Shown piece after piece: positions 1 through 64,000 of a DNA stretch of 64,000 bases. The stretch is from Nitrospira japonica (GTDB taxonomy: Bacteria > Nitrospirota > Thermodesulfovibrionia > Thermodesulfovibrionales > SM23-35). The stretch covers positions 33,785 through 97,784 of the forward strand of contig DYFC01000010.1 in the NCBI GenBank assembly GCA_020725385.1, read 5' to 3'. Each line of letters opens with the position of its first letter. Position 1 is the stretch's first letter. The notes beneath the pieces are model-generated. The model was not told where the DNA came from, did not search any database, and saw nothing but the letters and a program-made list of their open reading frames with translations. The position numbers were made by a program, and so were the translations under genes.

Positions 1-435
1 ATCAAAAAAACTTTTATCACCGGTCATGCAAATTATTTTCTCTTTTAAATCTTTCTCACATTGGAAGGGATCAATTATTTTACCGGATGTTATTTCGATT
101 GCTCCGGAATTTATAGTGAAATCTCTTTTTGCAAGGTCCTCTTCAATGGTCTTCCCCCGCATTTCTGATATATCAATAAAACTTGAAATATCATCTCTGT
201 CAACAACTCTATAGCAGGGTTCATCGGCCTTTTTCTCAAAAGGCACAAAAGTAGCATTTTTTCTCTTTGAAATTTCAAGAGCTATTTCTTTAGCATTTTT
301 GCATGTAATATCAATATCTTTCGGCTCTTTTCCTAATAGAATATCCCGTACTGTACCACCTACGAGATAGAATTCTGTCTTTTCGAGAATATCCCTGTCA
401 AGCCATTTCCTAACTATATAATCCATTTTTATCAT
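1..435 (-). CDS. CCA-adding enzyme / poly(A) polymerase family nucleotidyltransferase, N-terminal part (runs off the window)
   Basis: Not in the ORF track. Manual translation gives FYLVGGTVRDILLGKEPKDIDI and EEDLAKRDFTIN motifs. Start could be 426, 435 or 444. Confidence 0.85.
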   Translation of the reverse strand, partial: MIKMDYIVRKWLDRDILEKTEFYLVGGTVRDILLGKEPKDIDITCKNAKEIALEISKRKNATFVPFEKKADEPCYRVVDRDDISSFIDISEMRGKTIEEDLAKRDFTINSGAIEITSGKIIDPFQCEKDLKEKIICMTGDKSFFD

Positions 436-491
436 ATTTTCCATATTTTTTGTAATGGTGTATTATATTATCTAACATTTTTTTAAAATAG

Positions 492-2534
<2,043 letters not shown>

Positions 2535-2554
2535 ATAAAGGAGGTGGATTTAAA

Positions 2555-2929
2555 ATGAAAGCTTTAACTTTAGGTATGGTCTTGATTTGTGTATTAATTA
2601 CAGCAGCAGGATGTGCTTCTAAGGGAACCGGACACATTGAAAGCATTGCAAGCGCTGAACTCGGAATTAAAATAGCAAAAGATAGCAATGCGACAATTAA
2701 CGCACCTCTTGAACTCAAATTTGCCGAGGACAAGCTGTCTGCTGCAAGAATAGCAGCAACCAGAGAGGATTTTGTAACCGCAAAACGTCTTGCTGATGAG
2801 GCTCTGGTTGACGCCAAGCTTGCCGAGTCAAAATCAATTACAATCAAAGCAAAAAAACAGGCACAGGAAATGCGTGATGCTATAGATACATTACGCAAAG
2901 AAATTGACCGCACACAAATGCAGAAATAA
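2555..2929 (+). CDS. DUF4398-family lipoprotein
   Basis: Lipobox AAGC, Ala-rich helices, paired with a downstream OmpA-domain gene. Confidence 0.8.
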   Translation: MKALTLGMVLICVLITAAGCASKGTGHIESIASAELGIKIAKDSNATINAPLELKFAEDKLSAARIAATREDFVTAKRLADEALVDAKLAESKSITIKAKKQAQEMRDAIDTLRKEIDRTQMQK

Positions 2930-2948
2930 TAAACATGGAGAAAATGCT

Positions 2949-4583
2949 ATGAAAAATCATTTATATAATTTAACCAAAGGATTTTTACTCTTTTTTATTG
3001 CTTCAGTTTTTGCTGCAGGATGTGCAACTGTACCTGAAAGAAATGTTGCACTTGAAAATGCACGCGCAATATATGAAAAGGCTCAAGCAAACCCTGAAGT
3101 CTCAAAAAATGCTCCTGTAGCTTTGCATGAAGCTGCCCAGGCACTTAATAGAGCAGAGAAGGCAAAGAACAATGAGGAAAAAACACATCTTGCATATATA
3201 GCAGAAAAAATGGCTCAAATAGCTATTTCACTGGCCGAACAAAAAACATCGGAAAAAGAAGCTGAAGAGTTAAGTCAGGAGAAAAACAAGATAGTTCTTC
3301 AGGCTCGCGAGATTGAACTTAAGAAAGCGCTTAATTTAGCTGAAGCAAGATTGCAGGATGCAGAACGTGCAAGAAAGCAGGCAGAAACAAAAGCTCTTGA
3401 ATTAGAAAAATCCAAAGGGGAAGCTGAACTGCTTGCACGACAGGCCGAAGCTGCAAAAAAAGAGATAGAAGCAAGAATTATTGAGCTTGAAAGAGCAAAA
3501 AAAGAAGCTGAAATTCTTGCACAACAAAGGGAAGAAGCAAGAAAAGCTGCTGAAAATTCTGCTGTTCAGGCTGAACTTGCAAGAAAAGAAGCAGAAGCAA
3601 GGGCAATTGAACTTGAAAAAGCAAAACAACTGGCTGAAACAAGAGCTATCGAAATTCAAAGAGCCAAAGAACAGGTTGAATCTCTTGCAAGGATAAACGA
3701 AATAGCGAGAAAGGAAGCAGAGGCAAAAGCTCTTGAAATAGAACGTACAAAAGGACAGGTTGACTCTCTCTTAAAACAGAATGAAGCTGCAAAGAAAGAA
3801 CTCGAGGCAAGAGAAATTGAGATCGAAAGAGCTAAAAAATTAGCAGAAGCATTAGCCCAGCAAAACGAAGCTGCAAGAAGAGAAGCCGAAGCAAGAGCAC
3901 TTGAGATTGAAAGAGCTAAAAAATTAGCAGAAACACTGACACAGCAAAACGAAGCTGCAAAGAAAGAACTCGAAGCAAGAGAAATTGAGCTTAAAAAAAT
4001 AAGGGGCGAAGCAGAAGAAAAGACCATCGAGGCTGAAAAAGCAAGAAAAGAAGCCGAGAAAAAAGCCTTTGAGCTTGCCAAGGCAAGAGAAGAGACTGAA
4101 ATCAAGAAACTTGAAGCAGAAATGGCGCGCAGTAAAATTGAAGAAACAATGGCTCAAAGAAGACTTCTTGAAAAAGAATTAAGTGAGCTAAAAGCTAAAC
4201 AGACTGACAGGGGCATAGTGCTTACTCTTGGGGATATTCTTTTTGAAACAGGAAAAGCCAATTTAATGCCAGGCGCCAGAAGAACAATCAACACAATCGC
4301 AGATTTTTTAAAGAAATACCCTAAAAGGAATATTGTTATCGAAGGATTTACTGACAATGTAGGCAACGACAAATTTAATATCAAGCTCTCACAGCGTAGA
4401 GCCAGTGCAGTAAGAACTGCTTTAATGAATAAAGGCATTTCCTCCGATAGAATTGCAGTAAAAGGATATGGTAAACAATATCCTGTAGCTACAAACAAGA
4501 CAGCAGAAGGAAGACAACAAAACAGAAGAGTAGAAATAGTAATACTCGATGAAGGTGTTCCTGCAGAAAAAATGTTACGCTAA
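2949..4583 (+). CDS. Lipoprotein with DUF4398-like N-terminus, long coiled coil and C-terminal OmpA peptidoglycan-binding domain
   Basis: Lipobox FAAGC; EGFTD...LSQRRA...NRRVE OmpA motifs; ATG at 2949 follows GGAG. Confidence 0.88.
   Translation: MKNHLYNLTKGFLLFFIASVFAAGCATVPERNVALENARAIYEKAQANPEVSKNAPVALHEAAQALNRAEKAKNNEEKTHLAYIAEKMAQIAISLAEQKTSEKEAEELSQEKNKIVLQAREIELKKALNLAEARLQDAERARKQAETKALELEKSKGEAELLARQAEAAKKEIEARIIELERAKKEAEILAQQREEARKAAENSAVQAELARKEAEARAIELEKAKQLAETRAIEIQRAKEQVESLARINEIARKEAEAKALEIERTKGQVDSLLKQNEAAKKELEAREIEIERAKKLAEALAQQNEAARREAEARALEIERAKKLAETLTQQNEAAKKELEAREIELKKIRGEAEEKTIEAEKARKEAEKKAFELAKAREETEIKKLEAEMARSKIEETMAQRRLLEKELSELKAKQTDRGIVLTLGDILFETGKANLMPGARRTINTIADFLKKYPKRNIVIEGFTDNVGNDKFNIKLSQRRASAVRTALMNKGISSDRIAVKGYGKQYPVATNKTAEGRQQNRRVEIVILDEGVPAEKMLR
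3400..4000 (+). repeat. Intragenic ~84-bp (28-aa) tandem repeats in the OmpA-protein coiled coil
   Basis: Recurring QQNEAA(K/R)(K/R)E(L/A)EAR(E/A)(I/L)EIERAKKLAE unit; near-identical DNA between about 3775 and 3990. Confidence 0.8.
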
Positions 4584-4594
4584 AAATATATCCG

Positions 4595-4673
4595 GAGTCT
4601 GTGTATAAACACTTCGTTTGTCTTTTCCGGGTCAGTTAAGAATTTATAAGATAAACGGGATATACACAGACTC
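4595..4673. repeat. Long intergenic inverted repeat between convergent genes
   Basis: GAGTCTGTGTATA (4595-4607) pairs with TATACACAGACTC (4661-4673); inner arm CGTTTGTCTT/AAGATAAACG. Confidence 0.7.
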
Positions 4674-4676
4674 TAC

Positions 4677-5597
4677 CTATAGTCTGCCTTCTTCTTTTAG
4701 CCTGCTAACAATTTTCTGTATTTCTGGTAAGGCTGAGATTGCAGCTTTTTCTCCTTCAAGCACTGCTTCATGTCTTTTCGAGAAATCTGCTGCGCCAATA
4801 TAGCCGACTTTCGGCTTTATAACCACATCAGCTTTTGCAAGCTGTATTGAAGATAATTTTGAATACATTATATTTATTGACTGCATAATTGTTTCAATTG
4901 TTCCTTTAGGCATTGCTGATGAGGCATCACCTGAAATATCCACTGCAATTACAACATCAGCTCCCATTTTTCTTGCAGCATCTACTGCAACAGGACTGAC
5001 AACCCCGCCATCAACATACATCTTTCCTGAAATTACCGGAGGAATAAAAACACCTGGAATCGAGCAACTTGCTCTAACAGCAGTACCTGTATTTCCTGTT
5101 CCAAATATTACCTCATTACCCGTTTGAACATCTGTTGCCACTGCATAAAAAGGTATTCTTAATTTTTCCATGGGAGTATTTCTGAGCATAAAATTGATAT
5201 ATTTTTCGAGTTTCTCGCCCTTGATAAATCCATTATCAGGAATCCCGAGGTCAACTAAATCATCTTTTTGAAGCTCGAATGAAAATTTCTGGAGTTCGAA
5301 TGCATTGAATCCGTAAGCGTATAAAGAACCTACAAAACTTCCTGCGCTTGTTCCTACAACCATATGTATAGGAATCTTATTAGCTTCAAGAATTTTTAAG
5401 ACGCCAATGTGGGCAAATCCCTTTGAAGCTCCGGCTCCAAGAACTACTGCTATCTTTGCTGGTTTTACAGGTGGTTTAGTTTCAACAGGAGCACAGGAAA
5501 ACGAATTAAAAAAAATTAACAATAAAAGAGTAAAAAAGTTAATTCTTTTTATAAAATTTGTGGTACAGATATATTTTGTTTCCAGTAACATAAACAT
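4677..5597 (-). CDS. Patatin-like phospholipase (probable lipoprotein)
   Basis: GAGASKG oxyanion loop, GTSAG nucleophile, DGG motif; signal peptide ending FSC. Confidence 0.92.
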   Translation of the reverse strand: MFMLLETKYICTTNFIKRINFFTLLLLIFFNSFSCAPVETKPPVKPAKIAVVLGAGASKGFAHIGVLKILEANKIPIHMVVGTSAGSFVGSLYAYGFNAFELQKFSFELQKDDLVDLGIPDNGFIKGEKLEKYINFMLRNTPMEKLRIPFYAVATDVQTGNEVIFGTGNTGTAVRASCSIPGVFIPPVISGKMYVDGGVVSPVAVDAARKMGADVVIAVDISGDASSAMPKGTIETIMQSINIMYSKLSSIQLAKADVVIKPKVGYIGAADFSKRHEAVLEGEKAAISALPEIQKIVSRLKEEGRL

Positions 5598-5721
5598 TGC
5601 TTTAAAGCCCTCATCTCCGTAGAAACAGTCTAATAATTATATATACCAAAAACATTATAATTAAAGAAATTATGAAAATATTATAGTCCATGTTATCTTC
5701 GATTATCTTCAATTTAAAGGT

Positions 5722-6129
5722 TTATTTAATAACCCGGGACACTATTTTTACAATGAATGTTGCTGATTTAATGGCTTCTTTTGCATCTTTTGAGTCATAC
5801 TCATCTGTTGGAATAAAGTCCTCATCCCCATAAAATGCAAGTTCTCTTTCCTTGCGAAGTTTTTTAGAGATTTTTACAATCTTATCGAGTTCCCTGGAAA
5901 TAAATACAGGCAATAAAGATTTGTTTTCTTTTAATATCGGGCTTACATCATGCCATTTTGGTGGTTCAATTCCAACATATCTAAGTAAACCCTTCAAAGC
6001 AAGTTCGACGATCTCTTGAGCCTCTCTTATAACATCAGAATAAGCTTCTTCTTTAAAAAGAACATCAAGTATTTTTAATCTTTTAGTTGCCTTAATTAGA
6101 TAACTCTTTGCCAGATTATTTGTTGTCAT
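5722..6129 (-). CDS. HEPN-domain protein (toxin of an MNT-HEPN pair)
   Basis: AQEIVELALKG, PPKWHDV and RELAFYG motifs; overlaps the upstream MNT gene. Confidence 0.88.
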   Translation of the reverse strand: MTTNNLAKSYLIKATKRLKILDVLFKEEAYSDVIREAQEIVELALKGLLRYVGIEPPKWHDVSPILKENKSLLPVFISRELDKIVKISKKLRKERELAFYGDEDFIPTDEYDSKDAKEAIKSATFIVKIVSRVIK

Positions 6130-6590
6130 AGCTCGATTATTTCGCCTGGCTTTAAGTCAGGTTTTAAAATCCAATACCACCTTGTTCCTAAAAAAACTCG
6201 TTTTGATCCAAGTTTTTTAAACTTTATTTTTAAATTTTCAATTTTTCTTTTAAAAAAATCATTTTTATCATAAATAATGATTGAATCGTTAACCATATCA
6301 AAAAGAAGGGGGGTTCCATATTTAATTTCCTCAGGAGTTTTGATAATTGGTGATATATAATGAGGAACATTTTTAACTTTTTCTTCCACATTATCTATAA
6401 ACTCTTCGATTCTTTTCATCTTTCTTTTATGGAGTCCTTCAACTATTAATAGCAAATCCATATCTGATTCAGGCGTACATGTGCCTCTTGAAAAAGAACC
6501 AAAAATTATCAAACTAATAAGTCTCTCCTTGTAATAGTTAAGGACACATTCTTTTATTTCTTTAATATATTTTTTAAAGTCTTTTCTCAT
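6126..6590 (-). CDS. Minimal nucleotidyltransferase (MNT antitoxin)
   Basis: FGSFSRG...SDMDLL (GS-x10-DxD) motif. Confidence 0.88.
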   Translation of the reverse strand: MRKDFKKYIKEIKECVLNYYKERLISLIIFGSFSRGTCTPESDMDLLLIVEGLHKRKMKRIEEFIDNVEEKVKNVPHYISPIIKTPEEIKYGTPLLFDMVNDSIIIYDKNDFFKRKIENLKIKFKKLGSKRVFLGTRWYWILKPDLKPGEIIEL

Positions 6591-6642
6591 AGAAAAACTA
6601 TAACAAAATGTAATCAAATCTGCAAATTATTGTTCATAGTGT

Positions 6643-6803
6643 GAGCAAGTTATGGCAAAAAAAGAGTCAAGATTCCCGGTCACTTATATTTCTTCTGAAT
6701 AACAATGCGAACCTTTTCCCCTATCATTCCAAGACCCTCACTCTCTGTCATTCCCGGCGAAGCGAGGAATCTTTAAGCTTTCTAAATTGACTGCGAATTG
6801 CTG
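6643..6803 (-). mobile_element. Degenerate copy of the ~136-bp MITE/REP-like element
   Basis: Ends ACTGCGAATTGCTG; internal GTCATTCCCGGCGAAGCGAGGAATCT; aligns by eye with the copy at 28273 plus a short insertion. Confidence 0.65.
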
Positions 6804-6847
6804 TTATAGGATAGAATTAGCGATAAAACCTGATAATACGCTGTTAT

Positions 6848-7903
6848 TTATTCTTTCCCCATTGGAGTTGCAAGTTTTCGCAATTGCTCCTTTGTAAGTG
6901 GTGAACCATATCCTGCGTATTGTAATCCTAAAAATATCATATTCTCAAATGGCTCCCATTTACCGTTTATATAGTTAAAAGGAATAAATTTATATTCAAC
7001 TCCTTCAGCAATAGGGACGATTCCTTTTGACTGCTTGAGTTCGCCATTTTCAAGCCATGTGAGTACAAAAGAACCGTTTTGTGCTGTTTTTGCATTTTCA
7101 GAACCATGACAATCAGAACATTTTCTCCCTTCTTTCACAACAGAATGACTGTTTTGAGGAGCAAATATAAGAAAAGTTTTATTGTCTTTTAAGACATATG
7201 TCTGCATATTTCCAGAAGTGACCTGACCGTTATAATTAATTAAAAATGTCCAGCCCGAGAGTTTCATATCAACACGTTTTTTATCATTAATCAAGGTTTC
7301 AAAATGACAGTTTGTGCAACTAACTACATGTCTTACATGACATGCGTTGCAATCGAGTCTTCCATTATGTATTTTGTGGGCTGTGGTTTCAGTTAAAGTC
7401 TTATGACAATTTTCACATTTTGCATCGATTGCCCCTGTCTGTTTCATAGAATTGTATTCCTTGCCATCTCCATGAACATCCCTTGCAGTATGGCAGTCCA
7501 TGCATTGCATGCCCTTTGAAAAATGCACATCTTCCTGTTTATTATCTGAATCTATTTTCATTATTGTTCTTTCTCTTTTATGGCAACTCAAGCAAACATC
7601 CTGATTTCTCGCTGCTTTCACAGTATAGAATGATTTATTCCCCTCAATAGTTTTATGGCAAACATCACATGAACCAATATGGCAATTTATACAATCCAGC
7701 TTCTCACTTAAATATGGCAACCCTGTGTGAGTCTCAAGACCGCCATTTTCTTTATCATACCAGTAAGCCATCCCTTTTGTTGTAAAGTGAAGACTTGAAT
7801 TAAAAAAAGATTGCTGGCCTTTTGATTCTGCAGCTATACCAATTCCTGAAATAATTAAAATTAAAAAAATAGCTAAAATAATTCTGTTAACTATCTTTAA
7901 CAT
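6848..7903 (-). CDS. Exported octaheme c-type cytochrome
   Basis: Eight CxxCH motifs (CINCH, CDVCH, CLSCH, CMDCH, CENCH, CNACH, CTNCH, CSDCH), N-terminal signal peptide, GGAGGT before ATG 7903. Confidence 0.9.
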   Translation of the reverse strand: MLKIVNRIILAIFLILIISGIGIAAESKGQQSFFNSSLHFTTKGMAYWYDKENGGLETHTGLPYLSEKLDCINCHIGSCDVCHKTIEGNKSFYTVKAARNQDVCLSCHKRERTIMKIDSDNKQEDVHFSKGMQCMDCHTARDVHGDGKEYNSMKQTGAIDAKCENCHKTLTETTAHKIHNGRLDCNACHVRHVVSCTNCHFETLINDKKRVDMKLSGWTFLINYNGQVTSGNMQTYVLKDNKTFLIFAPQNSHSVVKEGRKCSDCHGSENAKTAQNGSFVLTWLENGELKQSKGIVPIAEGVEYKFIPFNYINGKWEPFENMIFLGLQYAGYGSPLTKEQLRKLATPMGKE

Positions 7904-7930
7904 AAATACCTCCATAAAATATAAAGATAC

Positions 7931-8098
7931 TCAAACCCTATCGCATGGCCTGCGTGCAATCTTTTCAAGACTTTGCTCATCAACTTCATTGATGTATTCT
8001 TTCAAAGGGAATTTTTTACCGCACTCCATGCAGTTAAATGTAATTACCCTTCAACCTATAATTAACTTTATTTTGCCACCACATTCTTTACATTGCAT
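7931..8098 (-). CDS. Small dual-CXXC (seleno)protein, 55 aa, in-frame UGA at codon 16
   Basis: Reads MQCKECGGKIKLIIG-U-RVITFNCMECGKKFPLKEYINEVDEQSLEKIARRPCDRV. TGA at 8053-8051 is followed by a SECIS-like hairpin. Missed by the ORF track. Confidence 0.8.
8018..8034 (-). promoter_or_regulatory. Putative bacterial SECIS hairpin
   Basis: ACUGCA-UGGAG-UGCGGU stem-loop. The loop starts 22 nt after the UGA and has G at its second position. Confidence 0.7.
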
Positions 8099-8312
8099 AA
8101 CGTTATAGTATAACTCTACTTTATTTTGAAATCCAAGAATAAAATGAAAAAGCAACCAAGTTGCCAAGCTACCAAGATTGTACAGCGTAAGCATATAAAA
8201 TATGAAATGATAAATTACACTTTACACTTTATTTTTCACGTGCTCACTTTTAGCGTCTTTATTACTCTCTGCTCTTCGCTCTTAGCTTGATAGTTTATGG
8301 TATTATTAAGTT

Positions 8313-8915
8313 ATGTTATCACCCGGTGAAGAAAAGGCATGGGAAATACTTGAGAAACTCGATCCTTTAAGTGTATGTAAGAATTCTTTAGCTATATATG
8401 ATGAAAAGGATAATCATTACATTTTAAGAGCATTTGATTCAAATATCTTCATATCCCCCGATAAAAGAACGCTCAGCAGCAATTCGTCTGAAGGTGAAAT
8501 TCTCATTAACCGTTATGGATATTTTTTCGTTCACTCATGTCTTTGGTATTTAATAAAATCTAAAAATATACCTTTTACAGAGAGACTTGTTAGACCTTCT
8601 GACATTAAAGATGGATCTTCTTTTTTCAAAGGAAGTCATTCACTTCCATTATCAAGACTTGCAGAAAAATATGGCAATGCCAAAGATACTTTTCTTGATA
8701 ATTCTTATAAATTTGGGGCGTTATTACAGAATTTTGGGGATGCATCTATAAGACTTTTTCCAATGCCGAGAATTCCTGTCACAGTAATTTTATGGTTAAA
8801 GGATGAAGAATTCCCGGCAAGGGCTGATTTACTTTTCGACTCATCATGTGAAATCCATTTACCTGTTGATATTCTCTGGTCTATAGCAATGTTCAGCATT
8901 CTAATTCTATTATGA
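8313..8915 (+). CDS. DUF3786-family protein
   Basis: GDAS...PRIPVTVILW.DEEFPARADLLFD pattern. Confidence 0.75.
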   Translation: MLSPGEEKAWEILEKLDPLSVCKNSLAIYDEKDNHYILRAFDSNIFISPDKRTLSSNSSEGEILINRYGYFFVHSCLWYLIKSKNIPFTERLVRPSDIKDGSSFFKGSHSLPLSRLAEKYGNAKDTFLDNSYKFGALLQNFGDASIRLFPMPRIPVTVILWLKDEEFPARADLLFDSSCEIHLPVDILWSIAMFSILILL

Positions 8916-10540
8916 GCTGGAAGCTTAAAGAGAAAGCTGATTTATTGTTATCAAAAGAACAGGGCACAATATTCAAAGACCCGGGCGGGAAAATTAACAT
9001 CGCTCTTGTTTATCCAAATACATACCACATAGGAATGTCGAATCTCGGGTTTCAAGGAATATACGGTCTTTTAAATAACATAAACGATGTTGTCTGCGAG
9101 AGAGTTTTTTTACCCGATGAAAAAGATATTGAAGAATTCTTTAGGACTAATACAGAACTTTTTTCGCTCGAATCAAAAAGACCTCTTCATAGTTTTGATA
9201 TTATTGCTTTTTCAATCTCTTTTGAGAACGATTATCCAAATATAACAAAAATTTTTGCACTTTCAAGAACACCTTTTTTCAGTTCGAAAAGGACAGAAAA
9301 ACACCCTTTAATAATTCTGGGCGGTGTCTGCGCTTTTTTAAATCCAGAACCTGTTGCAGATTTTTTTGATATAGTTTTTATCGGAGAAGCGGATGAAATG
9401 CTTCCTGATTTTATAAATATATGCAGGGGGTCTGCCGGAAAAGCAGATATATTACATAAATCTCTTTCGATTGAAGGATGTTATATACCTTCTTTTTACA
9501 GAATATCTTATACATCTAATGGAACAATAAAAAAAAGAGAAGCTTTATATGGAGCACCTGATACAATCAAAAGGCGAATTTTCAATGATATTTCAAAATC
9601 GAAAATCTTTACATCTATAATTACATCTGAAACTGAATTTTCAGAAATGTCTCTAATTGAAGCCATGAGAGGTTGTCCATGGAATTGCAGGTTCTGCGCT
9701 GTTGGTAAGATATACAATCCGCCAAGAAGAAAAGATTTAACTGTTATTAAAGGAGAAATACAAGAGGCACTTAAAAAGACAGAAAGAGTTGGATTAATAG
9801 GACCTTCTCTTTCAGATTATCCTTTTATAAAAGAGACCCTTCAGATTGAAGGGGTTGATTTCTCGATCACATCATTGAGGGCAGGGACAAAGAGTACCGA
9901 ACTTATAAAATTTATGAAAGGCCATAAAAGTGTCTCAATAGCTCCTGAAGCAGGCACCGACAGATTGCGCAAGGTTATTAATAAGAAAATAACAGAAGAT
10001 GATATTCTCTTTACTTCTGAACAACTTTTTCTTGAAGGGATAGAAACTCTACGGCTTTATTTTATGATTGGACTTCCTACCGAGACAGATGAAGATATTA
10101 AAGGTATAGTGAACCTCATCAAAAAAATCAGAGCAATATCTTCCAGAGGTTTTATTACATTAAGTATAAGCACCTTTGTACCAAAGCCTTTTACTCCATT
10201 TCAGTGGCATCCTATGGAGAAAGAAACAGTTGTAAAAAACCGTCTGATGTATATAAAGAAGAGTCTTCTTCAAATTAAGGGTGTTAAAGTATTCCACGAT
10301 GTTCCTAAATATGCATATATGCAGGGCCTTTTCTCACAAGGCAACAGACATATTTCAAAAGTTTTAGCAGTAATGATAAAACAATCAGATTGGTTGAAAG
10401 CAGCTGAAGAGTCCGGCATTGATAAAGATTTCTTTATTTTCAGAAAAAAGGACTTCTCCGAAATTCTGCCATGGGATTTCATTGATAATAGAATCTCTAA
10501 AATCAAGTTATGGGAAGAATATCAGGAAGCCTTTTCCTGA
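8912..10540 (+). CDS. Radical SAM protein with B12-binding-like N-terminus (TIGR03960-like)
   Basis: YPNTYHIGMSNLG, RGCPWNCRFC, FVPKPFTPFQW, LPWDFID motifs. Confidence 0.85.
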   Translation: MSWKLKEKADLLLSKEQGTIFKDPGGKINIALVYPNTYHIGMSNLGFQGIYGLLNNINDVVCERVFLPDEKDIEEFFRTNTELFSLESKRPLHSFDIIAFSISFENDYPNITKIFALSRTPFFSSKRTEKHPLIILGGVCAFLNPEPVADFFDIVFIGEADEMLPDFINICRGSAGKADILHKSLSIEGCYIPSFYRISYTSNGTIKKREALYGAPDTIKRRIFNDISKSKIFTSIITSETEFSEMSLIEAMRGCPWNCRFCAVGKIYNPPRRKDLTVIKGEIQEALKKTERVGLIGPSLSDYPFIKETLQIEGVDFSITSLRAGTKSTELIKFMKGHKSVSIAPEAGTDRLRKVINKKITEDDILFTSEQLFLEGIETLRLYFMIGLPTETDEDIKGIVNLIKKIRAISSRGFITLSISTFVPKPFTPFQWHPMEKETVVKNRLMYIKKSLLQIKGVKVFHDVPKYAYMQGLFSQGNRHISKVLAVMIKQSDWLKAAEESGIDKDFFIFRKKDFSEILPWDFIDNRISKIKLWEEYQEAFS

Positions 10541-10642
10541 ATTCAGACAATAAAGACATTACTTATATAATCAAAAGTAACGAGTTATCAACCTTGAAAG
10601 ATAGCAAGCAAACCAGCAAAAATTGCAGATATTGGATTAAAT

Positions 10643-11947
10643 TTATTCTGTTCTCTCACTTTCGTTTTTAATTATTTCCAACTTAACTTTTGATATTCTT
10701 TTTCCAACCATCTCGGAAACTGTGAGCTTTTTGTTATCTATTTCAATAAAATCACCTACAACAGGTATTTTCTGAAATTCTAATAAAAGAAATCCGCTTA
10801 ATGTTTCATAATCAGGAGATTCAGGAAGTTCAATTGAGTAATCTTCTTTTAAATCCCTGATGCTTATTGAGGCATCGATTAAATAACTGTTTTCGCCTAA
10901 ATTAATAACAGGACTTTCAGTATCATATTCATCTCTAATTTCCCCGACTATCTCTTCCAGAAGGTCTTCCATTGTGACAAGCCCTGAAACCGAGCCATAT
11001 TCATCTATTACCAGTGCCATATGTATTCTTTTCTTCTGCATTTCTTTTAGAAGCTTGCTTATTTTCATTGTCTCAGGGATAAAGAAAGGCGGTTTTATTA
11101 GTTTTCTTATATCAGAAATGCCTTTTGGTAAAGCATTCAAGAAATCTTTTGCATAAAGTATTCCTCTAATATCGTTTATATCTCTGCCAATGACAGGATA
11201 ACGGGAGAATTGTTCTTCGCTTATTATTTGCTGTATCTCATTAATAGGCATATTTATTCCAATTGTAACCATCTGTGTTGCCGGTGACATAACCTCTTTT
11301 GCAGACATATCCGTAAACTCAAAAACACTGTGGATTAATTCCTGTTCCGTTGGTTCAAAAACACCCTGTTCTCCTCCCTCGATAATGAGCATTTTTACTT
11401 CTTCTTCTGATATGAAAGCTCTGTCAGAATATCTTTTTCCACCGAAAGGTTTAAGGAGAATGTTTGTGCTTGCTGTTAGAACTTTTACAAGTATTACAGC
11501 AATCTTTGAAAAAGCATCAACAACCGGAGCGGTTCTAAGTCCTATTCCTTCAGGATTATTCAGGGCAAGTGACTTTGGTACAAGCTCTCCAAAAATAAGG
11601 CTGAAATAAGTGATACTGACTGTAACAATTCCTATTGCTATTGCTTCGCTTGAAACAGAAATTAACGGCACATCTATACGTTTTATAGCAGGCTTTATTA
11701 TTTGAATAGCTGCTGCGCCACCGAGTGCCGCAGCAAGAACACCAACAAATGTAATTGCTATTTGTATTGTTGCGAGAAATTTATCAGGATTTTCTTTGAA
11801 TCTTCTCAGGATTTCAGCAGTTCTATTGCCCTCTTCAATAAGCTGCTTTATACGGCTTTTTCTTATTGAAACAACAGCTATTTCAGCAGCAGCAAAGAAA
11901 CCGTTTAAAAATATAAAAATAGCTATAAGTGCGATATCAGACCACAT
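10643..11947 (-). CDS. Hemolysin/CNNM-family (HlyC/CorC) membrane protein with CBS pair
   Basis: NGFFAAAEIA, FGELVPK and DEYG...TMEDLLEEIVGEI.DEYD motifs. Confidence 0.93.
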   Translation of the reverse strand: MWSDIALIAIFIFLNGFFAAAEIAVVSIRKSRIKQLIEEGNRTAEILRRFKENPDKFLATIQIAITFVGVLAAALGGAAAIQIIKPAIKRIDVPLISVSSEAIAIGIVTVSITYFSLIFGELVPKSLALNNPEGIGLRTAPVVDAFSKIAVILVKVLTASTNILLKPFGGKRYSDRAFISEEEVKMLIIEGGEQGVFEPTEQELIHSVFEFTDMSAKEVMSPATQMVTIGINMPINEIQQIISEEQFSRYPVIGRDINDIRGILYAKDFLNALPKGISDIRKLIKPPFFIPETMKISKLLKEMQKKRIHMALVIDEYGSVSGLVTMEDLLEEIVGEIRDEYDTESPVINLGENSYLIDASISIRDLKEDYSIELPESPDYETLSGFLLLEFQKIPVVGDFIEIDNKKLTVSEMVGKRISKVKLEIIKNESERTE

Positions 11948-12059
11948 ATTCAAGCACCTTCAAAATTTTAAATTCCATCGACTCTTAATTGTGTTTGAGC
12001 TTGAATTTGTAGCCTGTATATGTTTTCCTTTTCTTTTGTACTTCCAATCTCCATATAAA

Positions 12060-13136
12060 TTATTTCATGCTATTAATAATCGCATCTGCAAATTGTGATG
12101 TTCCAACAGCGGTAGGATCATCGGGATAAGGCTTAAGATCATATGTTACATTTTTGCCTTCTGATATAACATCTGAAATAGCTTTTTCAAGTCTTTCAGC
12201 AGCGCTTATTTCTCCAATATGTCTCAGCATCATAACTCCTGACAATATCATAGCAAGGGGATTAACTTTGTTCAAGCCCTTATATTTTGGAGCGCTTCCA
12301 TGCACAGGCTCAAAAACAGCATATTCTTCTCCAAGATTTGCTCCGGGAGCAATGCCCAGACCACCTATAAGCCCTGCAGCGAGATCTGATACAATATCAC
12401 CATAAAGGTTTGGTAAAACAAGCACATCATAGAGTTCAGGCTTCTGCACAAGCTGCATACACATATTATCAACTATTCTGTCTTCAAATTCTATATCAGG
12501 ATAATTTAGAGCCACATTACGGGCTGTCTCAAGAAAAAGCCCGTCCGAATATTTCATAATATTTGCCTTGTGAACAGCCGTAACTTTTCTCCTTTTATTC
12601 TTTCTTGCATATTCAAAAGCAAATCGGACAATTCTCTCGGTACCGAATACTGAAATAGGCTTGATACTAATACCTGAATCACTTCTAATTGTTTTACCTG
12701 TTAGTTTTTTAATTAATTCGATCAACTGTTTTGAGCCTTCAGAATCTTTCTCAAATTCTATTCCAGCGTATAAATCTTCGGTATTTTCCCTGACTATTAC
12801 AATATCTACATTTTCATATCTTGTTCTTACACCTTTGAAAATCCTTGAAGGTCTTAGATTGCAGTACAGATCGAGCGTTTGTCTAAGTGTAACATTAACA
12901 CTTCTGAATCCTGTGCCAACAGGAGTTGTAACAGGACCTTTAAGCGCAACTTTATTTCTCTTAATTGAATCAATTACTCTTTGTGGCAATGGAGTTCCTT
13001 CTTTTTCATATACATCTATTCCTGCTTCCTGAATGTCCCAATTTATAGATACACCTGTAGCTTCTAAAACTTTTTTTGTAGCCTCTGTTATTTCAGGTCC
13101 GGTTCCATCTCCTGGAATTAAAGTGATATTGTACAT
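12060..13136 (-). CDS. icd: Isocitrate/isopropylmalate dehydrogenase family, probably isocitrate dehydrogenase
   Basis: [45 protein letters not shown]. Confidence 0.8.
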
Positions 13137-13172
13137 GGTATCTCCAATCGTTTAAATTTGAGTTTTGTCTTA

Positions 13173-14408
13173 TTAAGGGTTAACTGTTAGGATTTTTTGC
13201 ACCTGTTCGGGATAAGTTGCAACAAGTTTCAGTTCATCGTCTGTTAAAGGTTTTTGAGTATGCAAATTAGCATATTGAACAAGTTCAAGAACCCTTCTTG
13301 CTTCATTGTCATTATTAAAATGGATGCCCAGTTTGTCATATACATGTCTGAAGCCTTTGATGCCGCCATATTCTCCTGTTGTTATTATTCTGCCGGTTTC
13401 TGCAAGTTCAGGCTCGCCTCTGCCAACGTCTTCAGGATCGTAAAGTTCATAATTTCTTCTGTCTTTTAGAGCGCCGTCAGCATGTATTCCTGATTCATGT
13501 GCAAAAGCATTCGCTCCTATGCCGGGTTGATTTATCGGTATTGGTATATTAAAAGCATATGAAGCGTATCTGCCTATCTTCCATGCTTTTTTTAAGTCCA
13601 CATTCTCATCGAGAGGAAGCTTGTCTTTAAGACCCTGAGAAAATTTAAGCGCTAAAATAGTTGATACAAGATCACAGTTGCCGCAACGTTCTCCGTAACC
13701 ATTAATTGTGGTATTTATATATGCATCAACCCCTGCTTCAACAGAACCTTGGGCACCTGCAATTGATACAGCTTCTGCCATTCCAAGATCATTATGACAG
13801 TGCATCTCGATAGGAAATTTTGTTGCAAGGGCAAGAGCTTTTGTTCTTTCGTAAATTGTTATAGGGTCATCTGTTCCGAGTGTATCGCAATACCTGAAAC
13901 GGTCAGCACCGGCTTCTTTTCCTGCGAGTATAAACTCAATTAATCTGTCAAGCTCTGTTCTTGAAGCATCTTCTGCATTTATGCCTACAGTTTGCGCGCC
14001 AAGTTCTTTGGCAGTTCTTACTGCTTCTGAAAGAGATTTCACTATATCTTTAAATGATTTTCTGCCTTGAAATTTACCCTGTATCATAATCTCTGAAGTA
14101 GAAATAGAAATGTTTAGATGTTTCAACTCAGGACAATTTTTAAAACTTAATTTAACATCTTCAGGAATCGCCCTGCACCAGCCTTCAAGATGAATCCTTT
14201 TGAATACACCAAGCTTAAAAAGCTCGAGGTTTGCATTAATGTAATTAATCTCGTGTTTCAAAGTCGGGAACCCAATTTCTGTCTGGAATATTCCCATTTC
14301 ATCAAGGTAAATATTAAGCATTGTCTTTGAAAGTTTAGGCAGAAGTATCCTTGAAGTCTGAACCCCGTCTCTGTTTGTTACATCGATTAAATATACTTTT
14401 GCTTTCAT
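13173..14408 (-). CDS. LeuA/homocitrate-synthase family enzyme, probably Re-citrate synthase
   Basis: DVTNRDGVQ, HCHNDLG, GERCGN, HESGIH; no LeuA regulatory domain; directly upstream of icd. Confidence 0.7.
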   Translation of the reverse strand: MKAKVYLIDVTNRDGVQTSRILLPKLSKTMLNIYLDEMGIFQTEIGFPTLKHEINYINANLELFKLGVFKRIHLEGWCRAIPEDVKLSFKNCPELKHLNISISTSEIMIQGKFQGRKSFKDIVKSLSEAVRTAKELGAQTVGINAEDASRTELDRLIEFILAGKEAGADRFRYCDTLGTDDPITIYERTKALALATKFPIEMHCHNDLGMAEAVSIAGAQGSVEAGVDAYINTTINGYGERCGNCDLVSTILALKFSQGLKDKLPLDENVDLKKAWKIGRYASYAFNIPIPINQPGIGANAFAHESGIHADGALKDRRNYELYDPEDVGRGEPELAETGRIITTGEYGGIKGFRHVYDKLGIHFNNDNEARRVLELVQYANLHTQKPLTDDELKLVATYPEQVQKILTVNP

Positions 14409-14675
14409 TTTGTTTTCCTTTTAATAAAAATTATAACCTGTAAAAATACAGGCAGATAATCGGATAAATATTGTCATTCCTTTGATTGCCATACCATTAG
14501 AGGCTTTTCATTAGTAAAACAATTTTTTCACAGAATATTCGGATAAAATTTAACCTGATATGACTAATCAAAATTTAGCATTGATGAGGATTTTTAATTT
14601 GCATTTTTAAGCTCAACCTCAACATAATATTAATAACATAAATTAGCTAATATTACAATAAGTTAATTTTATTAG

Positions 14676-14812
14676 CAGCAATTCACGGTAAATTTTGAAA
14701 GCCTTAAGATTTCTCGCTTTGCTCGAAATGACAATGAAGAAGGTTCTTATTGTCATTCCGAAGGAGTATAAGCGGTTGAGGAATCTTACCTTTTTTTCAC
14801 CGAGAATTGTTG
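14676..14812 (+). mobile_element. ~136-bp MITE/REP-like element
   Basis: Terminal inverted repeats CAGCAATTCACGGT/ACCGAGAATTGTTG; internal AGATTTCTCG...AATGAC / GTCATTCCG...GGAATCT arms. Confidence 0.8.
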
Positions 14813-14908
14813 TAAATTAATTTTATTAGATTAATATCAAAACAATAAAGACTGGAAAAGACAGGAGCAGTTTGTTAAAATTAAAGCCAGTTTTACGGAG
14901 GTATAATT

Positions 14909-15649
14909 ATGAACTTTAAGAGTCAAGTTGCTGTTATAACAGGTGGAACACGCGGAATCGGGAAATCTATTGCCGAACATTTTGCGAAGAATGGTGCTGA
15001 TATTATTGTTTGTGGCAGAAATCCACAGGCTGCAATTGAAGCAGCAGAATCTCTATCATCTTTTGGTGTTAAAACCATTGGTTTAAGGCTTGATGTATCG
15101 AATTCTCAGGAAGTAAAGGAAACATTTGAAAAGATCATCTCTGAATTTAAAAAAATAGACATACTCGTTAATAATGCCGGAATTACAAAAGATGGACTTC
15201 TAATGCGAATGAGTGAAGAATCATGGGATTCGGTTCTCGATATAAATCTTAAAGGTTGCTTTTTATGTACGAAAGCTGTAATACCTGAGATGGCCCGTCA
15301 GAGATACGGAAGAATTATAAATATTACTTCGGTTGCCGGCTTTATGGGAAATCCGGGGCAGGCTAATTATAGTGCTTCTAAAGCAGGAATAGTAGGATTT
15401 ACTAAAACTGTTGCAAGAGAATACGCTTCAAGGGGAATAACAGTTAATGCTGTAGCTCCAGGTTTTATAGAAACTGCAATGACCGATGTTCTTAATGAAA
15501 AAATTAAAGAGGAAATGAAAAAACTTATTCCTTTGGGAAGATTCGGTAAGGTTGAAGATATTGCAAACGCAGTATTATTTCTTGCATTACCAGAATCCGG
15601 ATATATAACAGGACAAACCATTCATGTAAATGGCGGTATGTATATGTAA
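14909..15649 (+). CDS. fabG: 3-oxoacyl-ACP reductase
   Basis: TGGTRGIG, NNAG, YSASK; fab operon context. Confidence 0.96.
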   Translation: MNFKSQVAVITGGTRGIGKSIAEHFAKNGADIIVCGRNPQAAIEAAESLSSFGVKTIGLRLDVSNSQEVKETFEKIISEFKKIDILVNNAGITKDGLLMRMSEESWDSVLDINLKGCFLCTKAVIPEMARQRYGRIINITSVAGFMGNPGQANYSASKAGIVGFTKTVAREYASRGITVNAVAPGFIETAMTDVLNEKIKEEMKKLIPLGRFGKVEDIANAVLFLALPESGYITGQTIHVNGGMYM

Positions 15650-15791
15650 ACAAAATTAATGAAAAATTTAAAACATAAAAGTTATAATTTAAGTTCATAA
15701 GTCTGGCATAAACTGAAATAGTTGTTTTATGCCTTTACTTTTATGATGTTTTTTCTATTTTGAAATTTATTTTAATTTTGGAGGTGTCTTA

Positions 15792-16025
15792 ATGGTAGAA
15801 GAAAAGGTCAAAGAAATTATTTCTAAACAACTCGGGGTAAATCCTTCAGAGGTTGTACCCGAAGCTTCATTCGTTGAGGATCTCGGAGCAGATTCCCTCG
15901 ATACTGTAGAACTTGTCATGGCTTTTGAAGAAGCATTTGGCATTGAAATCCCGGATGAGGATGCAGAGAAGATTTCAAAGGTTAAGGATGCAATTGATTA
16001 TATTAACAATAAAAAAGCAGCTTAA
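15792..16025 (+). CDS. acpP: Acyl carrier protein
   Basis: [14 protein letters not shown]. Confidence 0.98.
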
Positions 16026-16030
16026 TACTT

Positions 16031-17275
16031 ATGAATAAGAGAAGGGTTGTTGTAACCGGGCTCGGGATGATTACCCCGCTCGGTATAGGAGTTCAGAAAA
16101 GCTGGGAAAATCTTATAGCTGGCAAATCCGGCATCAGACGTATTACACAGTTTGATGCCTCGGCTTTTCCGACCCAGATCGCAGGCGAAGTAGAAGGATT
16201 TAATCCCGAAGACTACATTGAACCTAAAGAAATAAAAAAAATGGACCGTTTCATCCATTTTGCTATTGCAGCAGCTCAAATGGCTATGGATGATTCCGGT
16301 CTAAAGATAACTGAAGCCAATGCAGAAAGAACCGGAGTAATTGTAGGTTCGGGTATAGGTGGATTAAATTCAATTGAATATTACCATAATGTCTATCTTC
16401 AAAAGGGGCCCAGACGTATAACACCTTTTTTTATTCCAATGCTCGTAGTTAATCTTGCTTCGGGCCAAATTTCTATAAGATTCGGGGCCAAGGGTCCCAA
16501 TTCTGCTGTTGTTACAGCCTGTGCCACAGGGAGCCATGCAATAGGTGATGCTTTTAAGATAATCCAGAGGGACGATGCTGACATTATGATTGCAGGTGGC
16601 TCTGAATCGGTAATAACACCTCTGGCTATAGGTGGATTTAATGCTATGAAAGCATTATCAACAAGAAACAATGAACCTGAAAAAGCAAGCAGGCCTTTTG
16701 ATATTGACAGGGATGGTTTTGTAATGGGAGAAGGCGCTGGAATAATTATTCTTGAAAGCCTTGAATCTGCTCTTAACAGAGGAGCACATATATATGCCGA
16801 AATAGCCGGTTATGGCATGTCATCAGATGCCTATCATATTACAGCACCGTCGCCTACCGGAGAAGGTGCTGTAAGATGCATGAGAATGGCTATCAAAGAT
16901 GCAGGGGTTGAGCCTTCGGATGTCAATTATATTAATGCACATGGCACATCCACAAAATACGGAGATGAAATTGAGACAAATGCTATAAAAACACTTTTTG
17001 GAGAACATGCATATAAAATACCCGTAAGTTCTACAAAATCAATGACAGGTCATCTACTTGGAGCTGCAGGAGGTGTTGAGTCAGTAATATCAATACTTTG
17101 TATTAATAAAAGTATAATCCCTCCAACTATAAATCTAACAAACCCTGATCCTGAATGCGATCTCGATTATGTTCCCAATACTGCAAGAAAGACTAACGTA
17201 AATTGCTGCCTTTCAAATTCTTTTGGTTTTGGTGGAACAAACGCCTGTCTTCTCTTTAAAAAATATACCCCCTAA
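16031..17275 (+). CDS. fabF: Beta-ketoacyl-ACP synthase II
   Basis: TACAT, NAHGTST, GHLLGA, NSFGFGG. Confidence 0.97.
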
Positions 17276-17283
17276 ATTTAAAC

Positions 17284-17976
17284 ATGCATTGTGAAGACTT
17301 AACAGAACTCGAAAATAATCTGGGCTATACTTTTAAAAATAAAGAAATTCTCAAAGAAGCACTAACACACAGATCATATTTTCATGAATACCCTAAGGAT
17401 TCAACCGGATATAATGAAAGACTGGAATTTCTCGGTGATTCGGTTCTTGGTTTTATAATTGTTGAATATCTTTTTTCCCTCCCCGAAAAGTTTCTTGAGT
17501 CAACAATGGCAAAAACTAAATCATATGTCGCAAAAGAAGCTGTTTTATTTGAAGTTGCAAATTCCATATCACTCGGCAAATTTCTCAGACTCGGCAAAGG
17601 TGAAGAGTTAACCGGTGGAAGAACAAAAAAATCCCTTCTCGCAGATGCTTTTGAGGCTCTTCTTGGAGCTGTCTTCCTTGACGGAGGGTTAGAGCCGGCA
17701 AAAGTTATTGTTATGAAACTGTTCAAAGAAAAAATTGATAAGATTATAACATCAGGTGATTTCCATGATGCCAAGACAGATTTACAGGAAAAATCACAGA
17801 TGCTATATAATTCAATTCCCGAGTATAAACTCGTTAAACAGGAAGGTGAAGAGCATAGCAAAGTATTTACCGTTGAAGTTTATATTAATGGAGAAAGGTT
17901 AGGATACGGCGTAGGGAAAAGCAAAAAAGAGGCTGAGACTAATGCTGCTAAAGAAGCATTAAAGAAACTGCATTAA
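17284..17976 (+). CDS. rnc: Ribonuclease III
   Basis: NERLEFLGDSVL signature plus dsRBD. Confidence 0.97.
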   Translation: MHCEDLTELENNLGYTFKNKEILKEALTHRSYFHEYPKDSTGYNERLEFLGDSVLGFIIVEYLFSLPEKFLESTMAKTKSYVAKEAVLFEVANSISLGKFLRLGKGEELTGGRTKKSLLADAFEALLGAVFLDGGLEPAKVIVMKLFKEKIDKIITSGDFHDAKTDLQEKSQMLYNSIPEYKLVKQEGEEHSKVFTVEVYINGERLGYGVGKSKKEAETNAAKEALKKLH

Positions 17977-18187
17977 AAAATTTGATGTTTATTTTTCTTT
18001 TTGCTACACTTTAAATATATATAATAGTTTAAATATTATTAAAAACATCTATGAGTAATTATGAGCCTATTAAAATATTACCTAAATAATACAGACATTG
18101 CGCAAAAGAACCGTTTCACATGTCTGTTCATCTTGTCCGTATTTAGAAGAACGAACACAGCTAACGGACACGATACAAAGTTTTAGC

Positions 18188-18276
18188 GTCATTCCCCGAC
18201 TCGATCGGGAAATCCAGTTTTAAAGTTCCTGGATTCCGTCCTCTGACTTGCTTAGAGGATTAAATCGGGCAATGAC
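18188..18276. repeat. REP-like palindromic element (GTCATTCCC...ATCCAG / CTGGATT...AATGAC)
   Basis: Paired inverted arms upstream of the copper operon. Confidence 0.7.
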
Positions 18277-18329
18277 AGAAAAATGAACATGTTTTGACAA
18301 CACTTTAATAGATAAAAGGAGGTGATTAA

Positions 18330-18497
18330 ATGGTAAAAGATCCTGTATGCAATATGGATATAGATGAGAAAAAAGCGGCTGCAATAAGCAATTACAAAGG
18401 GAAAACGTATTATTTTTGTTCAAAGGTATGCAAAGAAAAATTTGATAAAGAACCTGAAAAGTATCTGAAAGAAAGTTCCGAAAGTATTAAGTCATAA
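18330..18497 (+). CDS. Stand-alone YHS-domain protein, 55 aa (probable copper chaperone)
   Basis: MVKDPVCNM...YKGKTYYFCSKVCKEKFDKEPEKYL after an AGGAGGT RBS; below the ORF-track length cutoff. Confidence 0.88.
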   Translation: MVKDPVCNMDIDEKKAAAISNYKGKTYYFCSKVCKEKFDKEPEKYLKESSESIKS

Positions 18498-18585
18498 ATT
18501 TAAGGAGGTGAAAATTATAGTAAAAGTATAAAGTTTGAGAATTACTAAACATACAAAATCTTAAACAATAAAAATGGAGGACATA

Positions 18586-19011
18586 ATGAAAAAATTAATA
18601 GTTACATTAATTATAGTCTTAGCATTTAGTCTTACAGCTTTTGCACAGATGGGTATGATGGGTCAGGGCATGAAAACAGGTGAAACCCAACAAATGCCAA
18701 TGATGCAATGTCCAAAAATGCAAATGATGCAGGGCCAGGGAATGATGCAAGGGCAACAGATGCAGGCAATGCATTGTCAGGAAATGATGCAGATTATTAC
18801 CAATTTAATTACTATGCAGGAAAAAATTGTTTCAGGAGTAAAACCTGAAGAAAAAGACAAGATGTTGCAGGAAATGAAGGAAATGAAAGATAAATTACAA
18901 AATATGGCTAATACTTGCAAATGTATGATGATGCAACCAACTGCTCCTCAGTCTCCTGCTACTGAAGCACCAGTTCCACAGACGCCGCCTCCTTCGGAAC
19001 ACAAACACTAA
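18586..19011 (+). CDS. Exported Met/Gln-rich protein, possibly Cu(I)-binding
   Basis: Signal peptide ending AFA, Met-rich body, C-terminal EHKH; located in the copper ATPase operon. Confidence 0.65.
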   Translation: MKKLIVTLIIVLAFSLTAFAQMGMMGQGMKTGETQQMPMMQCPKMQMMQGQGMMQGQQMQAMHCQEMMQIITNLITMQEKIVSGVKPEEKDKMLQEMKEMKDKLQNMANTCKCMMMQPTAPQSPATEAPVPQTPPPSEHKH

Positions 19012-19026
19012 GTTTTTTGGAATTTT

Positions 19027-21681
19027 ATGCAAGTTATTGACCCTGTATGTAAGATGATAATTGAAGATTCTGAAGCAGCGGGTAATACTGTTTATAACGG
19101 TAAGACTTATTATTTTTGCAATCCTATATGTAAAGAAAAATTTGATAAAAACCCGGAAGATTATCTCAAAGAAGAAGATACAAACCAGAAAAAAATTCAA
19201 AGGTTCACCCCGATTTTAATGATTAAGAGTCCCTCTGAAACCACTCAAAAAGAAGAAATTAATATTAAAAAAGAGAAGGACCCAGTCTGCGGTATGACAG
19301 TCGATACAGATACAGACCTTAAATATGAATATAAAGGGAATACCTATTATTTTTGTTCTTCATATTGTCTTGATAAATTTAAAAATGAACCTGAAAAATA
19401 TTTAGAAACTAAAGAAGAAAAAATATATGACATACCAAAAGATACCTCTTCATGTTCAGGATATACATGTCCGATGCATCCTGAAATTAAAAAAGAAAAA
19501 ATGGGTTCATGTCCTGAATGTGGCATGGCATTGGAACCCATTTTAACCCCTTTAGAATATACAAAAACCGAATGGATTTGTCCCATGGATCCTGATGTGA
19601 TAAGTGATAAACCCGGTAGTTGCCCCAAATGCGGTATGGCATTAGAGCCAAGAATTGTAACTCTTGAGGAAAAAGAGAACCCCGAACTTGTTGACATGAG
19701 TAAACGTTTTAAGATTAGTTTAGCATTAACAATTCCTGTTGTCTTTATTGCAATGCACCATATGATACCGGGACTTTCACTTGAACACTTCATTAACACA
19801 GATCTACTAAGGATATTTGAGCTTGTTTTTACTACACCGGTTGTTTTATGGTGCGGCTTACCTTTTTTTATACGCGCATGGAATTCAATCATAAACCGCA
19901 GTCCTAATATGTTTACACTTATCGGTCTTGGAGTTGCAGTAGCTTATATCTACAGTCTGTTTGCTGTTTTATTCCCCTCAATCTTCCCCGAATCTTTTAT
20001 AGAATCAAATAGAAAAATCGGAGTTTATTTTGAAGCTTCAGCAGTAATTATAACTCTTGTTCTTCTTGGCCAGGTGCTTGAACTTAAAGCAAGAGGGAAG
20101 ACAGGTGCTGCTATAAGAGCTTTACTCGGGCTTGCTCCAAAAACTGCACGAAGAATTAACAAAGATGGTTCTGAAGAAGATGTACAAATAGATATGGTCA
20201 AACCCGGCGACATTTTACACATCAGACCCGGCGAAAAAATTCCTGTTGATGGAATAGTCATTGAAGGAACAAGTTCAATTGATGAATCAATGATTACAGG
20301 TGAACCAGTCCCTGTTGAGAAACAACCGGGCGATAAAGTTATTGGAGCAACTATAAATACTACCGGTACACTTCTAATAAAAACCGAAAAAGTAGGCTCT
20401 GATACTTTGCTGTCACAAATTGTCCATATGGTATCAGAAGCTCAAAGAAGCAGGGCTCCAATTCAAAAACTTGCAGATATAGTAGCAGGGTATTTTGTAT
20501 ATATTGTAATTTCAGTTGCTTTTATTACTTTTATAATCTGGTCCCTACGGGGACCGGAGCCCCGTTTCGCTTATGCTATTATCAATTCGGTAGCTGTTTT
20601 GATAATAGCATGCCCCTGTGCTCTTGGATTAGCAACTCCAATGTCAATAATGGTTGCTATGGGTAAAGGTGCAACAGCAGGGGTACTCTTCAAAAATGCC
20701 GAGTCCATAGAAATAATGAGAAAAGTGAATATATTGGTTACCGATAAAACAGGCACTCTTACAGTAGGGAAACCTGAACTCGTTAAAATAATTCCGCTTC
20801 AGGGATGGGATGAAAATAAAGTGCTTTATTATTCAGCAAGTCTTGCAAAAGGCAGCGAACATCCATTGTCAAATGCAATAGTCATTGAAGCTGAAAAAAG
20901 ACAGATTCAACTCACAAAATCTGATTCGTTCAAATCTATTACTGGCAAGGGGATAACAGGCCGGATTGAAGGATATTCAGTTGCTCTCGGGAATATGAGT
21001 TTATTGAACGAAATTGGTATTAATTCGCAAGAATATTTAGAAAAAGCAGAGCAAATGAGATTGGAAGGAATAACAGTTATGTTTCTTGTCTGTGATAACA
21101 AAATCTCGGGGCTTATCGGAACTTCCGATACTTTAAAGCAAACTTCTAAACCAGCGATTGAGCAACTTCACAGAGAAGGAATCAAAGTTATAATGCTTAC
21201 AGGAGATAGCCGTACTACTGCTGAAGCAGTTGCAAAGAAACTTAATATAGATGAAGTTATTGCAGAAGTTTTACCCGAACAAAAAGTTATGGAAATAAAA
21301 AAATTGCAGGATAGAGGTTTTATAGTAGCAATGGCCGGTGACGGCATAAATGACGCTCCGGCCCTCGCTCAAGCACATGTTGGAATTGCAATGGGAACAG
21401 GAACAGATGTGGCTATGGAAAGTTCTCACATAACCCTCGTAAAAGGTGATTTGGGTGGTATATTAAGAGCGAGACTCCTGAGCAAAGCAACCATGAAAAA
21501 TATTAAACAAAACCTTTTCTGGGCATTTATTTACAATACAATAGGGGTTCCGGTTGCAGCGGGTATTCTTTATCCATTTTTTGGAATTCTCCTTAGTCCG
21601 ATGATTGCTGCTGCTGCAATGAGCTTTAGTTCTGTTTCGGTTATAGGAAACGCATTACGTCTGAGAAGTATTAAATTATAA
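19027..21681 (+). CDS. copA: Copper-translocating P1B-type ATPase with two YHS and two CPM(H/D)P domains
   Basis: [29 protein letters not shown]...MSFSS. Confidence 0.93.
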
Positions 21682-21694
21682 ATAAAATAAAAAA

Positions 21695-22150
21695 CTATTT
21701 GTGTTCAAAAAGAGTTTTTACTTCATTCATTAGTTCATTAATATCTTTAAAAGAACGGTAAACAGAGGCGAATCTTACATATGCTACCTTGTCAAGTTCT
21801 TTAAGAGATGACATTACTTCCTCTCCTATCCATGAACTTTGAATTTCTTTTACACCAAGTCCGATAAGTTTTTTTTCAATTGAATCGGTGATATTCTCAA
21901 GAGTTTCCATTCCTATAGGTCTTTTTTCGCAAGCTTTTTTAAGACCTGTTAAAACTTTATCCCTATCAAATGGTTCCCTGCGTCCATCTTTTTTAATAAC
22001 CATAGGAATAATATCTTCAACGCGTTCGTATGAAGTGAATCGTTTGCCACATTTAAGACATTCCCTTCTGCGTCTTATAGCACTACCTTCCCTGCTTGTA
22101 CGGGAATCAATTACTTTATCCTCAATATTACCGCAGAATGGACATTTCAT
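21695..22150 (-). CDS. nrdR: Transcriptional repressor NrdR
   Basis: MKCPFC...[12 protein letters not shown] cone, YVRFASVY. Confidence 0.97.
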
Positions 22151-22191
22151 AAAATTATTAAATTTAAATTCAGACTTCTATATTTTGAATT

Positions 22192-23430
22192 CTAGTATAT
22201 AGGAAATCTTTCGCAGAGTGATTCAACTCTGAGTCTGAGAGAATTTATTGCAGATTCATTTTTACTGTTATGAATTACAGATGTAATAATATCAGCAATC
22301 TCTGCCATTTCAGGCTCACCCATTCCTCTGGTTGTAACGCAAGGTGTTCCAAGCCTTATTCCGCTTGTTATAGTAGCTGACCTTTGATCATACGGAATTA
22401 CATTCTTATTTACAGTAATTCTTGCAATGCTTAAAGCCTCTTCAGCTTCTTTACCTGTGATATTTTTATTATTCAGGTCTATGAGCATAAGATGATTATC
22501 GGTTCCACCTGAAATAATGTTAAACCCATTTTTTAAAAGTTCATCAGCAAGTTTTCTTGCATTTCTGACAACCATTGATTGATAATCCTTAAATTCAGGC
22601 GCCATTGCTTCTTTAAGAGCAACTGCCTTTGCAGCAATTACATGAACAAGCGGGCCGCCCTGTATTCCAGGAAAAATTGTTTTATCTATTACTTTTGCAT
22701 ATTCACCTTTACATAAAATCAACCCTCCCCTCGGTCCTCTGAGAGTTTTATGAGTTGTTGTTGTAACAAAATCAGCATAGGGGACAGGAGATGGATGCAA
22801 ACCTGCTGCAACAAGTCCTGCAATATGTGCTATATCAGCCATCAAATAAGCTCCAGCCTCTTTGGCTATATTTGAGAAAATTTCAAAATCAATTATTCTT
22901 GAATATGCACTTGCACCAACAAGTAGTATCTTTGGTTTATTTTCAATTGCCAGACGTCTAACTTCTTCATAATCAATCATCCCGGTTTCTTTGTTGACAC
23001 CATAAAAAACTGTTTTATAAAAAATACCGGAAAAGTTTACCGACGCTCCGTGTGACAGATGTCCTCCGTGGCTAAGGCTCATGCTCAGTATTGTATCCCC
23101 TGGTTTTAATACAGAGAAAAACACAGCCATGTTAGCCTGAGACCCTGAATGAGGCTGAACATTGACATGTTCTGCATTAAAAAGCTGTTTTGCTCTTTCT
23201 TTTGCAAGGTTTTCTACTACATCAGCATATTCACAGCCACCATAATATCTTTTACCGGGATAGCCTTCAGCGTACTTATTCGTAAAAACCGAGCCCTGTA
23301 TTTCCATAACAGCTTTGCTTGCATAATTCTCAGAAGCAATAAGCACAATGTTCTTTCTTTCCCTTTCGATTTCGTTTTGGACAGCTTCATAAACATCAGG
23401 GTCTGTTAATCTCAAGTTTTCAAATATCAT
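22192..23430 (-). CDS. glyA: Serine hydroxymethyltransferase
   Basis: [30 protein letters not shown]. Confidence 0.98.
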
Positions 23431-23878
23431 TTTTTACTAATCTTTCCTCTATTTTTTGAATTTTTTCAAGACGCCTGCAGTGTCTATCTCCTTCAAAAGG
23501 AGTGCTCACCCAGGTTTTAACTATTTCTCTTGCAAGATCTTTTCCTATTATTCTGCCACCCATCACAAGAATATTTGCGTCATTATGTAATCTGCTCATT
23601 TTTGCAGTAAAAAGATCATTACATAACGATGCTCTAACACCCGGAAATTTATTTGCTACAATAGACATACCAATACCTGTACCGCATATCAGTATGCCTT
23701 TCTCAATTTTACCAGAGGATATTGCATCCGAAACTTTTTCACCAAAATCAGGATAATCAACTGAAGTACTGGTATCAGTTCCAAAGTCAATATAATTTAT
23801 CCGGAGTTCATTCAATAGTGAGAGAATCTCTCTTTTGAGTTCTATCCCAGCATGATCACAGCCAATAGCAATAGTCAT
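23420..23878 (-). CDS. rpiB: Ribose-5-phosphate isomerase B
   Basis: GCDHAG, CGTGIG, HNDAN. Confidence 0.96.
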
Positions 23879-23953
23879 TTTTTTACCCGAAAATTAGAAT
23901 ATCTTAATATTATCTGACAGATTCTTGTTAAGTCAAGAATACATGTTTTACAA

Positions 23954-24088
23954 CAGCAATTCACAGCAAATTTTGAAAGCTTCAAGATTTCTCGATTTGC
24001 TCGAAATGACAATAAAGAAGGTTCGCCTTGTCATTCCGAAGAAGTATAAGCAACTGAGGAATCTTGCATCCTTTTCACCAAGAATACA
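23954..24088 (+). mobile_element. ~136-bp MITE/REP-like element, right end degenerate
   Basis: Closely matches 14676-14812 along its whole length. Confidence 0.8.
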
Positions 24089-24092
24089 TATC

Positions 24093-25649
24093 TTACACTT
24101 TCTTTTTTATATCTATGCGGGGGAAAAGAGCAGGACCTTTTGAGATTTTTTGTCCTGGTCTGAGTATTCCCCAGTTTGCGTGCTTATTTAAATCCAGTTT
24201 TGAAATATCACCTTCTAAAGAAAGTTGATTATATATTTTTTGGGCTGTATCAGGCATAAAAGGGAAAAGTGCTATAGCTATTAAACGAATTGATTCAACA
24301 AATGTATAAAGTATATTAGAAAGTGTATCCTGATCTTCTTCCTTCCATGGCGCAGCATTCTGGATATATTCATTTACATCATTTATAACCGACCATATTA
24401 AAGCAAGAATATTGTGAAATTCAAGATATTTAAAATGGTTATCAATCTTTGAAAATAGATTTTCTTCTGAACCTTGAAACCGCGCCTTCACTTTCTTTTC
24501 AAGTTCTTCCCTGTCCTGTTCCTCTACTGGAGAAGGAATTATTCCATCTCTATATTTCTCGACCATTGTCAAAGAACGGCTTAGAAGATTTCCAAGGTCA
24601 TTGGCAAGATCTGTGTTAAATCTCTGGGTTATAGCATGTTCGGAAAAATCACCATCGAGTCCGAAAGTAACCTCCCTGAAAAGAAAATATCTGAAGGCGT
24701 CAGAGCCGAATCTTTCTGCTATATCATGCGGGTCAACAACATTACCAAGAGACTTGGACATCTTTTTCCCTTCGATAGTCCACCAGCCGTGCGCAAAAAT
24801 ATTACCGGGTAATGGAAGGTCAAGTGCCATTAGCATTGCAGACCAGTATATTGCATGGGTTGTTAGTATATCTTTCCCAATCAGGTGATGATCGGCTGGC
24901 CACCATATGTCTGAATCCGGAGCAAGATATTTTGTTGCTGAATAATAATTTGTTAGTGCATCAAACCATACATAAGTTACAAAATTGTCATCAAATGGTA
25001 ATGGCACTCCCCATGCAAGTCTTTGTTTTGGTCTTGATATGCAAAGGTCACCCAAAACATTATTTTTCAGAAAACCAAGAACTTCATTGCGTCTTGTCTC
25101 CGGCAGTATATAATATGGATTATCTTCTATATATTTAATTAACCTTTCCTGATATTTTGACATTAAAAAGAAATAATTTTCTTCCGTAATCTTTTCAACT
25201 GGTCTTTTACAGTCAGGGCATTTACCTTCTTCTACTTCTTTTTCTGTCCAGAAGCGTTCGTCGGGGACACAGTACCAGCCTGAATATAGTCTTTTTTCAA
25301 TTTCACCTTTATTGTATAATTCCTGAAGCACCTGTTTTACAACCTCTTTATGTTCTATGTCAGTAGTACGTATAAAAGCATCATATTTTATATTAAGCTT
25401 TACCCAGAGTTTCTTGAAATTTTCAACCATTAAATCAGCATGTTCTTTTGGAGAGAGACCTTTATCTTTAGCTGCTTTTTCTACCTTTTGGCCATGCTCA
25501 TCAGTACCTGTAAGGAAAAAGACTTTTCTGCCTCTTAATCTGTTATATCTTGCAAGTATATCAGCAGCGACTGTTGTATATACATGTCCTATATGCGGAA
25601 CATCATTTACATAATATATTGGAGTTGTTACATAAAATTTATTTTCCAT
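24093..25649 (-). CDS. metG: Methionyl-tRNA synthetase, short form without the C-terminal tRNA-binding domain
   Basis: YVTTPIYY, HIGH, KMSKS; likely start MENKF at 25649. Confidence 0.95.
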   Translation of the reverse strand: MENKFYVTTPIYYVNDVPHIGHVYTTVAADILARYNRLRGRKVFFLTGTDEHGQKVEKAAKDKGLSPKEHADLMVENFKKLWVKLNIKYDAFIRTTDIEHKEVVKQVLQELYNKGEIEKRLYSGWYCVPDERFWTEKEVEEGKCPDCKRPVEKITEENYFFLMSKYQERLIKYIEDNPYYILPETRRNEVLGFLKNNVLGDLCISRPKQRLAWGVPLPFDDNFVTYVWFDALTNYYSATKYLAPDSDIWWPADHHLIGKDILTTHAIYWSAMLMALDLPLPGNIFAHGWWTIEGKKMSKSLGNVVDPHDIAERFGSDAFRYFLFREVTFGLDGDFSEHAITQRFNTDLANDLGNLLSRSLTMVEKYRDGIIPSPVEEQDREELEKKVKARFQGSEENLFSKIDNHFKYLEFHNILALIWSVINDVNEYIQNAAPWKEEDQDTLSNILYTFVESIRLIAIALFPFMPDTAQKIYNQLSLEGDISKLDLNKHANWGILRPGQKISKGPALFPRIDIKKKV

Positions 25650-26547
25650 CTTGTTGGTTATCCTTTTTTCTGTGAAATCTTCTTTTTTTCCTCTTTGGAT
25701 GCCATCTTCTATATTGTTCTCTTTGCTCATCAGGTTTTTGCTCCGAGTCAGTTTTAAGTTCCTGTTTATTATTCACTAAAGTTTCTTCATTTATCTCAGG
25801 CTCATAAATTTGCTCACTCGAAACTACGACAACTTCTTCATTATCATTTTCTTCAATCAATGTGATTTCTTCCTCGATATTTTCTGTTTTTAAAGAAACA
25901 TCCTCTGTGTAAGTTTCTGAATATTCGTATCCAAGACAGCACATCAATCTTCCGCACACACCTGATAGTTTTCCTGTATTAAGTACAAGTTCCTGTTTTT
26001 TTGCCATTTTAATTGAAATAGGTTCAAAGTTTATTAAAAATTTTTTACAACATAATTCTCTCCCGCATATCCCGAGACTTCCGATAATCCTTGCTCCGTC
26101 CCTAACTCCTATCTGCCTCATTTCTATTCTTGTTTTAAATCTCGAAGCAAGGTCCTTAACAAGTTCTCTAAAGTCTATTCTTTTTTCAGCAGTGAAATAG
26201 AAGATTATTCTTTTCCTGTCAAGCGTTGATTCTGTAGCAATGAGTTTCATTGGAAGTCCTCTTGCCATTATTCTTTCAAGACAGAATAATTTTGCTTCTG
26301 CTTCGAGACCTTTGTTTTCTTCCTGCTGGGCAATGTCTTCTTCTGTTACTTTTCTAATTATTTTTTTAAGATTGTGTTCTGAGTCTTCAATTGTGCGTCT
26401 TTCTGTAACAACACTGCCTATATTAAGACCGAGTTCAGATTCCACAACTACAAGATCGCCCCTGTTTATCTCAACTCCGTTTACCTCAAAATCGTATATT
26501 TTCCCGCATGGTTTAAATCTAACACCAATAACATCAGGCATTATCAA
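25639..26547 (-). CDS. ricT: PSP1/RicT (YaaT)-family Fe-S protein
   Basis: RIDFRELVKDL, CGRELCC, CGRLMCCL; conserved tmk-holB-ricT-metG order. Confidence 0.88.
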   Translation of the reverse strand: MIMPDVIGVRFKPCGKIYDFEVNGVEINRGDLVVVESELGLNIGSVVTERRTIEDSEHNLKKIIRKVTEEDIAQQEENKGLEAEAKLFCLERIMARGLPMKLIATESTLDRKRIIFYFTAEKRIDFRELVKDLASRFKTRIEMRQIGVRDGARIIGSLGICGRELCCKKFLINFEPISIKMAKKQELVLNTGKLSGVCGRLMCCLGYEYSETYTEDVSLKTENIEEEITLIEENDNEEVVVVSSEQIYEPEINEETLVNNKQELKTDSEQKPDEQREQYRRWHPKRKKRRFHRKKDNQQDGK

Positions 26548-27586
26548 AATCCATCCTTGTTCTTAAAAGTAAACCTGTATAGTTCCATGTAAGAGATTTA
26601 TTAAGATTATAACGCAAATATCCTTTTAATCTACTCATTTGCTGATAGATTTCTATTATAACCTTTAAGTTCATAGTTCTGCTTAATTTTTCTATATAGT
26701 CCTTCAAATCAATATTAATCATCCAATTTCCATCTTTCTTAACCTTTAAAAGAGCCATATCTCTAAGTAATACTAAGAATATTTCAAACCATCTTTCCAT
26801 CTCCTCACGGGAACTCCATCCATCTTTTTCAGCATTTAACATATCTTCTAATAAATCAATAAACCATTTGCGTTCTTCGACAAGATTAACCGTTACTGCA
26901 TATCCTGGTTTTCCCATAGCAAGCCTTGAAATTATTTCTAACATATCAATTTCAGATAATTTATTATCTGCATTTTTCACTTTAGATGTTTTTGAAGATA
27001 TTTTACTAACATTATATTTATTTCCCATAACCTTTTTAATCACTTTTAAACATTCATTAGATGATAATGGAGCAAAGTTAACCCTGCAACATCTTGATCT
27101 TATAGTATCCGGTAATAATTCAGGCATGGATGACACAAGTATTATAAGACTGTTTTCTGGAGGCTCTTCGAGTGTTTTTAAAAAGGCATTTGCTGCTGAT
27201 TGATTCATATCCTCCGCATTATCGATTATTACAATTTTATATTGACCTTCGTAAGCTTTTAGTGATAATGCTTCTTCAATAGACCTGATTTCCTCAATTT
27301 TTATTTGATTTCCTTCTGATTCAATCATAAGGAAATCCGGATGTATTCCTTTTTCTATTTTCTGACATGAAGAACATTCATCGCAAGCATCATAAAAAAG
27401 ACTATTGTTATTACTTCTTTTTTCAGAAATACAATTAAGAGCCTTAGCAAGATTTAAGGCAGTAAATTTTTTGCCTATACCTGACTCACCTGAAAAAAGA
27501 TATGTTGATGGAATTTTACCCTTTTCTATAGTTCTTAATAGTATGTTTATAGCCTTGTCTTGTCCGATTACATCTTTTAATGCCAT
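26534..27586 (-). CDS. holB: DNA polymerase III delta-prime subunit
   Basis: YLFSGESGIGK, HPDF, NAFLKTLEEP, TIRSRC. Confidence 0.93.
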   Translation of the reverse strand: MALKDVIGQDKAINILLRTIEKGKIPSTYLFSGESGIGKKFTALNLAKALNCISEKRSNNNSLFYDACDECSSCQKIEKGIHPDFLMIESEGNQIKIEEIRSIEEALSLKAYEGQYKIVIIDNAEDMNQSAANAFLKTLEEPPENSLIILVSSMPELLPDTIRSRCCRVNFAPLSSNECLKVIKKVMGNKYNVSKISSKTSKVKNADNKLSEIDMLEIISRLAMGKPGYAVTVNLVEERKWFIDLLEDMLNAEKDGWSSREEMERWFEIFLVLLRDMALLKVKKDGNWMINIDLKDYIEKLSRTMNLKVIIEIYQQMSRLKGYLRYNLNKSLTWNYTGLLLRTRMDFDNA

Positions 27587-27604
27587 ATTCTCTCCAGACT
27601 ATAT

Positions 27605-28237
27605 TTATAAACCATGCTGACTAATATAATTCGTAATTATAGAAATAACTTTTTCATAAACTCTATTATGTTCCAAGGATGCATCAACAATCTTTATTCT
27701 ATCAGGTTCTTTTTCAGCAAGCGCAAGATACCCTGCTCGAACCTTTTTATGAAACTCTATATCTTCAAGCTCAAGTCTGTCAATCTTATTTATACCTTTA
27801 TTTCTCATTAGCCCTATCTCTACATCAAGGTCAAGGAGAAACGTAATGTTAGGTCTTAAGTTATTTGTTGCAATTGAATCAATACTGTCAAGCAAATTTA
27901 GACTTATACCTCTTCCATAGCCCTGATAAGCATAGGTTGAATCAGTGAACCGGTCTGTAATAACAAAAGCACCACGATTCAATGCTGGCATAATTAGTTC
28001 ATGAATATGCTGAGCCCTTGCAGCATTGTATAGAAGAAGTTCTGTCACATGAGTCATATTTTTATTATCCAAGGAAAGAAGAATTTCACGTATTTTCAGG
28101 CTTATAGGAGTCCCTCCAGGCTCTGCTGTAAGTACAGTTTCATATCCTTTTTCAGATAAATATTTTGAGAGTAAAGAAGCCTGGGTTGATTTCCCTGAGC
28201 CTTCAATTCCCTCAAAAGATATAAATATTCCTTTCAA
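27605..28237 (-). CDS. tmk: Thymidylate kinase
   Basis: FEGIEGSGKST, DRFTDSTYAYQG. Confidence 0.97.
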   Translation of the reverse strand: MKGIFISFEGIEGSGKSTQASLLSKYLSEKGYETVLTAEPGGTPISLKIREILLSLDNKNMTHVTELLLYNAARAQHIHELIMPALNRGAFVITDRFTDSTYAYQGYGRGISLNLLDSIDSIATNNLRPNITFLLDLDVEIGLMRNKGINKIDRLELEDIEFHKKVRAGYLALAEKEPDRIKIVDASLEHNRVYEKVISIITNYISQHGL

Positions 28238-28272
28238 TTATTGTCCTTTCTTCAATATTTTTTAAAAACCAG

Positions 28273-28407
28273 CAGCAATTCACGGTGAAAGAAGGCAAGA
28301 TTCTTCAGTCGCTTATACTCCTTTGGAATGACAAGGGGAACCCCTTCAATGTCATTCCGGGCAAAGAGAGGAATCTCAAAGCTTTACAAAATCACCATGA
28401 ATTGCTC
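28273..28407 (-). mobile_element. ~136-bp MITE/REP-like element, reverse orientation
   Basis: TIRs CAGCAATTCACGGT/ACCATGAATTGCTC; reverse complement matches the 14676 copy. Confidence 0.8.
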
Positions 28408-28607
28408 GAAAATCATTTAACTACCGAATAATTCACATTTATTATGTTAACCTAAAAATTCAAACATTTCTCAAAATTTATTTGACCCGATGATTATATT
28501 TTAGCTTAAAGATTATAAATCTATGGCTTTGCAGAGGCTAACTTTAATTTTTTCATAAAAACACAGTTGCACAAATAATCTTTAAAATGTTATTTTATTT
28601 ACTCTAT

Positions 28608-28682
28608 AGGCGCGTAGCTCAGTGGGAGAGCGCTTCCTTGACGCGGAAGAGGCCAAGGGTTCAATCCCCTTCGCGCCTACCA
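28608..28682 (+). tRNA. tRNA-Val(GAC)
   Basis: Acceptor stem AGGCGCG/CGCGCCT, anticodon arm CTTCC-TTGACGC-GGAAG, GGTTCAATCC T arm, encoded CCA. Confidence 0.95.
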
Positions 28683-28693
28683 TTTAATAGATA

Positions 28694-29371
28694 TCAATGT
28701 ACTTTATTTAAGAATTTCTCAATTATATCAGCATCTTCATTACTTATATCCGTAAATTTTATTCCATAGTAATTCATTTCCTCATTTTCTTTTTTCTCAA
28801 GAGTCCTTACAATTTCGGCTTCTACTGATATCTTTCTCGATTCAGGGATGCTTAAATTACACAAAATTAAGTCTCCTTCTGAAAGCAAAGCTTTCGTATT
28901 TATTAACATACCCGATGTGCTTATATTCTCTGTATATGCTATAATACTTTTTCTTCTAAAATTACCTTCAATTTTTAATTTAACAGGTATTCTGCATGAT
29001 TTTCTTTGTGCAATATTAAGAAGCTGGTGCATCTCTTGAAGCAAAATTGCACTATTTATAGGGTATGTTAAGAATGTATTTGCCTGACATTTTAAGCAAC
29101 GCTGGCGGTGTAATTTTGTGTTTGAGCATAAAATAATAATAGATACTTTATTTAGCTCTTTATCATTTCGTATGAGGGAGCAAAGTGTTTCTCCGCTCAT
29201 ACTTTTGGAGTCAAGATACGTGACTATGAGATCTGCTTTTTCAGTTTTATGTATTAAGAGAACATGCTTATTTGATAAAGATATATATTTTTTTATATCT
29301 TCTCTATCAAGGAAACTCTGTTCTTTTTCGAGTTCCTTATTTATTTTTTTATCAATAATAATTTTTTTCAT
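28694..29371 (-). CDS. Degenerate receiver domain fused to a PilZ domain
   Basis: RKSCR and NISTSG PilZ motifs; receiver-like N-terminus with no obvious phosphoacceptor Asp. Confidence 0.75.
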   Translation of the reverse strand: MKKIIIDKKINKELEKEQSFLDREDIKKYISLSNKHVLLIHKTEKADLIVTYLDSKSMSGETLCSLIRNDKELNKVSIIILCSNTKLHRQRCLKCQANTFLTYPINSAILLQEMHQLLNIAQRKSCRIPVKLKIEGNFRRKSIIAYTENISTSGMLINTKALLSEGDLILCNLSIPESRKISVEAEIVRTLEKKENEEMNYYGIKFTDISNEDADIIEKFLNKVH

Positions 29372-29490
29372 CTGGCTTTTATACCAGTATATATTATCAG
29401 TCCTTAAGAGTAAAGTACCAAAGAGAGCAAAAAGCATAGATTAGTTTTCTACTTGGGAAGTAACTATTAAAGTATTTGAAAGGAAATTAT

Positions 29491-30729
29491 ATGAAAAAAA
29501 GTTATGCAACAAATGATAAACATATTGTTATAAATGAAAGATCTTTAGTTGCTGTAGAATTTACTATTGAATGGAAAAGTTTTTATGCCTGCCATACTGA
29601 CTGCTTCTATACAAGGAATCTTAATTTATGGAGAGATTTACTTCCAGAAAATATTCACAAATCACTTATAGGTAAATATTCGGAGCTGACACTTAATTTT
29701 CAGTGTAATGAATTTTTCAAATTCTGCGAATTCGATGATAATTTGCTTTTTGAGATAAACCAGAAGCAATTTGATAGAAAATGTTTTTTCCCTCTTGAAA
29801 TTGTTCCACAATCAGGCAGATTTTACCCTAAAGGAATTTTAAAAGGTCTCCAAAACATATTCAAAGGAAATCAGGAACCTTTTAGATGTGTTAGTTACGA
29901 TGAATCAAACATTATTGTTGACTTTAATCATCCGCTCTCGGGATTGCACCCAAAACTTTCTATGTTTATTCATGAGATTAGAACTAAATCAGGTGAAACA
30001 GGGGGAGAATGTACAGATTGGATCGAAACAATCATTAACGGTCCAGGAATGCAGGCTCGCTGGAATGAAACTCCAACAGATTTTTTCAAAGACAATCCTT
30101 TTTCAAGAACCGATGAAAATAACGATACGCTTTTTTACGAAAAACCTCGTTTTACATCACATGTAGATAAAAAAGCCCGGTCAATAATTTCAGGGATATA
30201 TGGAAATATCTTAAAAGACGGAATGAAAGTTCTTGACCTTATGAGTAGCTGGCAATCCCACGTGCCGGGGCATGTTGAACTCGATTCTTTGATAGGAATC
30301 GGGTTGAACAAAGAAGAGATGGAATTAAACTTTCAACTTAATGAACATATTGTCTATGATTTAAATCGAACCCCTGTTTTGCCTTTTAGAGACTCTGAAT
30401 TTGATTCTGTCATCTGCTCATTATCAATTGAATATCTAACAAAACCATTCGAAATTTTTAAGGAAATTGCAAGGATTTTGAAACCGGGTGGATATTTTAT
30501 TACAACATTTTCTAATAGATGGTTTCCGCCTAAGGTTATAAGAATATGGACAGAACTTTATGAGTTTGAACGAATGGGACTTGTTCTTGAATATTTCATA
30601 AGAACCGGTAAATTCAAAAATCTTCATACTTATTCAATGAGAGGACTTCCCAGAGCATGGGATGACAAATATTTCCCTGAGTTCCCTCTATCAGACCCTA
30701 TATATGCAGTATGGGGAATGAGAGGTTAA
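29491..30729 (+). CDS. Class I SAM-dependent methyltransferase with an FKBP-like N-terminal region
   Basis: VDFNHPLSG; VLDLMSSWQSH; ILKPGG...FSNRWFPPK. Confidence 0.78.
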   Translation: MKKSYATNDKHIVINERSLVAVEFTIEWKSFYACHTDCFYTRNLNLWRDLLPENIHKSLIGKYSELTLNFQCNEFFKFCEFDDNLLFEINQKQFDRKCFFPLEIVPQSGRFYPKGILKGLQNIFKGNQEPFRCVSYDESNIIVDFNHPLSGLHPKLSMFIHEIRTKSGETGGECTDWIETIINGPGMQARWNETPTDFFKDNPFSRTDENNDTLFYEKPRFTSHVDKKARSIISGIYGNILKDGMKVLDLMSSWQSHVPGHVELDSLIGIGLNKEEMELNFQLNEHIVYDLNRTPVLPFRDSEFDSVICSLSIEYLTKPFEIFKEIARILKPGGYFITTFSNRWFPPKVIRIWTELYEFERMGLVLEYFIRTGKFKNLHTYSMRGLPRAWDDKYFPEFPLSDPIYAVWGMRG

Positions 30730-30743
30730 TGTACATATCTTAT

Positions 30744-31469
30744 CTATTCAATGCGCACGAATTTTTCTTTTGCAACCATCCGGATAAGATTCTCTGATGC
30801 AGCCTCAAGACTAATCTTGTCAAGGGATTCCATGGTAACCATCACAGAATATTCCAGATTATCGAGTACAGGATAGGAACCTATCTTAACGGTCTTAAAT
30901 CTTTTCACAATATCATTAAGCAAAGGAGCAACTGTTGATTCTGATTCATTAAGATATATCTTTTTTAAATGTACAACAGGTTCATTGAAAAGCTTTTCTA
31001 TTGCAAAGAATTTTTTTCTTAGAAGCTGGGGAATACCCGGAAGAATATAAACGTTTAAAAACTTTATTAAAGGGAAAGTTAAGTTATTGTCATTTATAAG
31101 TTCAGCACCTTCAGGAACTTCAGCCATTTTGAGTTGTTCTGGAGATAATTTGCCTAATTTCAACTCGAGAAATGCTTTTAGAGTTGGATCTATCACTGTT
31201 CTAACATTGAAAGCTCTAGAAATGCCTTCTATTGTTACGTCATCATGAGTAGGACCGATTCCACCTGATGTGAAGACAAAATCGTATTTTTTTGAGAATT
31301 CTCTCACCTCATTTGCAATTTCATCTACATTATCCGGAATTATAGAAATACGGCTTAACTGAATTCCGTGAGCCCATAATTCCTGAGCCATAAAAAAGGA
31401 ATTGTAGTCCTGAACCTTTCCTGTGAGTATCTCGTCTCCGATTATTATTATGCCTGCTGTTTTAGCCAT
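30744..31469 (-). CDS. CinA-N / molybdopterin-binding-domain protein
   Basis: IIGDEILTG, TSGGIGPTHDDVT, LPGIP. Confidence 0.88.
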   Translation of the reverse strand: MAKTAGIIIIGDEILTGKVQDYNSFFMAQELWAHGIQLSRISIIPDNVDEIANEVREFSKKYDFVFTSGGIGPTHDDVTIEGISRAFNVRTVIDPTLKAFLELKLGKLSPEQLKMAEVPEGAELINDNNLTFPLIKFLNVYILPGIPQLLRKKFFAIEKLFNEPVVHLKKIYLNESESTVAPLLNDIVKRFKTVKIGSYPVLDNLEYSVMVTMESLDKISLEAASENLIRMVAKEKFVRIE

Positions 31470-31531
31470 CTTATATGTAATTATCTATTATTTATCAAAG
31501 TAGTGCAATCGTTTTTTAAAGAATTTTAAAT

Positions 31532-31563
31532 AAAAAAGGCAGGATTTGGGATTACCCTGCCTT
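31532..31563 (-). terminator. Rho-independent terminator of the rSAM / Cys-rich operon
   Basis: Minus strand AAGGCAGG-loop-CCTGCCTT followed by a T run, 24 bp after the stop at 31587. Confidence 0.75.
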
Positions 31564-31586
31564 CAAAGAATTTTATTATTTTTAAC

Positions 31587-32804
31587 TTATGCTTTTTGCT
31601 TCTTTTTCAAATAAAAAATTGCACCTATCCCGGCAATAAGCATAAAGATAAGCATTCCCCATTCTGTCATTGTTGGTATACTTAAAGGATTATTTAAAGG
31701 GTCTTGACAGGTACCATAGTGTATTGGTGTTGGTAATTCTTCTCCCGGAGGAACAGGTGTCTGGGATGTATCAACAGTGCCTGTTTGATTTGTAGCGAAT
31801 ACTAATGCTCCACCTGCATTCCATGCACTCGTACGCAAGTCAATATTTCCGATTGCATTAAAAGTTCCGCTTCCCTGTAAACTCATTGCTCCAAATACAA
31901 CAACTTCCTGACTTGTTGCAACTGTCAATTGTCCGGTAGTTGTTATCGCTACATTATAAGGTATAAAAAAGCAAGAAAAGGCACAGATTCCTTCAAATGA
32001 AGTGCCTGGTGGAAGTTCATATGTCCCATCGTTATTATAATCTCTTAATTCTGGATCACCTGCACATGAATTATCGCAGTTTGTATCAGCTTCAAGGACA
32101 CCATCATTGTCACAGTCTCTCAGAAACGGGCCAACATTCATAGGAGTTAGCATATTATTACCTGTACTAAAAGAAGGGACTGGATTAAAGATAGCATCTC
32201 GAGCATCAATAACTGTTGCAGCATGTGAGTAATCGAAGGCAAGTCCAATAAAAATAGCAATGGTACAGAATCTGTATAACATCTGTAGTGCTTTGTTTAA
32301 ACCTGCTTTTGCAAATTCTCTTCTGGTTGTCTGATCATTCATTACTCCCTCACCTGAACCACATCCTTCACAAGGAGGATTGTCGCCAGAACATGTATCA
32401 GACCCTGTACAATTATCAGTTGCACATACATCTGAGTATGTACACCCAGTAGTAACATCAATACGGCAAAGATCAATATTACAGCTTCCGGACTTATCCA
32501 AAGTACATATATCAGTATTACAGAATGGGCTTTGTTGATTTTGAATATCAAGTTTACATTTATCAATTCCGCATGCATTCGTTATGTCAACCTGGCATGA
32601 ATCCGCAGTAGTACAATAATCTTTACCACTACAGGTATCTGAAACAGTACATAAATCAGGATTACAACCATTAACAGCATAAGCATTTGTAGAAAACATT
32701 GTTGCATTAATTTTTCTCAGAGGCGGAAGTTCGGATACAACACCAATGGCTACCATTCCCCCTGTAACTCTATACAACCATCTCAAAAATTCCCTCCTTC
32801 TCAT
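31587..32804 (-). CDS. Twin-Arg Cys/Asp-repeat protein with C-terminal IPTL-CTERM sorting signal; putative rSAM substrate
   Basis: MRRREFL...AYA leader; 17 Cys in residues 47-148; SIPTMTEWG-TM-KKKQKA C-terminus; AGGAGG RBS 3 bp after the rSAM stop region. Confidence 0.8.
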   Translation of the reverse strand: MRRREFLRWLYRVTGGMVAIGVVSELPPLRKINATMFSTNAYAVNGCNPDLCTVSDTCSGKDYCTTADSCQVDITNACGIDKCKLDIQNQQSPFCNTDICTLDKSGSCNIDLCRIDVTTGCTYSDVCATDNCTGSDTCSGDNPPCEGCGSGEGVMNDQTTRREFAKAGLNKALQMLYRFCTIAIFIGLAFDYSHAATVIDARDAIFNPVPSFSTGNNMLTPMNVGPFLRDCDNDGVLEADTNCDNSCAGDPELRDYNNDGTYELPPGTSFEGICAFSCFFIPYNVAITTTGQLTVATSQEVVVFGAMSLQGSGTFNAIGNIDLRTSAWNAGGALVFATNQTGTVDTSQTPVPPGEELPTPIHYGTCQDPLNNPLSIPTMTEWGMLIFMLIAGIGAIFYLKKKQKA

Positions 32805-32807
32805 TAA

Positions 32808-34286
32808 CTATCCTCCTTTCTTATCTGCTATGAGATAAGGTTGTGTTGTTTCTTCATAAATATCACTTAAAATATCTTTATCGCTTACATTCAATTCTGA
32901 ATTTATAGCCATCGCACATTCTACCTGATGTTTAATTATTTTGCAACTCTTCTCACATGGAATTTCTATCGAATCATTAGTCATTAAAGCATGATGCCAG
33001 CATCCTCCACCACAAAAATATCTTACCCAGCAATCCTTGCAAGGTTGACGATTGTCTACTGATAGATTAAGTATTTTCTCCTGAAGTCTTAAATCCAGAC
33101 CATTTTCAATATCACCCATCCGGTAATCTTCCATACCTACAAAACGATGACAGGGATAAAATCCACCATCTTGTGACAATGCAAAATAAGTTCTAAAAGC
33201 CCCGCAGAAATAAGGACTGCGGTCTCTTACAATCCTTGTCATTCTAATAAACCTTACTAAATTTGTATAATTAAAATATCTGTTTTGTCTAACGCTATCA
33301 ACTAAATAAAGGGCAACTGTTTCAATCTGTTTTTTTATTTCCTCAATGTCTTCATCTGTTACTGTTAATTCTCCTGCTCCGGCAACAGATGGTTCGGTAT
33401 GAACTGAACCAAACCCAAGCGAAAGAAGATGGTCTACAACAAGTGGTATATTAACTGTTCCTCTTGGGATTGTAACTCTTGCAGGAACTCTATCAGGTCT
33501 TGCAGAGATAAGACGCTTTATTCCAGAAACGACAAGATCATATGAGCCTTTACCGTTAGGTAATATTCTGTTCAAATTATGTATTTCTTTTGGTCCATCT
33601 ATTGATATTTGACAACCAATATTGTTTTTAACAACAAAATCTACTACTTCGTCATTAAGAAGGATTCCATTGGTAACAAGAGACATACTAACTTTCTTTT
33701 CCATCTCTTTTTCCTTCTCTCTAACATAAGAAACTATTTCTTTTATGAGTCTAAATTCAAGGAGAGGTTCTCCCCCAAAGAAAATCAGACTTAAATCTTT
33801 ATGCTTTCCTGAATTATTAAAAAGAAAATCAACACCCTTCTTTGCTATATCAATTGACATGCTTTTTCTTTTCGCACCATATAAATAAGGCTGTTGCTCC
33901 CATTCCTGCATTCCGTGCGAGCCATAGCAGTAACGGCATCTCATATTGCAGTCATGTGTAACCATAAGTTCAAGATGCCTTAATCCATAGCGCTTTTTTA
34001 GTGGCGGAAGATCCCGAAAATCATTATCATTATTATCAAATATAAACTTTTCTTTTTTTAAATATTTCAAAACTTCTTTTATTTCCCATTTTGGATATTT
34101 ATCCTTTAAGGCTCTTAAGGGGTCAGCTTTATTATTTTTTTCAAGAAGCTTTACTATTTCACAAACCAGGGGAGTTACTTCATAGAAAAGCATTGTTTTG
34201 ACATTGAATAGGATATTCTTACCTAAACGATTGAAAAGGTAGTGTTCAACAATCTTATATTCAGTCTGTTTATTAAAGATACCCAT
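32808..34286 (-). CDS. Radical SAM/SPASM peptide maturase (CteB/QhpD/PapB-like) with an RRE-like N-terminus
   Basis: CNMRCRYC, FFGGEPLL, TNG, SIDG; SPASM CGA...YPCHRF...CKDCWVRYFCGGGC...C; ~100-aa N-terminal extension. Confidence 0.9.
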   Translation of the reverse strand: MGIFNKQTEYKIVEHYLFNRLGKNILFNVKTMLFYEVTPLVCEIVKLLEKNNKADPLRALKDKYPKWEIKEVLKYLKKEKFIFDNNDNDFRDLPPLKKRYGLRHLELMVTHDCNMRCRYCYGSHGMQEWEQQPYLYGAKRKSMSIDIAKKGVDFLFNNSGKHKDLSLIFFGGEPLLEFRLIKEIVSYVREKEKEMEKKVSMSLVTNGILLNDEVVDFVVKNNIGCQISIDGPKEIHNLNRILPNGKGSYDLVVSGIKRLISARPDRVPARVTIPRGTVNIPLVVDHLLSLGFGSVHTEPSVAGAGELTVTDEDIEEIKKQIETVALYLVDSVRQNRYFNYTNLVRFIRMTRIVRDRSPYFCGAFRTYFALSQDGGFYPCHRFVGMEDYRMGDIENGLDLRLQEKILNLSVDNRQPCKDCWVRYFCGGGCWHHALMTNDSIEIPCEKSCKIIKHQVECAMAINSELNVSDKDILSDIYEETTQPYLIADKKGG

Positions 34287-34305
34287 ATTCTTCAGGTTGA
34301 AATAT

Positions 34306-34334
34306 AATATAGCTATTTGACCTAACAAATTCAA
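34306..34334 (-). promoter_or_regulatory. Putative sigma70 promoter of the rSAM operon
   Basis: TTGAAT-17 bp-TATATT, ending about 20 bp before ATG 34286. Confidence 0.5.
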
Positions 34335-34647
34335 TTAAATAAATCAAGCAGGGGCAATTCATGAATTGCCCCTGCACAATCCGTTTCAATACATATAATT
34401 CCATGAATATGGTTAGGCATAATTATATATTCATCCAGTTCAATATCCGGAAATTGAACTGGAATTTCTATCCAATATTGTTGGGCAATTATCCCATACT
34501 CATTTAACTTCATCCTACTATTAATCACGTCCCCAAATAAATAATCCTTATTTTTGTGCATATTGGAATGAAATACGCTCCTGATTGTGAATAATTATAA
34601 CCTTTCAGCCGTATTGATTTTCTTTTATGAATATCTGGATTATACAC
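34331..34647 (-). pseudogene. Frameshifted, truncated RAYT (Y1/HUH transposase) copy
   Basis: Homologous to 38945-39484; one A missing near 34555; ends just after the GAIHELPL palindrome. Confidence 0.85.
34348..34375. repeat. 28-bp perfect palindrome (REP-like)
   Basis: GCAGGGGCAATTCATGAATTGCCCCTGC. Confidence 0.9.
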
Positions 34648-34655
34648 TCCAATTC

Positions 34656-34826
34656 ACTATACCCCTTGCCTTCTCAAGACTGTTTTTGACCAATTCGCAC
34701 ACCGCCCAATAGACTTCATTCCTTTCATCTTCTGTCAGGCCAAAGATGTTGAATACAATATCGTCAAGGGCTTTACGGTCAGGAAGGGGTTTTGGTTTTT
34801 GTTTACGGATGGGTCAGGTTGGATTG
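34656..34826 (-). repeat. Gene 3'-end repeat, copy 1 (PKPLPDRKALDDIVFNIFGLTEDERNEVYWAVCELVKNSLEKARG)
   Basis: Manual translation; homologous to 35328, 38880 and 39493. Confidence 0.8.
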
Positions 34827-34855
34827 TTGGTGAGTGCTAGATGTATCAACATTGA

Positions 34856-35077
34856 CTATTTCAAAAAGTCTATGAATTCATCTACAGTCAGTTTAGATTG
34901 TTCAATAATGCTATACAGTGTTCCTTTTTTTAAATCCCGTGAATGAACAGGAATAGTTACTCGCAAAGAGCCTTTTTTAAAAATCTTATGACTGCCTTTT
35001 TGTCTATGCTCTACAAAACCTGCCCTTTGAAGCGCCTTTATAACATCGCTGCTTTTAAGCGCTGGCAATCTGCTCAT
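34856..35077 (-). CDS. hicA: HicA-family toxin
   Basis: RQKGSH...VTIPVH...GTLYSII. Confidence 0.92.
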   Translation of the reverse strand: MSRLPALKSSDVIKALQRAGFVEHRQKGSHKIFKKGSLRVTIPVHSRDLKKGTLYSIIEQSKLTVDEFIDFLK

Positions 35078-35297
35078 ATGGGGATTCCACTTCTACAATA
35101 AGATGGTCTTCTTCCGGAATTGGAAGGCCATCGGCTTGCAGACTCTCAAGGTAAAGCGCTATGGCCTCTTTAATATTCGCCAATGCCTCGTCATAAGTAT
35201 CACCTTCAGATATACAGCCTGGCAAAGAAGGAACCGTTGCGGTATAGCCGCCTTCTTCCTGTGGCTCAAATATAACCTTATAATATTTTTTTGCCAT
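35055..35297 (-). CDS. hicB: HicB-family antitoxin
   Basis: GGYTATVPSLPGCISEGDT..EAL.NIKEAI. Confidence 0.92.
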   Translation of the reverse strand: MAKKYYKVIFEPQEEGGYTATVPSLPGCISEGDTYDEALANIKEAIALYLESLQADGLPIPEEDHLIVEVESPYEQIASA

Positions 35298-35327
35298 ATA
35301 TCCTCCTGATTTTCAATTATACCAGAT

Positions 35328-35437
35328 TCATAAACTCTTAGCCTTATTCAATCTATTAGCGACTAATTCACACACCGACCAGTAAACCTCATTCCTCTCG
35401 GCTTCCGTCAAACCGAGGATGTCGAAGAAGATATCAT
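35328..35437 (-). repeat. Gene 3'-end repeat, copy 2 (DIFFDILGLTEAERNEVYWSVCELVANRLNKAKSL*)
   Basis: Manual translation of intergenic DNA. Confidence 0.8.
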
Positions 35438-35559
35438 AAAAAAATGCATTTGAGAGTCAAAATTGGTATTTCAGCAAGAACACTATTGTGGAAAGTAGAA
35501 AGAATTATATCGCTATTGTCAATAATTTTTTGTGATCATAGCGTAGCTTACTTAAGGTC

Positions 35560-36012
35560 TCAAGATTTGAACATTAATAATTCATCAAGCAATTCGTTAG
35601 AAACATAAAAACCCTTATCTTTAAGTTCTTGAGCCTTTTTAAAAGCGCTCTCTATAAGTCCAAGTTTTTCGGCTTTTAACAAAACACCAATACTACCACT
35701 AATAGACAATCCTAAATCTTCTGCAACCTTTCGAGCTTTTAAATCATCAATTAATGCTCTAAAATTAGTCTCATAGGCAAGGGCTATAACCTCAGATTCA
35801 CCTCTTCCTAAGTTTAAATTACGCATTAAGACATTGATTAATCTGCTTTCAACCTTTCGCACTAATAAGCAATCAATATTGATTTCGCCAAATTCTTTGA
35901 CCACAGCATCAGGCAAAATAATCTCCTTATAGATTTTACAGAGAATTTGTAAGAGATCAATTCGTTCGAAGGCTATTAAAACAGAGGCATCAACAATGAC
36001 TGCTTCAGGCAT
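35560..36012 (-). CDS. PIN-domain DUF3368-family toxin
   Basis: IVDASVLI, LGRGESEVIALA, IDDLKAR, GSIGVL. Confidence 0.88.
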   Translation of the reverse strand: MPEAVIVDASVLIAFERIDLLQILCKIYKEIILPDAVVKEFGEINIDCLLVRKVESRLINVLMRNLNLGRGESEVIALAYETNFRALIDDLKARKVAEDLGLSISGSIGVLLKAEKLGLIESAFKKAQELKDKGFYVSNELLDELLMFKS

Positions 36013-36226
36013 TCGATAGTTCTTTCTCAAGATTCAGTTTTTGAAACTTTATTGGAGCTATCCCCTTATGCAGCAATATCTCAACAAATGCCTTTTCAGA
36101 ATACCCGGCTATCTCAGATGCTTTACCAAGAGATATTAAATCTTCGTCAAGAAGCTTTATGGCAAGCAATAGTTTTAATTCTTCTTCCGGTATATTTAGC
36201 TCAGGTATAGTTAGTGATTTGCCCAT
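36005..36226 (-). CDS. UPF0175-family antitoxin
   Basis: LAIKL...ISLGKASEIAG; overlaps the PIN gene. Confidence 0.85.
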   Translation of the reverse strand: MGKSLTIPELNIPEEELKLLLAIKLLDEDLISLGKASEIAGYSEKAFVEILLHKGIAPIKFQKLNLEKELSNA

Positions 36227-36376
36227 TTATACCCTTCTTTCTTTAAAAGAATTATAACATAGCCCTTCGAAAGAAGACATCATGCAGTAACCCGTGTATC
36301 CCATCTGCGCATCTTCTCAAGCTCCTTCAATATCTTGGCCTCGGAGATGCCTTCTTTCCGGAATATAACTAAATCT

Positions 36377-37377
36377 TCACGTATTACTTTTTGGCAAAAC
36401 ATTTTTAGCAATTTCTAAAATCTTAATATTCCCTTCGCTTCCATCTTTTGACGAATCTATGTAACCAGTAGAAGTAGTGCTGAATACAGCTTTTGCAGCT
36501 TCGAGAACAACAGTATCCTTAATTTGTACATCCTTTGCAGCAGAAGAGAAAGCCTGAAGGGTTTGAATGCTTAATGCTCTATGCTGATAAACTGCCGATT
36601 GATGCATCAACGCTCTGTAGATTTTACCGCACCAAATAGTAGCGGCAGGATACCAAGAACAACTATTTTTGTTGTAATTTTCTGCCAAATTTGACCTTGG
36701 TCTAAACCTGCCTCTGTAAAATACCAAAGGAAAGTAGCTGCAACTACTGTAATAACCCCAAGAAATGCTGTGACTTTAAGCCATATTTGGGCTGTCTCTT
36801 TCAATACAGAAGCTTCTTTTTTAAAATCCTCTGTAAATACAGCAGCACCGGCTGATGCCGATGCTTCACGGGCTTTTATTATAATATCATCTATTTCCTT
36901 CCCCTTTTGATCTATCTTGGTCTTAGCTTCTTCAACCAATATCTCAGCTTCCTTTACAGATGTTGTCAGTGATTCAACGTTGCGGGCTACATCGCCTTTC
37001 TGATATGCAAGGAAAGGAATCCAAGGAGATGCAGCAGTATAAAGCGAATCTGCCCGATTTTGAATCTGGGAAATAAATTGATCTCTTTGCTGAGCCGGCG
37101 AGCCAGATTCTATTGAGAATTTATTAATGGTATCAAAAAGTCCGTTGATTTGCTGTATCTCATTTGTAATGGAACTAATGGCATTTATGGTAAGCAACTC
37201 AACTGGCAGCACTTTTAGATAATTAACTATTGAATATATACGGTCAATATCACTACGAACATCCTCAAGTGTAATAGTTCCCCACTCTGGCCTGGCAATC
37301 AGTTTTTCTTTATCAAATTGCAAAAATTGTTCAATTTGTTTTTTCAACCCATTAAGCTGCTGTGAATTTCTTGACAT
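36377..37377 (-). pseudogene. Frameshifted coiled-coil membrane protein of unknown function
   Basis: ORFs 36607-37377 and 36377-36727 join near 36645 inside a TM segment (VLGIL / AATIWCGKIYRA). Confidence 0.6.
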
Positions 37378-37409
37378 ATTTTTACCCCTCCTCGTTTATA
37401 AAACACAAA

Positions 37410-38495
37410 TTAACTCTTCTCCCATTCAAACCTCTTTTTTAGATCATTACAGTGACTATGAGGAATTTTATTGTCATGTTGGAGTCTGCCAACGACTATA
37501 CCAGCGGCGATACCGAGTTCAGAGGCGAATTTTTGTATAGCTGCCTTACTGTATCTTCCATTCCGTATGAATTGACTGTATTGTTTCGGCGGAATTAGAA
37601 AATCAGAGGCAAACCTGTCAGCCTTGTCTTCCTTGGAGTTATTAGCATCACACTCAATAAATACCTCTTTCTTTCCATGCATGAGTATATGACCTGCTTC
37701 ATGGAAGAAACTGAACCATAATTGATCGTCGCTTTTATAGCGAAGACTCAATTGAATGACAGCCTTGTTAGGATTTGTCCACCATGTCGCACCCGATGCC
37801 CTGATTCTAGGAATCTCAGGCACAAAGGCAACGGCAACACCTGCATCAGCACATAAACGAATAACTTCCTGTTGAAAGTGCTCAGGCGGTTTAACAGTAA
37901 GCTGACGGACATTTAAAAGCGCATTCTTGAACTTCGATGCATCAAAAGGCTTGCAACTGATATTCCGAGCTGTCAGTTCACCCATCCTAAGCCATGATGC
38001 AACAGCATAAGGGTCGTTTTGGAAAACTTTTGATGTTCGATAGGAAACCCGGGCGCCCATCCATCTTGTTTCCCATTGTTCAGGAGAAGCGACGCCAAAG
38101 AAATTTAAGACAGCTTGAAGCTGCTGAACCATGCCTGAATGTTTCTTAACCCAACCCATCTTGATAAGCACATTCAAAGGCATTTTCTTCAGCCAGTTTA
38201 TCTGCCGCTGCAACCTCTTTTGCTCATTTAGTCTTGCCAGTGTCTCCTGATAATTACGCTCCAGATTATTCCAGAAGCTTGCAGGAATACCGAGGACCCT
38301 TTCCAGTTGTAACGCAGTTTCCGGTGTTATAGCAGCCTTTCCCTTAATGATTTCATTAATTGTCTTCTTCGGTCTGCCTGTGCGTTCTGCAAGCTCTGCC
38401 TGAGACATTCCAATTGCTTCCATGGTTTCAAGAAGCGTTTCCCCGGGGGGCACAGCGTAATCAGGCATAAACTGATTTTTTATATTTTTACTCAT
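37410..38495 (-). CDS. higA: HigA-type HTH antitoxin fused to an ImmA/IrrE metallopeptidase domain
   Basis: PPGETL..HTH..ITPETALQLE..FWNNLE; FFHEAGH. Confidence 0.88.
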   Translation of the reverse strand: MSKNIKNQFMPDYAVPPGETLLETMEAIGMSQAELAERTGRPKKTINEIIKGKAAITPETALQLERVLGIPASFWNNLERNYQETLARLNEQKRLQRQINWLKKMPLNVLIKMGWVKKHSGMVQQLQAVLNFFGVASPEQWETRWMGARVSYRTSKVFQNDPYAVASWLRMGELTARNISCKPFDASKFKNALLNVRQLTVKPPEHFQQEVIRLCADAGVAVAFVPEIPRIRASGATWWTNPNKAVIQLSLRYKSDDQLWFSFFHEAGHILMHGKKEVFIECDANNSKEDKADRFASDFLIPPKQYSQFIRNGRYSKAAIQKFASELGIAAGIVVGRLQHDNKIPHSHCNDLKKRFEWEKS

Positions 38496-38826
38496 GTGTG
38501 TCCTCCACACCAATAATTTTAATTATCGTCACTTTAGTCCAATCAAGCCCTCCATCCAGCTTTTTGGGTATCGGGTTGTTTGCGGGCTCAAAAATAAGTC
38601 GATAAGGATAGTCAAGATCTACAGACAGTTGTCCTTTTCTATTTCCTTTCAATTCATGGCATCGAGCCTTGGGAAGATTGCGCAACTCTTCAAGCGCATT
38701 AGCAGCAGCAAATTCGACTAACCTTCTTTTTAAAAGCTTAGCTCTTTTAGTGCCGAATCTTTTAATCATAAGATTCTCATTGTTGCACTTTTTCTCAAGT
38801 TTGGTTGTCTTAAATAGAATAACCAC
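38488..38826 (-). CDS. higB: HigB/RelE-family toxin
   Basis: RCHELKGNRKGQLSVDL..PYRLIF; upstream of higA. Confidence 0.85.
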   Translation of the reverse strand: MVILFKTTKLEKKCNNENLMIKRFGTKRAKLLKRRLVEFAAANALEELRNLPKARCHELKGNRKGQLSVDLDYPYRLIFEPANNPIPKKLDGGLDWTKVTIIKIIGVEDTHE

Positions 38827-38844
38827 AGATTAACTTTTTGTCAA
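38816..38844 (-). promoter_or_regulatory. Sigma70-like promoter overlapping the higB start codon
   Basis: TTGACA-17 bp-TATTCT, with the GTG start inside the spacer; imperfect palindrome ATTAACCCTTAGGGTAAAT at 38852-38870. Confidence 0.55.
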
Positions 38845-38879
38845 GATAATTATTAACCCTTAGGGTAAATGATTTTTCT

Positions 38880-38945
38880 TTACACACTCTTTATCTCCTC
38901 AAGACCGTTCTTGACTAATTCACATACTGCCCAGTAAACTTCATT
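38880..38945 (-). repeat. Gene 3'-end repeat, copy 3 (NEVYWAVCELVKNGLEEIKSV*)
   Basis: Starts at the RAYT stop codon. Confidence 0.8.
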
Positions 38946-39484
38946 TAACTTTTATGAAGACCATAATATTCGTCCAATTCCCATTTCAAAGGATTGGTAA
39001 GAATATATTTCCTGATCGTGTTTAATTCTTGTTCATTTCGTATAATGTGTTCATAATAATTACGTTGCCAGACAGGATTGCTGCGTGTATTACGTATTTG
39101 GTTGATTTGTTTTGCGGATTGCATTTTAAACCACCCAATAATTTTTGGTAACAACATCTTTCTACGTTGTCTTTTATATTCATGTAGGGGCAATTCATGA
39201 ATTGCCCCTACAAAATTCGTTTCAATACATATAATTCCATGAACGTGGTTTGGCATCACAATAAATTCATCAATGGCCGTATTCGGAAAATGTCGTGGTA
39301 TTTTGTTCCAATATTGTTGTACAACGGTCCCCATAATATTTAATTGCATCTCCCCGTTGGTTATATCTCCAAACAAACATTCCCTGTCCTTTGTGCATAT
39401 CGTCACAAAATACGCCCCTGCCTGTGAATAATCATAACCTTTCAGGCGGATTGATCTTCTTTTATGAATGTCTGGATTATACAC
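38945..39484 (-). mobile_element. REP-associated tyrosine transposase (RAYT, Y1/HUH)
   Basis: RRSIRLKGYDYS..GAYFVTICT, MPNHVHG, WQRNYYEHIIR, YI..NP. Confidence 0.9.
39183..39212. repeat. 30-bp perfect GTAG-type palindrome inside the RAYT gene
   Basis: TGTAGGGGCAATTCATGAATTGCCCCTACA, encoding VGAIHELPL. Confidence 0.9.
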
Positions 39485-39492
39485 TCCACCTT

Positions 39493-39659
39493 CTACACAC
39501 TCCTTGCCTTTTCAAGACTGTTCTTGACCGATTCGCAGACTGCCCAATAGATGCAAACAGCTTGTCTTTTGGATATCCTAAGGAAATAAATAGCTTAAAA
39601 ATTTTTTCGGGAGAGGTTAATTCAGGAACAAAATCCTGTGCAATATTTTTTATTTGCAT
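39493..39659 (-). pseudogene. Gene stub: N-terminal fragment joined out of frame to 3'-end repeat copy 4 (YWAVCESVKNSLEKARSV*)
   Basis: MQIKNIAQDFVPELTSPEKIFKLFISLGYPKDKLF abuts the repeat at about 39552. Confidence 0.6.
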
Positions 39660-39768
39660 ATATATTTGTACCAGTAATAATACCCAAAATTCAAGTTCTC
39701 GAAGTTATTCCAAATTCAGAAAATATATGTTTAACATATTACAGAAGTATTGGGGGGTTTAAAAAAAT

Positions 39769-42747
39769 CTAAAGAACAGTTTCAAATTCTAATATCTGAT
39801 AGCCGGAGAGAAATTTTTTTCGTTTTGCTTTTATTTTTATTGTATCGCCTTCTTTTTTATCAAACATGAATATTTTTATATCATCTACATTTTCTATCTT
39901 CCATTCATTCAGTGAAAAAAGTATATCGCCTTTTCTCAATCCGGAGTTTTTTACTCTGCTACCGGGAATAATATCTTCTATTCGGACGCCTGAATCCGTT
40001 TCTTTTAAAATCAATCCGAGTTTTAATGTCGAAGGTGCGGGCAGTTGCTCCGTGAAAAGAATATAGTCTGCAATTTTTTTGTCTGTGTTTTCAGAGACAG
40101 GTATTAGAGTTACATAATCTTTACCGTTTATTCTTTTCAATCTGTTTGGTATTCCAGAGCCATACATTATATGACCAACCCCTGCAAGTATTACCATCTG
40201 ATAGTCCGGATTCTTTGCCATAAATTCAGCTGCGGTATGAGCCATTGTTTCATCCCATAAAATTTGTGACTGGACAAAATATTCAAAATTCCTGCTTTCA
40301 TGATTTCTGTGCGATGAAAAAACCTCTTTTAAAATTGATTTATAGTTTTCATCTGACATATCCATATTTTCAGGTATTTCCCTTTTTTCAATAAAGTCGA
40401 GGCCATCAATTCCTTCACGGGAAACTTTCTTGATTATTTCGGTCCATTGATTAAGGGCTATTACAGGAATTTTATTTGCCTTAGCATATTCCATTATTTC
40501 CCTGTAAAGATTGTAATCAAATTGCCACCTTTTATAATACTCGGAGGATTTAAGGAATTGTTTTTCACTTATAGTTCCTGAAAGATAGTCATTCAATGCC
40601 TTCTGAAATGGCCTCTGAAACATTTCCATTCCTATTGCTATTTTTCTTCCTCTTTCATGAAGCCCCATAATTATTTTTAGTTGTGTTTTATGGTCTTCGT
40701 AATTTTCATGTCTTTCTCCTACATATATCACGGGTTTAAATTTTATTTGCTCGATAATTTCATCTATATTCAAAGTTTTTTCAGGTTTTATACCTTTTAT
40801 CGAAATATCAAGCGGAAACCTTATTCCACGGGATGTTTCAACAATATCTTTCTGAATATTTTTACCATCTCCAAATTTGATAGAAGAATATTTCCCGTAA
40901 TGAAATATTTTTCTTGAAACAGAATCTGCTTCCTGTTTTGAATCTGCATAAGCTATCGCAATAACTTTTTCAGAATTCAATGGATTTTTTCTTATTTCAA
41001 GAGAAAAACCTTTGTCAAATTTTTTTATACTCCCAAATAATCTTTTTATTATTCTTCCTTCATCTGTAAATACCAGTACCGATGATGTTCTTAAATCTTC
41101 GTCATTAACATCTATTTCATCTTTTACAGAAAAATTTTGTTCTTTAAATATTTCTGTTAGAGTTTCGTATTTTTCTTTTCCCTCATCGGGTAAAACAATT
41201 AGCTTTTTATTATCTCCTATAAGTCTTGAGATTAAAGGGGGAAATTCATCCTCAGAAAATTTTCTCAAGATATCATAGTCCGGATCAATAACAAGTTCGG
41301 ATGGATTTCCTTCAACCTCTATATTGAAATTTTCTTTTGCTTTTTCGATATGCAACTTTTTTCTAAATGAGCCGTTTGCAGTTATAATTTCAACTGGCAC
41401 ATCAATTATATAAGGTTCTTCCTTTTGTATAATATTAAAGGTAACAGTTTGCTTACCATCGAGTATTTTTACAGATAAATTATTTATTTCAAACAAAGGC
41501 AAGCCTTTTCTATCAAGCCACTGAGAAAAAAACCCATCAAGATTTTTCCCGGAAGATTTTTCAAATGAGGATTTAATGTCATCCCATGAAACATTCTGAA
41601 AAGATTTTTCATTAATGATAACCTTTAGTGTATTAATAAACAAATCTTCACCAACAAGATTTTTAAGCATATGAAACACCATCGATGCCTTGCCATAGCC
41701 AATAGCTTTTGTCGCGAAATCTGTTCTTGATGTAAATTCCCTTAGGGTAATTTCTTTTTTAGGATCTACATAACTTAGAAAATCGGATATTATATTCTTT
41801 CTGTATTGCCACCCTTTTCCTTTTTGCTCTTCATATAAATGATCCGAAAGATAGGCTGTTAATCCTTCGGCCCAGTTTCCTTTCTTATAATCAATATAGA
41901 CATAATTTCCGAACCATTGATGGAGTATTTCATGTCCAAGAGCAGTCTCTGCAATAAATGGAAGACGTATGACATCCTGGCCGAGCAATGTAAATGTAGG
42001 CATTGAATATCCTGTGGATTGAAAATTCTCTACAACAGAAAAACGTTTGTATGGATATTCACCGAATAAATTTTTATATAACCGAATAAATTTTTTAGAA
42101 TACTCCATATATGTATTTGCAAGCTTTCCGTCTTCAGGGAAAAAATAAGCATAAAGCTGGATATTGTCTATTCTTTCTTTAAACTCTATATATTTGGCAG
42201 CCACAAATGTTATTTCATTAAGCGGATGTAAAAAGTAAAAGGAATATTCTTTGACGTTACCGTTACTTTTTACTTCTATTTCTTCAGCTTCTGATATAGC
42301 ACTGAAATCCACCGGTACTTTAGCCTTTAAATTAAAATAAGCCATACCATCGAAAACAGGGTACCACATACGTGTAAGGGAAATGCCTTTTCCGCCAATA
42401 ATGTTACTGCCAACAACTCCTGAATTTTGTAAATTTGAATTTTCCTGATAATCCGGGAAATAAGCATCGTAAACAATTTCGATAGAACTTTTACCCTTCA
42501 GGGTTATTGCTTTGAGATTTATATAATCAGGAATGTTTTCTCCATTGGTTTTTACTGAAATTATTTTGAGGTTACCAAAAGAAATAAGCAGGTCTTTTTC
42601 ATCCTGCGATGTGATAATAGCTTTACCACTGATAGTGGATTTATCAAGATCGAATGCTACAGACAGATTATATACAGGAAGTTTTTCTTCAGCAAAGCAG
42701 ATTGAAGAAGATAAAGCAAAAATCAGAGACAAAATAAAATATAACAC
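39769..42747 (-). CDS. Exported M1-type metallopeptidase fused to ChaN-like and PDZ domains
   Basis: HEILHQW...W.EG gluzincin motif; YVGERH...GMEMF...WDETMA...LAGVGH ChaN-like region; C-terminal PDZ (GLRKGD). Confidence 0.8.
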   Translation of the reverse strand: MLYFILSLIFALSSSICFAEEKLPVYNLSVAFDLDKSTISGKAIITSQDEKDLLISFGNLKIISVKTNGENIPDYINLKAITLKGKSSIEIVYDAYFPDYQENSNLQNSGVVGSNIIGGKGISLTRMWYPVFDGMAYFNLKAKVPVDFSAISEAEEIEVKSNGNVKEYSFYFLHPLNEITFVAAKYIEFKERIDNIQLYAYFFPEDGKLANTYMEYSKKFIRLYKNLFGEYPYKRFSVVENFQSTGYSMPTFTLLGQDVIRLPFIAETALGHEILHQWFGNYVYIDYKKGNWAEGLTAYLSDHLYEEQKGKGWQYRKNIISDFLSYVDPKKEITLREFTSRTDFATKAIGYGKASMVFHMLKNLVGEDLFINTLKVIINEKSFQNVSWDDIKSSFEKSSGKNLDGFFSQWLDRKGLPLFEINNLSVKILDGKQTVTFNIIQKEEPYIIDVPVEIITANGSFRKKLHIEKAKENFNIEVEGNPSELVIDPDYDILRKFSEDEFPPLISRLIGDNKKLIVLPDEGKEKYETLTEIFKEQNFSVKDEIDVNDEDLRTSSVLVFTDEGRIIKRLFGSIKKFDKGFSLEIRKNPLNSEKVIAIAYADSKQEADSVSRKIFHYGKYSSIKFGDGKNIQKDIVETSRGIRFPLDISIKGIKPEKTLNIDEIIEQIKFKPVIYVGERHENYEDHKTQLKIIMGLHERGRKIAIGMEMFQRPFQKALNDYLSGTISEKQFLKSSEYYKRWQFDYNLYREIMEYAKANKIPVIALNQWTEIIKKVSREGIDGLDFIEKREIPENMDMSDENYKSILKEVFSSHRNHESRNFEYFVQSQILWDETMAHTAAEFMAKNPDYQMVILAGVGHIMYGSGIPNRLKRINGKDYVTLIPVSENTDKKIADYILFTEQLPAPSTLKLGLILKETDSGVRIEDIIPGSRVKNSGLRKGDILFSLNEWKIENVDDIKIFMFDKKEGDTIKIKAKRKKFLSGYQILEFETVL

Positions 42748-43683
42748 TCAGTTACCCGGCTTTTGTGATTCTAAATTCATTAATATCTCAATTTTCGCCT
42801 TTGATTTAAGTTCTGCAATCCATTTTTCCTTTGCTTCCCGGGCTTTCTTATTTTCAAGTTCATTCTTAAGTTTTTCCTTTACTTCATCAAAAGAAAGAGT
42901 ATGCTCGGGTTTTTTATCTTCAAGTTTTATAATATAATACATGCCTTGAACTTTCAGGATACCGCTCATCTCACCTATCTTCATCTTTGAAGCTGCTTCT
43001 TCAAGTTCGGAGTGCATTCTACCTTTGTGCACATACCCTGTATCCCCGCCTTTTACACGATATGCATCTTCAGACATTGTTGTCGCTAGCTGTTTTATGT
43101 CTTCACCCTGTTTTAGTTTTTCGAGAATATCCTGAGCTTTCTTCTCTTCTTTGACAGAAATAAGACGCAGCCTATAACTTTCTGGTTGTTTGAATTTCTT
43201 CATGTTTTCGGTGTAATATTTTTTGAGTTCATCATCGCTTATTTTTGAAGGCTCTGTAATCACTTTTGCAGTTATAAGTTGCACGAGCATATCTTTCTCA
43301 AATTGCTTTTTAATCAAATCCTCCGAAAGCTTTCTTTTTTCAAGGAATGCTGCGTATTCTTTTTCAGTTATAAATCTTTTCTTAAATTGTTCTGCCTGCG
43401 CATTTATTTTCTGTTGATCTGCTTTCATGCCCTTTGCAAGCGCATCCTGATATTGCAATTCACGGTTTACCATTTCTTCAATAGCTTTCCCATAATAGTT
43501 CTTCCGTTTCTCTTCGGTAACATTACGATGAAAAGACATACGCGGTATAATCCTATCAACCTCGACTTCAAGATCAGCACGGGTGAGAGCTATTCCATTA
43601 ACCTTAGCAACTACATCTTCATCAGCACAAACTGAAAATGGACAGGATATAAGCATAAATAAGACCAAAACGATTCTAATCAT
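42748..43683 (-). CDS. SurA/PrsA-type peptidyl-prolyl isomerase
   Basis: VAKVNG SurA-N region; parvulin-like SED..GGDTG. Confidence 0.85.
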   Translation of the reverse strand: MIRIVLVLFMLISCPFSVCADEDVVAKVNGIALTRADLEVEVDRIIPRMSFHRNVTEEKRKNYYGKAIEEMVNRELQYQDALAKGMKADQQKINAQAEQFKKRFITEKEYAAFLEKRKLSEDLIKKQFEKDMLVQLITAKVITEPSKISDDELKKYYTENMKKFKQPESYRLRLISVKEEKKAQDILEKLKQGEDIKQLATTMSEDAYRVKGGDTGYVHKGRMHSELEEAASKMKIGEMSGILKVQGMYYIIKLEDKKPEHTLSFDEVKEKLKNELENKKAREAKEKWIAELKSKAKIEILMNLESQKPGN

Positions 43684-43741
43684 ATAAAACCCCTTTTTAT
43701 TTTATAATGACGGATAATAAAGACAAGATGCAAGCTAATAT

Positions 43742-44062
43742 TTAGCGGACTATGCTTCCGGGCATTACTTCTCTTTCAGGATGCAGCAAAATCGGCTTGC
43801 CATTAACATCAACAGCAAGAATCATACCCTGACTTTCTATACCGCGTATTTTTCGGGGCTCAAGGTTTGTAAGTACAGGGATTTCTTTTCCGAGCATCTG
43901 TTCTGGAGTATATACCTCGGCAATTCCGGCAACTATCTGCCTTTTTTCTGTTCCGAAATCGACTTCCAGCTTCAATAACTTATCAGCACCTTCGATTTTT
44001 TCAGAAGAAATTACTCTGCCTATTCTTATATCAAGTTTTTTGAAATCATCAAAAGTTATCAT
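43742..44062 (-). CDS. Free-standing tRNA-binding protein (MetRS C-terminal / Trbp111 family)
   Basis: ITFDDFKKLDIRIG, RQIVAGI, NLEPRKIRGIESQGMILA. Confidence 0.9.
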   Translation of the reverse strand: MITFDDFKKLDIRIGRVISSEKIEGADKLLKLEVDFGTEKRQIVAGIAEVYTPEQMLGKEIPVLTNLEPRKIRGIESQGMILAVDVNGKPILLHPEREVMPGSIVR

Positions 44063-44133
44063 TTGATTATTATTACAACTTAAGTAATTTTTTTCAAGGT
44101 TTACATACTTATTCCTGTATGATAATATTTTAA

Positions 44134-44643
44134 ATGAATAGAGTTTTACTAATATTAATTTCGTTTTTACTTATAAGCGGTCTTTTTCTTGCTTTTAAAA
44201 GCGGGAAGGAAAATATCGGGGATATCCGTACAAAAAGTTCTTCATCCATTGAAGATCTAAAAATAATACAGAAAAAAAATGGAAATACACTATGGACACT
44301 TACTGCAAAAAATGCGGATATTATAGAAAAAGAAAGCATAGCTGAATTAAAAGATATAACACTTGTTCTAAGCCAGCAGGACGTTTCTATTCATGCCGGC
44401 AAGGGCATCTACAATTTTAAAGATAAGAGTTTTACAACAGATAGCGCGGTAAAGGCCGAGGGCAAGAAATATAAAATACTTGCGGATTCAATTGATTATG
44501 AAATTAGTTCAGGAGATATTAAAACAGATGGAGAAATTAAAGTTGAAGGCAAAGGCTTCAGCATCGAGGGCAAAGGATTACAAACTGAATCGAATCAAAA
44601 AGTTAGGGTTCTAAAAGATGTCAAAGCAACTTTTCAAAAATAG
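44134..44643 (+). CDS. lptC: LPS export protein LptC
   Basis: N-terminal TM, beta-jellyroll pattern, operon position. Confidence 0.8.
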   Translation: MNRVLLILISFLLISGLFLAFKSGKENIGDIRTKSSSSIEDLKIIQKKNGNTLWTLTAKNADIIEKESIAELKDITLVLSQQDVSIHAGKGIYNFKDKSFTTDSAVKAEGKKYKILADSIDYEISSGDIKTDGEIKVEGKGFSIEGKGLQTESNQKVRVLKDVKATFQK

Positions 44644-45094
44644 TATCTTTATTATTTTGCTTATTTTACTCACATCTGAGTTCGGATATGCTGAGGAGGT
44701 AAAAAAAATAAAGGGGACTATCGTGGTCACATCCGAAAAACTCACCGCTGACAATAAAGCAAACACCGCACTTTTTGAAAATTCAGTTATTGCAAGAACT
44801 TCGAATATGACTATTTTTGCTGATAAAATGCTTGTTTATTCCGATAAAAGTTCCGGAGATGTCAAACGCATAGATGCATCCGGAAATGTTCGATTAATCA
44901 AAGACAGGAGAGTTATCACTTCAAAAGAAGCAACTTATTATGCTGATTCTGAAACCATAATATTTACCGGAACTCCAAAGGCTGTTGAAGACAATAATGT
45001 TATTTCTGGAGAAAAAATGACATATTTCATTAATGAAGACCGATTTTTAATTGATAATAGTAAAGTTTTTCTACAAAAAGAAACTGCACATTAA
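44618..45094 (+). CDS. lptA: LPS transport periplasmic protein LptA
   Basis: Signal peptide, OstA-like pattern (ASGNV, FTGTP), operon position. Confidence 0.82.
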   Translation: MSKQLFKNSIFIILLILLTSEFGYAEEVKKIKGTIVVTSEKLTADNKANTALFENSVIARTSNMTIFADKMLVYSDKSSGDVKRIDASGNVRLIKDRRVITSKEATYYADSETIIFTGTPKAVEDNNVISGEKMTYFINEDRFLIDNSKVFLQKETAH

Positions 45095-45103
45095 AGGAAG
45101 ATT

Positions 45104-45826
45104 ATGCATATTCTTAATGCTAAAGGGCTTTCAAAACATTACGGAAAGAGAGAAGTTGTAAAAGGTCTTAGCCTCTATTTAAATTCAGGTGAAATAGCCG
45201 GGCTTCTCGGTCCAAATGGTGCCGGGAAAACAACTACCTTCTATATGATGGTAGGTCTTGTAAAACCCGACGGAGGTTCTATTTTTTTTGATAATATAGA
45301 TATAACGTTTTTGCCAATGTATAAAAGGTCTATGATGGGAATCAGCTATCTTCCACAGGAACCATCTATTTTCAGAAAATTAACTGTTGAAGAAAATATC
45401 AGAGCAGTACTTGAAATAAGGGGATTGAACAGGAATGAAATAAATTCAGAGACAGAACGTATTCTTACGGAGTTCAATCTTTTGTCTCTTGCTGAAAAAG
45501 AAGGGTATAAACTTTCCGGTGGAGAAAGAAGAAAGACAGAGATTGCAAGAACTCTTGCTATTAAACCTGACTTCATTTTATTCGATGAGCCCTTTGCAGG
45601 AATCGACCCGATTGCTATAATTGAGTTAAAGAAGATGTTCAAACATCTAAAATCAAAAAATATAGGGATACTTATTACCGATCATAATGTTAGAGATACA
45701 CTTTCTATTACCGATAGAGCTTACATTATTAATAATGGAGAAATACTCGAAGAAGGATTGCCGGAAAAACTAATTATGAATCCGCGTGTCAGGGAAACTT
45801 TTCTTGGTGAGGAGTTTACACTCTAA
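45104..45826 (+). CDS. lptB: LPS export ABC ATPase LptB
   Basis: GPNGAGKTTTFY, YLPQEPSIFRKL, DEPFAGIDP, TDHNVR. Confidence 0.97.
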   Translation: MHILNAKGLSKHYGKREVVKGLSLYLNSGEIAGLLGPNGAGKTTTFYMMVGLVKPDGGSIFFDNIDITFLPMYKRSMMGISYLPQEPSIFRKLTVEENIRAVLEIRGLNRNEINSETERILTEFNLLSLAEKEGYKLSGGERRKTEIARTLAIKPDFILFDEPFAGIDPIAIIELKKMFKHLKSKNIGILITDHNVRDTLSITDRAYIINNGEILEEGLPEKLIMNPRVRETFLGEEFTL

Positions 45827-47265
45827 TGGCACTCGAAAGCAGACTTGAACTTAAATTATCTCAAAAGCTTATATTGACTCCCCAATTGCAGCAGGCTATT
45901 AAATTGTTGCAACTCCCGCATCTTGAACTATCAGAATTTTTATCACAGGAACTGCTTGAAAATCCGTTTCTTGAAGAGAATTTTGAAGAAACATCTGTTG
46001 AAGAACTCTCAAATGAAGAAAGGGATACGATTGAATATGACAATGAAATTGAAGACATAGATGCGCCTCTTGAAAAACTTCTTAATTTCACTTCAGAGGA
46101 TTATTTTGAAGAGAGAAGCTCGGATGGCCGTGATATGGGTTATTTTAATCCAGGCACTGTTACAACACCTTCTTTTGAACAATTCATCTCAAAAAAACCT
46201 GACCTCTCCGAGCATCTCATCTGGCAGCTACGACTTTCAAGTGCGCCAGAAAATATTAAAAGAGTAGCAGAAATAATTATCGGAGATATTGATGAAAACG
46301 GATATTTAACTTCTAACCTTGAAGAAATACAAAATTCAGCAGAAACCGACTTAGAAACTGCACAGAAAGCCTTGGAATTAGTTCAGGGATTTGATCCTTC
46401 AGGAGTAGCAGCAAGAAATATACAGGAATGCCTTCTTCTTCAAATCAGGAATTTGAACCTTGCCGGAACGGTAGTCGAAAAAATCATCCTGCAAAATATG
46501 GAAGAACTTGAGAAGAAAAAATACGCTGCTATTGCACAACAACATGGAGTAACAATTGAAGATATCATGGCTGCACTTAAAATTATCGAAGGACTTGAAC
46601 CAAAACCCGGCAGAACATTTTCGGATGTAAGTACAAATTATATAACACCGGATGTTTTTATTATAAAAACCGAGGATGGCTATCAAATAATATTGAATGA
46701 TGAGGGCATACCAAAATTGAGAATAAGCAATTATTATCGACAATTAATCGTGCAGGAAAATGACCTCCCGAAAGAAGAAAGGCAGTTTTTACTTGACAGG
46801 ATGCGTTCAGCCACAGGATTGCTTAAAAGTTTAGACCAGCGTAACAGAACAATTTACCGAGTTACCGAAATACTTCTTGAATTACAAAAAGACTTTTTCG
46901 AAAAAGGTTCGGATTACATGAAACCTTTAACTTTAAGGGATGTTGCTGCAAACTTAAATCTACACGAAAGTACAGTTAGTAGAGTTACATCCAATAAATA
47001 CTTATCCTGCCCACATGGTGTGTTTCCTTTTAGATTTCTCTTTAGCAGTGCTTTACATAGCGGTACGGGTAGTGTTTCTTCAACATCAGTAAAAAACAGC
47101 ATCAAAAAAATTATAGCTGACGAAAATCCTAAAAAACCTCACAGTGACCAGGAGATTTCTGACCTGCTTAAAAAAAGCGGTATTGTAATTGCAAGGAGAA
47201 CCATTGCCAAATATAGAGAAGAACTCGGGATTCCACCACAAAGTCAAAGAAGGAAAAAAAAATAA
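45826..47265 (+). CDS. rpoN: RNA polymerase sigma-54
   Basis: LQQAIKLLQL, HESTVSR, RpoN box ARRTIAKYRE. Confidence 0.98.
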   Translation: MALESRLELKLSQKLILTPQLQQAIKLLQLPHLELSEFLSQELLENPFLEENFEETSVEELSNEERDTIEYDNEIEDIDAPLEKLLNFTSEDYFEERSSDGRDMGYFNPGTVTTPSFEQFISKKPDLSEHLIWQLRLSSAPENIKRVAEIIIGDIDENGYLTSNLEEIQNSAETDLETAQKALELVQGFDPSGVAARNIQECLLLQIRNLNLAGTVVEKIILQNMEELEKKKYAAIAQQHGVTIEDIMAALKIIEGLEPKPGRTFSDVSTNYITPDVFIIKTEDGYQIILNDEGIPKLRISNYYRQLIVQENDLPKEERQFLLDRMRSATGLLKSLDQRNRTIYRVTEILLELQKDFFEKGSDYMKPLTLRDVAANLNLHESTVSRVTSNKYLSCPHGVFPFRFLFSSALHSGTGSVSSTSVKNSIKKIIADENPKKPHSDQEISDLLKKSGIVIARRTIAKYREELGIPPQSQRRKKK

Positions 47266-47280
47266 TTAAAAGGAGGCTAT

Positions 47281-47802
47281 ATGAATATTATAGTTAATGG
47301 AAGACATCTTGAGGTTACACCTGCATTAAGAAGTTATGTTGAAAAAAAGATTTCGAGGTTTGAAAGATATTTGTCCAATATATCGGAAGCTATTGTAACT
47401 TTACAGGTTGAGAAATATCGTCATAAAGTAGAGGTTTTATTGAAAGTAAATGGAATTCTTATTCAGGCAGAGGGTATCACAGGTGATGTCTATTCATCAA
47501 TAGATGAAGTCGCAGAAAAACTTGACAGGCAGATTAAAAAATATAAAGAAAAACTTGTCTCCCACAGAAAATACGAAGGCAAAACAGAAACAGCATCTGA
47601 AGCCAAAACTCCTGTTGAAACAGGAAGAATAATAAAAAATAAAAGATTCGAGCTTAAGCCAATGAGCCCTGATGAAGCTGCCATGCAGATGGAACTTCTT
47701 GACAAGGATTTCTTCGTTTTTACCAATGATAGCAACGGAGAAATAAATGTAATTTACAGGAGAAAAGACGGCAATTTCGGCCTCATAGAGCCGGTTAAAT
47801 AA
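47281..47802 (+). CDS. hpf: Ribosome hibernation promoting factor (long form)
   Basis: GRHLEVTPALR; C-terminal KPMSPDEA..QM...YRRKDG. Confidence 0.93.
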   Translation: MNIIVNGRHLEVTPALRSYVEKKISRFERYLSNISEAIVTLQVEKYRHKVEVLLKVNGILIQAEGITGDVYSSIDEVAEKLDRQIKKYKEKLVSHRKYEGKTETASEAKTPVETGRIIKNKRFELKPMSPDEAAMQMELLDKDFFVFTNDSNGEINVIYRRKDGNFGLIEPVK

Positions 47803-47807
47803 ACAAA

Positions 47808-48671
47808 TTGAAAAAGTTCCCATTAATTGTTATAGTAACCGGTCTTTCGGGCTCGGGCAAGACCGTAGCACTTAGGGCCCTTGAAGATTCAGGTTTTTTC
47901 TGCGTTGACAATCTGCCTGTCGCATTAATAGAGGCATTTGTTGCTGAAGTTTCTGGAAATTCCGAAATACGTGAGATTGGTATAGGTATAGACATAAGGG
48001 AAAAAGGGTTTCTAACCGATGTTGAAAATGTTATAAAATCCCTTAAGAATAAATTCCATACAGAAGTGCTTTTCCTCGAAGCAGAGCAGGATGTTTTGTT
48101 AAGACGTTTTAAAGAGACAAGAAGACCGCATCCGTTACAAGGAAATATTGAAGATGCCATAAAAATTGAAAAAGAAAGACTTTTGGTCTTAAGAGAATAC
48201 GCCGATAAGATTATAGATACATCTTCATTCACTCCCCATCAATTAAGAAGACTTATTATATGCCAATTCAATCTCACTCCAGGTGAAGATATTATGACCG
48301 TTGTCATAATATCTTTTGGTTTTAAGTTTGGAATACCTCAAAATATCGATCTTCTTTTTGATGTACGGTTCCTTCCCAATCCTCACTTCATTCCGGAACT
48401 AAAACATCTAAGAGGAACCGATAAGAAAGTGGCTGACTTTGTGCTTAAAAATAAAATAGCAAATGCATACATTAAAAAGATTAAAAGTCTAATAGATTTC
48501 CTGCTTCCAAATTATATCAAAGAAGGCAAAACCTTTCTTACAATAGGAATTGGCTGTACAGGTGGTAATCATCGCTCTCCTGCTATTGTAGAAAGACTTG
48601 CCCGTATTATCAAGAAACACCCTGTAAAATTAAATGTTGTTCATAGGGATATTACCTCACAAATACAATAA
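47808..48671 (+). CDS. rapZ: RNase adapter RapZ
   Basis: TGLSGSGK, SFGFKFG, DVRFLPNP, GCTGGNHRS. Confidence 0.95.
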   Translation: MKKFPLIVIVTGLSGSGKTVALRALEDSGFFCVDNLPVALIEAFVAEVSGNSEIREIGIGIDIREKGFLTDVENVIKSLKNKFHTEVLFLEAEQDVLLRRFKETRRPHPLQGNIEDAIKIEKERLLVLREYADKIIDTSSFTPHQLRRLIICQFNLTPGEDIMTVVIISFGFKFGIPQNIDLLFDVRFLPNPHFIPELKHLRGTDKKVADFVLKNKIANAYIKKIKSLIDFLLPNYIKEGKTFLTIGIGCTGGNHRSPAIVERLARIIKKHPVKLNVVHRDITSQIQ

Positions 48672-48807
48672 TTTAAGCATCAGCTATTATTAAAATGCGC
48701 CGTTGTGATAAAATTTAATATGCCTGAAATAAGAAATAAGCATCGAATTATTGTAGTAATATCTGTACTTTCAGGGCTATCTCAAAGAATTTATAAACGG
48801 TGATAAC

Positions 48808-51372
48808 ATGCAGAGATGTTTTGAATTTTTAAATTGCAGTAAAACTGATTGTCCGGCCTATAAATCCGAAATTATTACTTGCTGGCTCGTTCCGGATACA
48901 TATTGTCAGAACAATATCCAGAAGAATTCAATCGACAAGCTTGAAATCTGCCCTGATTGTGAATTTTTTCAGTTCGCTGCTGATAAAACAGAAATAAATA
49001 AATTTCTAAAAATTATTAGCAGACAACTCAAGGATTTTAAAAGTGAAATCAAACAAAGGGACTCGGAACTTGAAGATTTAGGTCTTGAATTATCCATAAG
49101 CCTTTCAGAGGTATTTGAAGCTCTTAAAAAAATCGCATCGGGAGACCCTGATGTTAATATAAATGAAGATTCAAAGATAGAGTTAATAGGCAAACTTAAA
49201 CATCTTGTGAATCTGACAGCTTCCGAGGTTGCAAAAGGAGTGGACCAATGCCATGAATTCGCTATTTGTCTGGCAGAGTATTTTGATGTATTTCAAAAAG
49301 TAACCAGCGGAGACCTTACAGCCAGAGTTGACGGGGAATCAGAAACCGAACTGCTTGAATCTTTAAAAAGAAAGATAAATGAAACAATCGAAAGCATTTC
49401 AAGAGAGATTAATGTAAGGAAAAAAGCAGAGGAAGAATTAAGAATTTCAGAAGAAAAATATAGAACTATTTTTGAGAATACAGGAACTCCTATTGTAATC
49501 CTTGAAGAGGATTTAACCATAACCCTCTCAAATTCGGAATTTAAAAAATTTTCTGGAAGTGATAGTAAAAACTTTTCAGAAAAAGTATCCCTTCTGGATT
49601 TTGTAATGCAGGATGATATTGGTAAAATTAAGAATTTTATAAATCATACATTCTCCGGCTTCAATTTGCAGCAGAAAACAACTGAATTCCAGTTCATAAA
49701 TAAAAGCGGACAAATAAAAGATATAATCGCTGTTGCTTCAAATATACCCGGCACAAAGAAAACTGTAGTTTCATTTCTTGAAATGACTGCAAGAAAACAA
49801 ATGGAAATGGAAGCAATAATAGAGATGAGCGCAGCTTTGCGTTCTGCTCCTGGAAGGGCAGAGATGATGCCGGTCGTCATTGATAATCTAATTAATATCC
49901 TCAAAGGTGACGCAGCAGCACTTGCATTAACAATTCCTTTTAATAAAGAAATAGTCTTTGAATTATCAAGAGGGATATGGAGTGACTGGGCAGGCAAGAA
50001 ATTACATTTCGGAGAAGGAATTACAGGTTATGTGATAGAAACAGGGCAGACTTATCTTAGTAATAACTTATTCTCGGATTCAAAGCTTTCATTAAATGAA
50101 AAAACAGGAGAAATTCGCTCCGCTGTCTGTGTTCCATTAATAGCGCACGGACAGACAATTGGAGCAATCTGGATAGGTCGAAAATCAGGAATATATGAAA
50201 ATGAAATCAGGCTTATCACTGCAATCGGTGAAATAGCAGCGAATGCTATACACAGAGCCACCCTTTACGAACAGACAGAACAGAGACTGCAGAGGCTTTC
50301 AGCTTTACATGGCATAGATATGGCTATAACATCGAGTCTCGATCTCAGGGTTACCCTTAATGTGCTTTTAGACCATGTTACAGCCCAGTTAAAAACCGAT
50401 GCAGCAACTGTGTTACTTTTAAATCCTTATTCACAAACTCTTGAATATGCAGCAAGCAGGGGATTCAGGTCAAGAGCAATACAAAATACCAGATTAAGAG
50501 TCGGGGAGGGACATGCAGGCCGTGCTGCTTTTGAAAGGCGTGTTATAAGCATTCCTGATGTTACCAAAAGCAATGATCCGTGTCTTCGTTCAGGGATATT
50601 AAACAATGATATATTTATCTCACACCATGCTGCACCATTAATTGCAAAAGGGCAGGTCAAAGGTGTGCTCGAAGTATTTCACCGCTCACCGCTTGAACCT
50701 GATCCCGAATGGCTTGAATTCTTTGAATCGCTGGCTTCACAGGCAGCAATTGCAATTGACAATGCATCCCTCTTCAATGAACTTCAACGCTCCAATATTG
50801 AACTTTCATTAGCTTATGACACAACTCTTGAAGGCTGGTCACGTGCTCTTGATATGAGAGATAAAGAAACAGAAGGTCATACAATCAGGGTAGCTGAAAT
50901 GACTGTTAAACTTGCAAGAGCTATGGGCATAACCGAACCTGACATCGTCCATATAAGAAGGGGTGCCTTATTACATGATATCGGGAAAATGGCTATCTCG
51001 GATAAAATACTATTGAAAAAAGGACCATTAACACAGGAAGAAAACATCATAATGAAAAAACATCCTGAATATGCTTATGAGATGCTTTCATCAATATCAT
51101 TCCTCAGGCATGCCCTTACAATACCTTTATATCATCACGAAAGATGGAATGGAAGCGGTTATCCACAAGGACTTAAAGGTGAGCAGATTCCAATAGAAGC
51201 AAGAATATTTGCAATCGTTGACGTCTGGGATGCATTAAGGTCAGACCGTCCGTACCGGTCTGCATGGAGTAAGGAAGATGCTCTTGAATACATAAAGAAT
51301 AATTCGGGGAAATATTTTGATCCTAAAATTGTTGACATCTTTCTAAGGATAATCCGGAATTCCGGGCACTAA
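48808..51372 (+). CDS. HD-GYP phosphodiesterase with Cys-rich N-terminus, HAMP-like, PAS and two GAF domains
   Basis: LLHDIGK, HHERWNGSGYP, DVWDAL; two GAF patterns (PLIA.G...G). Confidence 0.9.
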   Translation: MQRCFEFLNCSKTDCPAYKSEIITCWLVPDTYCQNNIQKNSIDKLEICPDCEFFQFAADKTEINKFLKIISRQLKDFKSEIKQRDSELEDLGLELSISLSEVFEALKKIASGDPDVNINEDSKIELIGKLKHLVNLTASEVAKGVDQCHEFAICLAEYFDVFQKVTSGDLTARVDGESETELLESLKRKINETIESISREINVRKKAEEELRISEEKYRTIFENTGTPIVILEEDLTITLSNSEFKKFSGSDSKNFSEKVSLLDFVMQDDIGKIKNFINHTFSGFNLQQKTTEFQFINKSGQIKDIIAVASNIPGTKKTVVSFLEMTARKQMEMEAIIEMSAALRSAPGRAEMMPVVIDNLINILKGDAAALALTIPFNKEIVFELSRGIWSDWAGKKLHFGEGITGYVIETGQTYLSNNLFSDSKLSLNEKTGEIRSAVCVPLIAHGQTIGAIWIGRKSGIYENEIRLITAIGEIAANAIHRATLYEQTEQRLQRLSALHGIDMAITSSLDLRVTLNVLLDHVTAQLKTDAATVLLLNPYSQTLEYAASRGFRSRAIQNTRLRVGEGHAGRAAFERRVISIPDVTKSNDPCLRSGILNNDIFISHHAAPLIAKGQVKGVLEVFHRSPLEPDPEWLEFFESLASQAAIAIDNASLFNELQRSNIELSLAYDTTLEGWSRALDMRDKETEGHTIRVAEMTVKLARAMGITEPDIVHIRRGALLHDIGKMAISDKILLKKGPLTQEENIIMKKHPEYAYEMLSSISFLRHALTIPLYHHERWNGSGYPQGLKGEQIPIEARIFAIVDVWDALRSDRPYRSAWSKEDALEYIKNNSGKYFDPKIVDIFLRIIRNSGH

Positions 51373-51378
51373 AAGTTT

Positions 51379-51744
51379 TCATTCAAGAAAGCTGCTTACA
51401 AGTTTCATCAGTTCCTGAGTTTGTATAGGTTTGGTAAGATATGCATTTGCTCCGATAGCAAGAGCCCGTTTCTTGTCTTCTTCAGCGCCTTCGGTAGTTA
51501 TCATTATAACGGGTATATCTTTATAAGAAGGATTGTTTTTGACAAGACTTACAAGTTTCAGTCCATCCATTATGGGCATATTAATGTCTGCAAGTATTAT
51601 ATCTATCTTCTGGGTAGATAGCTTCTTCAAAGCATCCACACCATCAGTCGCCTCGATGACTTTTGAATCCGGTATCCTTTTTACTGCAAACCCTATAAGC
51701 TGTCTCATGGTCGGGGAATCTTCAACAACAAGAATATTTGGCAT
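51379..51744 (-). CDS. CheY-like single-domain response regulator
   Basis: VVEDS, DINMP, TTE, KP. Confidence 0.92.
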   Translation of the reverse strand: MPNILVVEDSPTMRQLIGFAVKRIPDSKVIEATDGVDALKKLSTQKIDIILADINMPIMDGLKLVSLVKNNPSYKDIPVIMITTEGAEEDKKRALAIGANAYLTKPIQTQELMKLVSSFLE

Positions 51745-51754
51745 CTGCCCCTCC

Positions 51755-52579
51755 TTATCTCTTTGGTTTTTCCTTTAAAAGATCAAGAAAACTTTGTATG
51801 GTTGTAAGTTTCCTTTCGGACTGGGTATAAAGCTTCGATGAAAAAATAGCTGTTGCTGCATGACCGGCAAGAAGATTAAAAAGTTCATAATCAATATTTG
51901 TAAAAGCTTTTTTCTGAACAAATAAAGAAAAAATTGCTATTACACCGATTACATGTTCTTTAATCTTAAGGGGAATACAAACAAAAGGCTTTGATATATC
52001 CATTTTCCCTGAAGCTAAATCTGTATTGCTTGCAAAATAACTTTCACCATCTTTAGCAACCCTGCCGATTATTCCTTCGCCGAGTTTTATTTTTGGCATT
52101 TCCTGAGCATTCAATCCTTCCACAGAAACCGGAAGCAGTTCATTCGTCTTTTCATCCATTAGATAAATAGCAAAACGTTCGGCCCCTATCAGATTAATAA
52201 TTATTTCCATAACAATCCTTAAAACTTCATTTATATCAAGAGTCGAATGAAGCTGATAGCTTGCTACATATAGATTTGCAAGATTATTATTTTCACTTTC
52301 AACTTCAACATATTTGGCAGCAAAATCTTTATTTTCTTCCTCAACTTTTTTATACCTTTCTGTTAAAGAATTTATTTCCTGATTAAGCATCCTTATTTGT
52401 TCTTCGTATAGCCTGATTTTCTCTTCGTTACCGGTACTTTCTATAGCCTCTTCAAGCTGGGCAATTCTGAATCTTAGCCTTTCATTTTCCTTTATGAGGT
52501 CTTTTGTAAATTCCTCACCCTTTTTAAATATCTGGAGGAATTCTTCAGCCTTTTTTGAAAGAATGGCTTCTTTTTCCAT
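51755..52579 (-). CDS. Coiled-coil + GAF domain protein
   Basis: N-terminal coiled coil, GEGIIGRVA...CIPLK GAF pattern. Confidence 0.8.
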   Translation of the reverse strand: MEKEAILSKKAEEFLQIFKKGEEFTKDLIKENERLRFRIAQLEEAIESTGNEEKIRLYEEQIRMLNQEINSLTERYKKVEEENKDFAAKYVEVESENNNLANLYVASYQLHSTLDINEVLRIVMEIIINLIGAERFAIYLMDEKTNELLPVSVEGLNAQEMPKIKLGEGIIGRVAKDGESYFASNTDLASGKMDISKPFVCIPLKIKEHVIGVIAIFSLFVQKKAFTNIDYELFNLLAGHAATAIFSSKLYTQSERKLTTIQSFLDLLKEKPKR

Positions 52580-52605
52580 ATTACCTCCGTTTAATTATCT
52601 TTATA

Positions 52606-53667
52606 CTATGTGTTTATTTTTTTTATTAATGAAATAATTTCACCCGGTATTTCATTTACAGGGAGTACTTTCATGGCTGCACCTGCTTTGGCTACCTCAG
52701 CAGGCATACCATTTACAATAGCGGTATCTTCAGATTCTACTATAGTATAACCTCCTGCTTTTTTAATGTCCAGCATGCCAGCAGTTCCATCATTGCCCAT
52801 ACCGGTAAGGACAACACCCAATGTTTTTGATTTATAGATATTTACCAGAGATGACATCATCATATCAATAGAAGGCACATATTTATCGGTATGTTTTGGT
52901 TCTTTTATCATTATAAATACTTTCTTCCCGCGTTTATAAAAAGTCATATTAGCACCTCCAGGACATATAAAAGCTTTCCCGGGTTCAAGTTCATCTCCTT
53001 CTGAAGCTTCTTTAATCTTAATCTTACAGATACTGTTTAACCTCTCAGCAAAAGAACCGGTAAAACCTTTCGGCATATGCTGACTTATAACGATAGATGC
53101 TGGGAAATCAGAAGGCAATTTGGTAAGTATGATGCTTAAAGCAGAAGGACCTCCTGTTGATGAACCTATGGCAACTGTTTCGATATTATATTCTCCGGGA
53201 ATATACGTGCTTTCAGAACTACCCTCTTTCTCAAGAATCTCAAGATTTTTACTCAACCTATCAAGTCGCAACGCTTTCATTCCTTTTACTTTTAAAAGAA
53301 GGTCCTTAACCATGTTCTGATAGTCGGGTGAAGAAATTTTTGGTGGCTTTGCAATAAAGTCTGCGGCTCCCATTTCGAGTGCTTTGAAAACAGTCTTTGA
53401 ATCCGAAAATGAACTCACAATAATAACCGGCGTTGGCTTATTCTTCATAAGCCATCTTAGAAATGTAAACCCGTCCATTTCCGGCATTTCAAGGTCGAGA
53501 GTTATCAAATCGGGCTTAAGTCTTATAGTCTTGGACATTGCATCGATTCCATCGGATGCTACACCTGCAACTTCAATATGACTATCGGTTTCGAGCATTT
53601 TCTTAATTGTCTGCCTGCTATATGCAGAATCATCAACGACCAGAACTTTGATTTTAGGCATTTGCAT
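52606..53667 (-). CDS. cheB: Chemotaxis methylesterase CheB
   Basis: Receiver domain plus GSSTGGP, QHMP, LTGMGNDG. Confidence 0.96.
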   Translation of the reverse strand: MQMPKIKVLVVDDSAYSRQTIKKMLETDSHIEVAGVASDGIDAMSKTIRLKPDLITLDLEMPEMDGFTFLRWLMKNKPTPVIIVSSFSDSKTVFKALEMGAADFIAKPPKISSPDYQNMVKDLLLKVKGMKALRLDRLSKNLEILEKEGSSESTYIPGEYNIETVAIGSSTGGPSALSIILTKLPSDFPASIVISQHMPKGFTGSFAERLNSICKIKIKEASEGDELEPGKAFICPGGANMTFYKRGKKVFIMIKEPKHTDKYVPSIDMMMSSLVNIYKSKTLGVVLTGMGNDGTAGMLDIKKAGGYTIVESEDTAIVNGMPAEVAKAGAAMKVLPVNEIPGEIISLIKKINT

Positions 53668-54523
53668 GAACTCCTTTTCTTTCAGGTTTTTGATAAACCA
53701 TGTCGTACTTGAAATGCTTTAAATTGAAGGCAGTAGATATATTGATTAAAGATTCTGCATGACCGAGTAAGAGATACCCTCCATCTACAAGTCTGTTGTA
53801 AAAACTTTCTACCACTTTCTTACGGGCGGGATAGTCAAAATATATTAATACATTTCTACAGAATATGACATCAACAACCCCGATTAACTTTATTTTATCC
53901 GGGTCAAGCAGGTTAAGGTGATTGAAGTTTACAAATTGTTTTACAGTATCAGAAATCTTATATATTCCATCTTCTTCTTTGAAATACCTTCTTAGGTGGT
54001 AAGTGCTTGTGGTCCTGAAAGAATTTTTCCTGTATATGCCGCTTCTTGCGGTTTGAAGAACTCTCTGATTAATGTCACTTCCGATTATCTCAATATTCCA
54101 GTCATTGAACAGACCTTTTTCGAGTATTAACATCGAGATAGTATAAGGTTCCTCTCCTGTTGAACAACCAGCAGACCAGATACGGATTCTTTTTCTTTCT
54201 TTGTTTGCTTCATACAACTCTGGAAGAATTTCATCCGTAAAAGTGCGGAGCTGGTTCTGCTCCCTGAAAAAATATGTTTCATTCACAGTAAGTATATCAA
54301 CGATCGAAGATAGTTCTTCTTCACGATTTTTATCATACAAAAGATACCTGAAATAGTCACGGAACTTTGTAAAATGATGCTGTCTAACCCTCCTCGAAAG
54401 CCTTTTTTCAAGTAAGTACCTCGAGTCATCGCTAAAATATATACCGCAATAATCTTTTATGAGATCACGAAGCAGTCTAAAAACATCCTCTTCAAGATTT
54501 ATTATTTCTTCTTTTTCAAACAT
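53654..54523 (-). CDS. cheR: Chemotaxis methyltransferase CheR
   Basis: NETYFFRE, WSAGCSTGEEPY, FCRNVLIYF. Confidence 0.96.
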   Translation of the reverse strand: MFEKEEIINLEEDVFRLLRDLIKDYCGIYFSDDSRYLLEKRLSRRVRQHHFTKFRDYFRYLLYDKNREEELSSIVDILTVNETYFFREQNQLRTFTDEILPELYEANKERKRIRIWSAGCSTGEEPYTISMLILEKGLFNDWNIEIIGSDINQRVLQTARSGIYRKNSFRTTSTYHLRRYFKEEDGIYKISDTVKQFVNFNHLNLLDPDKIKLIGVVDVIFCRNVLIYFDYPARKKVVESFYNRLVDGGYLLLGHAESLINISTAFNLKHFKYDMVYQKPERKGVHANA

Positions 54524-54546
54524 TAACGAATATCCGTTAGATAAAT

Positions 54547-56535
54547 TTAAGAATAAAAAACAGTTTTTTTCGTAAGGCTTTCTTCTATAGCTTTTTTTAC
54601 TATCGGATCTTCTTCGGAATCAAATAATTTCTCGAGTTCTTTCCTTATAATACCAACGGGGTTTAACCCGAGCACCGAGACCGCAGCCATTCTTGTTGCC
54701 CAATCATCATCATGAAGAAACGGAATAATATCAGATTCAATCCCATCAAAGCCTGAAAGAGCCCTTATAGCGGTTCTTCTTATCTCCTTGTCATGATGTT
54801 TCAACATCGCGAGCAAAGCATCTTTTGACTCCCTGTCTTTGAATTTTCCGAGTGATTCAATTGTAGTTGTTACAACAAATCCGTTTTTATCATATAACAT
54901 ATCTTTTAATAACCTTATTGCCCGCCTGTCATTAAGAATTCCAAAGGCTTTTGCAATTGCAACCCTTACAGAGTCATCGGTGTCTTTAGCAAGAAACGAT
55001 AATGCCTCAAAAACATTTTCACCGCCAATTTCTGCAAGGCTGAGCGAGGCAGAAACTCTTATATAAGGTTTTTCATCAGAAAGAGCAACAATCAGATATT
55101 TTATAGAATCTTCAGTGCGAAGCATTGAAAAAGCCTGCACACAGGCGCCTCTCACATTAACATCCCCGTCTTTAAGAGCAAACCCCAATGCATTGACTGC
55201 TTCTGTTGCTCCAATTCTGCCAAGAATTAAAGCAGCATTTTTTCTTAACAGAGAAGACGGGCTTTTTAACATTTCAATGAACTCATTAACAGATAGGACT
55301 CTCCCGAAAGCTGACAAAGCCTTTACAGCCGCTTCCTGAACATCTTCATAAGGGTCTGAAAGCAGCTTCTTTAAATAAATTATTGCATCGGGATTTCCAA
55401 TATTAGCCAGAGCAATAGCTGCAAGTGAGCGAATATGACCATCCTCATTATTAAGAAGTTCTTTAAAAATATTGAAATATACAGGTGAAGCTATTCTGCC
55501 TGCAACTTCACAAATAAATCTCTTCTGGAAAATATTTTCGGTATTGAAAAGACTTAAAAGTGATTCCGGTTTGTCTTTCCCAATAAATACAAACGCTCTT
55601 TTTACATCCTCCGAAAATTCTTCTTCCTGTGATATTTCAAGTAACGGTGCAAATGCCCTTTCATCTTTTAAAAGTCCCAGGATGAGTATTGACGATATTT
55701 TAATTTCAGGTTTTGATGATTTTGTATAAGGAATGAGTATATCGAAAATTTTTTCATCGATTGTCTGTTTTATTTCATTTACTATATATTCTTCGCTTAC
55801 ACCTTTTCTGTAAAATCTCTCGAGGCTTCTTATAGCTTCTTCCTGGACAGATTTTATATTATCTTGAAGGCACCCGATAACAGAAGGCAATCCCTCCGGG
55901 TCACCGATACGACCAAGAGATTTTATAGAAATAGCCCTTAAAGGTTTTTTTTTCATCGCACTCTTCAATGCAGGGATTGCTCTTTTGTCGCCTATTCTTC
56001 CAAGAGCATCAACAGCAGGATAGGCTGTCCAGAGATCGTCGCTCTCTATAATTTCAATTAAAGCATCAACTACCGAAGATTGTCCGGCTTTTCCGATATG
56101 TTCGATTGCTGTAACGCGGACATTTTCATCATCGTCTTTAAGGGCATTCAACATCAGGGGCAAAGAACGTTCGTCTTTAAACTCGCCAAGAACATCTATG
56201 ATGAATTTACGCACATCCTTATTTGGTGTATTAAAAGCTTCGAGTAAATACGGAGTCACCTTTTTACCCAGTCTTACCAGAGCCTCAATCGCAGAATTGC
56301 GGGCACCTGCATTATCTTCTATATAAAGCAGATCGATCAAATTGTTTATATACGTTTCAACAGGATGCTCCTCGATAAGAATATCGGTGGCATAATGTCT
56401 TACCCTCCAGCTCGAATCTTGCATGGCATTTAAAAGCAACGGCACAGCAGCCTCACCCCTGCCTTTAAGAGATTCAACCGCTATTCTTCTTATTTCGGTA
56501 TCTTCGTCTTTAAGCTGTCTTTCCAGTTCCTGCAT
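54547..56535 (-). CDS. HEAT/PBS-lyase repeat protein
   Basis: Tandem L.D....VR..A..ALG.IG repeats. Confidence 0.9.
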   Translation of the reverse strand: MQELERQLKDEDTEIRRIAVESLKGRGEAAVPLLLNAMQDSSWRVRHYATDILIEEHPVETYINNLIDLLYIEDNAGARNSAIEALVRLGKKVTPYLLEAFNTPNKDVRKFIIDVLGEFKDERSLPLMLNALKDDDENVRVTAIEHIGKAGQSSVVDALIEIIESDDLWTAYPAVDALGRIGDKRAIPALKSAMKKKPLRAISIKSLGRIGDPEGLPSVIGCLQDNIKSVQEEAIRSLERFYRKGVSEEYIVNEIKQTIDEKIFDILIPYTKSSKPEIKISSILILGLLKDERAFAPLLEISQEEEFSEDVKRAFVFIGKDKPESLLSLFNTENIFQKRFICEVAGRIASPVYFNIFKELLNNEDGHIRSLAAIALANIGNPDAIIYLKKLLSDPYEDVQEAAVKALSAFGRVLSVNEFIEMLKSPSSLLRKNAALILGRIGATEAVNALGFALKDGDVNVRGACVQAFSMLRTEDSIKYLIVALSDEKPYIRVSASLSLAEIGGENVFEALSFLAKDTDDSVRVAIAKAFGILNDRRAIRLLKDMLYDKNGFVVTTTIESLGKFKDRESKDALLAMLKHHDKEIRRTAIRALSGFDGIESDIIPFLHDDDWATRMAAVSVLGLNPVGIIRKELEKLFDSEEDPIVKKAIEESLTKKTVFYS

Positions 56536-57028
56536 TCTCTTCAATAACCTCTTCAGTTTCTTTGAGTGCTATTTTTTCTTCCGAAGTTAATAATTCATCA
56601 ATATTAAGGATGATTATAATACGGTCATCTTTCTTTCCAATGCCTGCGAGATATTTTTTCCGTAGTCCTTTGAATATAGAAGGTGGAGGAGTTATATCAT
56701 CGATTTTTAAAGTTGTAATCTCTCTTACACTATCAACAAGAATTCCAATTTTTTCGTTTTCCATTCTAATCACTATAATTAATTCTTTTTTTGAGGATGA
56801 CCTGATTCCGAAACGCTTTCTAAGGTCGAGCAATGGTATGACTTCTCCTCTCACTGTTATTACTCCTGTAAGAAAATCCGGCAATTCAGGGATGGAATAA
56901 ACTTTATGCGTACTTAATATTTCCACAACCCTGCTTATCTCTATCCCGAAATCCTCTGCGCCGATTTTAAATACAGCGAATTTTTTAAACCCGGATTGTT
57001 TATCTCCGGGAATATTTTTTTGATTCAT
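56510..57028 (-). CDS. cheW: CheW
   Basis: GVITVRGEVIPLLDLR, GILVDSV. Confidence 0.93.
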   Translation of the reverse strand: MNQKNIPGDKQSGFKKFAVFKIGAEDFGIEISRVVEILSTHKVYSIPELPDFLTGVITVRGEVIPLLDLRKRFGIRSSSKKELIIVIRMENEKIGILVDSVREITTLKIDDITPPPSIFKGLRKKYLAGIGKKDDRIIIILNIDELLTSEEKIALKETEEVIEENAGTGKTA

Positions 57029-57073
57029 GCTTTTTTGTTTTCTCCTTTGGAGGACAAAATACCATTCATCTTT

Positions 57074-58819
57074 TTATGAAGACCCGCTGTTTTGAGTTTG
57101 TATATTTGAGAACTCAAAAACAGATTTTTCATCAAGTTTGATCTTATCAATCTGTTTGTTAATAATAGCCGAACTTTTCAAAAGATCGCCGAGTTCCTGA
57201 CCTATCCCGGATATTACATCTATATTATTCCTTGGAATATCTTTGATTTTTTCGATTGAAATGAAGATCTGATTTGAACCTGCCCTTTGTTCATTAATTG
57301 CTTTTGCTATCTGCTGACTTTTTTCCGATATTTGCTCCATTGATTCCGAAATAAATTTAGCACTCACCTGCTGTTCCTCGGTAGCAAGTTTTACCCGTGT
57401 AGCTACATCCCTTACTTTTTCGGTTGCTTTTGTAATTAAGTTTGCGCCCTTACTTTGCTCCGAAGTTGCTTTGGCAACCTGTGCTATCATGTTTTTAACC
57501 TTTTCCATTGCTTCGGTAACAAGGCGAGCTGCTTTTGCCTGTTCTGTTGTAGAACGTTCTATAGAAAATGACATTTCTGCTGACTGTCTTGAGCTTTCAA
57601 CTATTTTATTTAAAGCATTTCCTGCTTCACGTGCGACTTTAAAGCCTTCTTCAACAGATTTAAGTCCGTCATTCATCGCATTTATGGCATCCTTAACTTC
57701 TCTTTGGACAGCCTGTATTAGAGATGCTATTTCCTGCGTTGAGAAAGATGTTCTCTCGGCAAGGTCTTTTATCTCATCCGCCACAACTGAAAAACCTTTT
57801 CCATGTTCTCCTGCCTGAGCAGCAAGAATTGCGGCATTTAAAGCAAGAAGCGTTGTCTGGTCGGTTATATCATCAATTACATTCAGAATTTTTCCAATCT
57901 CGTCAGATCTTCCCCCGAGTTTCATAATCATTCCGGCTGTTTTTTCAACAGTAGATTTAATATTGTTCATCCCTTCTATAGTTTTTTCCACAGCAGCGAG
58001 TCCCAATGTTGAAGCATCATTTTTTACTTTTTCGGAAAGCATCGCTGATTCTTTCGCGCTCATTTCGACTTCTTTTACAGAAGAAGAAATCTCTTCTATC
58101 GCTGCCAGTGTCTCTTCGGATGCAGCAGTTAATTCCTCCGATTTCTGGGCAACCTCTTTAATAGTAGCCGAAAGCTCTTCAATCGATATCGAAGTAGAAT
58201 CTACAGCAGAAGATAATTCCTGTGCATTGTTGGCAACATGAACTATGCTCGAGACCATTTCTTCCATAGAAGTAACAGTATTTTCAGCAGATACAGCAAG
58301 CCCGCCTGTATTTACAGATATTTCAGCGGTAGCAGAATTCATTTGTTCAATAGAGCTTGCTATATTGGCGATAGCTTCGGATTCAAGCTTTGTTGACTCG
58401 GCAATTCTTTTAAATTCTTCTTCCATTTTTTCGCTTAACTCTGTTGTGCGTTTTGATGCATCCCTAACGCCGCTTAAAATTTCTTTAAGTGATGATGAAG
58501 CACTGTTTAATAAGCCTGCAAGCCTACCAATTTCATCATCAGTTACTATTCCGGGAACATATGAAAAATTCCCTTCTGATATCGCCCGGATTGATTTTTC
58601 GACATTTTGCAAAGGTAAAATCACAAGATTTCTAAGAACAATCCAGAAACAAAAAGTTATAGCTGCTACAAAAAGTATAGATAAAGAAATCCAGATTAGA
58701 AAATTGAGACTTTTATAAAGCGGTATGATAAAAGACCAGATTGCAATACCTGCTATAATCAATACTATGGTATAAGTTATATATCTTGATTCAAGGCTCC
58801 GTACTCTTTCATTTTCCAT
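57074..58819 (-). CDS. Methyl-accepting chemotaxis protein lacking a periplasmic sensor domain
   Basis: Two adjacent TMs, HAMP (DEIG), QTTLLALNAAI.AAQAGEHGKGFSVVADEI. Confidence 0.93.
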   Translation of the reverse strand: MENERVRSLESRYITYTIVLIIAGIAIWSFIIPLYKSLNFLIWISLSILFVAAITFCFWIVLRNLVILPLQNVEKSIRAISEGNFSYVPGIVTDDEIGRLAGLLNSASSSLKEILSGVRDASKRTTELSEKMEEEFKRIAESTKLESEAIANIASSIEQMNSATAEISVNTGGLAVSAENTVTSMEEMVSSIVHVANNAQELSSAVDSTSISIEELSATIKEVAQKSEELTAASEETLAAIEEISSSVKEVEMSAKESAMLSEKVKNDASTLGLAAVEKTIEGMNNIKSTVEKTAGMIMKLGGRSDEIGKILNVIDDITDQTTLLALNAAILAAQAGEHGKGFSVVADEIKDLAERTSFSTQEIASLIQAVQREVKDAINAMNDGLKSVEEGFKVAREAGNALNKIVESSRQSAEMSFSIERSTTEQAKAARLVTEAMEKVKNMIAQVAKATSEQSKGANLITKATEKVRDVATRVKLATEEQQVSAKFISESMEQISEKSQQIAKAINEQRAGSNQIFISIEKIKDIPRNNIDVISGIGQELGDLLKSSAIINKQIDKIKLDEKSVFEFSNIQTQNSGSS

Positions 58820-58851
58820 AACGCCTCCTTGTTTTTTACTTGCTCCTCATT

Positions 58852-59529
58852 TTAATTTAGTTGAATAGAAACAGATTCAATCATATTCAAAATCGAAATA
58901 AATCTCTTATCTATTACTGCCACTCCTTCTATAAATTTTATTTGCTCTTCATCAAGATGTGAAGGAGGAGGCAATATTTCTGATTTTGTTATTCTTACAA
59001 CTCCGGAGACCTTATCAACGACCGCACCTATTAATCCCTTTGGACCATTTATGATTAAAATTTTTATCCTCTCTTTTGCACTGACAGGCAATTTTTTTGA
59101 GAGTATTTTCGTGCGAAGGTCAATAACCGGTATCACTTTACCTCTAAGAGATGTAATTCCAACCACATAATCGGGAACTTTTGGCACAGTTGTTATTCTT
59201 TGATATTTAAGGATTTCCTTAAGTTGTGTAATTCTGAATGCAAAATCTTCATTCATGAGTTTGAATGTGAGTATCTCAACAATCTCCCCGGAAGAATCCC
59301 CGTTATCTCTTTGCTTTGCAACAGAAATTTGCTCCCCGGTTTTTAATTCTTCCTTCAAATCAGTCAATGAAACTTGTTTAACATCTTCACGAATTTCTCT
59401 ATCCGGTAGCCCGGTTTGTTCTATTTCAGTTTTTTCAATTCCTAAAGGAGTTTCTTCCTTCTGTTCTTCTGCCTTATTTTCCAGGGTATCGGAATCTTTA
59501 ATCTTTTTTCTAATTTTCGCGATATCCAT
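58852..59529 (-). CDS. cheW: CheW with acidic N-terminal extension
   Basis: GITSLRGKVIPVIDLR, GAVVDKV. Confidence 0.9.
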   Translation of the reverse strand: MDIAKIRKKIKDSDTLENKAEEQKEETPLGIEKTEIEQTGLPDREIREDVKQVSLTDLKEELKTGEQISVAKQRDNGDSSGEIVEILTFKLMNEDFAFRITQLKEILKYQRITTVPKVPDYVVGITSLRGKVIPVIDLRTKILSKKLPVSAKERIKILIINGPKGLIGAVVDKVSGVVRITKSEILPPPSHLDEEQIKFIEGVAVIDKRFISILNMIESVSIQLN

Positions 59530-60328
59530 TTAATCCCAGTTCCCTCGCTGCTTCATCAATAATAGATGCTTCAATATTTTTGAATTCTCTACCCATACCC
59601 TCAAGAAGTGCAGTTGTCGCAATACTATTGATAAGACGCGGAATTCCTCCGGAGAAACGATAAAGTCTTTTAATAGCCTCATCTGTAAACAATGGCTCAT
59701 CCAACCCGGAAACACGCAGTCTGTGTTCAATATAACCTTTTATTTCCTGCTCATTCAAAGGGCCAAGATGATAAAACAATCCTATTCTCTGACGTAAAGG
59801 AAGATAAACTTTATGATTTAGTCTTTTTCTCAAGTCAGTCTGTCCGACAAGAATCAGACTGAGAAGATTTGTATAATCAAGCTGAAAATTGGTAAGCAAA
59901 CGAATTTCCTCAAATGTCTCTTTTCTCGGTATTAATTGAGCTTCATCAATTATAATAACAGGAGTTATTCCTGCTTCATAATCTTTATAAACTTTTTCAT
60001 ATATAGCATCAAGAAGATTATCTTTGTAATTGTTTGGCACATCTATATCGAATCTTTTTGCAATTGTTCTTAAAAATTGTGATGGTGATAATCTCGGATT
60101 TATAATAACAATCACCCTATATTTTTCACCGAGTGAATCCATTAGATACCTTGTAAGTGTTGTTTTTCCACTTCCAACTTCTCCCGTAAGTAATACCAGT
60201 TCTTTTTCTTCAACAGCATAGTGCAATCTTGCAAGAGCTTCTTCATGACTCTTACTGAGGTATAAAAATCTTGGATCAGGTGTCTTGGAGAAAGGCTTCT
60301 GTTTCAGACCATAAAATTCCTCAAACAT
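59510..60328 (-). CDS. ExeA-family AAA ATPase
   Basis: PFSKTPDPRFLY, GEVGSGKT, IDEAQ, LRQRI, SGGIPRLIN. Confidence 0.9.
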   Translation of the reverse strand: MFEEFYGLKQKPFSKTPDPRFLYLSKSHEEALARLHYAVEEKELVLLTGEVGSGKTTLTRYLMDSLGEKYRVIVIINPRLSPSQFLRTIAKRFDIDVPNNYKDNLLDAIYEKVYKDYEAGITPVIIIDEAQLIPRKETFEEIRLLTNFQLDYTNLLSLILVGQTDLRKRLNHKVYLPLRQRIGLFYHLGPLNEQEIKGYIEHRLRVSGLDEPLFTDEAIKRLYRFSGGIPRLINSIATTALLEGMGREFKNIEASIIDEAARELGLNGYREN

Positions 60329-62285
60329 GCGTTACCCCCTCATATCTCAGGAGTGCTCTTTCGATTATTGATTCAACATCAAGAACGAGAATTACCTCAT
60401 GTCTTCCTATTTCTGCTGCTCCTGCAAAACCAAATAATCCTTTTAAATAGTCACCAAGTGATTTAATAACTATTTCCTGCTGGCCTATAATCTGGTCAAC
60501 AAGTATCCCGAGTTTTCTTCTTCCGAAACCAACAACAACAGCAAAAAGCATTTCTTCATCCGTAGTCTCTATATTAAAAACATTTCCCAAATTCTTTACA
60601 GGAAGCATTTCACCTCTAAGATAAAAAACTTCCCGCCATTCAACAGTCTGAAGATCATTTTTTTCAAGTGCGATAGTTTCCGAGATTGCTGTTAGAGGTA
60701 TCGCAAATCTCATGTCTCCTACCCTAACAACTAAGGCTTTGATAATTGCCAGGGTAATTGGAAGAGTAAGGGTAAAGGTGGTTCCTTCGTCCTTCTTTGT
60801 ATAAATTTCTGTAAATCCACCTAATGCAGCTAATTTCTCTTTAACTACATCCATACCAACTCCTCTACCTGAAATCTCGCTTATCACATCTTTTGTGCTA
60901 AACCCGGGAGCAAATATGAAATTAATCAATTCTCTTTCATCTATTTTTGTACTGGTATCCAGGAGACCTTTTTCAATAGCTTTTGCTCTTACTTTATCGA
61001 GATCTATTCCCCTGCCATCATCAATAACTTCAATAACCACATAATTACCTTTTTGGTAAGCTTTAAGGGCTATCTTGCCATGCTCTGCTTTTCCTTTTCT
61101 TATTCTTTCTTCCGGCAGTTCTATTCCGTGATCAATAGAATTTCTTACAAGATGCATCAATGGGTCGACTATTTCTTCGGCTAATGACTTATCAAGTTCT
61201 GTATCTTCACCATACATGACAAGATCTATTTCTTTACCAATCTCTCTTGAAAAACGTCTTATGACTTGTGCAAGGCGTGAAAATAATTGTCCGACCGGAA
61301 CCATTCTTATCTCGAGAACTTCATCCTGGAGTTCTGCAAGCCTTCTCTCAAGCGTCTGGGAAATCTTATATACATCCCTCACAAATGGAGTATGACTGTA
61401 CATTTCCGAAAGTTCTATACCGATTCTCTTAACTGCATCTTTTGCAAGTGTCAACTCACCGATGGTGTTGAGTATTCTATCAAGTTTGTCAATATCCACC
61501 CGTACAGTTGTAGTTGTGCTTTTAAGGGATTGTTCCTGTTTTTTTGAGCTTGCAGGATGAGAGTTTTTTTTCAGTTGCACAAGGGTTTCAATTTCTCCTT
61601 CTATATCTGCCTTGATTTCATCAAGAGGATTTGTGCTTGCAAACATAAGATTGAAGCCGATAGAGCCATCAGGAACATTTTCTGAAACCGGAAGGGTGGA
61701 AATAAGTTCTCCCTGTTTTTTAATTTTTTTTGTAATCTCCTCAAGAGATGTATCAAAAGTCGAGAGATCAAAAATTACCTTCAGGAGATAAATTCCATTT
61801 CCATTTAATATATTAGTCTTGAGTCTATGCTCTTCATATTCCGAAAGAACCTTGAGAATTGAATCACTGATGAGTCCCTTAAGATCAGGACCTTCTGTGT
61901 TTTCTTTAAGAGAAGCCCTGAAAGATTTAATTTCTTCAATCTGTGAATTCAGGTCCGGTTCTTTATCTTCACGAATTGCATCTATCGCTGTTTTTAATAC
62001 ATCAAGGTTTTTGAATAAGAAATGAACAAATTCTTCATTTATATTTACTTTGCCAAGTCTGACATCATCAAGCAAAGTCTCAAGGCCATGACTTAAATCA
62101 GTAATTCCTTTACTTCCGAATAAGCCGGAGAGTCCTTTCAAGGTATGCATTGCCCTGAAAAGGGCGTTTATTGTATCTGGGTTTAATGCTGTCTGATAGG
62201 TGTCCTGAATTTCAAGAACAAATTGTTGACATTCAAAAAGGAGATCTTCGGACTCAGCGATAAATTCCTTTTTAGATGCCTTCAT
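60321..62285 (-). CDS. cheA: Chemotaxis histidine kinase CheA
   Basis: HTLKG Hpt, HLVRNSIDHGIE, DDGRG, GFST, SGRGVGMD, CheW domain. Confidence 0.97.
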   Translation of the reverse strand: MKASKKEFIAESEDLLFECQQFVLEIQDTYQTALNPDTINALFRAMHTLKGLSGLFGSKGITDLSHGLETLLDDVRLGKVNINEEFVHFLFKNLDVLKTAIDAIREDKEPDLNSQIEEIKSFRASLKENTEGPDLKGLISDSILKVLSEYEEHRLKTNILNGNGIYLLKVIFDLSTFDTSLEEITKKIKKQGELISTLPVSENVPDGSIGFNLMFASTNPLDEIKADIEGEIETLVQLKKNSHPASSKKQEQSLKSTTTTVRVDIDKLDRILNTIGELTLAKDAVKRIGIELSEMYSHTPFVRDVYKISQTLERRLAELQDEVLEIRMVPVGQLFSRLAQVIRRFSREIGKEIDLVMYGEDTELDKSLAEEIVDPLMHLVRNSIDHGIELPEERIRKGKAEHGKIALKAYQKGNYVVIEVIDDGRGIDLDKVRAKAIEKGLLDTSTKIDERELINFIFAPGFSTKDVISEISGRGVGMDVVKEKLAALGGFTEIYTKKDEGTTFTLTLPITLAIIKALVVRVGDMRFAIPLTAISETIALEKNDLQTVEWREVFYLRGEMLPVKNLGNVFNIETTDEEMLFAVVVGFGRRKLGILVDQIIGQQEIVIKSLGDYLKGLFGFAGAAEIGRHEVILVLDVESIIERALLRYEGVTHV

Positions 62286-62289
62286 TTTG

Positions 62290-62667
62290 TTAAATTATTA
62301 CCTGTTTTATAACTTCTTGTAGTTCCTGAGCTTTAAACGGTTTCGTTATATAAGCCGTTGCACCCAAAGCCATACCTCTTTTTTTATCTTCTTCACTTCT
62401 TTCGGTACTCACTATTATTAAAGGTATATGATTATATCTTGGATTGTTTTTTACGAAACTTATAAGTTCGAGACCATTTATGTCTGGCATATTAATATCT
62501 GTAATAATCAGATTGAAATTTAACGATGGTAAAAGTTTTAGAGCCTCAAAACCGGAACCCGCTTCTACAATATTAAAATCATCCATTTCTTCTACCACAG
62601 CTCTTATGAGCGCCCTTGTTGTGGCAGAATCTTCCACAATTAGTATATTCTTATTTTCCTGTTCCAT
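62290..62667 (-). CDS. CheY-like single-domain response regulator
   Basis: IVEDS, DINMP, STE, KPF. Confidence 0.92.
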   Translation of the reverse strand: MEQENKNILIVEDSATTRALIRAVVEEMDDFNIVEAGSGFEALKLLPSLNFNLIITDINMPDINGLELISFVKNNPRYNHIPLIIVSTERSEEDKKRGMALGATAYITKPFKAQELQEVIKQVII

Positions 62668-62726
62668 AACTTACAAAATTTATTATTAAATTCTACCAGA
62701 TTATTCTCAAAAAAAACATTCCGATG

Positions 62727-63845
62727 CTAATTTTTTTTCTCCATTTCTTGAAGTCTTCTTTGGAGAAGAGACTTCTCAAGAGCAAGCCCCGCCTGCTCTA
62801 TAAATATTTCAAGACCTTCGGTTTCCCGGATTTTGTCACCGGTCGTTAAATTATCACATAAAAGGAGTGCAACAACTTTTCCTTCGGCAATTACAGGGAA
62901 AATGGCAACTTCATCAGGATGCCCCTGCCCGATCTCTCTTATTAATAAATCGGTGACTAAATCTTTAGTTAGCCCACCTTTATAAGGTCTTTTCTCATCT
63001 ACAATTTTCTTTAAAAAAGGACTTTCATTATAATCAAGTTTTATCTCCCGGATCTTTTCATCAGCCATTTCTATATCAAGTCCAAACTGTCCCAGTCCTA
63101 CAATTTCCTTATCTCCAACCATAAACAAAACTCCCCTCTGAAAAATATCACTGGCAAAACGTAAAATTAACAAAGTGATCTCAGATGCAGAATTCGGGAA
63201 TCTGAGTTCCTGCGTTAATGCTCTTAATGAGATAATATCCTGTCTTTCCGGAACAGACTCCATGCCCCAATCCTCTTCCCATGCTTTTTCTTCACCAGCA
63301 GTTATATCATGTTCTTCCGAAGAAACAGAAATTGTTTGGGTAGATTCATCATGCACCCTCGCTCCTTCCATAAGAAGATATTCGGGGCTCATACCCTTTG
63401 ATAGTTCCCAGCCTGTTTCGGTTATTTCGGTTTTTTTATACGGATCAACATCATCAAGCTCAAACTGGAAATCTCCTTCCTGCCATAAAAGCAACTGATA
63501 AATAACTCTTTCAATCCTTTTTCTTGTTATTTTTTCGAGAACTTCTTTATTAACAGAACCGAAATCAAGAAAAATTTCTGCTAAAGATTTTTCAGGAAGT
63601 TTTTTCTTAACTTCTAATGCAAGATTATAAATAGTATCCTTAACAAAACCCGCTTTGATAAGATCTTCGCCAAAATCAGTCTCGATGTCATTCGTTTCAG
63701 CCCTCACAACAAGACCATTCTTAAAAATGACAAATGCGCTACCCCTGCCCCCTTTCAGAACCAGAGTACCGGTTTTTTTACCTATACTGAGAATCTGAAA
63801 AATATCCGAAAGACCAAGGTCTTCAAGCCTTCCTACAAGACTCAT
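62727..63845 (-). CDS. DUF4388 (PATAN-like) + GAF-like protein
   Basis: MSLVGRLEDLGLSDIFQIL...KTGTL, WQEGDFQF, LLMEGARVHDE. Confidence 0.8.
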   Translation of the reverse strand: MSLVGRLEDLGLSDIFQILSIGKKTGTLVLKGGRGSAFVIFKNGLVVRAETNDIETDFGEDLIKAGFVKDTIYNLALEVKKKLPEKSLAEIFLDFGSVNKEVLEKITRKRIERVIYQLLLWQEGDFQFELDDVDPYKKTEITETGWELSKGMSPEYLLMEGARVHDESTQTISVSSEEHDITAGEEKAWEEDWGMESVPERQDIISLRALTQELRFPNSASEITLLILRFASDIFQRGVLFMVGDKEIVGLGQFGLDIEMADEKIREIKLDYNESPFLKKIVDEKRPYKGGLTKDLVTDLLIREIGQGHPDEVAIFPVIAEGKVVALLLCDNLTTGDKIRETEGLEIFIEQAGLALEKSLLQRRLQEMEKKN

Positions 63846-64000
63846 CTAAATTAATCCCCTTAATATTAATAAATGCAGTATATCAACTAAAAGAATCATG
63901 TGTCAACGAACCGAATTGCCTCATCAAAAATCTAACTGAAACTGATTCATTGCCTCATTTAAAAATCTAAATGAAATAGAAAGACATTACAAGGATTAAA

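Follow-up and report, generated by a model that had tools for sequence, protein, structure and literature searches.

A bacterial gene pair encoding a radical SAM/SPASM enzyme and a protein with a long Cys-Asp repeat array, a probable system for extensive thioether cross-linking

Two adjacent genes in the 64,000-nucleotide stretch of DNA analysed here (the window), which comes from an anaerobic member of the Nitrospirota, encode a protein carrying 15 consecutive Cys-Asp motifs and a radical SAM/SPASM enzyme related to thioether-forming maturases. Sequence comparisons suggest that the two genes probably constitute one operon for an enzymatically cross-linked protein that is exported and bears poly Cys-Asp thioether (ranthionine) rings. 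Because the repeat protein adjoins a radical SAM enzyme of the Cys-to-Asp type, it is probably stapled by thioethers instead of disulfides. A preliminary description of this DNA had proposed PapB-like Cys-to-Asp thioether formation, and this reading gains support from the Cys-Asp register in homologues and from the conserved pairing with an enzyme of the PapB/QhpD/SCIFF group. We advance only tentatively, as a proposal that may well not hold, the broader notion that these genes give a first glimpse of a class of exported 'poly-ranthionine' proteins that is widespread in bacteria, in which a dedicated radical SAM clade installs 15 to about 55 Cys-Asp rings. Features of the locus are listed in Table 1.

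Table 1. Positions in the window of the features of the maturase-substrate gene pair
Feature	Positions	Strand	Basis or remark
Radical SAM/SPASM maturase gene	32808..34334	-	ORF list, Pfam
Maturase N-terminal domain, residues about 32-118	33981..34241	-	Aligned with the CteB leader-binding (RRE-type) domain
CX3CX2C of the maturase (Cys129/Cys133/Cys136), SAM-binding [4Fe-4S] cluster	33927..33950	-	Invariant in alignment A2
SPASM region of the maturase, Cys 377, 395, 432, 435, 441, 445, 464	32943..33206	-	Invariant in alignment A2
Shine-Dalgarno sequence AAGGAGG	32812..32818	-	7 nt before the substrate ATG, inside the last maturase codons
Substrate gene, 405-aa Cys/Asp-repeat protein	31587..32804	-	ORF list
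N-terminal segment, residues 1-46	32667..32804	-	Candidate leader and/or Tat-type signal
Repeat region, residues 47-152	32349..32666	-	10 CX2D, 5 CX3D, 1 CX3E
Second signal-like segment, residues 155-195	32220..32342	-	Conserved in alignments A1 and A3
C-terminal domain, residues 196-372	31689..32219	-	Invariant columns, AlphaFold
Sorting-signal-like tail, residues 376-405	31590..31679	-	Sub-cut-off IPTL-CTERM match
Terminator-like hairpin	31535..31564	-	11-pair stem plus T-run, 23 nt past the substrate stop

The Cys-Asp repeat array and its conservation

The repeat region coincides exactly with residues 47-152 of the 405-residue open reading frame. A script applied to the translation located ten CX2D motifs, beginning at Cys 47, 70, 78, 83, 95, 100, 108, 113, 127 and 138, and five CX3D motifs, beginning at Cys 52, 58, 64, 121 and 132. 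These are the same 15 consecutive positions across residues 47-141 that had been described previously. All 15 Asp residues in this interval sit at +3 or +4 from a Cys, as had also been claimed, and the final CX3E reported there was found as Cys148 followed by Glu152. For Cys145, neither +3 nor +4 is acidic, and the only Glu is at +1. In total, 17 Cys residues lie within residues 47-148 and 24 within the whole protein. As a chance control, residues 47-152 were shuffled 200,000 times and the Cys residues with Asp at +3 or +4 were counted. On average 4.4 Cys were paired per shuffle and at most 12, and none of the 200,000 shuffles reached 15. No tandem repeat was found in the array at the DNA level, so it is at the protein level that the pattern is kept. 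The repeat region also occurs in contigs of three other studies, with 0-1 differences and no insertions or deletions.

Besides the window protein itself, 35 homologues of the repeat protein were found. A comparison of homologues for Cys-Asp covariation, as proposed in the preliminary description, was favourable: among 28 homologues, 821 of the 857 repeat-region Cys residues (96%) have Asp at +3 or +4, split into 713 CX2D and 108 CX3D units. The remaining Cys residues comprise 13 with Glu at +3 or +4 and 23 with neither acid. Across the family, position +3 after Cys is Asp in 83% of cases. The close relatives P0001-P0005, which carry 15 to 23 Cys each, have an acidic residue at +3 or +4 for 86 of 91 Cys.

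A second regular spacing is present in the array, in which Asp lies two residues ahead of Cys (D-x-C). This spacing applies to 10 of the 17 Cys of the window array, including all five CX3D units, and to 418 of the 857 family Cys; when D-x4-C is counted as well, the number rises to 744 of 857 (87%, versus 96% for the +3/+4 register). Thus, the Cys(i)-Asp(i+3/4) register, although more consistent than any other, is not the sole regular one, and because every CX3D unit of the window protein keeps D-x-C, the choice of Asp partner for each Cys is not fixed by sequence alone. In a few repeats of relatives the alignment has Cys replaced and Asp retained, and 159 of the 983 Asp residues in family repeat regions are unpaired. 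These findings suggest that Asp may additionally be structural or cation-binding. The odd number of Cys residues in the window array had earlier been offered as an argument against disulfides. The count of 17 is correct, but the argument drawn from it is weak: odd counts occur in 19 of the 28 homologues, and some of these sequences are truncated.

Repeat units span 5-8 residues in the window protein, whereas relatives use a 13-residue double unit and contain up to about 55 motifs. At five loci (L006, L010, L008, L112 and L121), the gene beside the enzyme encodes a repeat-only form of 262-449 aa that lacks the C-terminal domain and retains the N-terminal RR segment. A search for relatives of residues 1-180 shorter than 222 aa found none. 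The only DNA-level tandem repeat seen was a small 42-bp array in L006. None of 41 family members matched a Pfam repeat family, and every Pfam domain found on these proteins is of a surface type (IPTL-CTERM on 12, TIG on 3, CARDB on 2, Flg_new_2 on 2, and fn3, dockerin and Kre9_KNH on 1 each). The hosts, as judged from record titles or tree-tool placement, belong to at least five phyla (Nitrospirota, Thermodesulfobacteriota, Acidobacteriota, Hydrogenedentota and Myxococcota), and record titles also name Brocadiaceae and a betaproteobacterium. Most named hosts bear names of groups that we take to be anaerobes, a setting that speaks against disulfides. Comparison of the window substrate with PDB sequences gave nothing below E 0.017, ESM Atlas leads for the repeat module stayed at 0.84, under the lead threshold of 0.9, and literature searches found no description of the Cys-Asp repeat family among the papers listed.

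The adjacent radical SAM/SPASM enzyme and the gene pairing

The maturase has 508 aa when read from the listed TTG start, but alignments with homologues, which reach back only to about residue 20, make the ATG at 34286 (Met17) the likelier start. The Pfam families Radical_SAM and Fer4_12 match the protein, and SPASM scores 17.4 bits, under its cut-off of 21.5. Alignment A2, in which the Cys residues listed in Table 1 for both maturase regions are invariant, comprises 16 maturase sequences. The highest-scoring NCBIfam models are all for thioether-forming maturases, and none reaches its cut-off: the SCIFF maturase model TIGR03974 scores highest (303.9 bits, cut-off 425), followed by the PapB-family model NF047865 (294.8 bits over residues 120-457, cut-off 340), the nif11 maturase model (290.8 bits, cut-off 518.7) and the QhpD model TIGR03906 (253.1 bits, cut-off 453). 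The scores for TIGR04115 (142.5 bits, cut-off 350) and the CrpC-type model TIGR04463 (103 bits, cut-off 525) are lower. Since the maturase lies below every curated cut-off, its putative reaction is extrapolated from relatives. Among solved structures, CteB matches best (5wgg, E 4e-70, residues 32-479 of the maturase). The phmmer alignment to 5wgg_A begins at chain residue 8, and we take the aligned N-terminal part of CteB to be its RRE.

In a phylogenetic tree, 14 enzymes of the window type form one clade (SH-aLRT 99); for nine of these, a repeat protein is encoded in the adjacent position, nearby or elsewhere in the genome. The clade is nested in a 41-row group (SH-aLRT 95) together with PapB-, QhpD- and nif11-type rows, and the SCIFF rows fall outside this group. 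Active sites were compared at six proximity positions, the equivalents of CteB F112, F152, T186, S210, H363 and Q364 as given in the accessible part of PMC10288494. The window enzyme has Y137, F186, V220, S244, H396 and R397 at these positions, and its clade has the consensus Y-F-(S/V)-S-H-R. Representatives of the PapB and QhpD families, which were assigned by HMM score and do not include the characterised enzymes, have Y-F-T-S-H-R and thus are identical to the window enzyme at five of six positions. SCIFF representatives have F-F-T-S-H-Q in two of three cases, the third, P0090, having R at the last position. By this catalytic site proximity profile, the window enzyme has a ranthisynthase-like active site.

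The maturase stop codon (TAG, 32808-32810) lies 3 nt before the substrate ATG. This short gap and the location of the Shine-Dalgarno sequence within the end of the maturase gene suggest that the two genes are translationally coupled. Terminator-like hairpins, predicted by consensus scan only, flank the pair. The neighbouring genes are CinA-like, methyltransferase, toxin-antitoxin and transposase-fragment genes, and no amine dehydrogenase (qhp) genes were found near the pair. Horizontal transfer was considered on the basis of composition and rejected, because the GC fraction of 0.36-0.37 is no anomaly compared with 0.30-0.41 nearby.

Pairing of the two genes is kept across several phyla, and this is seen from both search directions. 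Repeat-protein loci were obtained by an alignment-based contig search, a single-protein query of genome contigs having returned none. At seven of the 11 loci fetched through the repeat protein, the gene immediately upstream, in the same orientation, encodes a full enzyme orthologue (40-59% identity). The other four comprise one locus with a truncated enzyme fused in frame, one with the enzyme 4.3 kb upstream, one truncated at a contig end in a genome that has the enzyme on a different small contig, and one at a contig end with no enzyme found. When loci were instead fetched through the enzyme at identities of at least 40%, a same-strand downstream ORF with 19-50 motifs was present at 15 of 17 loci, the other two being cut short. 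In contrast, at identities of 36% or less, none of 63 loci has an ORF exceeding 6 motifs. Beside more distant enzymes (L123, L125, L127, L130, L150 and L155), there are short peptides of 51-110 aa that contain 4-6 motifs. No third conserved gene was found at the loci.

Flanking segments, proposed maturation and alternative explanations

No Pfam family matches the window substrate at its cut-off, and among NCBIfam models the only match, a weak one, is in the C-terminal tail. The N-terminal segment contains, in order, RR-E-F-L-R-W, a moderately hydrophobic Gly-rich stretch, the conserved sequence P-L-R-K-I-N, and A-Y-A; residues R4, F6, G15, G16, P28, L29 and N33 are invariant in alignment A1. 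The second signal-like segment consists of T-R-R-E-F-A-K, an amphipathic stretch that terminates in L-Y-R, a hydrophobic core of 12 residues, and S-H-A. By eye, an RR motif of the Tat kind (S/T-R-R-x-F-L-K) is recognizable twice, as RRREFLRW with A-Y-A and as TRREFAK with S-H-A, but neither segment was matched by the Tat-signal profiles PF10518 and TIGR01409, even at E<=10. TatC is encoded in the genome. The two segments are related at the profile level (hhalign score 27.3, probability 85.8; maximum score of 13.0 in 60 column shuffles), and the second is more hydrophobic than the N-terminal one (Kyte-Doolittle family mean over 12 residues of 2.32 versus 1.45). The repeats are therefore bracketed by two related RR-plus-hydrophobic signal-like segments.

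A conserved internal start at the ATG of Met155, preceded by a GAGGGAG-like stretch ahead of the second RR motif, was considered and not supported. This combination is present in the window gene and at two Brocadiaceae loci, but the corresponding residue is Ala (GCG) in L013 and Leu in distant homologues, and a search for the motif was unsuccessful in five of the ten genes covered.

The C-terminal domain is beta-rich, has Asp-rich D-x-D-x-D-G-like loops, and contains two invariant CX2D motifs (Cys231-Asp234 and Cys247-Asp250). Pfam matched this domain in none of the 41 family members, and the ESM Atlas gave no usable match for it. AlphaFold predicts residues 201-350 with 10-residue-block mean pLDDT values of 87-97, and places a helix at residues 161-189 in the second signal-like segment. 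The repeats yield a low-confidence beta-solenoid-like model with short periodic strands (10-residue-block means of 34-58). Foldseek gave no match for the substrate models at E<=0.001. The best VIA-align scores were Z 6.9 (bactofilin) for the low-confidence repeats and 5.3 for the C-terminal domain, which has only weak similarity to beta-solenoid proteins (Z 4-5.3). The repeats also matched the Cys-rich insect antifreeze protein 1m8n at Z 5.0, again on the low-confidence model. All VIA-align matches are to beta-solenoids and all are below Z 8, the range that VIA-align treats as possibly generic. The tail reads I-P-T-M-T-E-W-G, a hydrophobic helix, and K-K-K-Q-K-A, and scores 17.7 bits with the IPTL-CTERM model PF18203 (cut-off 20.8) and 16.0 bits with TIGR04174 (cut-off 20.5). 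Because 12 of the 41 family members match PF18203 at E<=0.01, the window tail is probably a divergent IPTL-CTERM member.

We hypothesize that the upstream gene yields a radical SAM enzyme whose N-terminal domain binds a leader and whose SPASM domain contains seven Cys residues, and that the downstream gene yields its substrate. The enzyme, located in the cytoplasm, would bind the conserved N-terminal segment of the substrate. At each C-x2-3-D unit, SAM would be cleaved to generate a 5'-deoxyadenosyl radical that takes a hydrogen from the Asp beta-carbon, and this carbon would then form a bond with the Cys sulfur at position -3 or -4 relative to the Asp, with 2 Da lost per link. The predicted product would contain up to 15-16 small consecutive rings in the window protein, and up to about 55 in relatives, and this stapled segment would be polyanionic and redox-insensitive. 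Export would follow modification, with the RR motifs suggesting a Tat-type route, and the C-terminal domain and IPTL-like tail would make the endpoint a cell-surface protein. If the poly-ranthionine reading is true, the two homologous RR-signal-like segments bracketing the repeats point to an unusual route to the surface, either by a Tat-type signal that acts internally or by cleavage of a polyprotein into two parts that are both exported.

We judge it unlikely that the enzyme modifies the repeats with another chemistry or connectivity. Such alternatives include bonding of sulfur to the alpha-carbon (sactionine), linkage of Asp to the Cys two residues downstream, use of another acceptor, and partial or heterogeneous modification. 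The placement of the enzyme in its own clade below all curated cut-offs is consistent with these options, as is the residue at proximity position 3, which is Ser or Val instead of the Thr of the PapB, QhpD and SCIFF rows. The D-x-C spacing noted above would allow the alternative connectivity. Furthermore, some sactisynthases resemble ranthisynthases over their full length according to the accessible part of PMC10288494, and CrpA is modified heterogeneously, with non-acidic acceptors included, according to that of PMC13692751. However, the +3/+4 register is the more consistent one, the five matching proximity positions are shared with representatives of families that target Asp or Glu, and Cys precedes the acceptor in both PapA and CrpA.

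Two further explanations concern the fate of the repeats. They might remain cytoplasmic, forming an extension at the N-terminus ahead of an internal signal or anchor; whether or not cross-linked, they would serve there in regulation or in metal binding by thiols and carboxylates, with only the C-terminal domain exported. We consider this very unlikely, even though the second RR segment looks like a canonical signal, in which the positive charges ahead of the hydrophobic core and the A-x-A after it suggest that the repeats might remain inside. Cytoplasmic repeats would undercut the rationale of a disulfide surrogate outside the cell. The greater hydrophobicity of this segment, and the sequence-specific conservation of the N-terminal one (G15, G16, P28, L29 and N33), which resembles a recognition sequence more than a plain signal, also favour this explanation. 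In contrast, the repeat-only forms keep the N-terminal RR segment, as suits an independently exported module, and there is no evident reason for dozens of staples in the cytoplasm. It is more improbable still that the repeats form an ordinary disulfide-bonded and/or cation-binding beta-solenoid, like insect antifreeze proteins or Asp-rich Ca-binding repeats, and that the enzyme acts elsewhere or on few sites. The periodic strands of the AlphaFold model and its beta-helix matches, including 1m8n (all Z<8 on a low-confidence model), fit this explanation, as do the retention of Asp where Cys is lost and the Asp-rich loops of the C-terminal domain. Against it stand the enzyme-substrate pairing in both search directions with no other conserved gene, the failure to find DsbB or VKOR in the 96.6%-complete genome, the absence of Pfam repeat matches in the 41 members, and the odd Cys counts, a weak point since some sequences are truncated. 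Enzymatic formation of Cys-Asp thioethers in an exported protein is our preferred reading.

Relation to known thioether-forming systems

Cys-to-Asp thioethers of enzymatic origin have been described in short peptides (freyrasin) and in one enzyme subunit (QHNDH). PapA is a short peptide, whereas QHNDH is a periplasmic protein with Cys-to-Asp/Glu thioethers, of which QhpC has three. If the broader, tentative poly-ranthionine proposal is true, the proteins described here would contain a covalent, reduction-proof substitute for disulfides in surface proteins of bacteria living without oxygen. A two-gene system without accessory genes would provide a simple, testable model for radical SAM work at dozens of sites per chain, and would bear on the replacement of disulfides by thioethers in anoxic habitats and on the passage of cross-linked proteins through membranes. 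An enzyme that processively forms rings of four and five residues could also serve peptide stapling.

In the accessible text of PMC9413430, PapB bonds Cys to the Asp beta-carbon and fully converts CX1-5D motifs, and PapA carries six CX3D/E motifs. The window system resembles PapA/PapB in belonging to the same broad radical SAM/SPASM group and in having consecutive Cys-Xn-Asp motifs with Cys first, and its enzyme shares with the PapB family (NF047865) the CX3CX2C motif and SPASM-region Cys residues, seven of them invariant. However, the window enzyme is under the cut-off of that family and in a separate clade, and its substrate is a 405-aa multi-domain protein, not a short leader-core peptide, with 15 mainly CX2D motifs and with signal-like segments, a folded C-terminal domain and a sorting tail added. 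For the QhpC/QhpD pair (QhpC being the gamma subunit of quinohemoprotein amine dehydrogenase), QhpD models are among the best for the window enzyme and five of six proximity positions agree, but the cut-off is not reached, the pair has no amine dehydrogenase neighbours, and the window substrate has a long tandem array. SCIFF/CteB (TIGR03974; 5wgg/5why) gives the top model score, and its structure is the nearest solved one and shares the three-domain layout. In contrast to SCIFF maturases, the window enzyme is under the cut-off, is outside the SCIFF rows in the tree, has Y and R instead of F and Q at proximity positions 1 and 6, and adjoins a 405-aa repeat protein rather than a 45-residue six-Cys peptide.

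Repeat-rich Cys targets of SPASM radical SAM enzymes are also represented by the CXXX-repeat targets (PF27846) and TIGR04115. CXXX-repeat clusters are nearest to the repeat module by language-model features (0.84, below the 0.9 lead threshold), but the motif here is Cys plus Asp and not CXXX, and PF27846 is unmatched by the window substrate and 40 relatives. Protein-sized substrates are the subject of PMC13692751, the accessible part of which cites QHNDH as a protein with RiPP-like modifications and presents the first demonstration, in 2026, of thioether staples on a whole repeat protein, from one archaeon. There, CrpC of Methanococcus voltae, with a predicted RRE-RS-SPASM architecture, forms ranthionines on a 29-kDa repeat protein at C-X-X-Q/D, with Cys before the acceptor; CrpA has ten copies of a 17-residue repeat with Cys at the C-terminal end. 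The window pair shares with CrpA/CrpC a SPASM enzyme with an RRE, a protein-sized Cys-rich repeat substrate and a low-confidence beta-helix prediction. The resemblance is functional only: the TIGR04463 score is just 103 bits, the substrates are unrelated in sequence, and the window-type proteins have units of 5-8 residues, bacterial hosts, signal-like segments and surface domains. Six taxon names taken from the first loci (Brocadia, Syntrophorhabdus, Thermodesulfovibrio, Desulfo-, Nitrospir- and Syntrophobacter) are absent from the two spreadsheets of PMC13692751. The best reading of these sequence comparisons is that the window system is a new variant of the theme represented by PapA/PapB, QhpC/QhpD and CrpA/CrpC, which, if true, would extend the idea of stapled repeat proteins to bacteria of at least five phyla, to far denser motif arrays, and to proteins with surface-protein domains.

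The Cys/Asp array and its register

The preliminary description of the repeat protein held that every Asp in the array lies three or four residues behind a Cys. A motif script reproduced each motif position reported there (10 CX2D and five CX3D), and found 15 of the 15 Asp residues between positions 47 and 141 at this distance past a Cys. Glu152 follows Cys148, and for Cys145 neither +3 nor +4 is acidic. When residues 47-152 were shuffled, the number of paired Cys averaged 4.4 and never exceeded 12, such that 0 of 200,000 shuffles reached the observed 15. No tandem repeat is present in the array at the DNA level, which places the pattern in the protein sequence. Across the repeat region, the matching contigs of three other studies show 0-1 differences and lack indels.

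Features of the gene pair and its upstream flank
Feature	Position	Strand	Basis
Substrate (repeat protein) ORF, 405 aa	31587-32804	-	ORF call
Repeat region, residues 47-152 exactly	32349-32666	-	coordinate-to-residue check
Radical SAM enzyme, upstream ORF, 508 aa	32808-34334	-	ORF call; Pfam
76-aa fragment ending ...MPNHIHGI..., like IS200/RAYT-type transposase N-terminus	34331-34561	-	resemblance
Second Y1 transposase-like ORF	38945-39484		

A database search yielded 35 relatives of the substrate, four at 66-78% identity and the others at 35-48%. The family shares an N-terminal segment (R-R-x-F-L-x-W-L...G-G...P-L-x-R-I-N), a second segment (R-R-x-F-A-x-x-G-x-N-x-A-x-K-W-L-Y, then a hydrophobic core and A-x-A) and a conserved C-terminal domain. 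The number of C-x2-3-D units differs between members, and most relatives carry a 13-residue double unit (C-x-x-D-x-C-x-S-D-x-S-G-x). The C-terminal domain has two invariant CX2D pairs of its own, Cys231-Asp234 and Cys247-Asp250 (residues 230-250, window 32057-32116), and so the maturase might act there as well.

The script delimited the repeat region in 28 of 36 proteins, with eight left out where the mid-motif pattern had no match. The Cys-Asp covariation expected among homologues is present, as 821 of 857 repeat-region Cys have Asp at +3 or +4 (CX2D for 713/857 and CX3D for 108/857, together 96%). Glu replaces Asp for 13/857 Cys and neither acid is found for 23/857, while 824 of 983 Asp residues are paired with a Cys. 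Position +3 is Asp in 83% of cases, and Cys-Cys spacings (n=829) are most often 8 (317), 5 (304) or 6 (104). Five close relatives have between 15 and 23 Cys each; of these 91 Cys, 86 are followed at +3 or +4 by an acidic residue. A rival register, in which Asp precedes Cys (D-x-C or D-x4-C), accounts for 744 of the 857 Cys through Asp at -2 or -5. In the window array, Asp occurs two residues before 10 of the 17 Cys, and the D-x-C spacing is kept in all five CX3D units.

The maturase and its pairing with the repeat protein

A 3-nt gap separates the end of the enzyme gene from the substrate gene on the same strand. AAGGAGG lies within this end, 7 nt ahead of the substrate ATG, and terminator-like hairpins occur on both sides of the pair. 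The CX3CX2C cysteines and seven more are invariant among 16 relatives of the enzyme. Its best NCBIfam models are thioether-forming peptide maturases (SCIFF, 303.9 bits; PapB, 294.8; nif11-type, 290.8; QhpD, 253.1), with the cut-off reached for 0 of 65 matched models. Among solved structures, CteB is closest (5wgg, E 4e-70); its alignment spans residues 32-479 and thus includes the N-terminal domain of CteB.

In a quick maximum-likelihood tree of 49 rows, with SH-aLRT as sole support, 14 enzymes of the window type form one clade (support 99). For nine of these, the window enzyme among them, a repeat protein is encoded adjacent, nearby or elsewhere in the genome; the remaining five are database entries of unknown context, and one of them is identical to the enzyme of locus L013. 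The clade is nested in a 41-row group (support 95) that also contains rows assigned by HMM score to the PapB, QhpD and nif11 types, and SCIFF rows fall outside. The enzyme belongs to none of the named maturase families.

Six 'catalytic site proximity' positions set on CteB (F112, F152, T186, S210, H363 and Q364; PMC10288494) correspond to Y137, F186, V220, S244, H396 and R397 in the window enzyme. The clade reads Y-F-(S/V)-S-H-R, PapB- and QhpD-family representatives Y-F-T-S-H-R, and two of three SCIFF representatives F-F-T-S-H-Q, the third (P0090) ending in R. Because five of the six residues agree, the enzyme looks like the Asp/Glu-directed ranthisynthases at these positions.

Of 11 loci retrieved through the substrate, seven have a complete orthologue of the enzyme (40-59% identity) as the adjacent upstream gene, in the same orientation. 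At L006 the two genes share a contig, with the enzyme 4.3 kb upstream; for L015, whose own contig opens inside the substrate gene, the enzyme is on a 3.2-kb contig of the same genome. L010 begins at the edge of its contig, and a search of its genome at E<=1e-20 returned no enzyme. At L016, half of the enzyme is joined in frame to the substrate C-terminal domain; this 386-aa ORF (L016:5281-6441, Desulfobacteraceae MAG) comprises maturase residues 18-261 and then substrate residues 222-363, and reflects either a deletion or a collapse of the assembly over the repeats.

Retrieval through the enzyme gave 80 loci, 17 with at least 40% identity (four being contigs already among the protein-first loci). 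A downstream same-strand ORF with 19-50 CX2-3D motifs is present in 15 of these 17; at the two exceptions, the L109 flank ends before the genes known from L006, and L111 ends 196 nt past the enzyme match. Among 63 loci whose enzyme is at most 36% identical, none has an ORF with more than six motifs, and six encode freyrasin-precursor-like peptides of 51-110 aa with 4-6 motifs. These short ORFs (L123:5130-5333, L125:288-473, L127:2222-2410, L130:2928-3257, L150:3097-3327 and L155:5224-5406; nearby radical SAM enzymes at 29-34% identity, one locus in a Thermococcus MAG) look like freyrasin-type ranthipeptide precursors. No third conserved gene was found at the loci.

Architecture, topology and genomic setting

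The two signal-like segments flanking the repeats are mutually related (hhalign score 27.3 over 19 columns; maximum 13.0 in 60 column shuffles, 11.4 with a reversed profile). The second is more hydrophobic and looks like a cleavable signal with its positive end towards the repeats. Should it act as a signal, the repeats would not leave the cell; export driven by the N-terminal segment would instead require the second to cross the membrane. Repeat-only forms beside the enzyme (L006, L010, L008, L112, L120 and L121, for example) keep the N-terminal segment, often keep the W-L-Y motif and lack the C-terminal domain. This favours a repeat module that is handled independently and, in long forms, is joined to a surface protein. 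The Pfam domains on relatives are without exception of surface types. Similar IPTL-like protein ends occur elsewhere in the window's own genome (C37:71463-71558, C48:6504-6599 and C19:32809-33012) and in relatives of the genus, suggesting a shared sorting system.

By record title, hosts are Thermodesulfovibrionales, Brocadiaceae, Syntrophorhabdus, Syntrophobacter, Syntrophaceae, Desulfovibrio, Desulfobacteraceae, Desulfobulbaceae, 'Deltaproteobacteria', a betaproteobacterium, Acidobacteriota and Hydrogenedentota. The gene pair is probably mobile between lineages, because the substrate is absent from 40 of 40 relatives of the same genus, family or order (five match in the C-terminal tail only), the pair adjoins toxin-antitoxin genes and transposase fragments, and contigs from three other runs leave the window match just upstream of the maturase gene (loose ends 34342-34350). 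The divergence spot at 34342-34375 may delimit variable DNA. The GC content of the pair is unremarkable.

A 12-pair palindrome occupies 34348-34375, where the outside contigs diverge. The toxin-antitoxin cluster (34856-35297, 35560-36030, 37410-38826) comprises HicA and HicB, a DUF3368 protein, and a HigB-like toxin with an HTH/Peptidase_M78 protein. Also in the window are an unusual 992-aa fusion of Peptidase_M1, ChaN-type haem-binding (Cofac_haem_bdg) and C-terminal PDZ domains (39769-42747, -), and a 417-aa protein (29476-30729, +) with a methyltransferase domain confined to its last ~120 residues; no Pfam or NCBIfam model matched its first ~280.

Proposed chemistry and known systems

Two reports describe PapB as joining the Cys sulfur to the Asp beta-carbon, with full conversion of CX1-5D (PMC9413430), and CrpC as forming ranthionines, in which Cys lies ahead of the acceptor, on a repeat protein of 29 kDa (PMC13692751). 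From these precedents, we infer that the enzyme would staple each C-x2-3-D unit, giving 15-16 rings in the window protein and as many as about 55 in relatives. Gene context and conservation support the PapB-like Cys-to-Asp thioethers proposed in the preliminary description as the likely state of the repeats. Staples might form in the cytoplasm ahead of export, which would suit hosts like the window genome. The host is a bacterium of Nitrospirota/Thermodesulfovibrionales type, with a MetRS sharing 90% identity with its counterpart in a Nitrospirae MAG. Its genome (96.6% completeness) encodes TatC and one weak DsbA-fold match, and neither DsbB nor VKOR was found in it.

An AlphaFold2 model of the substrate, built with 41 sequences (mean pLDDT 70.9), has a beta-rich C-terminal domain (residues 201-350, 10-residue-block means 87-97) and helices at residues 3-22, 161-189 and 381-404. 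The repeats are modelled with block means of 34-58 and short strands each 13-17 residues, and fold searches returned weak beta-solenoid matches and nothing else. No description of the enzyme clade, the protein-sized multi-motif substrate or the double signal-like architecture was found in NCBIfam, Pfam or the literature searched. The type of chemistry itself is already known, and the window repeats share with CrpA a low-confidence beta-helix or beta-solenoid prediction, which for CrpA is doubted by its authors (PMC13692751).

Follow-up and report, generated by a model that had tools for sequence, protein, structure and literature searches.

What process leaves four copies of one gene end, all in the same orientation, strung between unrelated small genes? 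The question is raised by a locus in a 64,000-nucleotide stretch of a Nitrospira japonica contig (hereafter the window), for which an earlier note, made from the sequence alone, had proposed that cargo arrives attached to the end of a gene and stacks by homology into an integron-like array. Our analysis supports this interpretation in part.

The four tails and their parent gene

The four repeats (R1 to R4) lie on the minus strand at 34658-34846, 35328-35435, 38880-38945 and 39493-39552; their number and common orientation are borne out by a repeat search, by tblastn and by an nhmmer profile. The repeat search yields co-oriented 53-nt copies (family D2) at 34661-34713, 35334-35386, 38886-38938 and 39499-39551, with 68-89% identity to the reference copy. 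Queries with R1 and R2 against the 2.46-Mb assembly (2,463,613 nt in 71 contigs) return just these four places, with E-values of 1e-28, 5e-12, 2e-6 and 4e-6 for R1 and a next best match at E 0.14. A profile of 25 full-length tails taken from other genomes finds the same places in the window (E 9e-48, 5e-25, 1.4e-9 and 2.5e-12 for R1 to R4) and nothing else there at E<=10.

As had been described, the repeats have a common 3' end and differ in 5' length, comprising 63, 35, 21 and 19 codons. The full-length R1 starts 10 nt past the HicA stop and reads IHLALTNNPT, an internal TGA, then PIRKQKPKPLPDRKALDDIVFNIFGLTEDERNEVYWAVCELVKNSLEKARGI; its canonical stop is lost. R2 translates to DIFFDILGLTEAERNEVYWSVCELVANRLNKAKSL and ends in TGA, R3, which begins directly at the RAYT stop, to NEVYWAVCELVKNGLEEIKSV with TAA, and R4 to IYWAVCESVKNSLEKARSV with TAG. 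R1 thus departs from the earlier note, in which all four copies end in a stop. R4 and RAYT on the one hand, and R1 and the RAYT remnant on the other, form one larger diverged duplication (34344-34713 versus 39180-39551; families D1-D3).

The tails are the conserved 3' end, at most 63 codons long, of a gene for an Eco57I-like (type IIG-like) N6-adenine methylase; the protein measures about 1,240 aa. A parent of this kind had been suggested in the earlier note. A 47-aa tail query matches 269 proteins at E<=0.01 among 297 candidates; the full-length ones (about 1,150-1,294 aa) are 77-87% identical to the query, end in the tail and carry PF02384, PF07669, PF22837 and PF20473. PADLOC assigns the parent to REase_MTase_IIG (E 1e-51) and its partner to 'HKD+Snf2' / DrmD-like (E 4e-60); in relatives, the methylase gene and the HKD(PLD)-SNF2 helicase-nuclease gene that follows it form an operon.

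Next to R4, the first 34 codons (39558..39659, minus strand) of a 60-aa ORF (39477-39659) correspond to the N-terminus of the same methylase, with 53% identity over 34 aa to the N-terminal 150 aa of a full-length homolog, P0059 (tblastn, E 1.6e-6), and 67.5% over 40 aa to the parent in locus L031 (tblastx). The parent therefore once sat here and was deleted internally. ORF and tail coordinates are offset, so that R4 is joined to this stub out of frame: both elements of the 'stub + repeat 4' of the earlier note are present, but in different frames, and their junction is a relic of the deletion. The methylase of the window is dead: all that remains of it are 34 N-terminal and 19 C-terminal codons, which meet within six bases. 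The helicase has disappeared from the locus, and what stands there now is a fossil array of toxin-antitoxin (TA) cargo plus a RAYT gene. Neither the identity of the stub nor the position of the array at the junction of a two-gene methylase-helicase operon had been recognized in the earlier note.

Cargo genes and recurrence in other genomes

ORFs and Pfam matches confirm the gene order given in the earlier note; all cargo genes lie on the minus strand. Behind R4 follows a gene for a RAYT-like Y1 (HUH) transposase of 179 aa (38945..39484; Pfam Y1_Tnp 30.9 bits, cut-off 23), which is the single Y1_Tnp match of the assembly and scores 72.2 bits against NCBIfam REP_Tyr_transpos, under the cut-off of 80. 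Its coding sequence includes a REP-like palindrome, GGGGCAATTCATGAATTGCCCC (39187..39208; inverted repeat I1), with four exact copies in the genome; in a comparison of four runs, many loose contig ends fall at 39178-39215. R3 is followed by genes for a HigB-like toxin (38488..38826; E 6e-8) and a 367-aa antitoxin of the HigA type with a fused M78 (IrrE-like) domain (37410..38513; HTH_3 and Peptidase_M78; NCBIfam antidote_HigA 57.8 bits, cut-off 47.7). The adjoining gene (36371..37377), which the earlier note called a membrane gene, does encode hydrophobic C-terminal segments, but it is frameshifted near 36644-36646 relative to its homolog in L031, a single unshifted ORF of 334 aa, which it matches in two frames (94% identity to 11653-12423 and 96% to 12430-12702, tblastx). 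It has no Pfam match above the curated cut-off and none in PADLOC or NCBIfam. Next come a UPF0175 antitoxin-like gene (36005..36226; E 1.3e-12) and a PIN-like/DUF3368 toxin-like gene (35560..36030; E 1.4e-9), the latter with 88% nucleotide identity to cargo of L050. Genes for HicB antitoxin (35055..35297; HicB_lk_antitox, E 3.8e-14) and HicA toxin (34856..35077; HicA_toxin, E 1.8e-19) lie between R2 and R1. Beyond R1, a frameshifted RAYT remnant (34331..34647; D1 and D3, 74-87% identity to the intact gene) is cut off just past its own REP palindrome (34351-34372).

The earlier note had called for a survey of relatives for repeated 3' ends with variable cargo, and this arrangement recurs widely: 18 of 45 loci, from several phyla, are arrays with at least two co-oriented tails. 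The tail occurs in 13 of 41 relatives, with clustered copies in G013 (3), G032 (3) and G022 (2); in a sample of the phylum, 19 of 401 genomes contain it, four of them in clustered arrays. Excluding the window and L053, a near-copy of L052, 24 of the 36 cargo ORFs in the remaining 16 arrays have a Pfam family. Most belong to TA systems (ParE, MazF, DUF4258/DUF2283, DUF433/PIN, HicBA, HigBA); further families are RAYT, AAA_15 ATPase, DUF559 and GmrSD_N. The helicase of L054 starts 10 nt past the methylase stop, and it is here that cargo is found in ten other loci (L016, L018, L022, L023, L025, L026, L030, L031, L036 and L056). The short stretch that separates the methylase stop from the helicase start is a hot spot for cargo, filled by TA modules and small defence genes. 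The same stacking in many unrelated microbes points to a recombination hot spot that gathers defence cargo with no integrase nearby; topic searches of the literature returned no earlier description of stacked tails framing TA cargo.

Allelic origin of the tails and growth of the array

The tails of an array differ at about 69% of synonymous versus 14% of non-synonymous sites (21 within-array pairs; pooled pS 0.685, pN 0.142, ratio 0.21), and they are thus different donor alleles, as the earlier note had held, and not local duplicates. Tail 2 of L011, for instance, has 83% nucleotide identity to the tail of its own gene, yet 33 of 34 amino acids match. R2 bears the allele 'VANRLNKAKSL', whose closest relative is tail 1 of L022 (87% nucleotide identity), and it is at most 68% identical to R3 and R4, the window tails compared (R1, without a stop, was left out). 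That the 3' end was tandemly duplicated in situ, with copies diverging in place, is very improbable. The copies do lie close together in one orientation, and tails 1 and 3 of L045 have a 12-nt deletion and a frameshift in common, so some copying or conversion within arrays does occur. However, synonymous sites of the tails in one array are almost saturated with differences (pS 0.39-0.93, pN/pS 0.04-0.35), whereas non-coding copies decaying in place should have a ratio near 1, and the nearest relatives of the tails are usually found in other genomes. For the window, pS and pN of the within-array tails refute local duplication.

Comparisons among loci bear on how tails and cargo may be exchanged. 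The window segment comprising R3, HigBA and the membrane gene aligns over 2,583 nt, at 91.6% identity, with the DNA immediately 3' of the intact parent in L031, HigB included; this alignment begins in the last 63 nt of the parent's tail, and the tails are just 78% alike. L016 and L051 show the reverse pattern (tails 92%, cargo 73%). Two segments of L018 and L056 are about 90% identical, the methylase core and the region from 11946/13700 onwards, where the broken helicase lies; TRD, tail and intervening cargo, by contrast, are different. The window array itself varies in nature: in run X5 and metagenome contig L059, R3 with RAYT (98%) and R2 with HicB (100%) enclose different DNA, in L059 a Dsr1-like gene. 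One slot of the same array thus holds other cargo, with breakpoints at the repeat edges; R2 is 100% identical up to its own 5' edge, and the second breakpoint lies one base past the R3 stop. A single unit, a full tail with three genes, distinguishes L044 from L057.

We favor, with a probability of roughly 0.5, successive recombination events that are anchored on the conserved tail, in a manner akin to that of Rhs/CdiA orphan arrays. Each tail would stem from its own deeply diverged methylase allele, and an array would then record several separate acquisitions. The tail would be the sole stretch of DNA likeness common to otherwise divergent systems, on which incoming DNA of tail plus cargo may recombine, while the older tail with its cargo would stay downstream. 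In a two-tail array any donor tail may pair with any recipient tail, so that arrays could be joined, swapped and shortened through ordinary homologous recombination, presumably the joining mechanism. The relics may persist because the antitoxin-bearing cargo is addictive and because the tail's last four codons would provide the next gene with a ribosome-binding site. Codon usage suggests that these codons indeed serve as a Shine-Dalgarno site as well: AGG encodes Arg at -3 in 40 of 41 cases and AGY encodes Ser at -2 in 54 of 56, whereas Arg at -8 and Ser at -16 have mixed codons, and many cargo genes begin 0-15 nt past the tail stop.

What is more challenging for tail recombination is the position of the breakpoints. 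Stacking by homology, as envisaged earlier, is plausible, but crossing-over between diverged repeats should leave mosaic tails and does not predict the exact repeat-edge breakpoints of X5/L059. Tails from different alleles are only 63-92% identical and hence weak substrates; their longest near-invariant stretch, at the 3' end, is about 24 nt long. Internal tails have a maximum length of about 63 codons, and the seven full-length ones begin ~0-25 nt from the stops of four different cargo genes (HicA three times, ParE, MazF, DUF2283); neither observation would be predicted by rare random founder junctions. Judged by eye, tail degradation does not increase with distance from the gene, which leaves strict proximal displacement unsupported. 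Furthermore, the first tail is without an ORF of at least 1,000 aa in 14 of 18 arrays versus 14 of 27 single-tail loci (4 of these 14 being cut by a contig end); arrays thus mostly have decayed parents, a bias that tail recombination does not predict. Among the assembled contigs compared, no circular or excised intermediate was seen.

These edges would be readily understood if the tail were the attachment site of a recombinase encoded elsewhere, such as the host XerC/D pair, acting on the roughly 190-nt tail or its conserved ~24-nt 3' block; 'cargo + tail' units would then be excised and inserted as separate cassettes, comparable to those of integrons or to Xer-dependent dif modules. Two natural pairs (window versus X5/L059, L044 versus L057) have exact repeat-edge breakpoints, the unit has a defined border on either side, at about -63 codons and at the stop codon, the seven full-length internal tails adjoin four different cargo genes, and the histories of cargo and tail are uncoupled at the stop codon. 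The 3' block CTTGAGAAGGCAAGGAGTGTGTGA is nearly invariant, terminal fragments of 29-40 nt stand alone in L024, L028, L029, L034, L055 and L058, and no cassette encodes a recombinase. Nevertheless, we regard such a system as unlikely. The window's contig is without a tyrosine recombinase (the two PF00589 genes of the genome, 295-299 aa, lie on contigs C33 and C15), and the tails have no conserved fold (consensus energy -1.68 kcal/mol, covariation term just -0.22 kcal/mol). Synonymous sites vary freely over most of the tail, so conservation is at the protein level, and amino-acid constraint together with the Shine-Dalgarno site already accounts for the 3' block. Moreover, of the 25 internal tails in the 18 arrays, all but the seven full-length ones (a number judged by eye) have scattered 5' edges, with lengths of 39-141 nt, and cargo of L016 and L031 is stacked without an intervening tail.

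Exact edges could also arise by RAYT-type single-strand cleavage at hairpin feet, if REP/RAYT and DUF559-type elements inserted in or beside the tail, each bringing or leaving a truncated copy. RAYT directly follows the first tail in three of 18 arrays (window, L022, L023), with REP-like palindromes on both sides in L023, one adjoining tail 2, and the RAYT remnant of the window stops just past its REP. In L011, L029, L034 and L059, truncated tails lie directly beside a second hairpin, CCCCTCT..AGAGGGG, which is tied to DUF559 remnants. L029 and L059 have the junction 'AGAGGGGAAT|TT(T/C)TT(T/C)GACATCCTCGG' in common, with L011 close to it, and window and L059 diverge exactly where this hairpin meets the tail. 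Yet 15 of 18 arrays lack RAYT between tails, the assembly has just four REP copies and one RAYT, and no hairpin stands beside the seven full-length internal tails; such elements, a rather improbable general cause, would at most account for the truncated classes and leave the stacking of different alleles unexplained. It is slightly less probable still that the arrays are a graveyard of complete methylase-helicase systems, once side by side and deleted down to tail plus addictive TA cargo, with no part for tail-directed recombination. Tail-sparing whole-gene deletions are common (34 N-terminal codons + 19 in the window, about 57 + about 80 in L020, 0 + 45-47 in L052 and L044, about 100 + about 130 in P0018), 28 of 45 first tails are unattached to an ORF of at least 1,000 aa, decayed loci are enriched in arrays, and L044 and L057 have an internal helicase deletion in common. 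But methylase or helicase families occur in none of the 36 inter-tail cargo ORFs of the 16 arrays, nor in those of the window; internal tails reach about 63 codons at most, as against 19 to about 130 in first-tail relics, and the cargo is packed stop-to-start with no spare DNA.

Comparison with known systems

Tail recombination finds its closest known kind in Rhs 'C-terminal displacement', CdiA-CT/CdiI orphans and the effector-immunity arrays of the Vibrio cholerae T6SS. In these polymorphic toxin arrays, too, a main gene precedes 5'-truncated copies of its conserved portion, which share its orientation and are each linked to variable cargo with a protective gene among it, and the modules are acquired horizontally from other alleles with no integrase involved. 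In PMC5361080, which cites Jackson 2009, Poole 2011 and Koskiniemi 2014, homology-anchored (illegitimate) recombination is proposed for orphan modules, and formed arrays are considered movable by homologous recombination (see also PMC3967940). Unlike in these systems, the repeated piece here is the very gene end through the stop codon, the cargo consists of separate genes (type II TA, RAYT, small defence) and not of an in-frame toxin domain, and the array lies between the two genes of a restriction-like operon, the first of which, its host gene, encodes a DNA methylase.

The integron likeness is architectural: small co-oriented cassettes, often TA modules, are split by a recurring repeat, no mobility gene lies inside, and many first genes right past a repeat could be read from upstream. 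The window array is nevertheless not an integron. No IntI is encoded on the contig, the PF00589 matches confirming the earlier statement that the window has no integrase, and the repeats are protein-coding, without an attC-like fold, and of varied 5' length. Repeated gene 3' ends also border stacked cargo in SCC elements at rlmH, tRNA-targeting islands, tycheposons and Xer-dependent dif modules, some units of which likewise have no recombinase of their own. All of these depend on a site-specific recombinase that has been identified, and their core repeats are short and almost identical, whereas the repeats here are 63-92% alike and have no linked tyrosine recombinase.

Accessory genes in restriction or BREX-type operons, such as prrC inside EcoprrI, resemble the present loci in that defence or abortive-infection genes lie within a methylase/restriction operon. 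In the part of PMC12707154 that describes prrC embedded in a Type IC locus, repeated methylase 3' ends, which punctuate the cargo here, are not mentioned. With regard to Type-2 BR systems, DUF3780 has no match among the ORFs scanned. As in other cargo hot spots, cargo is exchanged between conserved flanks, for example in the block swap between L018 and L056.

Leftover ends of an Eco57I-like methylase gene

The array in the window is punctuated by one repeat family with four copies, all co-oriented, whose minus-strand translations are variants of a single peptide. On that strand, R1 occupies 34658-34846 (63 codons), R2 35331-35435 (35 codons), R3 38883-38945 (21 codons) and R4 39496-39552 (19 codons). 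A stop codon terminates R2, R3 and R4; in R1 the canonical stop is lost and a TGA interrupts the frame. Searches of the whole 2.46-Mb assembly with tblastn matched these four places only, the next match having an E-value of 0.14, and an nhmmer profile of 25 full-length copies from other genomes recovers exactly R1-R4 in the window (E-values from 9e-48 to 1e-9). The repeats are not chance matches. In the long slot between R3 and R2, nhmmer detects no further degraded tail at E<=10. The repeat search, tblastn and nhmmer thus place the repeats where the earlier note had seen them, and ORF calls, Pfam and NCBIfam agree with its account of the genes in between.

These genes encode a RAYT-like Y1 transposase, HigB, HigA fused to an M78 domain, a protein with hydrophobic segments and no assigned family, UPF0175, a PIN/DUF3368 protein, HicB, HicA and a broken RAYT copy. 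R4 with the RAYT gene and R1 with the RAYT remnant form one larger, diverged duplication. The cargo consists of predicted type II toxin-antitoxin (TA) modules, i.e. adjacent small genes of known families: HicA (70 bits), HicB (53), HigB (33.5), UPF0175 (47.7) and DUF3368 (38) all score above the Pfam cut-offs, and HigA reaches 57.8 bits in NCBIfam (cut-off 47.7). The unassigned cargo gene at 36371-37377 has a frameshift near 36644-36646 relative to a single 334-aa ORF of locus L031, and no family was found for it above the curated cut-offs in Pfam, nor in PADLOC or NCBIfam. The 256-aa membrane-type cargo has no match in PADLOC or NCBIfam; its L031 homologue, scanned in PADLOC only, has none there.

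The parent gene was identified by a protein search with the repeat peptide. Against longer proteins, a 47-aa R1 query yields 269 matches at E<=0.01 among 297 candidates; full-length matches measure about 1,150-1,294 aa and are 77-87% identical to the query. According to precomputed Pfam domains, they carry N6_Mtase, Eco57I, PF22837 and MmeI_Mtase, and some sources label them 'Eco57I restriction-modification methylase domain-containing protein'. PADLOC assigns the L031 parent to REase_MTase_IIG (E 1e-51). The resemblance to type IIG/Eco57I-like C-termini, which the earlier note had proposed, is correct, because the R1 peptide forms the extreme C-terminus of these methylases.

The window itself retains only the two ends of such a gene. 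The first part of the stub, a 60-aa ORF upstream of R4, is the N-terminus of the parent family (53% identity over 34 aa to the full-length methylase P0059, 67.5% over 40 aa to the L031 parent). This homology stops at 39558, and the tail homology begins at 39552 in a different frame; therefore, this locus once had a parent gene, from which an internal deletion removed about 1,190 codons and left 34 + 19. No Eco57I-like or N6-methylase domain is encoded at the window locus, and the other Eco57I genes of the assembly, on contigs C36, C65 and C31, all lack the tail. On C36, at about 750-6220, a helicase gene is followed by a methylase gene without tail, whose Eco57I domain lies on a 1,187-aa ORF; the two products are about 25% identical to the L031 proteins, and this pair may supply the genome with a functional system of the same general type. 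Directly upstream of the stub, the gene at 39769-42747 specifies a 992-aa protein in which Peptidase_M1, a ChaN/Tiki-type haem-binding domain and PDZ are fused; this gene shows no synteny with the flanks of related methylase loci.

A cargo hot spot in a two-gene operon

Where the parent is intact, the conserved gene that comes next codes for about 1,045 aa and combines a PLD (HKD) domain with an SNF2 helicase. PADLOC annotates the pair as REase_MTase_IIG and 'HKD+Snf2' / DrmD-like, and the separate HKD-SNF2 partner is a candidate for the nuclease. In the archaeal locus L054, 10 nt separate the methylase stop from the helicase start. In L016, L018, L022, L023, L025, L026, L030, L031, L036 and L056, variable genes intervene, including HigBA, UPF0175-PIN, SocA/Panacea, DUF3800, a RelA/SpoT-like protein and GmrSD; therefore, the array occupies a hot spot within a two-gene operon. 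The Type-2 BREX-related (BR) system is described in passages of PMC12839542 as a DUF499 ATPase, an N6-methylase, an HKD-Swi2/Snf2 helicase and DUF3780. Its methylase and helicase resemble the pair found here, and the likeness covers these two genes; DUF3780 had no match among the ORFs scanned.

The array of the window is a relic of this defence-operon hot spot, and its kind recurs widely. The tail is present in 13 of 41 relatives. In genome G013, two extra tails come after an intact parent of 1,251 aa; three tails occur in G032 and two in G022. An even sample of the phylum (401 genomes) contains the tail in 19 genomes and clustered arrays in four. A scan of species-representative genomes yielded 43 loci from Nitrospirota, Desulfobacterota, Brocadia (Planctomycetota; a complete genome), Nitrospinota, Ignavibacteriota, Bacteroidota, Cloacimonadota, Caldisericia and one Promethearchaeota MAG. 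Together with the window and L011, this gives 45 loci (near-duplicate pairs L016/L043 and L052/L053 included, and many loci cut by contig ends), 18 of which contain at least two co-oriented tails. Repeated 3' ends with variable cargo are thus found in relatives. Gene deletions that spare the tail are common: the first tail is detached from any ORF of at least 1,000 aa in 28 of the 45 loci, i.e. in 14 of the 18 arrays versus 14 of the 27 single-tail loci, so that arrays are enriched at decayed loci.

Among the inter-tail ORFs scanned, 34 of 36 lie on the tail strand and 24 belong to a Pfam family. They include ParE, MazF, DUF4258/DUF2283, DUF433/PIN, HicBA, HigBA, RAYT, AAA_15/21 ATPase, DUF559, GmrSD_N and an 8xMP membrane protein, besides others. 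At the thresholds used, Pfam assigns no family to four ORFs of 249-385 aa that lie between or after tails (L026 5697-6851, L052 965-1864, L034 3974-4720 and L044 10189-11247); they are candidates for unknown defence or addiction genes; the tail could serve as a search handle to harvest such cargo. After the array of L013 (genome G022), at 6579-10782, a Dsr1-like gene is split into a SIR2 ORF (296 aa) and an ORF with TIR and the Dsr1 C-terminus (1,108 aa; PADLOC Dsr1, E 3e-150), and in the metagenome contig L059 (160-1462) a homologue of it fills the slot upstream of R2. At L039 9887-10174 (equal to L013 6292-6582), a ParE/RelE-like toxin gene breaks off at '...NIENINPA' and continues in frame as a tail from '(I)NPARP...'; the intact toxin of L011 reads '...NIENINPAPLRGKF'. 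Judged from these peptides, the fusion looks like a deletion via shared INPA microhomology.

The retention of the tails may be related to their nucleotide sequence. Arg -3 is encoded by AGG in 40 of 41 tails and Ser -2 by AGT or AGC in 54 of 56, whereas Arg -8 and Ser -16 have mixed codons. The last four codons, e.g. 39496-39507 in the window, are constrained at the nucleotide level and spell AAGGAG; therefore, the end of the methylase gene also provides the following gene with a ribosome-binding site. Many cargo genes begin 0-15 nt past the tail stop. The AAGGAG site and the addictive antitoxin genes downstream would shield the 3' end of each tail from deletion. Translation of the tail as a small protein is not a general rule: tail 3 of L011 and tail 2 of L019 have a coupled start, but R1 of the window and all three tails of L045 contain stops or frameshifts. 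A promoter within the tail seems unlikely; inspected by eye, TTGAGA-N17-TATAAT occurs in L057 only, and the TTGACA-like 'FDI' codons are not conserved at the nucleotide level.

Separate histories of tails and cargo

In 21 within-array tail pairs, pooled synonymous differences amount to 0.685 and non-synonymous differences to 0.142 (ratio 0.21); the six pairs of the window have ratios of 0.23-0.35. Because synonymous divergence is much the larger, the tails diverged while they were parts of working genes. Tail 2 of L011 and the gene's own tail share 83% of nucleotides and 33 of 34 residues. The closest relative of a tail is usually found in another genome; R2, for instance, ends unusually in VANRLNKAKSL and shares 87% of its nucleotides with tail 1 of L022. 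Divergence and nearest relatives both bear out the proposal of the earlier note that the repeats come from different donor alleles and not from local duplication, and the tails can be read as a fossil record of successive methylase alleles. Some copying within arrays does occur, since tails 1 and 3 of L045 have a 12-nt deletion and a frameshift in common. No age gradient along the arrays is evident by eye.

The cargo has a history of its own. Window R3, HigBA and the membrane gene are 91.6% identical over 2,583 nt to DNA directly 3' of the intact L031 parent, whereas identity within the 63-nt tails is only 78%. In L016 and L051 the pattern is reversed (tails 92%, cargo 73%). Compared in this way, the histories of tail and cargo are separate and meet near the stop codon. 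L018 and L056 are about 90% identical in the methylase core and again from 11946/13700 at a broken helicase, but the target recognition domain (TRD), the tail and the cargo between all differ, which fits a block swap between conserved flanks.

Variants of the array in other samples, in which one slot carries other cargo, point to live exchange. In run X5, from another study, contigs match the window over 33800-35429 and 38879-40200 (98-100% identity) and leave the part between uncovered. They depart from it at 35429/35430, where R2 still has six bases to go to its 5' edge (35435), and at 38879, the base that follows the R3 stop. The metagenome contig L059 (1,462 nt), the sole contig returned by one metagenome scan, matches 35271-35429 with 100% identity, beyond which it runs into a Dsr1-like defence gene from its 3' end. 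L044 and L057, whose flanks are about 90% identical, differ by one unit of a full tail plus three genes, which runs from just past a HicA stop to the helicase ATG. An insert of about 75 nt, rich in hairpins (AATTAGGAATTACGAATTAGGAATCC...), lies between the tail stop and the HicB promoter region at L044 9490-9560 and is not found in L057. Excised or joined forms were sought in assembled (Logan) contigs of public runs; the only joint across the array, 34437 to 39393 in run X1, is regarded as unreliable, with a side of 29 letters and out of register with the RAYT duplication. Runs X4 and X7 leave stretches without coverage, which counts neither for nor against such forms.

Proposed routes of array formation

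Polymorphic toxin loci, too, have stacks of relict gene ends accompanied by protective cargo, and their orphan arrays (Rhs, CdiA and T6SS effector-immunity genes) are the closest known analogues; for these, homology-facilitated illegitimate recombination followed by homologous transfer has been proposed (PMC5361080). There, an intact main gene precedes co-oriented, 5'-truncated copies, as in L011, L021, L022 and L026, whose first tails belong to ORFs of 1,246-1,318 aa; there, too, the fragments come from different horizontally acquired alleles, as they do here. In contrast, the in-frame C-terminal toxin domain with its immunity gene has no counterpart: every tail extends to the parent stop or its remnant, and the cargo consists of separate genes with their own starts. 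The array is a displaced-gene-end array, now inside a restriction-like defence operon. Such stacking of relics spans Nitrospirota, Desulfobacterota, Planctomycetota (Brocadia), Nitrospinota and others, and the tails allow us to trace how TA and small defence genes gather in defence loci without integrases. A limited full-text search of main articles found no description of repeated methylase 3' ends with TA cassettes.

The best reading of the mechanism is tail-anchored recombination. DNA would arrive as 'tail + cargo' and pair on the sole conserved stretch, each arrival would leave the older tail and cargo downstream, and arrays would later join and swap through homologous recombination between any two tails. 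Most of the earlier note's inference is upheld, and its stacking of cargo by homology is plausible, although several features fit recombination poorly: the breakpoints coincide exactly with repeat edges; no internal tail is longer than 63 codons, and seven full-length ones start about 0-25 nt from the stops of four different cargo genes; identity between tail alleles is modest (63-92%); and arrays concentrate at decayed loci. These features leave room for a trans-acting site-specific mechanism, and the boundary behaviour could conceal a new one of the cassette type. According to such a model, the methylase tail would be the true attachment site of an unrecognised cassette platform without its own integrase, and a trans-acting enzyme, which could be host Xer, an HUH enzyme of the RAYT type or an unknown one, would excise discrete units of cargo plus a 190-nt tail and insert them between methylase and helicase; these units would have exact boundaries near codon -63 and at the stop codon. 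We regard this as rather unlikely, because the genome has two tyrosine recombinases only, and the tails lack a conserved fold and are conserved at the protein level over most of their length. PF00589 occurs in the assembly on contigs C33 and C15 only and not on C2, the contig of the window, and no recombinase family was detected among 17 window proteins scanned around the array, which agrees with the first impression that the window has no integrase. For 24 full tails, RNAalifold gave a consensus energy of -1.68 kcal/mol with 11 weak pairs and a covariation term of -0.22 kcal/mol, so an attC-like fold was rejected. The description as integron-like therefore holds for the small co-oriented cassettes with a recurring site between them, but extends neither to an adjacent IntI nor to attC sites that fold as single strands. 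If the platform were real, TA and defence genes would be traded across bacterial phyla and even archaea, and the array would be a working gene-capture device instead of a by-product of recombination. The exact edges and the -63 limit may be the mark of a new kind of recombination.

Palindromic elements accompany several arrays. The RAYT-like transposase of the window scores 30.9 for Pfam Y1_Tnp (cut-off 23) and 72.2 for NCBIfam REP_Tyr_transpos, below the cut-off of 80. Its coding sequence contains the palindrome GGGGCAATTCATGAATTGCCCC (peptide GAIHELPL) at 39187-39208, which recurs at 34351-34372; the RAYT remnant terminates just past its REP palindrome. Four copies are present in the assembly, where repeats may be under-assembled, and many metagenome contigs match nothing but this palindrome. 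In the Brocadia locus L023, related palindromes flank the RAYT gene (about 10200-10250 and 10840-10880), and a truncated tail adjoins a REP-like palindrome. The GAIHELPL peptide also occurs twice within P0059.

A different hairpin, CCCCTCT(4-5 nt)AGAGGGG, abuts the 5' edge of truncated tails in L011 (about 1075-1215), L029 (10193-10236), L034 (about 5260-5300) and L059 (about 160-190). The junction is common to several genomes, and the tails concerned start with 'FFDILG' versus 'VFDILG' in intact genes. By their 5' edges, tails fall into classes at -63, -34 (with hairpin), -21 (after RAYT) and -45/-47. Hairpin elements of both kinds may also have a part in array formation. The CCCCTCT hairpin is linked to DUF559 (Vsr-like endonuclease) genes or remnants, and in the methylase P0009 a DUF559 gene lies in frame between PLPxGEG repeats.
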